Assembly (NCBI GenBank): GCA_050012755.1 | Contig: JBEKGO010000021.1 | Coordinates: forward strand, 1 to 46,220 | Origin: Candidatus Bathyarchaeia archaeon | GTDB taxonomy: Archaea > Thermoproteota > Bathyarchaeia > Bathyarchaeales > Bathycorpusculaceae | DNA: 46,220 nucleotides | Direction: 5' to 3' | Part shown: piece by piece, positions 1 to 46,220 of the stretch | How positions within the stretch are numbered: the stretch's first letter is position 1 | Layout of the letters: each line of letters begins with the position of its first letter | Position numbers and translations under genes: made by a program | The notes under the pieces: model-generated | Database searches by the model: none | What the model was told of the DNA's origin: nothing | Seen by the model: the letters and a program-made list of their open reading frames with translations, nothing else

Positions 1-234
1 CTCTACCTTTATCAGGTTTATCGGTTTTTCATGACTGTGAATGCTTTGGCGTGAAGTAAATCCGTTTTTACCAAAGTAGTTAGGCTCATGAGTTACAACC
101 CAACTCCACAAGTGCTTATGTCTTCCGACTTTTCTGTGACCTTTGGAGCCACTATCTCGGTGTTGACCTATTCTACCGTAGCCCTGTGTTCTTGAACCTC
201 TAAATTTTCGTATTTTCCTAAGTTTATGCGGCAT
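1..234 (-). CDS. rpl15: 50S ribosomal protein L15 (uL15), runs off window start
   Basis: Not in ORF track. Manual translation from ATG at 234 gives MPHKLRKIRKFRGSRTQGYGRIGQHRDSGSKGHRKVGRHKHLWSWVVTHEPNYFGKNGF, the archaeal L15 N-terminus (RGSRT-G-G, YFGK-GF). Confidence 0.93.
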   Translation of the reverse strand, partial: MPHKLRKIRKFRGSRTQGYGRIGQHRDSGSKGHRKVGRHKHLWSWVVTHEPNYFGKNGFTSRQSIHSHEKPINLIKVE

Positions 235-235
235 T

Positions 236-682
236 TTAATCAGCTTCTTTATTTATTGCGGTTTCAGCTTTTTTAAGCTTGATTTCGAGCACACCATTCT
301 TGAATTTGGTGTACATAACGTCTGGAATCACTACCTCCGGAAGATTTAAACTTTTATAGTATCTACGGTCTTTTGACTTTGCCGAAAGCGTAAGTTTCTG
401 ATCTTTAACATGAATTTTGAGAGTTTCCTTGTTGAAACCCGCTATTTCCGCAACTATGGTGATGAAATTGTTCTCTTGGAAAATATCTATTAATGGTTTC
501 GGGTCCTGCAGTTTACGTTCTGCAAAGTTTTTGGATGGCCGAAACCCCGGGGGAACCGCTATTGATTTTGCACGGTAGGCATGTTCGGGTTTAGTCACTT
601 TGGGTTTTTCACTTTTTGCTGGTGTGTGTTTAAAATCTAGCCATTTGCGGTTTTTCGTTGTTCTACGCCATTTTGTGCTCAT
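236..682 (-). CDS. Hsp20/alpha-crystallin family small heat shock protein with basic N-terminal region
   Basis: PLIDIFQE...IVAEIAGFNKE...FKNGVLEIKLKK alpha-crystallin signature. Start placed at MSTKW (682); the longer ORF start at 826 looks spurious. Confidence 0.85.
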   Translation of the reverse strand: MSTKWRRTTKNRKWLDFKHTPAKSEKPKVTKPEHAYRAKSIAVPPGFRPSKNFAERKLQDPKPLIDIFQENNFITIVAEIAGFNKETLKIHVKDQKLTLSAKSKDRRYYKSLNLPEVVIPDVMYTKFKNGVLEIKLKKAETAINKEAD

Positions 683-981
683 GTGTGGTCTTTCCCCCTC
701 CAATTGACTAACGGATTTCTTCAGAGGTATTATAAAATGTATCGCACATAAAGGGTGTGAAAACACGCATTTCTCCTGAAGCAATCTACCTATGAAAATG
801 ATGATTACCTGCTTATTTCGGGGCATTCAGGGCTAACTTGACGTCTTCTAGAAGCCGAAAAATGACAAAATTACGCTCTAAACTCAACAAACGAGTTTGC
901 AGGAGTTTTTATTAAGGAATTGGACTATTCCCAAAATAATTAAAAAGCTAAGAAAACAAAAATGATGGTAAAAAGCTGAGC

Positions 982-1470
982 TTAGACCATACGTTTTACT
1001 AGTTCGTTGATTGCTTCTCCGCGGTAGCCGGCTTCGCCGCCTGCTTTGAAGCCCTTTTTGGTTTTGCCTTTGTATCCTTTGCTTGGCGGATGCAGCTTAA
1101 ATCGTGGTTCCACGTCTGGGAGCTTTTGGAATTGCACTTTGCAATTTACAATTGCTTCTGCGAGGTCATCGATTGATTTGTATCCTATTTTCTGGATGTA
1201 TTCGTCTGTTAGTTTTTTGTCGCCTGCTAATCTTGCGCGTTTCTGCAGCATCATGGCAACGGTTTCTTTTGTGGGTTCGCCATAAGTAATGTAGCTGTTT
1301 ACTCGTTGCAGCATTCCCATGTAGGCCGCACGACTGTCTATGAGAACCGCGTGGTTTGTGTGAACTAAATGGAGGAACTCAAGGGTTTCTCTTGTTTCTT
1401 TTTGTGCACGAACTGTTCCTCTGATTTTGACGACGACTAGGCTTCTGCATTGTTCAGTTTTCTGAGCCAT
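982..1470 (-). CDS. rpl30: 50S ribosomal protein L30 (uL30)
   Basis: VVKIRGTV, ITYGEP and FKLHPPSKG...GEAGYRGEAINELVKRM motifs; follows S5. Confidence 0.97.
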   Translation of the reverse strand: MAQKTEQCRSLVVVKIRGTVRAQKETRETLEFLHLVHTNHAVLIDSRAAYMGMLQRVNSYITYGEPTKETVAMMLQKRARLAGDKKLTDEYIQKIGYKSIDDLAEAIVNCKVQFQKLPDVEPRFKLHPPSKGYKGKTKKGFKAGGEAGYRGEAINELVKRMV

Positions 1471-1471
1471 T

Positions 1472-2128
1472 TTATTTCACCCAGTCCACTTGAGTAATCA
1501 AGCTATAGGTTTTTCGTAATCCGTCAAAGATTGCACATGCGTAAGAGGGCACCGTTCTTGTTGATCCGTAGCTTCTCATCCACAGGTCTTTAACGCCTGC
1601 TAAGCCTAAGATGACTTTGGCAACTTCACTTGAAACTAAGCCTAAGCCTCTTGGCCCTGGAACAATAACTACTCGAACACCGCCGCATTTTCCTTCAACT
1701 TGGAATGGAACAGAGTGGGGTTTACCGCAGCCGCATTCCCAACTTCCGCATCCGCGTTTTACTGGAATAATGTTTAAGCGGGCATTCGCTGCAGCCTTTT
1801 CAATGGCGTTTCGCACTTGGCTGGCTTTTCCTGATCCTAAGCCAATGTAGCCATCTCTGTTTCCAACAGCAACAATGGCTTTGAACCGAGATTTTTCGCC
1901 TGCATCAGTTTGTTTCTGCACTAAGTTTACGTTTATAACTTCTTCTTGAAGATCAGGAATTAATGAATCAACTATTTGGGATTCAGAAATCTTTATCCCG
2001 CTTAAGAAGACATCTTCAATAGTTGCGATTTTGCCTTCCTGAATCATTTTGCCCAAACGGGTTTTAGGAACCCATTCTTCTAAGTTAGGTTTTCTGTCAC
2101 TACCCATACGATTTCCAGTTCGACTCAT
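1472..2128 (-). CDS. rps5: 30S ribosomal protein S5 (uS5)
   Basis: WVPKTRLGK, VQKQTDAGEKSRF, RGCGSWECGCGKPHSVP. Confidence 0.98.
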   Translation of the reverse strand: MSRTGNRMGSDRKPNLEEWVPKTRLGKMIQEGKIATIEDVFLSGIKISESQIVDSLIPDLQEEVINVNLVQKQTDAGEKSRFKAIVAVGNRDGYIGLGSGKASQVRNAIEKAAANARLNIIPVKRGCGSWECGCGKPHSVPFQVEGKCGGVRVVIVPGPRGLGLVSSEVAKVILGLAGVKDLWMRSYGSTRTVPSYACAIFDGLRKTYSLITQVDWVK

Positions 2129-3003
2129 GCTTTCTTTCCACCTTTCTTGCTTGCCTTTTCTTTTGGTGTAGTTGGTTCCTTTGCTGCCGCCTTTGGCTTT
2201 GCTGCTTTCTTAGCAGGCGCTTTTTCCTCTTTTGCTGGAGCTTCTTCCTTTACAGCTTCTTTCTTAGCGGCAGGCTTCTTTGCTGCTGGTTTCTTTGCGG
2301 TTGATTTCTTTGCAGCTGGAGCTTTTTCAGGTACCTTCGCTGCCTTTTCCTCTTTTTTCTCAGGAACTTTTTCTGCAGGTGCTTCTTTCTCTAACTTTGG
2401 AACCACCTGTTTTCCAGTTTTGAATGAATCTGTAATTGTAGCCTTAACCTTAACGAAGTGCTCAGAGATTTTTTCAGGGGCAACACCTTGGGTATTGTAC
2501 TTTGAAAATTTGGCGTTGTATTCTTCGGACCCGGCACCTAAACTTTTAGCGTATTTTGCTATGTGTTCGCCCTTCATGCGTTCTTTAACAATTTTTTCTT
2601 CGCTGTGAGGAACATCCACACCAGCATCTAAAACGCCGCTTAATGCAGCAAAAATTTTGGCGCCTTTAGTTGGAGCAACTAAACCAATGTCTAAGATTGC
2701 TTCTTTGATTCCGTTAGTTTTCGCTTTAAAACCGCAAAGTAAACCTGTAAGGTAGGCCGCTGGAATGTTGCCAGTTGCTGCTTTCCATCCATAACTTTTG
2801 AGGAGTTCACGGCTGTTAGCTGCAGCTAAAACCTCATCTCCATGCGATTTAGCGATTGATATTTGTACTGTAATGTTTCTGTTTGCGGTTCGAGCAACAA
2901 GACGAGGCTTTCCAGAAACAACTAATGCCTTACGGGCTTGGTAATCAGTTTTTCCTTCGCGTCTGCGTCTTAATTTTACTCGATAATTGCTGCCTTTAGC
3001 CAT
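2125..3003 (-). CDS. rpl18: 50S ribosomal protein L18 (uL18) with long K/A/E/P-rich C-terminal tail
   Basis: YRVKLRRRREGKTDY, NIPAAYLTGLL, AILDIGL. Start MAKGS at 3003 overlaps the L19e stop. Confidence 0.97.
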   Translation of the reverse strand: MAKGSNYRVKLRRRREGKTDYQARKALVVSGKPRLVARTANRNITVQISIAKSHGDEVLAAANSRELLKSYGWKAATGNIPAAYLTGLLCGFKAKTNGIKEAILDIGLVAPTKGAKIFAALSGVLDAGVDVPHSEEKIVKERMKGEHIAKYAKSLGAGSEEYNAKFSKYNTQGVAPEKISEHFVKVKATITDSFKTGKQVVPKLEKEAPAEKVPEKKEEKAAKVPEKAPAAKKSTAKKPAAKKPAAKKEAVKEEAPAKEEKAPAKKAAKPKAAAKEPTTPKEKASKKGGKKA

Positions 3004-3458
3004 TAACGTTTCCTCCATAATTCATTAGCTTTCAAGTTACGTTCCAATTCAGCTATAGATTGGAATCTTCCGCTACCAGCCATTCTATAATATTGGCTGT
3101 ATGTTTCTTCGGTTATGATTCTGCTCGCTTTTAACTCACGAAGTTTGCGCCTTAGAGACCGAATCTTTAGCATCCAAGCCTCTTTCTTTGTGACTTTTGC
3201 GTAGCCAGCACCTGTGATGCTGCCGGGGCCGCTGCGTCTGCCCTTAAGTTTTTTTCCTCTGATGACTTTTGCCCTGGATCTGCTTACACCTTTTTCGGGC
3301 TGTGATACAATGATTTTTTCGTGAATGAGCTTTCTTACTTCTTCACGTGTAATTGCACCCTCAACATCGCCCATACGTTCAGGATTTATCCAAACGCGGT
3401 TTTGCCCAATTTTTAAGATTTGAGCTGCCAAACGTCTTTGGCTTTTTAGGTCGGTCAT
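3003..3458 (-). CDS. rpl19e: 50S ribosomal protein L19e
   Basis: LKSQRRLAAQILKIGQNRVWINP, KGVSRSR, WMLKIRSLR. Confidence 0.97.
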   Translation of the reverse strand: MTDLKSQRRLAAQILKIGQNRVWINPERMGDVEGAITREEVRKLIHEKIIVSQPEKGVSRSRAKVIRGKKLKGRRSGPGSITGAGYAKVTKKEAWMLKIRSLRRKLRELKASRIITEETYSQYYRMAGSGRFQSIAELERNLKANELWRKR

Positions 3459-4039
3459 TGTTTTTCTTCTCCTTTCTTTGCTTTAGGTTTGGTTTTCTTG
3501 GGTACTTTCTCTTTCTTTTCAGTCTTTTTTTCCTTCACTTCTTTCTCTTCAACGGCTTCTTCTGTTTGCGGTTGTTCTTCTGTGACTTCTTCTCCTTCAG
3601 CTGATTCCTCTTCTTTCGCCTCAGGTTCTGCTGAAACTTTAACGTTTAAGATTTTAACATTAAGTTTCTTGGCTTCTGCAATAATTAATGCACGTTTTCT
3701 TTTGCCGACTGTGTGTGCAATGCGTGCGGCTTGAGTAGTAGGGTCAACTGTTGATACGTCTTGGGCATTGTAGACTAAGACTTCTCGGTATCCTGATGGA
3801 TGTAAACCCCTGGCGATTTTCGGTCCCTTGTAGCCAACACTTACGCCAGCTGGCCAACCCTTAATTTTTCGTCGAATTTTATTGTCTAATCCTCTGGGTC
3901 TTCGCCAACTTATGCTGAATCTATCATACTTCCAGCTTTCGGCTCTAACGAATTTTGGTTTCTTGTTTTTAGCGCGAGCTCTAACTTTGAGTGCTTTTTG
4001 TGATAACGATGGTTTCTTTTCGATTTTTTCAGCAGCCAT
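3455..4039 (-). CDS. rpl32e: 50S ribosomal protein L32e with acidic/basic C-terminal tail
   Basis: KPKFVRAESW, WRRPRGLDNKIR, RGLHPSGYREVLV. Confidence 0.97.
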   Translation of the reverse strand: MAAEKIEKKPSLSQKALKVRARAKNKKPKFVRAESWKYDRFSISWRRPRGLDNKIRRKIKGWPAGVSVGYKGPKIARGLHPSGYREVLVYNAQDVSTVDPTTQAARIAHTVGKRKRALIIAEAKKLNVKILNVKVSAEPEAKEEESAEGEEVTEEQPQTEEAVEEKEVKEKKTEKKEKVPKKTKPKAKKGEEKQ

Positions 4040-4584
4040 TAGGCAATACCCTCATTTCTTTCGTAAACGTATATGCCGTCAAGGAAAACTCTCGGGTCTT
4101 TGTTTCTTACTCTTGTAGCTTGTTCAATGTTGGCGGCAGTTTGGCTTACATGCTCCAAGTTTATGCCTTCAACAATAATGTCGTCGGGTTCAATTTTCAC
4201 TTTGACATCGCCGATTAGATCTATGCTGCGTGCTCTTCGTTCCCCAGTGAAGTTTTCAATCAAAATAGATTTGCCTTGAAGCTTAACGGAGATTGGAAAG
4301 TGGGAGAACACGATTTTTAGCTTGTAAGTGTATCCTTTTGTAACGCCTGTAATCATGTTTTGAATATGTGAGGCTATTGTTCCTACAAGAGCGGCTTCCT
4401 TTTTACGAGGCCACTTTGCCCAAATACGAATATTTTTGCCGTCGCCTTCAATTGCGACTGTAGCGAAAGAGAAGTCACGCACCAAAGAACCTTTGGCGCC
4501 TTTAACGTTAACTTTCTTGCCATCTAGGCTTACGTTTACGTTATCTGGAACTTGAATGGTTTTTGAAATTTCTGGGAGCCGCAC
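4039..4584 (-). CDS. rpl6: 50S ribosomal protein L6 (uL6)
   Basis: HIQNMITGVTKGYTYKLKIVFSHFP, KDPRVFLDGIYV. Confidence 0.98.
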   Translation of the reverse strand: MRLPEISKTIQVPDNVNVSLDGKKVNVKGAKGSLVRDFSFATVAIEGDGKNIRIWAKWPRKKEAALVGTIASHIQNMITGVTKGYTYKLKIVFSHFPISVKLQGKSILIENFTGERRARSIDLIGDVKVKIEPDDIIVEGINLEHVSQTAANIEQATRVRNKDPRVFLDGIYVYERNEGIA

Positions 4585-4596
4585 AATTACACTTCC

Positions 4597-4980
4597 TTAA
4601 TATACGAAGGCTAAGAGCCTTCCTCCAAGATTCTTTTCTTCAGCATCTTTATGGGCTATTACGCCTTTTGAAGTAGAAACAACCATTATACCGACGTCTC
4701 TGGAGGGCAAATACTTCTTTTCCCAATCTTCGAACTCGCCCACTTTAGCTGGGTATCGTGGCTTAATCGGTCCACATTTGTTGATTCTGCCTAAGAGCTG
4801 CACCTTGAATTTTCCAGAGCGTCCATCATCAATGAACTCGAATTCACCTATGTAACCGTTAAGTTGCATTATGCGTAGGACTCGCCCCAGAAGTTTAGAG
4901 GCAGGGCTAATTATGCATTCACGCTTATTTCGCGTTTCGTTATTTTTGATGGTTATCAAACCGTTTGTTAAAGTGTCCAT
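4597..4980 (-). CDS. rps8: 30S ribosomal protein S8 (uS8)
   Basis: [38 protein letters not shown]. Confidence 0.98.
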
Positions 4981-4993
4981 GTTTTTTTAACTC

Positions 4994-5158
4994 CTACTCA
5001 TATTTTTTGAACCCAAGTTTTGGGGCTGCCTCTCTGAAACAGTGACGACATAAATATAAATTGTACCGTCGAATAACTGGCCCATACGCGCCGCATCTTA
5101 CACATGGTCTTGAGCCTTTGCCATATTTCCGTTCTTTCTTCAGTTGCTGTTTTCCCAT
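4994..5158 (-). CDS. rps14: 30S ribosomal protein S14 (uS14, zinc-binding type)
   Basis: Not in ORF track (54 aa). Manual translation [54 protein letters not shown]; expected position between L5 and S8. Confidence 0.96.
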
Positions 5159-5174
5159 ACATTTATCCTCAGGT

Positions 5175-5717
5175 TTATTCGATTTGGACTCCTAATGTTT
5201 GTTTAATGAAGATTATTGATTCTTCAGGCGTTAACATGTGCTTGCGACCTATGGATTGCTGTCCTTTTCTGCGAATCTTTACTCGTTGCCCTGGACGATT
5301 CACAGTGACACAAACATCCATGCCAAATATGCCGATTTCAGGGTCATATTTTACGCCTGGAATTTCAATGTGTTCTTTTAATCCGAAAGCAAAGTTTCCG
5401 CGTAAATCGAAGGAGTTTTTTGAAACTTTGTTATCGACGACTGGCAAGACTTTTTTGAGGAAGTCAATTGCTTTTTGCTTTCGCAATGTTACCATTACTG
5501 CGATTGATTCTCCTTCCCGTATGCCAAAGTCACGAATAGTTTTTTTGGCTTTTCGTTTGACTGGTGTCTGACCTGTTATTTCTTTAAGCACTTTGTTAGC
5601 TTTCTCAAGAGGTTCCCCTGATTTTCCAACGTTAAGGTTAACCACAACTTTTTCAATTTTGGGCTTAAGCATCGGATGCTCTTCCCAAGTTTTAATCATG
5701 GCTTCTTCTTCAGACAA
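5175..5717 (-). CDS. rpl5: 50S ribosomal protein L5 (uL5)
   Basis: [37 protein letters not shown]. Confidence 0.98.
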
Positions 5718-6474
5718 CTTCAGACGCCTCCGGTAAAGGTATAAGCGGTTCAGCTTCGCCTATGGAAAAAACGAAGCCCAAAATAGTTTGGTAACGAGCG
5801 CCATTCGCGTCTTCAATGACGACTAGGGCTTGACGACGTTTTTTGGCGACAGTTTTCTCGATCTCTACAATTTTTCCTTCTCTGCCAATGTTTTTTCCGC
5901 CGGTAATTACTGCCAAGTTTCCTTCCTTAGTTTTAATGCTTTGAACCACTTGTTTTTCTGGCAACGTCATCTTTAGGATATCAAATGAGCTGTAGGTAAC
6001 TTCGTCGGGATGCTTTGGGTCTGCAACTTTAACAAACAGGTTTGAGCCGTCATGAAGGGCAATCTGCACACCTTTTGGGGCAGTGGTCTTATCTTCAACT
6101 CGGACTAGTTTGAAGGCTGCTTCTTCCTTGCTTATTGGACTCAAAACCAACCCTTTGTTTGAGGGCATTATTCGGTAATATTTGCCTGCATCAGGCATGG
6201 AGATGACATCCATTATACCGACTGGAAAATCATCTTTTGCAACAATTTTACCGTCTACTAGCACTTTGCCTTGAGCAAGTATCAGTTTACCTTCCCTTCT
6301 TGTCTGTGCAATACCAAGCATATCTCGAAGAACAAGAGCTAAAGATAGACAATTATCCTGCGAGTGAGCACCACATGAGGGCTTCACTATCCAAGGCAGT
6401 TCTTTTCTGTGAATTGGCCAGAACCTTGGAGCTGGCTTACGTTTCATCCTTGCGGTTTTTCCTTTTTTACCCAA
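5710..6474 (-). CDS. rps4e: 30S ribosomal protein S4e
   Basis: KRKPAPRFWPIHRK, FPVGIMDVIS, ALHDGSN, ITGGKNIGREG. Confidence 0.97.
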   Translation of the reverse strand: MGKKGKTARMKRKPAPRFWPIHRKELPWIVKPSCGAHSQDNCLSLALVLRDMLGIAQTRREGKLILAQGKVLVDGKIVAKDDFPVGIMDVISMPDAGKYYRIMPSNKGLVLSPISKEEAAFKLVRVEDKTTAPKGVQIALHDGSNLFVKVADPKHPDEVTYSSFDILKMTLPEKQVVQSIKTKEGNLAVITGGKNIGREGKIVEIEKTVAKKRRQALVVIEDANGARYQTILGFVFSIGEAEPLIPLPEASEVV

Positions 6475-6476
6475 AA

Positions 6477-7229
6477 CTATTGTCCTCCTTCTTCAGAAAT
6501 TTTACGTTTAGCACGCGTCTTGGGAGCCGTTTTCTTCTCCACTGTTTCGTTCGCTGACGCTTCTTTTGATGTAGCGGTTTTCTTCGCTGCTCCTTTCTTA
6601 GCAGGTGCCTTTTCCTCTTTTATCGGAGCTTCTTCTTTTGCAGCTTCTTTCTTTGCTTTAGGTTTCCTTGCTGTGGGCTTCTTTGCGGCTGGTGCTTGCT
6701 TTTCTGCAACCGTAGGCACTGCTTCTTCCTTAACCGTCAACCCTTCTGAAGGTTTTTCCTCCGTGATTTCTTCAACTTTTGCTTCTGGCTTTTCTTTTGG
6801 TTTTTCGGCTTTCTTTGCTACTTTTGCCTTTAGCTTTTCTTCGCGTTCAGGTTTTTCTATTTCCTTCTTTCTGGCAAGGATTTCTTTTCGGCGTTTGTCG
6901 TCGAGGTTAAGGTTCCTTATTTGAACTTTGGATGGGTGTACTGAAATGAAGATGTTTGTTCCATCAGTTTTTTCGCGTGTTAATCCTTCAAGATATATTC
7001 GGTATTCGCTGAGGTCAACACGTGAGACTTTGCCTTCAAAGCCTTTGTTATCGCCCCGTTCAATGCGGACTGTATCGCCTTTTCTTACTGGAAGAGTTTT
7101 TGCGCCTCTTGAAGCAGCAAGCTCACTTGACAAGTGAGCCGCCATAAGTTTGTGGCGAAGGTGAGCTGGAGCGTTAAAAAGTCTTTTACGCTGTTTCTTT
7201 GGGTTTTTTATTCGTCTAGTTTCTTGCAT
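6477..7229 (-). CDS. rpl24: 50S ribosomal protein L24 (uL24) with ~130-aa K/A/E-rich tail
   Basis: PKKQRKRLFNAPAHLR, PVRKGDTVRIERG (KOW), VHPSKV. Confidence 0.97.
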   Translation of the reverse strand: MQETRRIKNPKKQRKRLFNAPAHLRHKLMAAHLSSELAASRGAKTLPVRKGDTVRIERGDNKGFEGKVSRVDLSEYRIYLEGLTREKTDGTNIFISVHPSKVQIRNLNLDDKRRKEILARKKEIEKPEREEKLKAKVAKKAEKPKEKPEAKVEEITEEKPSEGLTVKEEAVPTVAEKQAPAAKKPTARKPKAKKEAAKEEAPIKEEKAPAKKGAAKKTATSKEASANETVEKKTAPKTRAKRKISEEGGQ

Positions 7230-7239
7230 TATCTTGCAC

Positions 7240-7680
7240 CTACACTATTATGCTTGAAGCGCTTGCGATTCTTGGCCATCTTTCAGCTGCTTCTCTTGCG
7301 ACTGGCCCCCTGATTTCGGAGCCTTTCATTTCGCCTTCTGGAGTAATGATTACTGCTGCGTTATCTTCAAATTGAACCCAAACGCCGTCGATGCGTCTGA
7401 AGGTTTTTCTTTGACGAACAACTACTGCTTGGAAAATCTTTTTCCTCATGTCAGGTGAGCCTTGCCTAACTGAAACGGTTACTTTGTCGCCTACTGTGGC
7501 AGATGGGTAACGTCGCAATCGACCTTTATAGCCCATGGCTTGAATTAAACGTAGAACTCGTGCGCCAGTGTTATCGGCACATTTCATTTCTGAACCTGAT
7601 AAGAGACCTCGACTAATTTTTTGTCCGTGTGAAAGCATTCCTTTTGCTACGAGTGCTCTCTGTTTTGCCTTCGCCGCCAT
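7240..7680 (-). CDS. rpl14: 50S ribosomal protein L14 (uL14)
   Basis: CADNTGAR, AVVVRQRK, FEDNAAVI, KGSEIRGPVAREAAERWP. Confidence 0.98.
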   Translation of the reverse strand: MAAKAKQRALVAKGMLSHGQKISRGLLSGSEMKCADNTGARVLRLIQAMGYKGRLRRYPSATVGDKVTVSVRQGSPDMRKKIFQAVVVRQRKTFRRIDGVWVQFEDNAAVIITPEGEMKGSEIRGPVAREAAERWPRIASASSIIV

Positions 7681-7681
7681 T

Positions 7682-8002
7682 TTACTTTTCCTCTCCTAAT
7701 TTTTCAACAACAACAAAAGACACAGTCTTGCTGATTGGCCTGCATTCGGCGATTCTTACTCTGTCGCCTTCTTTAACATCGATACATGGTGTGTTGTGAG
7801 ATGCAATGTGGCCGTGTCTTCTTTCATACCTTTGGAATTTTGATGAGAACTCTAAGAATTTTCTGTCGACTATAACGGTTTTATCCATTTTTGCTGTCTG
7901 AACTATACCGTCTAGTACGCGTCCTCTTATTGCAAGAGTTCCGTGGAATGGACAGTTTCGGTCATCACATGTTTTTTTAGGTTGCTTGAAAGATAGGGAC
8001 AT
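7682..8002 (-). CDS. rps17: 30S ribosomal protein S17 (uS17)
   Basis: CDDRNCPFHG, KMDKTVIV, IAECRPISKTVSFVV. Confidence 0.98.
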   Translation of the reverse strand: MSLSFKQPKKTCDDRNCPFHGTLAIRGRVLDGIVQTAKMDKTVIVDRKFLEFSSKFQRYERRHGHIASHNTPCIDVKEGDRVRIAECRPISKTVSFVVVEKLGEEK

Positions 8003-8284
8003 TTACCATAACCTCTTAATGCTTTTTTTAAGCCGATCCTCAGGTCTTCCAACTAAAAGCTTACCGTCAATCTCTACGATTGAGCCGTCGCCAAACTCGA
8101 AGTTGAAAACGGCTTGATCTTTGATAATATTCTTAGTTTGACCCTGGCTAATCAAAGTGAATGTATTTTTTGTTTCACCTACAACTATGCCGCCTAAACC
8201 AACATAGCCCCCATGGGAACTTCTGGTGATTTCAGCGCCACTGCCAATAAACTCGTATCGGATAATATCTGGAGTTATCTTCAT
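8003..8284 (-). CDS. rnp1: Ribonuclease P protein component 1 (Rpp29/Pop4)
   Basis: EFIG, GIVVGETKNTF, VEIDGKLLVGRPEDRLKK; canonical position between L29 and S17. Confidence 0.93.
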   Translation of the reverse strand: MKITPDIIRYEFIGSGAEITRSSHGGYVGLGGIVVGETKNTFTLISQGQTKNIIKDQAVFNFEFGDGSIVEIDGKLLVGRPEDRLKKSIKRLW

Positions 8285-8625
8285 TGGGCAGCTGTCTCCT
8301 CGTTTTCTTTAGCTTCAACCTTCTTTGCTGTTGTTTTCTTAGCAGTTGCCTTTTCCTCTTTTGTTGGAACTTTTTCAGCCTTCTTCTTTGGCTTTTCCAC
8401 GGCTTCCACAACTACTTGTCTAATGCCCAATTTCTTTTCGTTTTCAACTGTTAATATTTGAGCAATCGTTTTACGCAGTTCTCTGACGCGTGTTGGGTTT
8501 TCAACAGCTCCGCCTGCGTTAATCATGGTTCTTATGCGGGCTAATTCTGCGCGTAAATCTACAAGTTTTGCCGCTCTGTCCTCAGAAGACATGGAAACGA
8601 TTTCTTTAATCCGTATTATTGCCAT
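8281..8625 (-). CDS. rpl29: 50S ribosomal protein L29 (uL29) with K/A/E-rich tail
   Basis: GGAVENPTRVRELRKTIAQILTVENE. Confidence 0.95.
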   Translation of the reverse strand: MAIIRIKEIVSMSSEDRAAKLVDLRAELARIRTMINAGGAVENPTRVRELRKTIAQILTVENEKKLGIRQVVVEAVEKPKKKAEKVPTKEEKATAKKTTAKKVEAKENEETAAQ

Positions 8626-9395
8626 TATTCTTTTGTCTCCTCAGTTTTTGGTTGATCTGTTACTTCTGTTGCCTTTACTTCAGGTTCTGGCTCCGGTGCT
8701 TTCTCAACTGGAGTCTCAGCCTTCGGTTCTGCCGGTTTAGGTGCTTCTGGCGCGGTTGCCGGTGGCGGTGCTGGAACGGTGACTTTTTCTTCCTCAGGGA
8801 ATTCGGTGGCAACAGTGATTCTGTCGGGGAAATATGCGTCTGGAGGCATAATTTTTACTCTTACGCCGATAATACCTGGTTTTAGCTGAACATGAGCTTC
8901 GGCTTTTCTAGTTGAAACTAATGCTGGTTCTCCGCATCTTGGGAAGTATCCAGCTCGGAATTTTTCGAAGCGTGCGCGTTCGGTTGTTAGTTTGCCGCTG
9001 ATAACTATTTCAGCGCCAAGTGCACCTGCTTCCATAACTTGGTTTAAAGCCCAAAAACCTGCGCGTCTAAAGTGAACACCTCGCTGAAGTGCTGAGGCAA
9101 CACGTGACGCAATAACATAAGCGTTGAATTCTGGAACTTCAATTTCTGAAACTGAAATTTGAGGGTTAGAAACTTTGAAGTTTTGCTCTAAGGCTGAAGC
9201 GAGTTCTTTTATGGTTTCTCCGCCTCTGCCAATAACTAAGCCTGGACGCATAGCGTAAATAACAACGTGGGTGCCAAGCGGCGTTTTAGAAATGTTGACT
9301 CCGCCATATCCAGCTCGGTCAAGTTTTTTTTGTAAAAATTCATCAATTTCTGTTCTTTTAATAGCTTCAGTTATAAAACGTTTAACTATGCTCAT
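8625..9395 (-). CDS. rps3: 30S ribosomal protein S3 (uS3) with P/E-rich tail
   Basis: RPGLVIGRGG KH motif, GAEIVISGKL, LKPGIIGVRVKIMPP. Confidence 0.98.
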   Translation of the reverse strand: MSIVKRFITEAIKRTEIDEFLQKKLDRAGYGGVNISKTPLGTHVVIYAMRPGLVIGRGGETIKELASALEQNFKVSNPQISVSEIEVPEFNAYVIASRVASALQRGVHFRRAGFWALNQVMEAGALGAEIVISGKLTTERARFEKFRAGYFPRCGEPALVSTRKAEAHVQLKPGIIGVRVKIMPPDAYFPDRITVATEFPEEEKVTVPAPPPATAPEAPKPAEPKAETPVEKAPEPEPEVKATEVTDQPKTEETKE

Positions 9396-9881
9396 TTATT
9401 GTTCTCCTTGGGTCGGTTTCTCGTCGAGGACAATTTCGACATGTGTTGTGATTTGATATTTTGGGGAGGCACTGCCGTGGGCTCTAGGAGTGTAACGTTT
9501 TTGTTTCATGCCGGGATAGGCTGCTGCATGAATTATGCGTAGTCGGTCGACGTCTAAACCTTTGTTTTCGGCGTTTGCTTGCGCGGATTGTAATACATCC
9601 AAAATTTGTTCACATGTCTTAACTGGGAATCTACCTGAAAAACTGTTTACAAGTCCATGACGATGAGGCAGTTTTTTATTATATCTCATGTAGGGGACAG
9701 CTTTCTTTTTGGCTGCAACATCTCGTAAATACTGTTTTGCATCGTTTAGCATCATGCCTTTTAGGGCTTTGCAGACTTCTCGGGATGCTTTATGGGATAT
9801 TTTAAGTTCTCTTCCGCTGGCTTTCGCTGTTTTTTCTGGATTAAGCATTTCTTCGATTATTGAGTATCCCCATTTTGGCAT
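9396..9881 (-). CDS. rpl22: 50S ribosomal protein L22 (uL22)
   Basis: ISHKASREVC, GRFPVK, ANAENKGLD, YTPRAHGSA. Start set at MPKWGYS. Confidence 0.97.
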   Translation of the reverse strand: MPKWGYSIIEEMLNPEKTAKASGRELKISHKASREVCKALKGMMLNDAKQYLRDVAAKKKAVPYMRYNKKLPHRHGLVNSFSGRFPVKTCEQILDVLQSAQANAENKGLDVDRLRIIHAAAYPGMKQKRYTPRAHGSASPKYQITTHVEIVLDEKPTQGEQ

Positions 9882-10200
9882 TTTTACATCTCCGATGCGC
9901 AATCAAACACGTAAAAGCAATTTATATGGCTTTCCGTATCAAAACACAAAGTTTCGATTATTTAGCTGAGTTGTGTTCCTGCGAGGGAACTATTCGAACG
10001 CGTGAGGTGTACAGTTTTGGATATAGCTTTTCCCTTTTATAGTTTGCCATAAAAAGTCGTAGCATTTAAGGAATTAGAAATCTATCTACTGATCAGGCAA
10101 AAAGAAGTTATCTAACTTGCGGGTTGTTGTTTTTGTTTAGCTGAGTTAACTTACAAAGGTGAAGTTTAGATCTCTGTTTTGCACCTTATTTTTTCTAAAT

Positions 10201-10369
10201 TTTTTTCTTTGTGTTTTAGGTTGCTTTTTTAATTTGGGGCTTAAATCTATTGCAACCTTAATCTTAAAACATCCCAAAACATCTAGAAACATCCCAAAAA
10301 ATCCCTATCGAAGCAACGTCATTGATGGGTTTTTGTATAGGTTTTTTCTTTGTGTTTTAGGTTGCTTTT
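10201..10369 (+). repeat. Direct repeat (2 copies, 28 bp) in the ~1-kb intergenic region
   Basis: TTTTTTCTTTGTGTTTTAGGTTGCTTTT at 10201-10228 and 10342-10369. AAACATCC-like short tandem units lie between them (10267-10304). Confidence 0.8.
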
Positions 10370-10925
10370 CAGATTTGGGTCTTGGTTTGTTTGCAGGTTG
10401 AGTAAACAGTGGTAAACCTATGTAAAAGGAAGCAAACAGAAGTAAAAGCGTGTAAACCTGTGTGAACCTACGCAAACCATCCCCATATTTTGTTCTTTGC
10501 AATTTGGGTTGCTTTCTTGTGGCAGGGCTTAAATCTTCTTTTGAAATGCCTGGTAAACTGACATTCTCATTAGTAGAACAACAACAGTGAAATCGCCATT
10601 TCTAAACACACTGGTTTGGTTTGCTTTTTCGAATCTGGGCTTGTTTTGGCTACAGGCTGCGTACCAAAATGTCCTGCATCTCAGATTTTTCTCTCTCTCA
10701 CATTGACCGAGGTATAGGTCAAGAGTTTATACAATTTGATATACAGTTGGTGGTAGGCATAACTCGTATTTCTTTAAGAGAAAAAGGAGGAGACAAGTGG
10801 CAGTAGCACCACACCTTCTTCTTCCAAACCTCCAAAAAGAAGAAGAATAAGAAAAAAGAACACTTCTGCGATTTGTTTATGTTTTACCTAATAGCTATTA
10901 ATTTCTTTAAACGGAAGCAACTTTA

Positions 10926-11993
10926 ATGGCAAGTTCAAATGAAAAAATCACTATGCTGCATGGCGCCGGCGGCACAGTCATGCACAACCTAGTCAAAAAC
11001 TACATTGTAAAACACTTTGGCGGCTTAGGCAACACAGCGGAAGTCCCATTGGAAGCAATGGACGACGCCGCAGTAATTGGCGACATAGTATTCAAAAGTG
11101 ACTCTCACGCAGTAAAACCCATATTTTTTCCAGGCGGCGATATCGGACGCCTATCAATCTCAGGCACCGTCAACGACATTTCAGCCATGGGGGCGGAGCC
11201 ATACGCTCTCGCTTGCGGGTTCATTTTAGAAGAAGGCTTGCCAATTAGTGATTTGGAGAAAATCCTCGTTAGCATGCATGACACATGCGTTGAAGCAGGA
11301 GTCGGCATCGTTACCGGTGATACGAAAGTGGTGGAGAAGGGCAGTTTAGGCGGACTTGTCATGAATGTTTCAGGCATCGGTAAAAGAACAACAGCCTTAG
11401 ACAGCAACTTAGCAGTAGCAAGGCAGTACCGAACAGTCGCCTCCCGCTGGACGCTGGATTCAAACCTTGCCGTTGGCGACAAAATCATTTTAACAGGAAC
11501 AATCGGTGACCACGGATTAGCTGTGCTCTCAGCTCAGCAGGGATTAAGGTTTGGCAGCGAAATAAAATCTGACGTCCGCCCATTAAATCACATGCTTCAA
11601 CACTTATTTGCCAAAATAGGGGGGGTTATTTCTGTAAAAGATCCCACTCGCGGTGGCTTAGCTGATGCTTTGAATGAGTGGGCAGAAAAATCCAAAGTTG
11701 GCATATTAATCCATGAAAATAAAGTTCCAATTCGAAAAGATGTTCAGGCTGCATGCGACATGCTTGGTTTGGACGCCTTAGAAGTTGGAAATGAAGGTAA
11801 ATACATTATTGGAGTTGTGCCAGAAAAAGCTGAGGATGCATTGCAATTTTTGAAGCAGACAGAAGAAGCCAAAAACGCGCAGATAATAGGGGAAACCACA
11901 TCGGAATTTAAAGGAGTAGCCATGCAGACAGAGGTTGGCGGAAAAAGAATAATTGCAAGACCCGTCGGTGACCCAGTGCCAAGAATCTGCTAA
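10926..11993 (+). CDS. hypE: Hydrogenase maturation carbamoyl dehydratase HypE
   Basis: HGAGG, PIFFPGGDIGRL...GTVND, TGDTKVV, DPTRGG, C-terminal PRIC. Confidence 0.97.
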   Translation: MASSNEKITMLHGAGGTVMHNLVKNYIVKHFGGLGNTAEVPLEAMDDAAVIGDIVFKSDSHAVKPIFFPGGDIGRLSISGTVNDISAMGAEPYALACGFILEEGLPISDLEKILVSMHDTCVEAGVGIVTGDTKVVEKGSLGGLVMNVSGIGKRTTALDSNLAVARQYRTVASRWTLDSNLAVGDKIILTGTIGDHGLAVLSAQQGLRFGSEIKSDVRPLNHMLQHLFAKIGGVISVKDPTRGGLADALNEWAEKSKVGILIHENKVPIRKDVQAACDMLGLDALEVGNEGKYIIGVVPEKAEDALQFLKQTEEAKNAQIIGETTSEFKGVAMQTEVGGKRIIARPVGDPVPRIC

Positions 11994-13078
11994 GCCTCGG
12001 CAGCTACATTTTTTGCCCAAACCCTACAGGTACCTTCACTGCTAACCATGCATGCGCCAACAGGTTTCTCGGGTGTACAAGCTTTCAGAAACATTGGGCA
12101 TTGATTAGGCTTGATTTTGCCGATTATTACAAGGTGACATTCGCAACCTAGCAGGATGTCTTTGCCCTGTTCTACATGAACATTGTATTTTAATCGTGCA
12201 TCGAAATTTGCAAATTCTTTGCGCAGTTGCAGTGCTGAGTCTGGAAGTCTGCCGATGCCTCGCCAGTTGCCGCCAGTAACCGTAAAGACTTTGTTCATCG
12301 CCTCAAGCGCTCGAAGGTTGCCTTCAGGCTTAACCACACGAGAATATTCATTCTCCAACTTAGGTGACCCTTCTACATGCTGCTTAACAATCATGTAAAC
12401 AGACATCAACACATCAATGGGTTCAAAACCAGCCACGACGGTTGGCATCCGATAAACCCTCGGAAACAACTCATAAGGCTTCAAGCCAATAATTGCACTC
12501 ACATGCCCCGGCGCAATGAAACCATCAATCTCCAAATCGCCGACACCAAGCAAAAGCTCCATCGCGGGAGGAATCAGGCGATGAGAAACTAGGAAACTGA
12601 GGTTTTTCGGCGGGTTTCCTAGCACTTCAACCGCTGTTGAGGGAGCAGTAGTTTCAAAACCAACCGCAAAAAACACAAACTGCTTGTTAGGTTCACGTTT
12701 AGCCATGTCAACCGCATCCGAAGTCGCATAGACAATTCGGACGTCAGCGCCTGCCGCTTTAGCTTCTAGAAGCGACATTTTGCTGCCTGGAACACGCAAC
12801 ACATCGCCAAAACAGGTAACCACAATACCCATCTGCGCCAACTGCACGGCTTCATCAATTTCAGCTGCAGGAACAATACAAACAGGGCACCCTGGACCAG
12901 CGATAACTTCAACGCTATCTGGTAAAAGACTGCGCAAACCAAAATGCGTTATAGTCCATTCATGGGTTCCACAAACATGGCAAATCTTTATTTTTCCAGC
13001 CTTTGACGCCAAACCGTTGATTTTTGCGGCTATATTCTGCGCTAATTCGGGGTTTCTGAATTTTAGGTTTTCAACCAT
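11990..13078 (-). CDS. hypD: Hydrogenase maturation protein HypD
   Basis: HVCGTHE, GPGCPVC, GFETT, PGHVS, GACMVSSEGTC. Confidence 0.98.
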   Translation of the reverse strand: MVENLKFRNPELAQNIAAKINGLASKAGKIKICHVCGTHEWTITHFGLRSLLPDSVEVIAGPGCPVCIVPAAEIDEAVQLAQMGIVVTCFGDVLRVPGSKMSLLEAKAAGADVRIVYATSDAVDMAKREPNKQFVFFAVGFETTAPSTAVEVLGNPPKNLSFLVSHRLIPPAMELLLGVGDLEIDGFIAPGHVSAIIGLKPYELFPRVYRMPTVVAGFEPIDVLMSVYMIVKQHVEGSPKLENEYSRVVKPEGNLRALEAMNKVFTVTGGNWRGIGRLPDSALQLRKEFANFDARLKYNVHVEQGKDILLGCECHLVIIGKIKPNQCPMFLKACTPEKPVGACMVSSEGTCRVWAKNVAAEA

Positions 13079-13099
13079 GTTGACCGCTCAACTTGTCGC

Positions 13100-13324
13100 T
13101 TATTGTTGGCCAGCTTCAAGAACGCTATTCCATAAACTTAGGGTTTCTTTGGCTTCTTGTTCTTCAATAACTGTAATTGCATATCCCGCATGAACCAAAA
13201 CATAGTCACCGACTTTGGCTTCAACAAGTGACACATTAACTTCTCTTAAAACGCCTTGACCAAAATCCACGTTGGCTTTTGTGCCGTCTATGTTCATGAT
13301 TTTAGCGGGAATTGCTAAACACAT
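13100..13324 (-). CDS. hypC: Hydrogenase chaperone HypC
   Basis: MCLAIPAK N-terminus, VGDYVLVHAGYAI. Confidence 0.97.
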   Translation of the reverse strand: MCLAIPAKIMNIDGTKANVDFGQGVLREVNVSLVEAKVGDYVLVHAGYAITVIEEQEAKETLSLWNSVLEAGQQ

Positions 13325-13373
13325 AACTATCAATTAATAACGAGGCTTTGAACAGCGATAAAAAGAAATTGGT

Positions 13374-15680
13374 TCAAAACTTCGAAAATCCACCTACAAC
13401 CGCCTGACCGAATGAGACTCCGCCGTCACCTGCTGGAACAGCCTCATGGACAAAAAACCTTAGCCCAGCAGCCTCAACAGCATCACGCATAACTTTTGCG
13501 AGTATTTGGTTACATGCAACGCCCCCCGAAAACCCAACAGATCTAACGCCGAGCTCTAGAGCTTGTTCAGTTGCCAAAGCCGCCAAACCATTTGCCAAAT
13601 AAGCGTGCGCAGAATAAGCCAAATCAGCAACAGAAAACTTTTGTCTGTTTTCAAAAATTGCTCTCAACATATTGGAGGTATGAAGCATATTGTCATGCAA
13701 AAGGGGATTTTCCTGTAATACTTCTTTTCCAGTTATGGCGGCGGATTCAAGTTTCATGGCTGGCTCCCCCTCGTAGCTTCGCTCATAACAAACACCTAGC
13801 ACGGCTGAAACCGCGTCTAAAACTCTGCCGCAACTTGTAGTTTCAACTGTTCCAATCCCTTTCTTGAGTTGGTCCAGAAGCAATTTAGCTTCAGTTTCGC
13901 CAAACGGTAAATGCGCACTGTTTTGCATCAGCCAAGGTTCAACTTCTATGCCTGCTTTATCGAGCATTCCAGCGGCTACACGCAAAGGATAACGACTAGC
14001 CACATCTCCACCCAAAAGTGGCTGCGGTTCCAAATGTCCAAGACGCATAAACTCGGTTGATTCGCGGTTACAAAATAGAACTTCGCCGCCCCAAGCACCG
14101 CCATCTGTTCCGTAACCGTAGCCATCGCAAACCACAGTAACAGCCTCTTCCAAGTTATGCTCAGCCATCAAAGCCGCAGCATGCGCATGATGATGTTGAA
14201 CCTGAATGAGTTGCGACCCATCCGCCTCCGCCATCTCCCGAGCCAATTCGGTTGTGGTGAATTTGGGGTGCAAATCGCAAACTACGGTTTCGGAGTGGCA
14301 ATTGGTCAAATGGTAGAGGTGATTGATTGCTTCTTGCAGAAAAGTTCGGGTTTCCACGTTTTCGACGTCACCAATGTGTTGACTAATGAATGCCTTATCA
14401 TCAAGCAGCACACAGGCAGTATTGTTCAATTCGCCGCCCAAGCCGACGACGCACCGTTTCGATTTTGTTTTGAGCCTGATTGGTGCTGGAGCGTAGCCTC
14501 GGCTTCGCCTAAGAAAAACTTGGCGAGTCCCATGAGTACGCATTACTGAGTCGTCGCATCGATGAGCGATTTTACGGTTGTGAAACAAAAAATAATCAAC
14601 AGTGCCGCCTAATGTCTTCAAGGCTTGATCGTTGTCTTTTACTATGGGTTGGTTTGGCGGGTTAGCACTGGTCATCACAAACGCTGGATCATCAACTTGG
14701 TCAAAGAGCATGTAGTGCAAACCTGTGTAGGGCAACATGACGCCGATGTTGTGCAAGTTTGGCGCAACAAGAGGCGACAAATTGTAGCTTAAACTTTTGT
14801 TTAGCAAAACGATTGGGCGTGCAGAGGAAGATAGCAATTCTTGTTCCTTCGAAGTCACTTCGGCAAAACCTCTTGCTGCCTTCAGGCTTTTTGCCATGAT
14901 TGCGAAAGGTTTTTCGCGCCTATGCTTCGTTGCTCGAAGCCTCTCCAAAGGAACCTCCAACATAACTGACGATGCAATATGGAAGCCCCCGTATCCCTTT
15001 ATTGCGAGCACTCTTCCTTCGGACAACAGTTTCCCAGCTTCACGCACGGGGTCTTTGGCGCTAATTGGCTCGCCAGTTTTTGTTGTCAAGTAAGCTTTTG
15101 GACCACATGGCGGACAAGCCACCGTTTGCGCGTGAAACCTCCTGTTTGTTGGGTCACTGTATTCCTTTTGGCAAAAACCACACAGTGGAAACTCGCGCAT
15201 AGTGGTGTTTTCGCGGTCGTAGGGTAAGCGTTCGATAATTGTGAAGCGAGGACCGCAGTTGGTACAGGTGATAAAGAAATATTCGTACCGCGGATTTTTT
15301 GGGTCGCGCAATTCAGCGAGGCATTCGTTGCATATGGCTATGTCTGGTGGGATAATTGATCCTGAAAGCTCCGCTTCTTTTGAGCTTTTGATAATTGTGA
15401 ATTTGTCATATTCATTTTTGCCTGCAAGCACAGTCGATTTAACCGAGTCTATTTGGGCTAGAGGCGGCTTTTTCTGCTTCAAATCATGCTTAAAACTTTG
15501 AATTTTTTGGGCGTTGCCTTCCAAGAGGATTTCGACGCCTGCATCACCCTTATTTCGAACGTAACCTAATAGTCCATGTTCCACTGCCAAGCGGTAGATG
15601 AACGGTCGGAAACCAACACCTTGAACGATACCAGTAACGTTGATTTTAACGCGCAAGCACAACTGCCTTAACGTAATCAA
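13374..15680 (-). CDS. hypF: Carbamoyltransferase HypF
   Basis: GIVQGVGFRPF acylphosphatase domain, CTNCGPRF zinc fingers, RRSRGYAP, QHHHAH, DGGVSFGQ. Confidence 0.98.
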   Translation of the reverse strand: MITLRQLCLRVKINVTGIVQGVGFRPFIYRLAVEHGLLGYVRNKGDAGVEILLEGNAQKIQSFKHDLKQKKPPLAQIDSVKSTVLAGKNEYDKFTIIKSSKEAELSGSIIPPDIAICNECLAELRDPKNPRYEYFFITCTNCGPRFTIIERLPYDRENTTMREFPLCGFCQKEYSDPTNRRFHAQTVACPPCGPKAYLTTKTGEPISAKDPVREAGKLLSEGRVLAIKGYGGFHIASSVMLEVPLERLRATKHRREKPFAIMAKSLKAARGFAEVTSKEQELLSSSARPIVLLNKSLSYNLSPLVAPNLHNIGVMLPYTGLHYMLFDQVDDPAFVMTSANPPNQPIVKDNDQALKTLGGTVDYFLFHNRKIAHRCDDSVMRTHGTRQVFLRRSRGYAPAPIRLKTKSKRCVVGLGGELNNTACVLLDDKAFISQHIGDVENVETRTFLQEAINHLYHLTNCHSETVVCDLHPKFTTTELAREMAEADGSQLIQVQHHHAHAAALMAEHNLEEAVTVVCDGYGYGTDGGAWGGEVLFCNRESTEFMRLGHLEPQPLLGGDVASRYPLRVAAGMLDKAGIEVEPWLMQNSAHLPFGETEAKLLLDQLKKGIGTVETTSCGRVLDAVSAVLGVCYERSYEGEPAMKLESAAITGKEVLQENPLLHDNMLHTSNMLRAIFENRQKFSVADLAYSAHAYLANGLAALATEQALELGVRSVGFSGGVACNQILAKVMRDAVEAAGLRFFVHEAVPAGDGGVSFGQAVVGGFSKF

Positions 15681-15758
15681 GATTGAAGTTTTCTCTTATA
15701 CATTTCGAAGAATTTTTGGTAACATTTAAAACAAACAAACATCCATCAAAGTATACTG

Positions 15759-15974
15759 ATGGTAATGAAAGGCGTAACCTTTGCAATTGCATTTGTTTTA
15801 ACAGTTTGCCTTGTTATCGGAGGCGTTGCACTCTACCCGAACATTTTGGGGCGAGCGGCAGCTTCCAACAACGAATTTGTTTTCGGGTTTTTCTTGGGTC
15901 CGTTTTTTGTTTTATTGTTTTTTGCTTGGATTGGAGAAAAAATCGTTCTCAAGTTGTGGAAGAGAAAAGAGTAG
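15759..15974 (+). CDS. Small two-TM hypothetical membrane protein
   Basis: Two hydrophobic stretches and a basic tail; fills the gap between hypF and the ligase. Confidence 0.55.
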   Translation: MVMKGVTFAIAFVLTVCLVIGGVALYPNILGRAAASNNEFVFGFFLGPFFVLLFFAWIGEKIVLKLWKRKE

Positions 15975-15976
15975 AT

Positions 15977-17596
15977 TTACACTTTTTCCTTGATGGATCG
16001 TTTTAGAACTTTGCCTGCTGAGCTAATTGGTAGTTCTTTTCTGAATTCCACTTCATGGATTGATTTGTAGGGTGCGACTTTATCGTTAACGAAAGTCATT
16101 ATTTGCTCCGCTGACACAGTCATGCCTTCTTTGAGCACGATGTAAGCTTTGGGCAATTCACCTGCCCGTGGGTCTGGTTTTCCTACGACTGCACATAGTT
16201 TCACGGCCGGATGCTCGTAGAGGATGTCTTCGAGTTCGCGTGGGTAGACGCTGTAGTCTTTGGTTTTTATAAGGTCTTTTTTGCGGTCGGTGATGTAGAA
16301 GTAGCCGTCTTTGTCCATGTAAGCGATGTCGCCAGTGAGGAGCCACCCGTCATGCAAAACCAAAGCGGTTTCGTCGGGTTTATGCCAGTAACCCTTCATT
16401 ACTTGAGGTCCTTTCACCATCAACTCGCCAGTTTCACCTACACCAAGGGTTCTTTTGCCTGTTTCCAAATCAACTATCCGTGCGTCTGTGTCTGGCAAGG
16501 GCAAACCAATTGAGCCGACTTTAACCACGTTTTTATCCACTGGGCTGCAGTGGGTAACTGGTGCAGCCTCAGTTAACCCGTAACCTTCGGCTAACAGTCC
16601 ACCGGTGATTTGCATAAACTGCTTTTGCAGGTAAGGCGGCAGGGCGGAAGCCCCAGAAATGCAAACACGAATTGAAGTTAAGTCGTATTTGCCGAGTTCT
16701 GGGCTAGCTAACAGTGCCGAGTATATAGTTGGAACGCCGCAAAAAACTGTCACGCGGTGCTGCTGGATTACTTCTAATGCTTTGGTGGGCTCAAACTTTG
16801 GCATCAAAATCATTTTAGCTGCCAAACTGATTGGCACAGTCAAGCTGGTTGTCATACCATAAATGTGGAACAGAGGCAGCGCTGTCAGAAATGTCTCTTG
16901 GGCTGCTGTGCCTTTTATCCAAGCGGCGAAGGATAGGGCATTCGAGACCAAGTTGGCGTGAGTTAACATTGCTGCTTTAGGTGTGCCAGTGGTACCGCCG
17001 GTGTACTGCAATGCCGCCAAGTCTTCGTTTGGATGAAATTGTACGTTTGGAAAGCCACAAATCGCCTTTTTCATTAAATCCTGAAAAGCAAAAGTGTGAG
17101 GAACATCTGGGGGAGGCATTTTTTTATAACTGTACTCATCAAGTCCTGTTATTATGACGTTTTTGAGTTGTGTTTTTTGTTTAACTTTCGATATAATCGG
17201 ATAGAGGGAATCCAGCGCCATAATGGTTTGTGCACCTGAGTCTTTTAGTTGGTACTCAACTTCGCGCTCCCGATTCAACGGATTTATGGCTGTTACTACG
17301 CCCCCTGCCTTGAGAATTCCGAAGTAAGCAACAATGAACTGTGGGATGTTTGGGAGAAAAACTGCAATGCGGTCGCCTTTTTTAGTCCCTAACTTAACAA
17401 GGGAATTAGCAAACTTGTTCGAGAGCAAATCGAGCTGAGCAAAAGAAATCTCTCGCTCACCGAAAACAATTGCGGTTTTTTGTGGAAAATCCTTAGCGCT
17501 TTTTTGGAGGATTCCTTGAAGGGGAACCTGCGGATACTCTATGCGTTTTGGAACTTGGGCTGGCCACGATTTAAACCAAGGCTTACTATCTGCCAT
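15977..17596 (-). CDS. Long-chain fatty acid--CoA ligase (ANL superfamily)
   Basis: YTGGTTGTPK P-loop, EGYGLTEA, TGD, DRKKDLI, GKVLK. Confidence 0.93.
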   Translation of the reverse strand: MADSKPWFKSWPAQVPKRIEYPQVPLQGILQKSAKDFPQKTAIVFGEREISFAQLDLLSNKFANSLVKLGTKKGDRIAVFLPNIPQFIVAYFGILKAGGVVTAINPLNREREVEYQLKDSGAQTIMALDSLYPIISKVKQKTQLKNVIITGLDEYSYKKMPPPDVPHTFAFQDLMKKAICGFPNVQFHPNEDLAALQYTGGTTGTPKAAMLTHANLVSNALSFAAWIKGTAAQETFLTALPLFHIYGMTTSLTVPISLAAKMILMPKFEPTKALEVIQQHRVTVFCGVPTIYSALLASPELGKYDLTSIRVCISGASALPPYLQKQFMQITGGLLAEGYGLTEAAPVTHCSPVDKNVVKVGSIGLPLPDTDARIVDLETGKRTLGVGETGELMVKGPQVMKGYWHKPDETALVLHDGWLLTGDIAYMDKDGYFYITDRKKDLIKTKDYSVYPRELEDILYEHPAVKLCAVVGKPDPRAGELPKAYIVLKEGMTVSAEQIMTFVNDKVAPYKSIHEVEFRKELPISSAGKVLKRSIKEKV

Positions 17597-17632
17597 CAAA
17601 TCATTACTCGCGCTGACATTCAACAAATCTTT

Positions 17633-18001
17633 TTACGGTTTTACTTTAGGAGATTTTGAGTAATCGGTCAATCCCAATCTGTTGCCGAAAGGATCTTCAA
17701 ACTCAACCGCCATTCCAGTGTGAATCTCAAAAGGTTCAGACAGAAACTGAAGCCCCTTAGCCTTCAGGCGCTTATACTCTTCCTTCACGTTGTCAACCAC
17801 GAACCATATGGTCGGTTTCGTTTCTGGAAACTTGGCAGTGTCTTTCAAGATTATTGCAGGTTCATTGTCTCCGACTTTGAAAGCAATCATGCCCATGCCT
17901 GAGAAATCAAACTTAATCGGCAAGCCCAACAAGTCCATGTAAAATTTTTTGCTTTTTTGGAGATCACTGCTTGGAAGAAAAAAATTATCGTAGTCTTTCA
18001 T
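17633..18001 (-). CDS. VOC/glyoxalase family protein
   Basis: DLQKSKKFYMDLLGL, WFVVDNV, FEDPFGNRLGL. Confidence 0.9.
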   Translation of the reverse strand: MKDYDNFFLPSSDLQKSKKFYMDLLGLPIKFDFSGMGMIAFKVGDNEPAIILKDTAKFPETKPTIWFVVDNVKEEYKRLKAKGLQFLSEPFEIHTGMAVEFEDPFGNRLGLTDYSKSPKVKP

Positions 18002-18144
18002 GTTTTCACTTCAGGAAATGTGTGTACTGTAGTGGTTAATAATATTTTATAAAAAGTCGGGAAGGCGTTCCTGACTAAGCTGTAGATGCCGCGTTTTAAG
18101 ATTTGTAGATACCTCTGTTTATGAGATGTGAAAAAAGCAAAAGA

Positions 18145-18253
18145 TGGTGCCGGGAACGGGATTCGAGCCCGTGACTTCTGGTCTTAAGGCGTTTAGCCCC
18201 TAACATCTCCAGATTATGAGTCTGGCGCCCTAGCCAGGCTAGGCTACCCCGGC
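18145..18253 (-). tRNA. tRNA-Met(CAT), probably elongator, CCA encoded, 31-nt intron at position 45/46 (18176-18206)
   Basis: Reverse complement: GCCGGGG acceptor, GCCT/GGGC D-arm, CCAGA-CTCATAA-TCTGG anticodon arm, ACGGG-CTCGAAT-CCCGT T-arm, TCCCGGC-ACCA end. Removing the BHB-type intron restores variable loop AGGTC. Confidence 0.9.
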
Positions 18254-18597
18254 ACACAAATTGCCACCATTTTTTGATGGCTGAAGAGATTTAGTTTGTT
18301 TTCCATCATTTAAACTTTTAAAAAGACTCCCAAAAATTGCTCGCTACCTTATTAGATCCTCAAGTGGTTTGCGTGAATGCAGTTGAAGAGGCTTTTCAAA
18401 TCTAAATTGAACCTGCAGGTTCAAAAAATGGGGTTATTCTTGAGGAAAATGCGGTTGGATCGGGCTTGAAATTGCAAATACTCCTTGAAATGGTGTTGAG
18501 CATTTTAAAGTTTTGAACTATTCTTCCATGAAATTAATGTGAGATTGAACTTAAACGATGACATTTATACGGTGAATATATGGAGAACAAACGTTGT

Positions 18598-18714
18598 CAA
18601 GTCTCCCACGCCCGCATTCTCTTTTTTTGTTTGTTGTAACCGCCTAAAATATTGTTTCTGGACTCTTGGCAGCCTCCAACCAGTGGAAATGTCAATAGCA
18701 TTTTCCCTTTTCTT
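18598..18714 (-). repeat. Two tandem minus-strand copies of the island att-like motif
   Basis: Minus strand reads AAGAAAAGGGAAAATGCTATTGACATTTCCACTGGTTGGAGGCT (18714-18671) and AAAAAAAGAGAATGCGGGCGTGGGAGAC (18628-18601), resembling the copies at 35740 and 35831. Confidence 0.6.
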
Positions 18715-18831
18715 ATTTGAGTTCTGCGCTTCTATGAAGAAGCAGAGAAACGCAAAGAAGCACGCAACTTCTACTAAATCCTTTTCTTAATAATCTCTGT
18801 TCTGGTTTCCATTTCCTTCATTTTCGTTTGT

Positions 18832-20136
18832 CTAAAACAATGAAGTTTGCGATCTCTTCTTATACCTAAAGAAAACTACTGAAACGACAATTACGACGAA
18901 AATTACTACTCCAATTACAATGAGTAGAGTGTTCGACAATGCTGGTGAAGAACTCGAAGCCCCCAATGCATAAACTCTATCGTCATATGATCCAAAGTAA
19001 ACGACTCCGTTGACAACAGTAGGAGATGACAATACAATGTCGCCAGTTGTGTAATTCCAAAGATTAGCGCCATTGGTCGCATTCAAAGCATAGATTTTAT
19101 GATTATAGGAGCCTATGTAAACTACACCACTAATAACACATGGAGACGAGCCAAAACTGTATCCACCGATAGGGTAATTCCAAATTTTTGTGCCGTTAAT
19201 TGCGTTGAAAGCGTAAACATTACCGTCATCCGAGCCTATGTAGACTACGCCTTTATCAACAGCGGGAGATGACTCCACCCAGTCACCTGTAGTGTAATTC
19301 CAGAGTTTTGCGCCGCTAATGGCGTTCAAAGCATACACGTTACGATCAAACGAGCCTACGTAAACTACGCCATTAACAACGGCGGGTGACGAATCAATAC
19401 CTCCAACGGTATTGTAGCTCCAGAGCTTGCTACCATCTGTAGCATTCAAAGCAAAAACGTTACCATCTTCGCAGCCAACGTATAAGATGCCATCTGCAAC
19501 TGCAGGAGAAGAATCAACACTGCTATCCGTTGTATAATTCCAGAGTTTATTGCCATTAGTAGCATTCAATGCATAAACTGAACCCAAAAGAACTGCGAAT
19601 GTCGGCGGAACAGGCGGTGCTAAACCAACACCTGAACACACATAAACCACACCGTTAACAGCCACCGGAGACGACTCAACATAGCTATAATAATTGCCCA
19701 AAGTGTAGTTCCAGATTTTATCACCGTTAGATGTTTTGAGAGCATAAACGTTGCCAACATAGCCATTTAAGCCCATGGGAACTTCCGAGCCTATGTACAC
19801 TACTCCTCCGACAACAGCTGGAGACGGCTTAACATCGCCACCAATTGTGTGATTCCAAACCAGATAACCGCTATTTGCATTCAGAGCATAAACGTTACCA
19901 TCCAAAGAACCAACGTAAACTACACCATTAACTACAGCAGGAGACGAGTATACTCCACTGCCAGTAGTGTAATTCCAGATCAACGTAGGAGTTAGCGCTG
20001 GACTGCCAGTTCCTACGCCGTTATGATATGGATCCGAACGGAACATCATCCAATCCGCATGTGCAAGCGGAATCAAAATTAAACTGAAAACAATAATTAT
20101 GCAAACCGTTACTGCTATTGCACCAAACCTGTTCAT
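18832..20136 (-). CDS. Secreted, C-terminally anchored PQQ-binding-like beta-propeller repeat protein (BamB/AfsK-like)
   Basis: Signal peptide, DWMMFRSD, ~8 repeats of WNYTTG..V.SSPAV.NGVVYVGS.D.NVYALNA, C-terminal TM plus basic residues. Confidence 0.92.
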   Translation of the reverse strand: MNRFGAIAVTVCIIIVFSLILIPLAHADWMMFRSDPYHNGVGTGSPALTPTLIWNYTTGSGVYSSPAVVNGVVYVGSLDGNVYALNANSGYLVWNHTIGGDVKPSPAVVGGVVYIGSEVPMGLNGYVGNVYALKTSNGDKIWNYTLGNYYSYVESSPVAVNGVVYVCSGVGLAPPVPPTFAVLLGSVYALNATNGNKLWNYTTDSSVDSSPAVADGILYVGCEDGNVFALNATDGSKLWSYNTVGGIDSSPAVVNGVVYVGSFDRNVYALNAISGAKLWNYTTGDWVESSPAVDKGVVYIGSDDGNVYAFNAINGTKIWNYPIGGYSFGSSPCVISGVVYIGSYNHKIYALNATNGANLWNYTTGDIVLSSPTVVNGVVYFGSYDDRVYALGASSSSPALSNTLLIVIGVVIFVVIVVSVVFFRYKKRSQTSLF

Positions 20137-20144
20137 GCTTACAT

Positions 20145-20220
20145 CTGGAACTGATTTACAATTAAAAGGCTTCTCGTAAAGGTCTCTTGACGGGTTTAAG
20201 TCAAGGTTTCTTGACTAAGC
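20145..20220 (-). promoter_or_regulatory. Promoter/operator module copy A (BRE-TATA plus TTGAC/GTCAA inverted repeats)
   Basis: Minus strand TTTACGAGAAGCCTTTTAAT about 25-45 bp upstream of the ATG; a closely similar module sits at 23209-23283. Confidence 0.7.
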
Positions 20221-20367
20221 CTAAACTTTTTTGTTCAAATTTCTTGAGTAATCTCTGCAATCTGGCTTTTAGAAGGCCCAGTCACCCGACTCAACAGCAA
20301 CTAGGCGTCTATTCGTAAAGTTTAGTCCAACACAAATCTTAATATTTTCTAGCTGACCTTAAAGAGG

Positions 20368-20616
20368 TTGGTAACAGAGAAAATGCTCGAAGATTGGCAA
20401 GAAAGAATTGTAGTGGACCCAAAAATCCTAGTTGGAAAACCCCTCGTAAGAGGCACCCGGCTTTCAGTTGAGTTCATCTTGGATCTCCTTGCTAACGATT
20501 GGACAATCGAGCAGATACTTAATGAATATCCCCAGTTAGACAGAAAAGACGTGATGGCTGTCTTAAAGTATGCTGCTGAAATGGCTAAGGAAGAGAAGGT
20601 ATATCCATTACCCTAA
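20368..20616 (+). CDS. DUF433 family antitoxin
   Basis: RIVVDPKILVGKPLVRGTRLSVEFIL...EYPQL...AVLKYA. Confidence 0.93.
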   Translation: MVTEKMLEDWQERIVVDPKILVGKPLVRGTRLSVEFILDLLANDWTIEQILNEYPQLDRKDVMAVLKYAAEMAKEEKVYPLP

Positions 20617-20963
20617 AGTTCCTTGCTGACGAAAACATCTCCTACAAAGTGGTTAATGCCCTCAGAAGCACAGGCATAGACATTGTCCCAGTAAAGGAGC
20701 TTTCGTCAGGCATAAGTGATGAAGCCGTTTTAGAAGCAGCGAATAAGCAAAACAGAATTTTAATAACTTTTGACACTGATTTTGGAGAACTCATTTTCAA
20801 ACAAAAACTTAAGGCTCGAGGTGTTATCCTTCTAAAATTTGCTCCAAAATCAACTCAGCATGTTGTTGACACAATCTTGAACGTGATGAAAACGCAAGCA
20901 AAAATAGAGGATCATTTTCTTACAGTCAAAGAAAAGAAGATACGAGTGCTTCGCCTAAAATAA
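20613..20963 (+). CDS. DUF5615 family PIN-like toxin (non-canonical start or damaged 5' end)
   Basis: In-frame KFLADENI from 20616, upstream of the ORF-track GTG; also SDEAVL and RILITFDTDFGEL. The codon at the Met position (20613) is CTA. Confidence 0.85.
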   Translation, partial: LKFLADENISYKVVNALRSTGIDIVPVKELSSGISDEAVLEAANKQNRILITFDTDFGELIFKQKLKARGVILLKFAPKSTQHVVDTILNVMKTQAKIEDHFLTVKEKKIRVLRLK

Positions 20964-21028
20964 TAATTTCGAGAACGTTTATTGCCTAAAACCTTCTTAG
21001 CTATACAAAGATATTCGCAAACTTATTT

Positions 21029-23200
21029 TCAGTGTTTGTGTTTCTTGAAGTAAACCAACAAACCAGACACTGCGATTATGATAAGCAAAAGTGGAATTGT
21101 GAGAACTGGAAACTCTGGAATTGCGGGTGTTGTTAAAGGTGACGCGGTAGGGGAAATGCTTGGTGTTGCTGTTGATGTTGAAGTTGGTGAACTTGTTGGG
21201 GTTGGTGAGGGTGAAGGTTCTTGTGTTGACGTAGCGGTTGGAATCGGAGTTGGGGTAGGAGATGCCGCAGGGGCATTAACAGTCACCAACGTGGCAGTAG
21301 AGTTCATTTCTGCTCCTGTGCTGTCTGTTATTTGAAGTATGAAGCTCCAACCGCCTGTAGCAGTAGAGTCTGAGGTGGCAAAGCTGAAATTCGGAATACC
21401 TGTGCCTACCGTGGCATAGTTTCCTCCAGGGGCCCTCTCAAACCACTGATAAGTGAAAGGAAAAGTGCCGGTCGGGGAAAAGTTAGTTGAAGTTAAGCTT
21501 GAGGTCTGACCCTGAATAACTGTACTAGGAGATGTCGTTACTGTCGGCGCGGCCAAAGCTGGGTTCACCGTAACAGTGGTTGCAGTGGCATTAGTGGCTG
21601 CACCTGTATTATCGGTTACCTGAAGAATGAAACTCCAAGTGCCCCTGGCCGTAGTGTCCGATGTGGAAAAGCTGTAGCTTGATGAAGTTGCACCATTAAT
21701 ATACGAGTACGAGGATTCGTTGACTTTAGAATACCACTGATAAGTATAAGGCGGAGTGCCAGTTGTCACAACATTAGAAGTCAAACTTGAAATTTGCCCC
21801 TGATCAACCGTACTCGGTGAAGCAGACACGAAAGGAGCGGTCAAGAAAGTGTTAACAGTCACCGAAACAGCAGTAGAGTTCACAGCTGCTCCTACACTAT
21901 CAGTCACTTGAAGAATGAAACTCCAGCTGCCGGTCGATGTGACAGGTGGAAGTCGATTGGAACCTAAGGTGACAAAATTGAAATTTGGAGAATTCGTGCC
22001 TACTGTAGCATAACTTCCACTCGGCGCCATCTCAAACCACTGATACGAGTAAGGTGTAGAACCGCCAAAAAGCCCGCTCACAGAAAGCGTAGACGTCTGA
22101 CCTTGATCCACTGCGCCGGAGGAGGCAACAACAGTAAATGTGAGAGGAGCTTTTGGTGCTAAGGGATTCGGCGCAGTTAAAAACGGAACGAAACTAACTA
22201 CGCCTAAGTTAAAATCATTCTTGAAATCATAAATTGTCTGATTTATTGCAGATGCGTCGGTTGTTCCCCACCAATTGTAAGTGGCATTTATATCATTATT
22301 TGGAACGCTTTCTTCGACATTGTAATTCCTATTGTTGTAAATGTTATTGTTTAGAATTGCTGGAGCAACTCCGCTGAACCTTTCCCAACCGAGGTAAATT
22401 CCAATTGTATTATTTGTGATGGTATTGTTTTGAATTAACGGGCTATCCACTGTAGTACCTTGGATTCCTATGATGTTAATTCCATTTGTATTGTTAACGA
22501 TCAAGTTTCCTTCAATTAAAGAAGTGCAATTAATCCAGTCGGGAGGAGGAGCATCTATGTCAGCTGTAATTGCTACTGAGCAACCTGATATTGTATTGTC
22601 CAAAACGGTTTCGTTTGAAATGCCCAAATTAATTCCGTTACCCAGAATAGTGTTGCTCTTAATAGTCGGCGTTACACCGTCTGCAACACTTATTCCACCA
22701 TAGATGGTGTTGTTCGAAATAGTAGGCATCCCCTCTTCAACACTAATGCCACTAGTGATAATGTTGTTTGAAATCAAGGGCGAAGTATCGAGTGTCATGC
22801 TTGAGCTTAGAACTGATAGGACAATTATGGAACCGCTACCTGTTGAGGCATTCCAGCTAGTACTGTATTGAGTAAATGTAATTTGTCCCCCATCGAAAGT
22901 AACTGGATTCCCATAATTCCCCCATGCTTGTAATGTGCCATTAACCATTATGTAGTAGCTACCCAGATTCACTGTAGCCCCTGCGTCAATGGTCAACGTT
23001 ACTCCGTTGTTTACAAGAACGTTTCCAGTTAAAGTGTAAGGACTGTTTGTTTGTGCCCAAGTAGTATTTGAAGTAATTATGCCGCCTACGTTTGTCCCAT
23101 TTTGAGCTGATCCTAACGTTAAAGTTCCGAAGAGAATTGTACTTGGTATAGCAATAATCAGAATAAAGGCTAATGCAAAACTCTTGCTTGTTTTTTCCAT
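21029..23200 (-). CDS. Cell-surface glycoprotein: beta-helix domain, three Ig-like repeats, P/T linker, PEF-CTERM sorting signal
   Basis: Signal peptide, WAQTNSPYTLTG, NATYNWWG, 3x (VDQGQ.S.L...P.TYQWF...WSFILQVTD.TGA), AIPEFP+TM+YFKKHKH. Confidence 0.88.
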   Translation of the reverse strand: MEKTSKSFALAFILIIAIPSTILFGTLTLGSAQNGTNVGGIITSNTTWAQTNSPYTLTGNVLVNNGVTLTIDAGATVNLGSYYIMVNGTLQAWGNYGNPVTFDGGQITFTQYSTSWNASTGSGSIIVLSVLSSSMTLDTSPLISNNIITSGISVEEGMPTISNNTIYGGISVADGVTPTIKSNTILGNGINLGISNETVLDNTISGCSVAITADIDAPPPDWINCTSLIEGNLIVNNTNGINIIGIQGTTVDSPLIQNNTITNNTIGIYLGWERFSGVAPAILNNNIYNNRNYNVEESVPNNDINATYNWWGTTDASAINQTIYDFKNDFNLGVVSFVPFLTAPNPLAPKAPLTFTVVASSGAVDQGQTSTLSVSGLFGGSTPYSYQWFEMAPSGSYATVGTNSPNFNFVTLGSNRLPPVTSTGSWSFILQVTDSVGAAVNSTAVSVTVNTFLTAPFVSASPSTVDQGQISSLTSNVVTTGTPPYTYQWYSKVNESSYSYINGATSSSYSFSTSDTTARGTWSFILQVTDNTGAATNATATTVTVNPALAAPTVTTSPSTVIQGQTSSLTSTNFSPTGTFPFTYQWFERAPGGNYATVGTGIPNFSFATSDSTATGGWSFILQITDSTGAEMNSTATLVTVNAPAASPTPTPIPTATSTQEPSPSPTPTSSPTSTSTATPSISPTASPLTTPAIPEFPVLTIPLLLIIIAVSGLLVYFKKHKH

Positions 23201-23208
23201 GATAACAA

Positions 23209-23283
23209 CTGGAACTAACTTCTGATAAAAGGCTTCTCGTAAAACTCTTTTGACTGGGTTTAGTCAAGGTTTCTTTACTTGGC
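23209..23283 (-). promoter_or_regulatory. Promoter/operator module copy B
   Basis: CTGGAACT...TAAAAGGCTTCTCGTAAA...TTGACTGGGTTTAGTCAAGGTTTCTT, matching 20145-20220, at a similar distance from the ATG. Confidence 0.7.
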
Positions 23284-23449
23284 GGAATCTTTTGACGTTG
23301 GGAAAGAGACTGCCGTGAGAAAAGGCAATGTAATCTACCTTTGAAAAATCAAGAAACGTCTCGAGGCTACGATTTAGCAAGCCAGCAAAATGGATATTTA
23401 CATCCCCGAAAACGACTCAGCTAAGCTTCGAATCACTTAGATTTCTATA

Positions 23450-23533
23450 TTGGGGGCGGGTTCAGAGTGGTGCGGAACATGCAACTGTGATGGCGAACCA
23501 TCAAATGCATTTCCCTCTGAACCCAATCCAACA
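23450..23533. ncRNA. Candidate structured RNA / long stem-loop
   Basis: GGGTTCAGAG(23458-67)/CTCTGAACCC(23515-24) encloses GGAA/TTCC, ATGCA/TGCAT and TGATGG-CGAA-CCATCA. Confidence 0.4.
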
Positions 23534-23710
23534 AGAATAGGATTAATCTCTAAAGCATTATGAATACAGAATCAACAAGACAAGTTTACTTTTTCGTTAG
23601 ATGTTTGAAAGAAGAGCATATCAAAATTGGCTATCTGCAACTAGAATATGCTTTTTGTGTTACATAAAATTTATCGGAGCGGAAACGTAAACTAGGGTTA
23701 GTGAGTGTAA

Positions 23711-24304
23711 ATGTCTTCAGATAACGATGATTACCCTGAATGGTCAAGAAGAAGGCGGGGAAAAGACCCGTTTTTCGGCGATATAGATGACATGTTCCGT
23801 GAAATGGAAAAAATGATGGATGAAGAACTAAAAACCTTCACGGACAAAGTGCCTAAAGAATATGTTAAGGAACGCAAACTCCCCGACGGAAGCACCGTTA
23901 AGGAACTCGGACCCTTCGTTTACGGTTACAGCATGAAAATTGGTCCCGACGGCAAACCTGAAATTCAAGAGTTCGGCAACATCAAAAAAGACTTGAAAGG
24001 GGCACCCCAAGTCAAGGAAGAACGCGAACCACTTGTAGATATTGTTGAAACAAACGAAGACGTTCATGTAGTTGCGGAGTTGCCAGGAGTAGAAAAAAAC
24101 GACATAAAACTTTACGGCACAGAAGATTCACTGACAATTTCAGTTGATACTCCCCAATACAAGTACTTCAAAGAAGTTGAGCTGCTGTCAAAAGTAAAAG
24201 TTAAAGAAGCAAAGTCCACTTACAAAAACGGCGTCTTAGAAGTAGTGCTTCCGAAAGCTGAAACAGAAAACAAGCCGAAAGGAGAACCAATCGGCATTGG
24301 CTAA
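23711..24304 (+). CDS. hsp20: Archaeal small heat shock protein Hsp20
   Basis: GPFVYGYSMKIGPDGKPEIQEFGN, REPLVDI, AELPGVEK, YKNGVLEV. Confidence 0.95.
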   Translation: MSSDNDDYPEWSRRRRGKDPFFGDIDDMFREMEKMMDEELKTFTDKVPKEYVKERKLPDGSTVKELGPFVYGYSMKIGPDGKPEIQEFGNIKKDLKGAPQVKEEREPLVDIVETNEDVHVVAELPGVEKNDIKLYGTEDSLTISVDTPQYKYFKEVELLSKVKVKEAKSTYKNGVLEVVLPKAETENKPKGEPIGIG

Positions 24305-24349
24305 AAGGCTAAATTCGCTTTCGCCTATCTTTCAGTTGCGAGTGTAGAA

Positions 24350-24760
24350 ATGAGCGATAATTCAGAAATAGATACGTTAAACGCTATTTGTCAAGAAGCA
24401 AAGGCAGAAGGCAAACTGTCAGGCACCAACATAACGGAACTCTATGAGCTTTTTGGGTCAAGATTCACAAAAGCATTAGATACATTAAAAGAGAATCGGG
24501 TGAAAAAGTATGTTTTCAAACCAAGCGGGAGAATTGTTTGGATCGTTATTGGAAGAGAGCGGGATTACTTGATTATGCCTGAAGCCGAATTTTGTACGTG
24601 TGACGATTTTTACTTCCGGGTCTTAGATAAAAAAGTGCATATGTGTTATCATTTGTTAACGCAGAAGGTGGCGCAGAACCTAAACTGGTTTGAGACAATA
24701 GATGAAAATGATGATACTTATGACATGTTGATGAATGAGTGGAAAAAAGCTACTCCTTAA
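24350..24760 (+). CDS. SWIM zinc finger protein
   Basis: FCTCDDFYFR...CYHLL (CxC...CxH). Confidence 0.85.
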   Translation: MSDNSEIDTLNAICQEAKAEGKLSGTNITELYELFGSRFTKALDTLKENRVKKYVFKPSGRIVWIVIGRERDYLIMPEAEFCTCDDFYFRVLDKKVHMCYHLLTQKVAQNLNWFETIDENDDTYDMLMNEWKKATP

Positions 24761-24942
24761 ATATTAAGAGGTATAAGAATATGATAAAATGCAAGGATGA
24801 ATCTCAATGGATTTAGGCGCATACTTCGTAAGTTTACAATATGTCCTCATGGGCTCAATATTTATTGCATTAACCCTGATTTTCCTCTACGTGTATTACG
24901 GCAGAGAAGAAGAGACAGAGACCGAATAAATTTCCTCTATTT

Positions 24943-25242
24943 TTATTCTCCTAACCGCCTCATCCTTCTATTCATTATTAAAAAGAGAACTATACTCAAA
25001 ACAGCAATTGCTATTCCAATCAAAATTAGCCAGACCGCATCAGGTCCTTTACCAAAAACAATGGGAAATGGCCCGATAAAAATAACAACTCCAGCACTTC
25101 CTGAATTGCCTAAAACCACTGAAGCAACTACCAAAACGACTATTCCAATAAAAATCAAAGTTATCCCTAAAATCAAAAAGCTGAAAAGCCTGCTAGACAC
25201 TTCAATGCCCTCATCTTCATTTTTTGGCGTGCTTCGTAACAT
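24943..25242 (-). CDS. DUF131 (TIGR00304-like) membrane protein
   Basis: AGVVIFIGPFPIVFG motif, TM helices. Confidence 0.85.
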   Translation of the reverse strand: MLRSTPKNEDEGIEVSSRLFSFLILGITLIFIGIVVLVVASVVLGNSGSAGVVIFIGPFPIVFGKGPDAVWLILIGIAIAVLSIVLFLIMNRRMRRLGE

Positions 25243-25248
25243 GCAGTT

Positions 25249-25509
25249 CTACCTCAATAGCCAATAGAAAATTACCATGGCAATAATCACTGCTATGGTA
25301 AGGGCTAAGGCAAGCACCAAAACGGTTTTGACTGATTTTTTGTCTGTACCAAAGATTATTGGAACGGGACCGATCATAATTACGCCTGCAGCCTTCACCT
25401 TTCCCTTACCCGCGCCTCGCATCGACGCTAAAATGATTGCTAAAACAATAATAATTATTCCAACAGCAATTAATACCGTGCCAAGTGAGTAAAAAACTGC
25501 TGCGTCCAC
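25249..25509 (-). CDS. DUF131 (TIGR00304-like) membrane protein
   Basis: AAGVIMIGPVPIIFGTD motif; start placed at GTG 25509. Confidence 0.85.
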   Translation of the reverse strand: MDAAVFYSLGTVLIAVGIIIIVLAIILASMRGAGKGKVKAAGVIMIGPVPIIFGTDKKSVKTVLVLALALTIAVIIAMVIFYWLLR

Positions 25510-25630
25510 GTGTTTTTCCCTCAGCAATCCAAACCAAAAGGAAACGGCGTTTTTAATAAACATGATAAGAAAAAGCAAAAAATGCAAAAAAATTAAAAGC
25601 GTCAGAATATCTTTATCGTGTCGGCGCAAA

Positions 25631-26785
25631 ATGACCACTCAAGAAATCATCGACAGCATTCTCGCGAAAAACCCTGAAATTACAGAAAAGCAGGTGCTTG
25701 AAAAGCTTCAAGTTGAAAAATCCAGAACAGGGGGGTTGCTCAGCGATGAAACACTTTTGAGGTTAATTGCAGCAAAATACGGCGTTGAAGTTCCACAAAC
25801 CCCAATTCATAATGATGGAAACTTGTCGATAAGCCGTTTGTTTGCTGGACTGAATGATGTTACTGTTGCGGGTCGAATAGTAGCGGTTTTTCCAACTCGT
25901 ACTTTCGAAGGAGAAAAACCAGGAAAATTTGCCACTCTAATGGTTGCAGATAATGATGGTATTCTAAGGGTGGTTTTGTGGAATGACAAGGCTGATTCAG
26001 TTGAAAGGGGCGAGTTAAAAGTTGGACAGGCAATTCGGCTCCTACACGGATACACAAGGCAGGATCTGTATGGTAAAGTTGAGTTGCATATTGGCGTTAA
26101 AAGCCAAATAGAAGTGGAGCCTCAAGAAAAAGCCTGCGAGTGCATAGCCATCGACAAGTTTGTCACCAAAATAAGCTGCCTAAACAAAATGTCTGGGAAC
26201 GTTCATCTCTCTGGCTCAGTTAAAGCTGTTTTAGGCTTGACCAAATTCACCCGAAGCGATCAAAGCGACGGAACTGTTATGCGGTTCACTTTAGCTGATG
26301 ATTCAGGAGAAGTGACTGTGGTTGCTTGGAACGAGAAAGCCAAAGAACTCGAGAAAACTCTGACAGCAAATGCATATTTACAGTTGGGTAACGCTAAAGT
26401 AAAAGAAACCAAAGACGGAGGCATAGAAGTCCATGTTGATTTCACAAGTTTTGTTAATGTTCAAGCCGCCGAGTTGAAATTTGCGAAAATAGCCAACCTG
26501 ACCGAAAACCTAAGCGCCAACGTTGAAGGCGTGGTTTCAGCGATTCTTGAAAGCAAGGAGGTAACCACAGCGAAAGGCGAAACAGTGAAGCTGTTGGTTT
26601 TTGAATTAAAAGATGAGTCAGACACAATTAAGGTGTCAGCTTGGCGGCAACATGCAGAAGCCCTTAATGCACTCAAGATTGGCGATAAACTGCAATTAGA
26701 GAATGTTTATGTGAAAAAGGGCTACGGGGACAAAATGGAGCTTTCTACCCGTAGCTCAACGGTTGCCTCGATTATGCCGCCTTAG
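25631..26785 (+). CDS. rpa: Replication protein A / multi-OB-fold ssDNA-binding protein
   Basis: GGLLSDE...LIAA N-terminal domain and three OB folds (D..G..RVVLWN, DDSGEVTVVAWN, DESDTIKVSAW). Confidence 0.88.
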   Translation: MTTQEIIDSILAKNPEITEKQVLEKLQVEKSRTGGLLSDETLLRLIAAKYGVEVPQTPIHNDGNLSISRLFAGLNDVTVAGRIVAVFPTRTFEGEKPGKFATLMVADNDGILRVVLWNDKADSVERGELKVGQAIRLLHGYTRQDLYGKVELHIGVKSQIEVEPQEKACECIAIDKFVTKISCLNKMSGNVHLSGSVKAVLGLTKFTRSDQSDGTVMRFTLADDSGEVTVVAWNEKAKELEKTLTANAYLQLGNAKVKETKDGGIEVHVDFTSFVNVQAAELKFAKIANLTENLSANVEGVVSAILESKEVTTAKGETVKLLVFELKDESDTIKVSAWRQHAEALNALKIGDKLQLENVYVKKGYGDKMELSTRSSTVASIMPP

Positions 26786-27316
26786 TTTCTTGCGCTTTTG
26801 CATTTGCTTGCCATTGTTCTTGTTAACGTAACCAAAAAAAGTGTGTTCATCCTTTGGCGTGTTACAATAGCTTTCGCAATACTTTGAAATAGTCGGAAAA
26901 ATTGATTTTACACGGTCAAACCGCTTTTTACCTCCAATTTTTTCGTCAATCGTAACAACGTCGTTTGGTTTGCTGAATCGTTCTACTTTGCCGTCTTCCC
27001 GTGTCCGCTCGATTTTTATGCAGTCATCCACCATGCAGTTGAAAACGCAGGCTCCGCAGTAAACACATAGATCTTCGATTATTCCTATTTCTCCAGTTTT
27101 CCAGTAAAGAGCGTTAGTTGGACAAGCGTTAACGCATAACTTGCATTGGACACCAGCGCATGTAAACTTGTTTATTTTTATGCTTCCTTCTTTGAAAAAC
27201 TTTTTTACAACTGTTGGTTTCAAAAGTTCTTGAGATTGCTTCTTTTTTGCCTCTGCAGAGCTGTCTTCTGATAGCATGCCGAATATGTCTATGGCAGAAG
27301 CGTTCTTTTCTGGCAT
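26756..27316 (-). CDS. 2x[4Fe-4S] dicluster ferredoxin-domain protein
   Basis: CAGVQCKLCVNACP and CVYCGACVFNC motifs. Confidence 0.88.
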   Translation of the reverse strand: MPEKNASAIDIFGMLSEDSSAEAKKKQSQELLKPTVVKKFFKEGSIKINKFTCAGVQCKLCVNACPTNALYWKTGEIGIIEDLCVYCGACVFNCMVDDCIKIERTREDGKVERFSKPNDVVTIDEKIGGKKRFDRVKSIFPTISKYCESYCNTPKDEHTFFGYVNKNNGKQMQKRKKLRRHNRGNR

Positions 27317-27370
27317 TTAGCGGAATCCCAACTGGGAATGGATTTGTCTTAAAAATACGCTTTATGAATT

Positions 27371-27386
27371 ATAATTACTTATCCCA
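27371..27386 (+). repeat. Left direct repeat (attL-like)
   Basis: ATAATTACTTATCCCA, identical to 35879-35894. Confidence 0.85.
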
Positions 27387-27987
27387 TCATTTTTGGACTT
27401 ATCATTCATATTTCTCAAGCTTCCGAACCGTTTAGGCTTCCAGTAGAAATGCGGTGTAACACCACTAAAAGTCGCTTCGTCATACTTTCTCCAGTTAGCC
27501 TTGCTCACAAAGACACGAATATTTTTGCAGAAAACACGAGGGGTTAAATGTGGGGCGAAAACATACGCTTACAGCCAAAGTTTATCCGACTCTTGTCATA
27601 AATACGGAGTATTTTTAGCTATGGATAAGCAACGGAATTCTTGAATCAATGATTCTGGCATAAGGTCTTCCACTAACGGAGGGTATAGATGAAATCTTAT
27701 TCAGTTTTTATTTTTTATATTTTTGTGTTCAAATAATTAACTTAAACGCGAAAGGGCTCCTTCCCTCTATGGGGTGAAGTTTTTGGAAGGCCTTGGTTAG
27801 TGCCAACCAGCGCCAGTGACCGTTTTTCTCTGGAGCCTAGCAGCTAATCTTGGAAATCCGTTGATCGCGTCATCGATCCCTAGAATGCCTAACGTTTTTA
27901 ATGCACCTTGAATTGCCTGAATTCTAGACTCAGCTATTTTTCCTGCCACGTACTCGCATGGAAAGTGGCCCCATTTTTTGCGAAAGT

Positions 27988-28130
27988 CTGAAAGACAAGG
28001 GGACCAAAATATTTCTCGACTTTGGCCAGTCTTTCACCTTTGGCTCGGATTTTTTTACGAGCTGGCTTCAACCAAGAGGCTTTAATCGATTGGGCGATAA
28101 CTTTGAGTTTAACATATCGCTCAAGATGAG
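27988..28130 (+). pseudogene. Fragment of MBL-fold metallo-hydrolase (beta-CASP/RNase J-like N-terminus)
   Basis: LKDKGTKIFLDFGQSF...WLQPR...LGDNFEF resembles the xLDFG strand region of archaeal MBL hydrolases (from memory). No HxHxDH motif follows. Confidence 0.55.
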
Positions 28131-28352
28131 TTATCTAATACTCCATGACTTTAAATGGCTTGCAGGCATTTACGATTTTTGTAAAGGCTGTTTATCGACT
28201 TGACGATATTTTATAGTATGACAGCGAGTGACCTTTCTCATAGACTTTTCAACAAAACGTGCCAATGGCTCTTTTTTTCTTTTATCCAAGGTTCACCACA
28301 ACCAAGTTCATTTTCCACGATTACTTAGATATCTCAATTAAATTTTATGTTT

Positions 28353-30263
28353 TCAAAATATCTTCTCCACAATAACAGGCTCGACAGCTACAGGAGTTGT
28401 CTTTGAATACATAAAGTAGGGCTTGCTTGGATTAAGTCCAGAGTAGACAATTATCCAGTCATTACCCTTGTTATCTATCGCTTCAAAATAGCGAGTTCCA
28501 TATTCGTTAGTTACTTCTTGGGTAACCCTAATCAGCGCTGGATACAATTTTTCTTCTTCAATGAGTTTACTAATTTTTTTAAGTTTAAAGATTATATCAA
28601 AACATGCTTGCCGAGTAGGTTTTTTACCGTTCACACTTTTTGTGTGCGCAAAGGAAGAAGAACGCCAAGGGGAAACTAAATCTAATAAATTGAAAATATC
28701 ACGACTCACAAAATTATCCCGGCTAAATATTTTAACATATTCATTTTTTAGTTCGGTATCTTTATGAATTTTTTCGGTCAGTATTCGCATTAATTTAATT
28801 CGTTCTCCAAAAGTCAGCTTGAAGAATGGTTTGCCTACTTCCAAAGTATGTACGATATGATTGATTTCTGCCTCCACTTCCGAAGGTTTTCTTTCTCTAG
28901 TTCGCACTTTCCAGAGTACAACAATGTAAAAATATGAAAGATCTTGTAGAACTCTTTCCATTTCTCCATAAGCATCTGACATCACACTTGAAATCTCTTC
29001 GTATTTATGGAGACGAGAAATGCATTCATCGAGTAATCGATCAAATTCCGCGAGTCCTGTAAGTAAAGGAGGCAAATTAAAGCCAAGCTTGAGGATAATT
29101 AGTTGCACTAACTCAGTTTCGTTGCTTATTTTCAGCGCAGCTCTAATACCAAGTTCTTCTGCTATATTTCGCAAATTGATTACCCCAAAATTTCTTAAGA
29201 TTTTCTCTGGTGTTTCTCGTATACAATACCCAAGAACTCTCAGCGAATAGGTGCCTTGGTATTTTTCAAGGTCAGGCTCTAAATATTTGGGGTCAGATTT
29301 TCTTTCGACTAAATCCGCAAGCTCTTTACTAGGTGTTCTTAACCAATCTGAGAGTTTCTTAAATATTCCATAAGGAGTAATTATCCAATCAGAAAAAGAG
29401 TAAGGAAAACACTCATAGAATCTTTGAACTTCAGGAGCTTCAACATAACCCTCCACGATTAAGCAATTAATAACGTCACAAATGATGTCGTCATTAAGGT
29501 ATGTCTCAATTAACTGTAGACTCTTAATCGAGCGCAACTCTGCATTTTTTTCATTAGCTACTGCATTCAAGTTAATTTTTAGCTGATTATCAAACTCTTG
29601 CGGCAGATTTTTTTCTTCAGAATCTTTAGCAATAAGATTGATAAGGCTGTTCAAAATAACAATATGATGTTTTTTCTTAAACCTGTTTGCTATTATATCA
29701 AACGCCGGTGAATACTGCTCAGTCTTTCTCTGATAAGGCGATTTCAGCCAACCAAGTGCGCCCAGGGTTATTTTTTCATAATGAAGAGTATATGGAAGGA
29801 TTTCTTCTTTAAAAAGTTCAATCCAAGCTTCAGAAAAAATTTGCTCGTTGGAACTAAAGGCGATAGTATAAGCTGGGCTTCGTTTATCAATTTTACGAGT
29901 AATTTTGACTTTTTTTCCAACAATTCTTTCGTATAAAGGACCAAGTTGATGGGCCCAAAATGCTTCTGTGAGACCGTAATACAAAGCATCATAAAGGAAT
30001 ACACGAAGTTCAGCTTCTCTTTCGCTTGAAAGACCCAAGACAGACAGCAAATGGTCTTTACCAATTTTTGAACATATTTCATGGATTATTGGCTCGTATC
30101 CCTTGTTAACAACCTTTAGTCCAGTTTTCTCTGTAATAAAGTTTAAAAATTCTTGTTTATTGTGAAATCTTTTATGAAGATACTCTGCTATGGGAGAAAA
30201 TTGGCGTTCGGGAAGTTTTCTGAACTCAGCTATGGTAATGGGCATGCGCGTCTGCCTTAACAT
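28353..30263 (-). CDS. Hypothetical 636-aa protein with possible C-terminal HEPN (Swt1-like) domain
   Basis: Long AT-rich ORF; EMERVLQD...KLTFGERIKL...RSSSFAH (Rx5H). Confidence 0.6.
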   Translation of the reverse strand: MLRQTRMPITIAEFRKLPERQFSPIAEYLHKRFHNKQEFLNFITEKTGLKVVNKGYEPIIHEICSKIGKDHLLSVLGLSSEREAELRVFLYDALYYGLTEAFWAHQLGPLYERIVGKKVKITRKIDKRSPAYTIAFSSNEQIFSEAWIELFKEEILPYTLHYEKITLGALGWLKSPYQRKTEQYSPAFDIIANRFKKKHHIVILNSLINLIAKDSEEKNLPQEFDNQLKINLNAVANEKNAELRSIKSLQLIETYLNDDIICDVINCLIVEGYVEAPEVQRFYECFPYSFSDWIITPYGIFKKLSDWLRTPSKELADLVERKSDPKYLEPDLEKYQGTYSLRVLGYCIRETPEKILRNFGVINLRNIAEELGIRAALKISNETELVQLIILKLGFNLPPLLTGLAEFDRLLDECISRLHKYEEISSVMSDAYGEMERVLQDLSYFYIVVLWKVRTRERKPSEVEAEINHIVHTLEVGKPFFKLTFGERIKLMRILTEKIHKDTELKNEYVKIFSRDNFVSRDIFNLLDLVSPWRSSSFAHTKSVNGKKPTRQACFDIIFKLKKISKLIEEEKLYPALIRVTQEVTNEYGTRYFEAIDNKGNDWIIVYSGLNPSKPYFMYSKTTPVAVEPVIVEKIF

Positions 30264-30453
30264 TAAGAATATCAGATAAGCTATTTATGCTCTTATAATT
30301 AATGATACTTTAAAAAAGTAGTTTTGATTGTCATAAGAATCTGAGTTTTACTTTATCCACAAGATATGGAAGAAAACGCGAGATATCGCCAGCCAGGGTA
30401 CCAGGTATGTTCCGCTGAACAGTAGGCAGAGAGCGATGAATAGAGCGTTTTAT

Positions 30454-30505
30454 AAAAAAAGGTTTTTGCGGTTGACATCTTCACTTTGGCAGGGGTTCAA
30501 ATCCC
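30454..30505 (+). repeat. att-like motif copy 1 with tRNA T-arm
   Basis: AAAAAAAGGTTTTTGCGGTTGACATC-16nt-TTCAAAT-CCC. Confidence 0.7.
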
Positions 30506-30721
30506 AACGATGACTGCGGAGTAAGCAAGGGCACCACAAGTTCTTCCGTGTTTATAGCTGGTAACCACGAGCCTGCTTGGTGCAGCGAACTTTTCCGTAA
30601 ATCTACCTTTTCTAAGGGTCATCAATTTGCGTTCCAGTTGCTTTTCGGCTGAGCCAAGTTACCTTTCACCTAATGACCTTACAAGCCAGCAGGAGTCGGA
30701 CCTGCACCCAGTTTCTACCCG

Positions 30722-30877
30722 CTACTTGTGGCACCAAATGTGGGCTTTGACTACCTCAGGCGACTTTCCATCAGTGCAGAAAGGAAACTTTCCATGATGA
30801 CATTTGAGGTAAGGTGGAAATGGCTGACATTTCCCTTCAGCTGCGCGAATGAGTCTTCTGAGTTCTTTTTCACTCAT
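30722..30877 (-). CDS. 51-aa Cys/His-rich microprotein (putative zinc finger)
   Basis: Not in ORF track: MSEKELRRLIRAAEGKCQPFPPYLKCHHGKFPFCTDGKSPEVVKAHIWCHK. Confidence 0.5.
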   Translation of the reverse strand: MSEKELRRLIRAAEGKCQPFPPYLKCHHGKFPFCTDGKSPEVVKAHIWCHK

Positions 30878-30958
30878 GTAGGGTTCTTCAATAGTTCCTC
30901 TTATAACGACGATTTAAGAAACTTGCGGTGAGTTGGAAAAAAGTCAAGAAACTAACTG

Positions 30959-31017
30959 AAAAAGGGGGAAATGCTGAGTGAAATCCCGAGCCCATCGGGG
31001 TTCAATTCCCCCCCCGC
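30959..31017 (+). repeat. att-like motif copy 2 with tRNA T-arm/acceptor-like end
   Basis: AAAAAGGGGGAAATGCTGAGTGAAATC-15nt-TTCAATT, then a C-run ending in GC. Confidence 0.65.
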
Positions 31018-31100
31018 TTGAATGGTAGCGTAACTAGCTTTGTTTACTTTGTAAATAGGCTTATTAATGAACATAAATATAGAAAGATTGAGTCCTGATA

Positions 31101-32003
31101 GTGTTACCCGTTGGTCTTGCTGATCTCGTCAAAATAGTTCTCGAGGATTGGGATTGGGATCAGCTTCCCTCTTCGACTGAAGAAATATGGGATGCATTAT
31201 TGTATCCGTTGTTTCTTGGCGCAAACACTCGAAGCGCACAAGCCGCCTATGCAAAAAGAATGCTGGGCGATATGATAGAATTTAAGGTTGCACAATCGAT
31301 CCCAACTGATAGGTCGTGGAGCAAGAAGGCCTTAGCGATAGTTGACATGCAACTTGGCGGCATAAAAGGAACAGCTGGTGAAGGCCTCAAAAGAGCAATC
31401 CTAAACGCTACGAGACAAGAGATCGAGGGATTTAAGCTAAGTAGAACGATAGGGGATGCTTTGCTTTTCTTTGATAAGGAGAAACTTGATGTTGCTAAAA
31501 TTACCTCTCTAAGAAACAACAAGCTTGCGACGAAGGAATTGGTTGATCGTCTTGCGCACTCCGTTTTTGATGTACGCTATATAAAAGGGGTTTTGTGGCT
31601 TTATTCCTGCGGAATAGCAAAAGACCTTGTACCCCCCAATTCTCATGTGCTTAAGTTTCTTGACGAATGCGGTTATCCAGGGTTTGCTTATTCAAGAGAT
31701 AATCCCCGAGAGGACTGGGATATCTTTGCACCAGCCTGCAACTGCATGGAAGACGTAGCGAAACAGGTAAGCATAGAATTGCATCAAAGTGTCACTCCGA
31801 AACAAGCGCAGTTTGCTGTCTGGTATCTCCAAACATCCAGAGGATTGGTAGACTACCGAAAAAAACAACTTACGCCTCGCCTTTTAATCGAGTTTTTGGA
31901 TTTTGAAAGCATTTCATTTGATGAACTACGCGATAGATTAGAAGATATAGAAGCATTGGGGCAATTAGCAAATGATCTGAACGCCTTCCTAAAGGCAAGT
32001 TAA
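31101..32003 (+). CDS. Hypothetical protein, distant HhH-GPD/Ogg-like DNA glycosylase fold
   Basis: IKGVLWLYSCG..DLVPPNSHVLKFL...QFAVWY pattern resembles the Ogg2 family K...D-x-H...LWY pattern. Confidence 0.5.
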   Translation: MLPVGLADLVKIVLEDWDWDQLPSSTEEIWDALLYPLFLGANTRSAQAAYAKRMLGDMIEFKVAQSIPTDRSWSKKALAIVDMQLGGIKGTAGEGLKRAILNATRQEIEGFKLSRTIGDALLFFDKEKLDVAKITSLRNNKLATKELVDRLAHSVFDVRYIKGVLWLYSCGIAKDLVPPNSHVLKFLDECGYPGFAYSRDNPREDWDIFAPACNCMEDVAKQVSIELHQSVTPKQAQFAVWYLQTSRGLVDYRKKQLTPRLLIEFLDFESISFDELRDRLEDIEALGQLANDLNAFLKAS

Positions 32004-32250
32004 GAGGGTCAAATGGAAACGCGAAGAAATTTTTGTGAAATCAAGCCTATAGAATTGTGACTACGAGAATATTGATTTCTGCATCAACCGCATTATCGAC
32101 TTTGCTAAACATTAAGCAATAATTTTGATCAGGTAGTAGTGTCGAGTCTTCAAAGAACAATTCTCAATGACGTGGGAATCAATGATTGAAAGACTTCTGC
32201 AACCACCGCTGAATCCTTCACCGACCCCATCATAGTGATGGTGTAACCAA

Positions 32251-32745
32251 ATGCTTAATCAACGCGAAAACTATTCAGTAAGCCCTCGGTGTTATGACTC
32301 AATGGTTCGGGATTGGCTTAACCCGCCCAGAATTAAAGGAACAATAAGCGAGGTTGGAAAGGATTTTTGGTGCCCAAAATGCGAACGTAAGGTTTCAGGG
32401 AGAACTACCCCGCTTATTCATGAAACAAACGTTCATCTCTGTAGGGAACTCAGTAAAGCCAAAGGACATAATTATTGTCATGTGGGAAACTTGTGGAAAT
32501 GTAACCGATGTCAATTTGAAAGTCGGCACTTAGGTGAAGTGAAAGCACACCTTGAGGAAACTCATTATTATGAACTGCATCCCGACAAAGTTCCAAAATC
32601 AGAATTTCCGTTTGGCGGTCATTTGATATTTCTTGAACCGGGGCTTTGGAAGTGCAAGCATTGCGATTACAGGGGACGAGAGAATAAGGTGTTAAAGCAT
32701 GTCAAGGATGTACACAAACTTTGCATTGACTCCCAAGACACTTAA
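32251..32745 (+). CDS. Multi zinc-finger protein (C2H2-type)
   Basis: WKCNRCQF...VKAHLEETH and WKCKHCDY...VLKHVKDVH, plus WCPKC...HETNVH. Confidence 0.75.
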   Translation: MLNQRENYSVSPRCYDSMVRDWLNPPRIKGTISEVGKDFWCPKCERKVSGRTTPLIHETNVHLCRELSKAKGHNYCHVGNLWKCNRCQFESRHLGEVKAHLEETHYYELHPDKVPKSEFPFGGHLIFLEPGLWKCKHCDYRGRENKVLKHVKDVHKLCIDSQDT

Positions 32746-32813
32746 TGAGATGAAGTTGCTTTAACTCCAACTATGAAACTGGAACTGAGAAACAGTCTTA
32801 AACTACACAATAG

Positions 32814-32873
32814 AAAAAGAGGATTTTGGGGTGAAATCTCTCGCAGGGTGTAGGATCAAATCCCTTCCGGCCA
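32814..32873 (+). repeat. att-like motif copy 3 with degenerate tRNA 3' end
   Basis: AAAAAGAGGATTTTGGGGTGAAATC-16nt-ATCAAAT-CCCTTCCGGCCA. Confidence 0.65.
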
Positions 32874-33158
32874 AAAACTATAAAAAACTTTAGACCGCAG
32901 TCACGGCATAGGTAACGCTGAGTTTCCCCTGGCGAGTGTATCTTAGGTCATCTTGTAATTTCGTTGACTCCCACATTCGGGGCAGACTTTTTCTTCCAAC
33001 ATACATTCATCTCCTTGAATTTTTTTTGCTGAAATAAAGAAAAAGGGGTTTTGCAGCTAATTTGTTGAGGTTGCCCGCACTTGGCGAAAATCTGAGGGAA
33101 TTTTAATTAGCAAAATTTAAATTAATTTTCATAATATCATCTTTTAGGAGTATTCTGC

Positions 33159-33341
33159 ATGTCAAGAAGTCGAGATAGCGATGGAAGGATTAGACAATTT
33201 CGCGATGACGCTCAGATAGGATCGGTTGCTCCTGATATTCAAGAACATTTTGGGTACCGTTATGATAAAACCGTTGGGTCAGTTCTCGAAGAAAACGATG
33301 TTACGTCTGTTAGTGAGTTAAGAAGAAAGATAAACCGATAA
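33159..33341 (+). CDS. 60-aa hypothetical protein
   Basis: AGGAG SD upstream and a T-rich tract after the stop; RSRDSDGRIRQ...SVSELR. Confidence 0.65.
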   Translation: MSRSRDSDGRIRQFRDDAQIGSVAPDIQEHFGYRYDKTVGSVLEENDVTSVSELRRKINR

Positions 33342-33587
33342 TATCAAAGCGCATTTTCGCTTTTTTTCTATCTAGTATTTGGTCACTATTCAATGTATTG
33401 TCAGTTTTTTTCTGATAATGTTAATTTTTCAACTTTACAAATAGTTTGAAAAATCACCTTTTTTGCCCGTTTATGGCACTTGGAGATTTTTGCTGATTGA
33501 AAAGCATTCTATCAAAAAATCTAACAGCTGAACCGAGTTATGAGAGGTTGCTAATTCAACTTGAGAAAATAAAAAAGATTCCCGTTG

Positions 33588-34025
33588 TTAACTGTGCTCG
33601 CCAAAATTATAATAAATCTTCGCGACAAAACAGCCGTCAGGTTTGTCAATAGCAACTACTTTGAAGCCATTTTTTGTCCAGAAACGTCGGACTTTGCCAA
33701 CATCGTCCACAGAACTAATTTCACCTGTCACTCGTTTGATTCGGTTTTGCTTCAGATAGGAGAGAATATGCATGACTGTATTGCTTCCTATTCCTTGGTC
33801 TCTTAAACGATCTGATTCGATCTCTATATCGTTCCAATATGCTGTACAATTATCCAAAATTGAAACCGTAGTTTGGCCAATCTCCGCCCATTCCCCCGAA
33901 ATCAACGCCAGAATTTTAACAATGATTACATCTTCCCGAGCACATCTGAGTGAAAAATCTAAGACTCTGAGCTTGAGGTGTTGACTGAGTCCAATTTCAA
34001 AATCGATATAGTTGTTATCTCTCAT
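33588..34025 (-). CDS. GNAT family N-acetyltransferase
   Basis: DIEIE..RLRDQGIGS (motif A), RRFWTKNGF. Confidence 0.8.
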   Translation of the reverse strand: MRDNNYIDFEIGLSQHLKLRVLDFSLRCAREDVIIVKILALISGEWAEIGQTTVSILDNCTAYWNDIEIESDRLRDQGIGSNTVMHILSYLKQNRIKRVTGEISSVDDVGKVRRFWTKNGFKVVAIDKPDGCFVAKIYYNFGEHS

Positions 34026-34103
34026 GACAGATGCCTCAGCCAGTAATCAATCTAGTTCTATGATTTGCATCGTCGTTTCGTCTTATATAGTTAGGTTAAA
34101 GTC

Positions 34104-34769
34104 TCAAAAGGTTCCAGAAACTATTTTTGAAATAAGATTTGATGTTATCTTTACTGCGATTTCTACTTCGGACATTGTTCTTTCTCTAATCGCGTCAAAC
34201 TGTCCAGCGTCATATAGTTCCCAGACACCTTTTCCCGATTCCTTCTGCCCCAAGCCCAACCTTCCCATAAGGGCATTTGTTGTTTTCGGGTACATTGGGT
34301 AAATCCTCGGGTCATTCCTAAAAAGCAAAATTCCGACATCCCCCAAGTCAACAACCTTAGTCTTGAAGTAGGTTTCATACAGAGCTTCTTGAGTATCGAT
34401 ATTGTGCATCAAAGATCTCATGTAAAGGGTGGGGATATCATGCCTTGATATTCCAGTCCCGATTAGGATTAAGTCAGGGTTTTGGTCGGTTTTCTGTTCG
34501 ATCAGTTTCCAAGATGCCTTGAAGAAATCGTAAATTTCAAGAAGGGTAGTTCTTTCTTCCTCAGGCTTCCATTTCCAAATCTCTTTTGGGGGCTCAAGTT
34601 TATTCTGCAGAGGGAATTCACGGCTAAAGACTCCGCCCAAAACAAAATCACGCTTCTTGCAAGGATTAAATTTCATTGAACTCCTGCTCTGTTGTCTCTC
34701 ATTTGGTGGCACGTAGCACTCTATGTCGAAGTAGATTACTTCGGTGAATCGCGGGTCGAAGTTAACCAT
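34104..34769 (-). CDS. DEDD/RNase H-like 3'-5' exonuclease family protein
   Basis: YFDIECY (Exo I), GISRHDIPTL (Exo II), VVDL, IRERTMSEV (Exo III-like). Confidence 0.75.
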   Translation of the reverse strand: MVNFDPRFTEVIYFDIECYVPPNERQQSRSSMKFNPCKKRDFVLGGVFSREFPLQNKLEPPKEIWKWKPEEERTTLLEIYDFFKASWKLIEQKTDQNPDLILIGTGISRHDIPTLYMRSLMHNIDTQEALYETYFKTKVVDLGDVGILLFRNDPRIYPMYPKTTNALMGRLGLGQKESGKGVWELYDAGQFDAIRERTMSEVEIAVKITSNLISKIVSGTF

Positions 34770-34855
34770 GATATTTGATTTCCTTTGTTTTGACTTATTG
34801 ATTTTTGTTAAAAAAAACTGTTGATGATTTTTGAGATAGGAAAATTGCTCCTAAA

Positions 34856-34942
34856 TTACTTCGGAGCATTACCGCGACCCTTTCCTGATTTGCCGCCAGT
34901 TGTACTAGGATAGTTTGGGTTCCCACCCTTGCCTTTGCCCAT
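34856..34942 (-). CDS. 28-aa Gly/Lys-rich micropeptide
   Basis: Not in ORF track: MGKGKGGNPNYPSTTGGKSGKGRGNAPK, with strong SD GAGGTGA 4 nt upstream. Confidence 0.65.
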   Translation of the reverse strand: MGKGKGGNPNYPSTTGGKSGKGRGNAPK

Positions 34943-35045
34943 TTTCTCACCTCTGCCCATTGATCTCATGAGCCAATACTCTATTATATCGTACTAATCC
35001 ATAAAGTTTTTGTTGGTGACTGCCTTATAGACATAATGATAGCAG

Positions 35046-35741
35046 TTGGATAGAGAACGGCGCACTAATCCAGGCTTCCTTACAAACAACGAAACTGAAA
35101 GAGACAGAAAAAGAACAGAAGACTTTGTCAGGAGTATTACGAAACATACTTATCATTTATGTGATGCATGCGGCGTTCGCGGTGGAACTGGCCATTGGCA
35201 CTGCAAGAGATGTAATGCTTATTTTTGCTATAAGTGCGGGAAAGATTTTGCTGCATACCAAAACAAGGTTGCTCCCGATTGTCCAGCATGCGAAATAGAA
35301 TTGCACTCAGAAAGAGACTATCAACCATTTTCTGATGAGCAGAAAATACTCAGATATGTTACATCTACGCAGGTTACGGAAATTCGGAATAGAGGGGATT
35401 TGTTTGATCGGCTCTCTCGACTATTCAATAGAGACCTGCTCTATATTGAAAGCATATGGTCTAATCTTGCGCAACAGAACCCATCACTGATAAAACAAAT
35501 TACTGCCAAATTCAAAGATGAGGTGCTAAAACAACATTACGAACGAGCACAATTCGAAGCCCTTCATCCTGAGCATAAGAGTGAGAATCTAATTGTTCCT
35601 GAACCTATTAAGCTCAAAGATGACGGGAAATTAGACATTAAGGACGCCAAACCTATTGATGGGCTTGAGTTCGAATGGAAGCAAGGAAAAATGAGCCCCG
35701 TAGACCAGAAAACCTACAGAAGCAAGCTTGATGAGCAATAA
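35046..35741 (+). CDS. Hypothetical protein with RING/PHD-like 8-Cys zinc domain
   Basis: CDAC...CKRC...CYKC...CPAC. Confidence 0.7.
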   Translation: MDRERRTNPGFLTNNETERDRKRTEDFVRSITKHTYHLCDACGVRGGTGHWHCKRCNAYFCYKCGKDFAAYQNKVAPDCPACEIELHSERDYQPFSDEQKILRYVTSTQVTEIRNRGDLFDRLSRLFNRDLLYIESIWSNLAQQNPSLIKQITAKFKDEVLKQHYERAQFEALHPEHKSENLIVPEPIKLKDDGKLDIKDAKPIDGLEFEWKQGKMSPVDQKTYRSKLDEQ

Positions 35742-35800
35742 AAAAAAGGGAAATGCGGGTGACATCTCCACTGGGTTGTCGGCTCAACTAAACCCCAGTC
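35740..35800 (+). repeat. att-like motif copy 4
   Basis: AAAAAAAAGGGAAATGCGGGTGACATC-16nt-CTCAACT. Confidence 0.7.
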
Positions 35801-35830
35801 TCCATCGAAACTTTGAAAAATTGAAGGATT

Positions 35831-35894
35831 AAAAGAAAAAGAGGGGAGCTTGCGGGAGACATCGCCACTTTCTAGAGGATAATTACTTATCCCA
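35831..35894 (+). repeat. att-like motif copy 5 fused to the right 16-bp direct repeat (attR-like)
   Basis: AAAAAGAGGGGAGCTTGCGGGAGACATC-15nt-ATAATTACTTATCCCA; local dyad GGATA-ATTACT-TATCC. Confidence 0.75.
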
Positions 35895-35935
35895 GACTTT
35901 CAGGCTCTGTTCCGTAGAATACAGAGCCTTTTTCA

Positions 35936-36763
35936 TCATCGTCTAATCTTTATCGTACTCTGCTGCCACACTCTTTCAAATAGAAGCCGTTGCATGTATG
36001 GAAGCCCAGGAACCCGCAATGTCAAGCCAAGGCTTTTTGAATCGTCACTCTTGTTTGGAAAACCTACGAAAGCTTCCACATCATCTATGATGATTAGGCA
36101 AGAGGCCTTTGACATTATTGAAATCATGGGCGACCTAAGCTCTTTAAAAAACTTGTCGGAGTCTGGTGGAATTTTGTTTGCAACTCTTCGAAATTCAATA
36201 AAGTCCTCGTTTTTGAGGTTCTCGTCAAAGTGTTGTCCTGGCTGCAGTATGCATACGGATCGTGTTTTTACTTTTTTTTGTTGAGATTTGATTATAGAGC
36301 TGTTAGCTGGGCTTACTTCGGGTGGGTAAGGTTCCACTATTAGGATACTGGTTTTTGCAGAAGCAATTGTTAGTGAGGCTTTTCTCCTTATAGCCACGTT
36401 TCCTTTCACTGTCCAAACTAAATCCTCATTGGTGTTTCTTCCTGTTTGGTGCATCTCAGCAAGAAGTCTTGTGGCTTCATCGGCAGCATTAAGATACGAT
36501 TTTCTCATGCGGTCAACGAGAATTTCTGGTGATAGTGCATTATAGATAACTGGTCTGCCACTTTGAAACTCTACTGCGCCCATTCCAACCAACTGCTCTA
36601 GTATCTCATAGATTTTTGTTCGAGGCACACCTGAGGATCTTTGAATCTCCGCTACGCCCGAAGGACCCAACGATGCTAGGGAGGAAAAGACCCTTGCCTG
36701 ATAGACGCTCATGCCTAGCTTGCAGAGAGAGTGTGTAAGCTGTTCTTGTTGCTCAATACTCAT
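35936..36763 (-). CDS. TrmB family transcriptional regulator
   Basis: LGMSVYQARVF...SGVPRTKIYEILEQL...GRP HTH; divergent from the ABC operon. Confidence 0.92.
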   Translation of the reverse strand: MSIEQQEQLTHSLCKLGMSVYQARVFSSLASLGPSGVAEIQRSSGVPRTKIYEILEQLVGMGAVEFQSGRPVIYNALSPEILVDRMRKSYLNAADEATRLLAEMHQTGRNTNEDLVWTVKGNVAIRRKASLTIASAKTSILIVEPYPPEVSPANSSIIKSQQKKVKTRSVCILQPGQHFDENLKNEDFIEFRRVANKIPPDSDKFFKELRSPMISIMSKASCLIIIDDVEAFVGFPNKSDDSKSLGLTLRVPGLPYMQRLLFERVWQQSTIKIRR

Positions 36764-36819
36764 TAATGTCACTCCTAAAGTAACAACAAATCTATAAGCA
36801 ATCTGCAGCCTAATAACAG

Positions 36820-37614
36820 TTGAGGCAAACGAGCGTGACCAAACCCAGCCAAGCTTCCACAAAGTTAACGAATGAACCAGTTATCGAAGTGTCAAACCTC
36901 GTCAAAATCTACAAAGAAGGAGCAATCACAGCCGTCAATGGGCTTAACTTAAAAATCAGGAAAGGCGAAATATATGCGTTAATAGGCGCTAACGGCTCAG
37001 GCAAAACCACTGCAATAAACTTGCTGACGGGAAGCCTTTTTCCTACTTCTGGCTTAATTAAAGTTCTGGGCTTGGAAATTCCTGCGAAGCGCCGTTTGGC
37101 TGCAGCTCAAATCGGAGTAGCCCCCCAAGAATATTCGTTATACAATGACCTTACTGTGGAGCAGAACATCTGGTTCTTCGCACAGTTATACGAAATGAAG
37201 CACGCATTGTTTGAGAAAAGACTCACGGAACTCTTGCCTATTTTGAAGCTGGACGAGCGAAGGAAAACCACTGTTTTTAATCTTTCAGGGGGCATGAAAC
37301 GCAGAGTCAGCATCGCCTGCGCTCTTGTTCATGAGCCTAAAATTGTGTTTTTTGATGAGGCAACGGTCGGCATTGATCCTGTGTTGCGCGCTTTCTTTTG
37401 GGACTATTTCCGTTCCTTAACCGAAGCGGGCTTAACGATTGTAATAACCTCGCATGTTATGGATGAAGCTGAAAGAGCGGATATGATAGGATTGATGCGT
37501 GCAGGGAAGCTGATAGAGGAAGGCACACCTGAAGAAATCAAGCAAAGGCACTCAGCATCTTCCATTGAAGAAGTTTTCATTAAATTAAGCCAAGGAGAGG
37601 TCGCAGATGAGTAA
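36820..37614 (+). CDS. ABC-2 type exporter ATP-binding subunit
   Basis: GANGSGKT, LSGGMKRR, FFDEATVGID, SHVMDEA. Confidence 0.95.
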   Translation: MRQTSVTKPSQASTKLTNEPVIEVSNLVKIYKEGAITAVNGLNLKIRKGEIYALIGANGSGKTTAINLLTGSLFPTSGLIKVLGLEIPAKRRLAAAQIGVAPQEYSLYNDLTVEQNIWFFAQLYEMKHALFEKRLTELLPILKLDERRKTTVFNLSGGMKRRVSIACALVHEPKIVFFDEATVGIDPVLRAFFWDYFRSLTEAGLTIVITSHVMDEAERADMIGLMRAGKLIEEGTPEEIKQRHSASSIEEVFIKLSQGEVADE

Positions 37615-38764
37615 ACGCCAAAGCTTTTCTGTGACCAGGATTTTAGCTGTTAGCCGGCGGGTTTTGAAGCAGATTTCCCGTGACAGACGCACGTTAGGTA
37701 TGATGATTATCATGCCTGCGGTAATCATGCTTATTTTCGGCTTCGCTCTCGGCGGACAAGTCAAAAATGTGCCAATTGCAGTAGATAATCATGATGCGGG
37801 TTTTAGCACAATTAACGCCTTAAACTCTACCGTCAGCCTGCATCTCGGCAACAGCATTCTTTCAGCTTTGCAAGCAGACGACCGAGTAAGCGTCACTAAA
37901 ACTAGTTTCGGCTCGGGCAAAACAGGGGTAGATAACGGCACGTACTTTGCAGCAATCGAAATCCCATCAAACTTTTCCCAATGCGTCTTCCTAAGAACCA
38001 GTGGGCAAAACCAGAACGCTTCTATGCCCATTTATCTTGACGGCACAAAGCCAACAATTGAAGCCAGCATCATAGGAGCTCTGCAAAGTGCCCTGCAGAC
38101 CGCTTCAGGCGGAGGCGGAGTTGTTCTTGATAAGCAGTTCGCATTTGCTGGCGTTGAATATTCTGGGTTGGATGTGAGTATTCCGTCGGTGATTGCGTTT
38201 GTGTTGACTTTTCTCGTTTTGCTCATATCCCTTATTATAGTGTCAAGGGAGACCACTTCGGGCATCCTGCCAAGGCTTTACACGACGCCTCTTTCAGCCA
38301 TCGAAAGACTTCTAGGTTACTCAATAGCTCTACTAGTACTGGGCATCCTCATGGTAGCAGTCATCCTCGGCATTGGCGTAGGCGTTTTCGGCGCAGTCGT
38401 TCAAGGAAGCATTTACCTGCTTTTCTTGGGCGCCGTGCTTTATGCTTTGGCTCATGTTTTTATGGCAATATTTCTTTCAAACTTCGCTAAGAACGAACTA
38501 CAAGCTGTTCAAATTGCGCCCCTAATAGCTCTCCCAAGCATGGCACTAAGCGGTATGCTAATACCCGTGAATAGTTTTCCGAGTTGGGTTCAGACTGTAG
38601 CGAAGTTCATCCCCATGTACTATGGAAATAAAATATTTGAAGGCATAATGTTGAAGGGTTACGGATTAGGCAATCTTGTTTTGGAGTTCGCTGTGGTAGG
38701 CGGGATTGCTTTGCTTTTCCTATTTCTGGCTTTGTTGACAGTGAAGGACAGAATCACCGATTGA
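37607..38764 (+). CDS. ABC-2 type exporter permease
   Basis: QISRDRRTL N-terminus, extracellular loop, RET.SG...TPL, LSGMLIP. Confidence 0.93.
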   Translation: MSKRQSFSVTRILAVSRRVLKQISRDRRTLGMMIIMPAVIMLIFGFALGGQVKNVPIAVDNHDAGFSTINALNSTVSLHLGNSILSALQADDRVSVTKTSFGSGKTGVDNGTYFAAIEIPSNFSQCVFLRTSGQNQNASMPIYLDGTKPTIEASIIGALQSALQTASGGGGVVLDKQFAFAGVEYSGLDVSIPSVIAFVLTFLVLLISLIIVSRETTSGILPRLYTTPLSAIERLLGYSIALLVLGILMVAVILGIGVGVFGAVVQGSIYLLFLGAVLYALAHVFMAIFLSNFAKNELQAVQIAPLIALPSMALSGMLIPVNSFPSWVQTVAKFIPMYYGNKIFEGIMLKGYGLGNLVLEFAVVGGIALLFLFLALLTVKDRITD

Positions 38765-38908
38765 AGTCAAATTTCCTTTTTCAGGGAGAAGATTATTTCT
38801 ATTCGAAAAAGGAAGTTTTGTCACTGCATATTTATTAATTGTTAGTCTGTAACTCATTGATCTGACTCGGATTTTAAGTGAGTCAACATTAAGTGAGGTA
38901 TCTATCCG

Positions 38909-39181
38909 ATGAGCGAAATGCAGCGAGCATCCAATCAACCAATTTCCAGCTCGCCAAAACACAGCAACCTAGTGCTAGGCATCGTCATGCTTGGAACGCT
39001 TATGGGTTCATTGGACAGCACTATCGTTCTGCTGGCTTTTCCAGTCATAAATGACAGCTTCCACTCCGACCTAGTAACGTCACTGTGGATTATTGCTTCA
39101 ATAGCTATTTTGGCGATTGCAGGAGTATTGTCCTACATTAGGGGAAGGGATATAAGAAAACAGGCGCCCGCTAAATCTTAA
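38909..39181 (+). pseudogene. Internally deleted MFS (DHA2-like) transporter
   Basis: N-terminal LGTLMGSLDSTIVLLAFP...SLWII is joined in frame to a last-TM-like ILAIAGVLSYIRG; only 90 aa. Confidence 0.7.
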
Positions 39182-39257
39182 GCAGTTATGCTAAAGCCTA
39201 ATTACTTTCCTGCCCCAATTAACCTTAATTTATGGCTTAGCAGTTTGGAGGCATGGC

Positions 39258-40211
39258 TTGGGCAAACTCAAATTCGGAGTGTTCCTTCCATTCTACACAT
39301 TCCAAGCTAAAGAGCCAAACGAACACTTCAATTCTATCCGCGACACTGTTTCAGAGTGTGAACGCTTAGGTTACCACTCAATTTGGCTAGATGATCATCT
39401 AATGTACAATGATTGGTTTATCCTTGAGTGTTGGACAACCCTTTCCGCACTGTCCTCATTAACCAGCAAGATACGATTGGGAACCATGGTCTCCTGCAGC
39501 GCACACCGAAATCCAGCGTTGCTCGCAAAGATGGCTGCAACATTTGACTTCTTCTCAGGCGGCAGGTTAGAATTCGGCATAGGAGCAGGGACCCAAGAAG
39601 CTGAGCATACTGCTTATGGTTTTGATTTTTTTAGGCCAGATACGAGAATTGAGCGGTTGGCAGAGGCTTTGGAAGTAACAAGGCAACTGTGGACGCAAGA
39701 GAAATCAAATTATCAAGGTAAGTATTACCTACTGAAAAATGCGGTTTGTGAGCCTAAACCGTTGCAGAAGCCATATCCGCCTATTACCGTTGGCGGCAGC
39801 GGTGAATTTTTAATGCAGAAAGCGACTGCGCCGTATGCTGATAGGTTTGATTGGGGTTTCTTACCATCTACTAAAGAGTATAAGCGTAAACTCGGGGTTT
39901 TAGAGAAACAATGCAAAGTAGTTGGCAGAAATTTTGATAAAATTGAGAAGTCCTGCTGGCCCGGCGGGCAAGTGATAATTGCACATAACCATAAAGAGTT
40001 AAATGAAAAGATTTCTCAGCGAAAGCCTGCAAATGTCAATTTGGAAGATTTTAGAAAATGCACTTTGGCTGGAACGCCTGATGAATGCATTGAGCAGTTG
40101 CAGGTTTACGTCGGTTTAGGTGTGACCTGCTTTATGCTGTTTTTCGGTGACTTGCCGAGGCTCGATGGACTCAAACTTTTTGCCGAAGATGTTATTGAAA
40201 AAATGAGTTAG
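39258..40211 (+). CDS. LLM class (probably F420-dependent) oxidoreductase
   Basis: SIWLDDHL, IRLGTMV, RNPALLAKMAAT, SGGRLEFGIGAG, PKPLQKPYPPITVGG. Confidence 0.92.
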   Translation: MGKLKFGVFLPFYTFQAKEPNEHFNSIRDTVSECERLGYHSIWLDDHLMYNDWFILECWTTLSALSSLTSKIRLGTMVSCSAHRNPALLAKMAATFDFFSGGRLEFGIGAGTQEAEHTAYGFDFFRPDTRIERLAEALEVTRQLWTQEKSNYQGKYYLLKNAVCEPKPLQKPYPPITVGGSGEFLMQKATAPYADRFDWGFLPSTKEYKRKLGVLEKQCKVVGRNFDKIEKSCWPGGQVIIAHNHKELNEKISQRKPANVNLEDFRKCTLAGTPDECIEQLQVYVGLGVTCFMLFFGDLPRLDGLKLFAEDVIEKMS

Positions 40212-40558
40212 AGGTCTCCGCGCGCAATGTGCGATAATTCATGAACAATAATTTCATCTAAACTGTGATATGGATTTTCCCTGACCAGTATGATGTATTC
40301 GGCGTCTTTGGTTTCGTTTGCATTAAACACGCAGGCATCTGTGCCTTTGGCTGGAAGAATTTTGCCCCACTCTTCAATTTCTCGACACTCATCTTCGAAG
40401 CAGTGCCTCTGATGAATTATGTGCTCAAAATCCTCATCGCTTAATTTGAGAGCTTTAATTTTAGGCATTGGCCTGCTCGATAAAGTCTTCCATGCCTTAA
40501 TGAGTTTTTTTTCGTTTATACGTGTAGCATCTATTTGGAAACCTTCAACGCAAACCAC
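40208..40558 (-). CDS. Hypothetical protein with C-terminal HExxH (minimal zincin-like)
   Basis: EIIVHELSHI motif. Confidence 0.65.
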   Translation of the reverse strand: MVCVEGFQIDATRINEKKLIKAWKTLSSRPMPKIKALKLSDEDFEHIIHQRHCFEDECREIEEWGKILPAKGTDACVFNANETKDAEYIILVRENPYHSLDEIIVHELSHIARGDL

Positions 40559-40740
40559 AAAATCACTTCCAACCCGATATTTCTTTCATTAAGAATCGTA
40601 ACGTTCTTGGATTTAAATGCACACAAAAAAATAGAAGTTTTTAATTGTAAAAGTGTTTGCAGTAGTTACGCCACTACAACAATCCACCAGTGAACGAAGA
40701 CATTGAAACCTTATGCCTCAGAGCTAGCCGGGTTGATAAC

Positions 40741-42375
40741 TTACTCCGATGGTGTTGGTGAGTAGCGACTCAAGTACCCCTTAGAAATTTTTGGCTTGCG
40801 AGGTTTCCAGGCAGCTAATCGTTCTTTAAGCTCCTTGTCTGATAGCTCAACTTTTAGGATTCGGTTGGGTATGTCGATGGTTATTTTGTCACCGTTCTTA
40901 AGCGCTGCAATTGGTCCGCCGTCAAAGGCTTCAGGCGCAACATGTCCAATGCATGGTCCACGGGTGGCTCCTGAGAACCTGCCATCTGTTATTAGGGCTA
41001 CACTTTCGCTCAATCCCATTCCCGCGATGGTGGCTGTTGGGATTAGCATTTCAGGCATTCCTGGTCCGCCTTTGGGTCCTTCATATCGAATAACCACTAT
41101 GTCACCTGCAATTACTTCGTGACGTTTCATTGCTGCTTCAGCTTCATGTTCTGAATCATAAACTTTGGCTGGACCCTGATGTTTTAGCATCTTAGGCGAA
41201 ACAGCGGCCATTTTCACAACTGCACCTTTTGGAGCCAAATTGCCTTTGAGTATGGCGATGCCCCCTTCTTTGTGAACTGGATTATTTAAGGGGCGGATTA
41301 CTTCAGCGTTTATTACTTTGGCGTCCGCTACGTTTTCGCCAACCGTTTTGCCCGTAACTGTTAATGCTTCAAAGTGCATAAATGGCTTAAGTTCTTTAAT
41401 TAGAGCAGGTATACCGCCAGCGTTCCCCAAATCTGCCATGTCAAAAGGTCCGTTTGGAACCATGCTACAGAGGTGCGGGACACGCCGTCCAATCTCGTCG
41501 TAATTTGAGAGACTAAGCTTAGCGCCTGCTTCCTTGGCGATGGCTGAAAGATGCAGAACCGTATTTGTAGATCCTCCTAACGCCATGTCCACTGCAACTG
41601 CATTGTCAAAGGCTTTCTGAGTCATAACCTGTAAAGGCTTGATGTCTTTTTTGATAAGTTCTACGATTTTTGTTCCTGTCTTTTTGGCAATTCTCTGTTT
41701 CAGTGCGCCGTTCGCTAATGCTGTGGCGCAGTAGGGTAGTGACATGCCTAAGGCTTCAGTTACGCATGCCATAGTGTTTGCTGTGAACATGCCATTGCAT
41801 GAGCCACAGCCGGGACAAGCAACGTTCTCAAGCTTTGCAGATTCCGCCTCAGTCATTTTGCCAGCAAAAACTTTGCCAACTGCTTCAAAAACGTCGTTGA
41901 CACCGACTCTTTGCCCGTCCAGTATGCCTGATTCCATTGGTCCGCCTGTAACGGATATGGCTGGCACATTTAGTCTTGCGGCTGCCATAAGCATGCCGGG
42001 CGTGACTTTGTCACAGTTAGAAATTAGCACCATGCCGTCTAGGCGGTGGGCTTGCATCATGATTTCGACTGAGTCAGCGATTAATTCTCGGCTTGGAAGA
42101 CTGTAACGCATACCTTCGTGACCCATTGCAATGCCGTCGCATACGGCTATTGTGTTGAATTCGAAGGGGGTTCCTCCTGCTTCGAGAATGCCTTCTTTCA
42201 CTGCTTCACCGAGTTCTCTGAGATGAACATGGCCTGGAACCACGGACGTGTAACTATTAGCTATTCCAACGAAAGGTTTAGCGATGTCTTCATCGGTTAA
42301 ACCTAAACTTTTCAGCAAAGCTCTGTGGGATGCCCGTTCAATACCCTTTTTTATCTCATCGCTTCTCATTCTCAA
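40741..42375 (-). CDS. ilvD: Dihydroxy-acid dehydratase
   Basis: [50 protein letters not shown]. Confidence 0.98.
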
Positions 42376-42459
42376 AACCTCATGTGCATTAAGACACCAA
42401 TAATTTTATATTTAAGGCTAACGCCTTGAAAAGAGAGTGACTTTAAATGGGGTATTGCT

Positions 42460-43971
42460 TTATCCAACCGCTTCCCTAAACACATAAAATTTTTAGACAC
42501 CACCCTACGAGATGGCGAACAAACACCTGGAGTATCACTTGTACCAGAAAGCAAATTGCGTATAGCCGAGCGTCTAGATGAACTGGGTGTAGACGTGATT
42601 GAGGCTGGTTTCGCAGCTGTTTCCGAAGGCGAAATGGAAGCCGTAAAATTAATCGTTAAACAAGGATTGAAAGCAGCAATCTCCAGTGCAGCAAGAGGAA
42701 CAAGAAACGACATAGATGCGGTTTTGAAAAGTGGCGCTTCCACTATAAGCATGATTATCCCAACATCAGATTTACATATCGAGTGTAAATTGCACAAAAC
42801 ACGCGAGCAAATAGTTCAAACTACAGAAGACTGCGTAAGGTACGCTAAGGACCACGGATTGGTTGTTGAATTTTTAGCTGAAGACGCAACCCGATCTGAT
42901 TTTGACTATCTTACCAAGATTTTCCAAAGAGCAGCCAATGCTGGAGCCGACCGAGTTATTGCCTGCGACACTGTCGGTATCTTGACTCCAGAGCGTTCAG
43001 CAGAATTCTTTTCAAAACTAAAGGAAAAACTAAAAATTCCAATAGGCGTGCATTGCCACAACGATTTCGGAATGGCAGTCGCCAACACCGTTGCCGCCTT
43101 GGGGGCTGGCGCAGAAGAAGCGCATGCAACAATTAATGGTCTTGGTGAACGCGCGGGAAACGCTTCGCTGGAAGAAGTAGTTGTTACTTTGAAAGCGCTC
43201 TACAAGTTGGATTTAAAAATAAAAACTGAATTGCTCTATGGCACATCCCAGCTTGTTTCCAGATTAACAGGCATTCATGTTCAGCCTAACAAGGCAATCG
43301 TCGGCGAAAACGCCTTCACTCACGAATCAGGAATACACACACAGGGTATGCTGTCTAACCCATTAACTTATGAACCTATTGCGCCTGAACTGGTCGGCTC
43401 TAAACGCCGTCTCTCACCAGGAAAACATTCTGGCTCACATGCGATACGTGCAGATTTAGAAAGTATGGGTCTCAAACCATCTGAAGACCAATTTAAAGAC
43501 ATATTCCAACGCATCAAAGAGCTCGGGGACAAAGGCAAAACTGTAATGGATGCTGATGTGCTCGCGATAGCGGAAAATGTTATGGGTTTGAGTAAAGCAA
43601 AACCGATAAGGCTTGAAGAAATGACGTTTGTCGGCGGCGACAAAGTAACCGCAACTGCCTCAGTACGCTTAGCGTTAAACGGTAAGGATGTTTGGGGTGC
43701 AGCGGTTGGCGTTGGACCTGTAGACGCAGCCATAAATGCGGTTAAGAATGCAATAGCCGAGGTTGAGCCGATTACACTTGAGCAATACAATGTTAAAGCG
43801 ATTACAGGTGGCACAGATGCAATGGTGGAAGTTGTGGTGCGCATGAGGAAAGGCGATAGAGTAGTAACAGCAATGGGCGTCCGCGAAGACATTGTTAAAG
43901 CCAGCATGGAAGCCGTCCTAAGCGCAATGAACGTGCTAACAACAGACTACAACAACAAAAACAACCAATGA
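42460..43971 (+). CDS. cimA: DRE-TIM synthase, (R)-citramalate synthase-like (2-isopropylmalate synthase family); start uncertain
   Basis: In-frame DTTLRDGEQTPG upstream of the ORF-track start, HCHNDFG, GERAGN, HESGIH, C-terminal regulatory domain. IIPTS favours CimA over LeuA. Confidence 0.75.
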   Translation, partial: LSNRFPKHIKFLDTTLRDGEQTPGVSLVPESKLRIAERLDELGVDVIEAGFAAVSEGEMEAVKLIVKQGLKAAISSAARGTRNDIDAVLKSGASTISMIIPTSDLHIECKLHKTREQIVQTTEDCVRYAKDHGLVVEFLAEDATRSDFDYLTKIFQRAANAGADRVIACDTVGILTPERSAEFFSKLKEKLKIPIGVHCHNDFGMAVANTVAALGAGAEEAHATINGLGERAGNASLEEVVVTLKALYKLDLKIKTELLYGTSQLVSRLTGIHVQPNKAIVGENAFTHESGIHTQGMLSNPLTYEPIAPELVGSKRRLSPGKHSGSHAIRADLESMGLKPSEDQFKDIFQRIKELGDKGKTVMDADVLAIAENVMGLSKAKPIRLEEMTFVGGDKVTATASVRLALNGKDVWGAAVGVGPVDAAINAVKNAIAEVEPITLEQYNVKAITGGTDAMVEVVVRMRKGDRVVTAMGVREDIVKASMEAVLSAMNVLTTDYNNKNNQ

Positions 43972-43981
43972 CAACTTTTTT

Positions 43982-44404
43982 TCAAAAAACTCTTTTTAAT
44001 GGTGTTCTGTCGAAGTGTCTATCATTTGAGATTACTTCGCCTATTCCCATCCTCATAGCGACGGCTAGGTGAATGGAATCCTCATAATCAAGCCGATATT
44101 CACCCATTAGGTCTAAAGCTTTGGCATAGTCTTCAGGCTTAAGCGGCTCAATGATCAAGCCTTTAGTGCCAATTATTGCTTTAATGATATTTTCTGTAAA
44201 AGCTTCATCTTTCAACGTTTTGTCTGCTAACCCAGCAAGAGATACGAGTGCTTCGTACAGTGATAAAGAAGAGGTCAAATATTCTCCCGGAGGGGAGCTT
44301 TCTATGTTGTTGATCCATTTGTGAGCAACATTTCCGAATGTGGGATTTTTGCTGAGCCAATATACGAAAAGATTGACATCTACGTAGTGTTTTGCTTGCG
44401 CCAT
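43982..44404 (-). CDS. vapC: VapC family PIN toxin
   Basis: YVDVNLFVY, LDYEDSIHLAVA, ISNDRHFD. Confidence 0.92.
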   Translation of the reverse strand: MAQAKHYVDVNLFVYWLSKNPTFGNVAHKWINNIESSPPGEYLTSSLSLYEALVSLAGLADKTLKDEAFTENIIKAIIGTKGLIIEPLKPEDYAKALDLMGEYRLDYEDSIHLAVAMRMGIGEVISNDRHFDRTPLKRVF

Positions 44405-44637
44405 TTCTTTTCTACTTCTACCGGATACTCGTCAAGGTCTAGGTTTTTAGGCCATTTGGTTACTTTAACGATGCCAAAGTATTTGTCGGCAACAGGCTCA
44501 GCAATTTCAAGGATAATGGTTTTTCCTTTTGATCTAATGTTTAGGTAGCTGCCTTCCTTAAGCTGAGCATCTATCCTTATGCGCCGTGGAATGATTATTC
44601 GCCCCTTGTCGTCCATTTTAACCGTGGTTTCGCTCAT
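44380..44637 (-). CDS. AbrB/MazE/SpoVT family antitoxin
   Basis: KMDDKGRIIIPRRIR...LKEG; overlaps vapC. Confidence 0.9.
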   Translation of the reverse strand: MSETTVKMDDKGRIIIPRRIRIDAQLKEGSYLNIRSKGKTIILEIAEPVADKYFGIVKVTKWPKNLDLDEYPVEVEKKWRKQNTT

Positions 44638-44730
44638 TTTTGTTCCCACTTAAATAATTTCAGCCCACACTTTTAAATATATACCCACAATATAATGCTC
44701 AATAATCAAATAAAAGGGAAGATGCCACAG

Positions 44731-44895
44731 ATGGCTGATTTGAAAGTTTATAGAATTTCAGAAAAGGGTCAATTTACGATACCTAAGAGATTAAGAGACA
44801 AATACCAAATCGAACAGAAAGTAGCGATTGAAGAGGATGAAAAAGGAATTTTATTGAAGCCATTTCCTTCGCAAACGACTGATTCAGATCATTGA
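44731..44895 (+). pseudogene. Second AbrB-family gene, probably frameshifted, with no partner toxin
   Basis: ISEKGQFTIPKRLRDKY...GILLKP. A SLKEILK continuation lies in another frame. Confidence 0.6.
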
Positions 44896-44970
44896 AAGAA
44901 ATACTTAAGGTAAAGCCGAAAAAGAATTGGTTAGATAAGGCTTATTCAAATTACATTGAAAATGCCATTT

Positions 44971-45744
44971 CTATGCGCTTATTTTTGGTGGTGCTCGTAC
45001 TCGGCGCCTACCAAGTTTAACACGCAACGCAATACGGTAGAGCTTTCGGAGGGACTTCACCAGTTGCTCCAGGGTTGGTGCAGTTGAATAAATGAGCGGT
45101 ATCTGCTCGTATTCCGCAATTCGAATGGCTTCGGCGTCCGGCGGAATCTTGTGAAAAACCACAATTCGCGGTTTAAGACTACAGACGCGGACAATCATCA
45201 TTGGCAAGGCTCCGGTTTCTATATTTGTAAAAATCAAGGCACGCTCAGTCGTTGCCCCAAACAGCTGCGCATACTCCAACCCTGAATACGCTTCAACTGC
45301 TTTGGTACTGTCGATAACTGTGTACCCGTTAACTTCTTTAACGTACTTGTCCTTGACAGCTACAATTTCGCCGCTGATAGCTTTGCACAGGTATTCAACT
45401 CGTACAGGTATGGGAAATTCACGTAAATCCACAACTGCCATGCTTGGCGAACTAGTAAGTTTTGCGAATTCTCTGATAAAGCGGCTACCTTTTGCTTCGT
45501 CAATGTGAAGAAGCGAGAGTACGAATCTTCGTATGAATTTGGCACCTGGGCTTTTTCGTCGTCCGCTTTCATAGTCGCTGATCACTGTTGAAGAGGACAA
45601 ACCCATTGTTTCCGAAAGTGTCATTTGGGAAACGGCGAAGAGCTCCCGCCATTTGCGCATGGTTGAGCCTGGTTTGCTTGAAAGAATTATTTCTCCAGCA
45701 ATTCTTCTTCCTAAAACTTCTCTGAGGCCAGGCGACACAGACAT
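44971..45744 (-). CDS. XRE-type HTH transcriptional regulator (conserved archaeal family)
   Basis: RIAGEIILS..PG..MRKWRELF, VISDYESGRRKSPG, GYTVIDS, TERALIFT. Confidence 0.88.
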   Translation of the reverse strand: MSVSPGLREVLGRRIAGEIILSSKPGSTMRKWRELFAVSQMTLSETMGLSSSTVISDYESGRRKSPGAKFIRRFVLSLLHIDEAKGSRFIREFAKLTSSPSMAVVDLREFPIPVRVEYLCKAISGEIVAVKDKYVKEVNGYTVIDSTKAVEAYSGLEYAQLFGATTERALIFTNIETGALPMMIVRVCSLKPRIVVFHKIPPDAEAIRIAEYEQIPLIYSTAPTLEQLVKSLRKLYRIALRVKLGRRRVRAPPKISA

Positions 45745-45951
45745 GAAGCAACTCTCCTGCTTTTACTGTTCCTTTAAGGTTGAGGTATAAAACTATAGCG
45801 CTCATTAGCTATGTTGGAAGCTAAAGCCTACAGGTTGGATTCTGAATTGCTTTATTAGGAAGTTTGCCGTAGTAATGCATTAACGTTCCCAGTCTAAAAG
45901 ACAAAAAGAACGTTACTACCGCAATAAAAACAAAAAAAGGAGTTGATATAT

Positions 45952-46220
45952 ATGGCAGAAAAACCAAGTGATGTAATCTTCGTTGGAAACAAACCACCAA
46001 TGAGCTATGTACTCGCTATCATAACAGCATTCTCTTCAGGCGCAGGAAAAGAAATAACTCTAAAAGCAAGAGGACAAGCAATAACTACCGCCGTTGACGT
46101 TGCAGAAATTACAAGAAGCCGCTTCCTAAAAGACCTCACAGTAACAAAAATTGCAATTGGTACCGCAGAGATGCCACCAAGAGAAGGCGAAACACGATCT
46201 CGTATGGTTTCAACGATAGA
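45952..46220 (+). CDS. albA: DNA/RNA-binding protein Alba, runs off window end
   Basis: Manual translation: MAEKPSDVIFVGNKPPMSYVLA...LKARGQAITTAVDVAE...VSTI. Confidence 0.95.
   Translation, partial: MAEKPSDVIFVGNKPPMSYVLAIITAFSSGAGKEITLKARGQAITTAVDVAEITRSRFLKDLTVTKIAIGTAEMPPREGETRSRMVSTI

What the first reader, a model, noticed from the sequence alone, without database searches (positions are those of the whole stretch)
30454..35894. Cassette-like array punctuated by tRNA-T-arm-mimicking att sites (candidate integron-like or serial-integration system)
Seen: five co-oriented intergenic motifs at 30454, 30959, 32814, 35740 and 35831 share A5-8-GG(GG)-spacer-TG(C)GGGTGA(C/A)ATC. Each is followed by 15-16 nt ending in GG, then a 7-mer: TTCAAAT, TTCAATT, ATCAAAT, CTCAACT, ATAATTA. 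Copies 1-3 continue like tRNA T-arm/3' ends (GGGG-TTCAAAT-CCC; GGGG-TTCAATT-CCCC..GC; ..CCCTTCCGGCCA), yet no tRNA 5' half is present. The motifs fall between unrelated cargo genes and never inside them. In copy 5 the 7-mer position is exactly where the island's 16-bp terminal repeat begins. Established: one class of tyrosine integrases crosses over in the 7-nt tRNA T-loop and leaves an element arm joined to a tRNA 3' fragment. Inference: these are recombination sites of one integrase family acting in trans. They either delimit mobile gene cassettes (integron-like, but not attC-type) or are stacked attR scars of serial integrations. Their reverse strand ends in CC(C)TTTTT, so they may double as terminators.
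Basis: partly seen in the sequence, partly recalled or inferred. Interest (0 to 1): 0.85.

Follow-up and report, generated by a model that had tools for sequence, protein, structure and literature searches.

The report
Stacked integration-site scars in a Bathyarchaeon
The five repeated motifs are the right-hand junctions left by a family of mobile DNA elements that tyrosine integrases insert into tRNA genes and a few other fixed sites in Bathyarchaeia, so this stretch is a pile of mostly integrase-less inserted units, a known kind of thing in a little-studied group.

Summary
Five co-oriented intergenic motifs lie at the stated places, against 0.56 pattern matches expected by chance.

Each motif is a conserved arm of about 35 nt: an A-run, a G-run, then GCGGGTGAYATCTCCAC. 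A short hairpin "core" follows 8-10 nt later.

The same arm occurs about 20 times in this genome. It occurs in at least 118 genome stretches and at least 120 metagenome stretches, almost all Bathyarchaeia. There it is usually fused to the T-arm-to-3'-end part of a real tRNA.

Comparison with relatives settles its nature:
- One relative has an empty site with a single 14-bp core.
- Two relatives carry inserts of 2.35 kb and 39.8 kb at that core; this genome carries 8.5 kb.
- Every insert is flanked by the repeated core and ends in the arm.
- The 39.8-kb insert begins with a tyrosine integrase carrying a zinc ribbon.

The motifs are therefore attR-type and tandem-junction sites. Window 27371-35894 is a stack of decayed or non-autonomous integrated units.

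The features that define integrons, terminators and tRNA-like RNAs were tested and not met. The arm's own role, probably protein binding in the recombination complex, is inferred. This is a new member of a known kind.

The parts
27371..27386 (+). Left copy of the 16-bp direct repeat. This is the attL core of the island, lying in the promoter-side spacer of the ferredoxin-like gene 26756-27316 (-).
   Evidence: The repeat pair appears (D18). The same core is single in the empty site of relative G018 and duplicated around the inserts in G015 and G003.
27365..27529 (-). Remnant of the last 55 codons or so of a tyrosine integrase. It reads toward and into the attL core. The rest of the gene is missing.
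   Evidence: tblastn with the G003 integrase C-terminal ORF gives 64% identity over 55 aa, E 3e-19. The same arm region is conserved in G003 and G015.
27387..35878 (.). Inserted island of 8.5 kb, a stack of integrated units. Its cargo is mostly ORFs with no family match.
   Evidence: The island is bounded by the direct repeat. The stretch is missing between the ferredoxin gene and the homologue of window 38909 in G018. Pfam and PHROGs find nothing for 28353-30263, 31101-32003, 33588-34025 and 34104-34769.
30454..30508 (+). Junction site 1: conserved arm plus a T-arm-like core.
   Evidence: nhmmer E 8.7e-12. Sequence read.
30959..31016 (+). Junction site 2: conserved arm (GAAATC variant) plus a T-arm-like core.
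   Evidence: nhmmer E 4.6e-08. Sequence read.
32814..32872 (+). Junction site 3: conserved arm (GAAATC variant) plus a degenerate T-arm-like core.
   Evidence: nhmmer E 2.5e-09. The same sub-type, with the same right flank, is seen at C5:21443 and L005.
32885..32987 (-). Broken remnant of the integrase N-terminal zinc ribbon (two CxxC pairs), directly right of site 3. It marks the start of a further unit.
   Evidence: Two collinear tblastn pieces with the G003 and C26 integrases, E 0.001-0.012. This is weak on its own. The arrangement matches the mini-element in L085.
33040..33055 (+). Half-arm: the A-run, G-run and TTTTGC only. It lies about 30 nt from the zinc-ribbon start, where L085 has its full arm.
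   Evidence: Read and compared with L085. This part is inference.
35740..35797 (+). Junction site 4: a perfect arm followed by a non-tRNA hairpin core.
   Evidence: nhmmer E 5.9e-11. It has no T-loop-like 11-mer. Many foreign metagenome contigs match only 35740-35771 and diverge on both sides (table 7).
35836..35894 (+). Junction site 5, the attR of the island. It has the variant arm (GGGAGACATCGCC type) plus the right copy of the 16-bp repeat at 35879-35894.
   Evidence: Seen (E 6.9e-08). The same variant arm and core close the inserts in G015 and G003. It also stands joined to the left-arm sequence at C26:33143.

Best explanation
Each motif is the right-end junction of an integrated mobile element.

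What the site is made of:
- A conserved element-side arm: an A-run, a G-run, then GCGGGTGAYATCTCCAC.
- The recombination core 8-10 nt further on. The core is a short inverted repeat with a loop. In most members it is the T-arm-to-3'-end part of a tRNA gene. In copy 5 it is a non-tRNA site containing ATAATTACTTATCC.

How the elements are arranged:
- They belong to one Bathyarchaeia family moved by tyrosine integrases with an N-terminal zinc ribbon.
- In the free circle the order is arm, core, then the integrase gene with its 3' end toward the core.
- Integration duplicates the core. It leaves the integrase next to the left copy and the arm next to the right copy.
- Repeated integration beside existing copies builds co-oriented arrays.

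What the window holds: 27371-35894 is such an array at a hotspot beside a ferredoxin-like gene. Its units have lost their integrases or never had them. Two remnants are left.

Shown here: the insertion boundaries, the core duplication, the link to tRNA genes and to integrases, and the arrays.

Inferred:
- The integrase cuts within the core.
- The arm, centred about 22-24 bp from the loop and partly palindromic, is a protein-binding site of the recombination complex. The binder could be an integrase domain or an accessory factor.
- Integrase-less units can be moved by integrases encoded elsewhere in the genome.
For: Empty versus filled site:
- G018 has one core between the ferredoxin gene and the homologue of window 38909.
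- G015 has a 2.35-kb insert at that core, G003 a 39.8-kb insert and this genome an 8.5-kb insert.
- Each insert is flanked by the repeated core, and each has the variant arm at its right end.
- In G015 the right flank equals the G018 empty-site flank.

Split of a joined site:
- At C26:33143 the arm, the core and the left-arm sequence stand joined.
- In the window the same pieces are split between 35836-35894 and 27371-27420.

Integrase next to the core:
- The G003 insert starts with a zinc-ribbon tyrosine integrase in three overlapping ORFs. Its last codons run into the core.
- The intact homologue at C26 matches PF00589 at E 9e-23 and an InsA-type zinc ribbon. Its nearest solved structure is XerA.

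Minimal element: in L085 an intact tRNA-Ala is followed by a truncated integrase, the arm, and a 25-nt repeat of the tRNA 3' part, 662 bp apart.

Link to tRNA genes:
- In 23 of 38 tRNA-site pairs the tRNA lies upstream on the same strand. Most of those cores match its 3' end, several exactly.
- 55 of 185 cores and 62 of 177 cores match a tRNA 3' part of this genome at 18 or more of 20 positions.

Arrays: adjacent sites are co-oriented in 66 of 67 pairs and in 54 of 57 pairs. Median spacing is 1374 and 1246 nt.

Distribution:
- The exact 14-mer is found in 22 of 151 genomes of the class, spread over many families. The reversed control hits twice.
- 15 of those 22 genomes also hold the integrase, against 43 of the other 129 (my tally; Fisher p 0.004). 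Related genomes are not independent, so this is weak.

Window remnants: integrase pieces at 27365-27529 and 32885-32987, each directly right of a core.
Against: - The window holds no intact integrase.
- No + strand tRNA heads the array.
- The cores of copies 1-4 cannot be assigned to any tRNA. How these four inner sites arose is not shown.
- The inner cores differ from the outer repeat. Simple serial integration at one target does not explain them.
- The right flank of copy 5 does not match the empty-site flank of G018, G015 or G003. About 3 kb (35895-38907, a TrmB-like regulator and an ABC transporter) is also extra in this genome. The right boundary has therefore been remodelled.
- 62 of 66 units between sites show no integrase match. 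Units are as densely coding as their surroundings, 0.79 against 0.82. That fits decay poorly.
- The arm stays near-perfect in sites whose cores look decayed. Plain neutral scars would not do this.
- No recombination event was observed. The only hint is one metagenome contig that joins 27384 to 39185 with 24 letters on the short side. It probably comes from a relative.
- The loci were fetched with a pattern that requires an intact arm and T-arm. Conservation of those positions in one site per locus is therefore by construction.
Confidence: 0.8

Rival explanations
1. An integron-like cassette system. The units between motifs are non-autonomous gene cassettes. Each carries its own arm-plus-hairpin site. 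Integrases encoded elsewhere insert, excise and shuffle them as units. On this reading the arrays are working gene-capture platforms rather than scars.
For: - 62 of 66 units lack any integrase match, are 0.1-6 kb long and are gene-dense.
- The arm is kept intact even where cores are odd.
- G000 and G015 share the same short integrase-tail arm of about 55-58 codons next to the core but carry different cargo. Similar tails of 30-60 codons recur beside cores in metagenome loci such as L147, L159, L180, L226 and L232.
- A one-gene segment of about 1 kb is shared at 85% identity between two genomes, lying between sites with different cores.
- One unit is duplicated within the array of L019.
- The genome holds several intact integrases of the family.
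Against: - No platform integrase or fixed entry site is present in the window.
- Genes between sites lie on both strands, 72 plus to 74 minus on the left and 66 to 74 on the right.
- The sites do not fold as single-strand hairpins. Their z-scores run from +1.30 to -1.67.
- Integrase loss after integration and tandem integration are already described for archaeal elements (passages of PMC8371274 and PMC6563490). They can give the same picture.
- The shared-cassette case is a single example.
- No circular unit was seen.
Confidence: 0.15
2. A host expression signal. The reverse strand ends in a T-run, so the motif would be an archaeal terminator, or a promoter or operator, placed between genes.
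For: - The minus strand ends in C-run plus T5-8.
- One of the five sites (35769-35749, minus) is called terminator-like.
- In the L085 mini-element the arm lies about 35 nt upstream of the integrase start, on that gene's strand.
Against: - Neighbouring genes show no strand preference on either side.
- Terminator-like calls in the region number 5 against 5.2 expected.
- The exact arm is missing from 129 of 151 sampled genomes of the class and patchy among families.
- It marks the ends of insertions.
Confidence: 0.03
3. A structured RNA gene: a tRNA-like mini-RNA, or a 3' half of a split tRNA with a common leader.
For: - A canonical T-loop and stem is present, and in many members a full acceptor 3' strand with CCA.
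- The 5' block is conserved.
Against: - No Rfam tRNA match in the region even at E 10.
- Folding is no better than shuffles.
- Full-length cognate tRNAs exist, and they head the arrays.
- The block does not pair with the varying acceptor strands (read).
- In the window the acceptor part is unrecognisable.
- Non-tRNA cores carry the same block.
Confidence: 0.02

Closest known systems
att sites of tyrosine integrases that target the T-loop/3' part of tRNA genes. Examples are mycobacteriophage Ms6 in tRNA-Ala (PMC1762012, abstract in a search listing) and the tDNA islands of the Islander database (PMC4383910, abstract in a search listing). The 'sublocation' scheme of Williams 2002 is recalled from memory and was not read here.
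   Same: - The element carries a copy of the tRNA 3' part.
- Integration regenerates the tRNA at one end and leaves a displaced fragment at the other.
- The integrase gene lies beside the core.
- The direct repeat is 14-25 nt.
   Different: - A near-invariant arm of about 35 nt sits at a fixed distance from the core. It is shared by members with at least ten different cores (Ala, Arg, Leu, Pro, Gly, Cys, Phe and others, plus non-tRNA).
- The host group is Bathyarchaeia.
- The integrase has an N-terminal zinc ribbon and a C-terminal extension.
Tandem arrays of integrated elements in archaea, with loss of the integrase after integration (passages of PMC6563490 and PMC8371274).
   Same: One target is re-used, giving co-oriented stacks. 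Many integrated elements lack an integrase.
   Different: - Units here are very short, with a median of about 1.2-1.4 kb and a minimum of about 0.1 kb.
- They are numerous and gene-dense.
- The cores within one array can differ.
Integrons (IntI, attI, attC cassette arrays).
   Same: Co-oriented recombination sites punctuate single-gene-sized units with unrelated cargo. A tyrosine recombinase is involved.
   Different: - There is no resident platform integrase.
- The sites are not attC-type folded hairpins.
- The genes are not co-oriented.
- Arrays are headed by a tRNA gene or another chromosomal target.
SSV-type 'suicidal' integrases of hyperthermophilic archaea (PMC7253208, abstract in a search listing).
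   Same: Both are archaeal tyrosine integrases with tRNA-derived cores close to or touching the integrase reading frame.
   Different: The gene is not split in two. It lies wholly on one side of the core. In the G003 type only its last five or so codons run into the core.

Membership tests
Integrative-element attachment junction (tyrosine integrase, attL/attR) | The inserted DNA is flanked by a direct repeat that equals a single copy in the empty target. | tested here: met
   There is a 16-bp repeat at 27371 and 35879. The core is single in G018 and duplicated around the inserts in G015 and G003.
Integrative-element attachment junction (tyrosine integrase, attL/attR) | A tyrosine integrase gene lies at one end, next to the core. 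| tested here: met
   This is met in relatives and other loci: G003, L085, and L171, L186 and L233. The window has remnants only and no PF00589 match.
Integrative-element attachment junction (tyrosine integrase, attL/attR) | The core equals the 3' part of a tRNA gene, and the intact tRNA stands at the other end. | tested here: inconclusive
   This is met in other loci: 23 of 38 pairs, several with exact matches, and L085. It is not met for the window's five copies. The window has no + strand tRNA, its cores match at 15-16 of 20 positions or not at all, and copy 5 uses a non-tRNA target.
Integrative-element attachment junction (tyrosine integrase, attL/attR) | Integration or excision is actually catalysed at these sites. 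| not testable with these tools
   The only hint is one contig that joins 27384 to 39185 with a short side of 24 letters.
Integron | A resident IntI-type integrase with attI and a promoter at the head of the array. | tested here: not met
   There is no PF00589 match in the window. In other loci the arrays are headed by tRNA genes.
Integron | attC sites: imperfect palindromes that fold as single strands. | tested here: not met
   Folding the five sites as DNA gives z-scores from +1.30 to -1.67. Only the small core hairpin forms.
Integron | Cassettes are mostly single, co-oriented, promoterless genes. | tested here: not met
   Neighbouring genes lie 72 plus to 74 minus on the left and 66 plus to 74 minus on the right. 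The window's units hold genes on both strands.
SSV-type integrase system | attP lies inside the integrase gene, which is split into two parts on integration. | tested here: not met
   The integrase lies wholly on one side of the core in L085, G003, L171 and L186.
Transcription terminator | The motif stands downstream of genes in a fixed orientation, in core and variable regions alike. | tested here: not met
   There is no strand bias. The scan finds 5 hits against 5.2 expected. The motif is found in 22 of 151 genomes.
tRNA or tRNA-like RNA gene | A match to the tRNA covariance model, or a stable conserved fold. | tested here: not met
   No RF00005 match in 30300-36100 at E up to 10. Folds are no better than shuffles.

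The most novel reading that the evidence does not exclude
The arm-plus-hairpin sites define a gene-cassette system native to Bathyarchaeia. On this reading, integrase-less one- to three-gene units each carry the invariant arm and a short left arm. Zinc-ribbon tyrosine integrases encoded elsewhere capture, stack and reshuffle them at tRNA genes and a few other anchors. That would be a working analogue of integrons, built on double-stranded tRNA-type sites, with the invariant arm as the shared handle that lets integrases of different core specificity use the same cassettes.
Probability: 0.15. Interest if true: 0.7.

Novelty: new member of a known kind. Interest (0 to 1): 0.4.

Why it matters
- **A boundary marker for mobile DNA in Bathyarchaeia.** Bathyarchaea are abundant, uncultured sediment and peat archaea, and little is known about their mobile DNA. 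The arm is a short, almost invariant signature of the right end of one widespread element family. A simple scan can therefore map insertion boundaries, hotspots and cargo in MAGs where integrases are missing or broken.
- **A testable attP layout.** The order is arm, about 8-10 nt, core, then the integrase 3' end. This can be tried with the integrases present in this genome.
- **An open question worth following.** The many short, gene-dense, integrase-less units raise the possibility that this group acquires genes by cassette-like capture.

Tried and rejected
**Readings considered and dropped**
- Coding reading of the arm. I examined codon-position patterns by eye on both strands. I dropped this because the spacing to the T-loop varies by 8, 9 or 10 nt, no stop or start is conserved, and neighbouring ORFs show no strand bias.
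- Split-tRNA 3' halves or a tRNA minihelix. The arm does not pair with the changing acceptor strands, and full tRNAs exist.
- A second copy of the arm in the left arm. None was found within 220 nt downstream of 18 tRNA genes next to sites. Only three weak matches with four mismatches turned up.

**Searches that gave nothing useful**
- Conserved neighbouring gene family. Clustering 1930 flanking ORFs gave no family tied to the sites. The largest family, a secreted protein in 24 loci, lies on either side.
- Viral contigs: 0 matches to the pattern.
- Pfam on short frames of 27362-28292 found no integrase. The remnant showed up only with tblastn.
- Weak Rfam hits in the region all fall below the family thresholds. 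They are Hammerhead_II at E 1.2, CRISPR-DR6 and SNORD37.

**Sequencing runs**
- No RNA holder was listed.
- All four runs laid were contigs, so parts without cover say nothing.
- No unit-level presence or absence was seen.
- The single joint 27384 to 39185, with a side of 24, is too weak to count.

Only the printed part was used.
- Supplementary files were not opened. The att-site tables of PMC6563490 and PMC11705971 may list Bathyarchaeia att sequences that I did not see.

**Literature**
I found no description of this arm motif. The searches were:
- four terms, 9 papers. I read passages of two of them.
-.
- the review PMC8371274 has 0 occurrences of 'arm-type', 'Bathyarchaeota', 'zinc' or 'T-loop'.

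Full report
**What is in the sequence**

The window is a whole 46,220-bp contig (C21) of a 2.41-Mb, 65-contig genome. Its tRNAs carry introns. Loci sharing the motif are named Bathyarchaeota or Bathyarchaeia in 76 of the 80 listed titles.

The five motifs are at the stated places on the + strand, with the stated make-up. A degenerate pattern finds exactly these five sites. Shuffles expect 0.56 matches, and none of 100 shuffles reaches the observed count.

One qualification concerns tRNA likeness. In copies 1-3 it is limited to the T-loop and stem, and copies 4 and 5 have none. No tRNA model matches the region.

**The motif is a family**

A profile built from ten copies finds 24 places in this genome at E below 0.1, and 20 at E up to 0.01. 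They are clustered and co-oriented:
- five in the window;
- two downstream of tRNA-Leu on C4;
- four on the minus strand of C26.

An exact pattern that requires the arm and a T-arm gave these counts:
- at least 118 stretches in the genome collection;
- at least 120 stretches in the metagenome collection;
- none in viral contigs.

Aligning 182 distinct copies shows a sharp left edge at the A-run. Then come a G-run, a nearly invariant 18-nt centre (GCGGGTGAYATCTCCAC), a variable 8-10 nt, and the T-arm. The fetch pattern forces conservation of 25 of these positions in one site per locus. The A-run, the G-run, the TGCG, and the second and third sites per locus are free of that bias.

**What the variable part is**

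In many members the part after the arm is a real tRNA 3' end, from the T-stem to the discriminator and often CCA. Types seen are Ala, Arg, Leu, Pro, Gly, Cys and others.

- 55 of 185 cores and 62 of 177 cores match a tRNA of this genome at 18 or more of 20 positions.
- 19 loci also hold a tRNA gene. In them the tRNA lies upstream on the same strand in 23 of 38 tRNA-site pairs, and its 3' end mostly matches the core, several times exactly.
- L085 shows a whole minimal element. It has an intact tRNA-Ala, a truncated integrase on the other strand, the arm, and a 25-nt repeat of the tRNA 3' part 662 bp after the first copy.

**The decisive comparison**

Left of the island lie an RPA-like OB-fold gene and a ferredoxin-like gene. 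Both are conserved in relatives.

| Genome | State of the site | Detail |
|---|---|---|
| G018 | empty | One copy of the 14-bp core follows the ferredoxin gene, then the homologue of window 38909 |
| G015 | 2.35-kb insert | Core duplicated; right flank equals the G018 empty-site flank; insert ends in the variant arm |
| G003 | 39.8-kb insert | Same arm at its right end |
| This genome | 8.5-kb insert | Repeat copies at 27371 and 35879 |

The G003 insert starts with a tyrosine integrase in three overlapping ORFs: a zinc ribbon, a middle part and a catalytic part. Its last codons run into the core. The insert goes on with provirus-like genes.

In this genome, at C26:33143, the arm, the core and the left-arm sequence stand joined. 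In the window the same pieces are split between the island's two ends. This is the classical relation of attP, attB, attL and attR.

**The integrase**

An intact member is the 442-aa ORF at C26, next to tRNA-Ala.
- It matches PF00589 at E 9e-23.
- It matches an InsA-type zinc ribbon at E 3e-05, just under that family's cut-off.
- Its best solved relative is archaeal XerA.

The family is found in 58 of 151 sampled genomes of the class. The exact arm 14-mer is found in 22 of the same 151 genomes, patchily over families, with 2 hits for the reversed control. By my tally, 15 of those 22 hold the integrase, against 43 of the other 129. Fisher p is 0.004, but kin are not independent, so this is weak.

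**Anatomy of the window's island**

From left to right:
- the core copy at 27371-27386;
- a remnant of the last 55 codons or so of the integrase at 27365-27529 (E 3e-19);
- a 636-aa ORF with no family match;
- sites 1 and 2;
- two ORFs;
- site 3, followed at once by a broken zinc-ribbon remnant at 32885-32987 (weak) and a half-arm at 33040-33055;
- five ORFs;
- site 4;
- 97 nt later, site 5 with the right core copy.

I read this as at least two, and probably four or five, stacked units. Cargo proteins have no Pfam or PHROGs family. The exceptions are a C2H2-like finger protein and one weak PHROG hit.

**Arrays in general**

- Adjacent sites are co-oriented in 66 of 67 pairs and in 54 of 57 pairs.
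- Spacing runs from 81 nt up to the limit of the loci, with medians of 1374 and 1246 nt.
- Only 4 of 66 units between sites hold an integrase-like match.
- Units are about as densely coding as their surroundings, 0.79 against 0.82.
- Short integrase tails of 30-60 codons next to cores recur.
- One 1-kb single-gene segment is shared at 85% identity between two genomes, lying between sites with different cores.

**What the arm does**

This part is inferred.
- Neighbouring genes show no strand preference on either side.
- The terminator scan is at chance.
- The sites do not fold better than shuffles.

So neither an expression signal nor an attC-like folded site is supported.

The arm is always on the side of the core away from the integrase gene. 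Its centre lies about 22-24 bp from the loop, as read and from copy 5. Its centre is an imperfect palindrome.

The most likely role is a binding site in the recombination complex, for an integrase domain or an accessory protein. I put this at about one in two. In mini-elements such as L085 the arm also lies just upstream of the integrase start. A role in integrase control is therefore possible there, but it cannot be general.

**What remains unexplained**

- The inner cores of the window's array differ from the outer repeat and from any tRNA.
- The arm is better kept than the cores.
- The right flank of site 5 does not match the empty-site flank of relatives, and about 3 kb further right is also extra in this genome.

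These points leave room for the cassette reading, which I put at about 0.15.

**Comparison with what is known**

Tandem re-use of one site by tyrosine recombinases, and loss of the integrase after integration, are both described for archaea (passages of PMC6563490 and PMC8371274). Bathyarchaeia proviruses with integrases are also described (passages of PMC10848311 and PMC11705971).

I found no description of the arm motif in the searches named under Tried and rejected. Supplements were not seen.

**Verdict**

It is a new member of a known kind, with a useful class-wide signature and an open question about cassette-like mobility.

Noticed in passing
window 35895-38907: A TrmB-like regulator (35936-36862, minus) and a two-gene ABC transporter (36820-38764) lie between the island's right repeat and the gene that follows the empty site in relatives. 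They are missing there in G018, G015 and G003. They may be an older insert whose right junction is gone.
   Followed up: partly
window 18145-18253 (-): An intron-containing tRNA-Met was missed by default ARAGORN. Rfam and ARAGORN with introns both found it. Two weak arm-like stretches lie upstream of it, near 18718 and 18627 on the minus strand.
   Followed up: partly
G000 C4:7400-14200: Two kinds of att remnant sit side by side. tRNA-Thr (minus) is followed by two anticodon-loop-to-3'-end copies without the arm. tRNA-Leu (plus) is followed by one such copy and then two arm-type sites. A second integrase class with a different crossover place therefore seems active in the same genome.
   Followed up: no
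G000 C26:12500-63300: tRNA-Ala with an intact zinc-ribbon integrase sits at 61835-63294. The next Ala-type cores on that strand are about 45 kb away, at 18356 and 17153, followed by arm sites with less certain cores at 15846 and 12573. This may be a very large stack or a large element. Inside it are a joined (attP-like) site at 33143, a 648-aa SMC-like ATPase and a 1009-aa ATPase/acetyltransferase-like ORF.
   Followed up: partly
window 18965-19955 and 21276-22066: Tandem DNA repeats with periods of about 120 nt and 288 nt (D1, D3, D5, D8, D12). They probably encode repeated domains of large surface proteins.
   Followed up: no
window 2150-8380: Several low-complexity direct repeats are rich in CTT/GCT (D2, D4, D6, D10, D11). 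On the other strand they suggest Lys/Glu/Ala-rich protein tracts.
   Followed up: no
L019 3710-7930 (genome-contig locus): Six co-oriented arm sites lie within 4.2 kb. One unit of about 670 bp, bounded by two sites, occurs twice in the array.
   Followed up: partly
window 35740-35771: In four peat and wetland metagenome runs, many contigs match only the 32-nt arm of site 4 and diverge on both sides into other tRNA-type cores. The arm is therefore a common repeat in those communities, and it breaks assemblies (tables 7 and 8).
   Followed up: no
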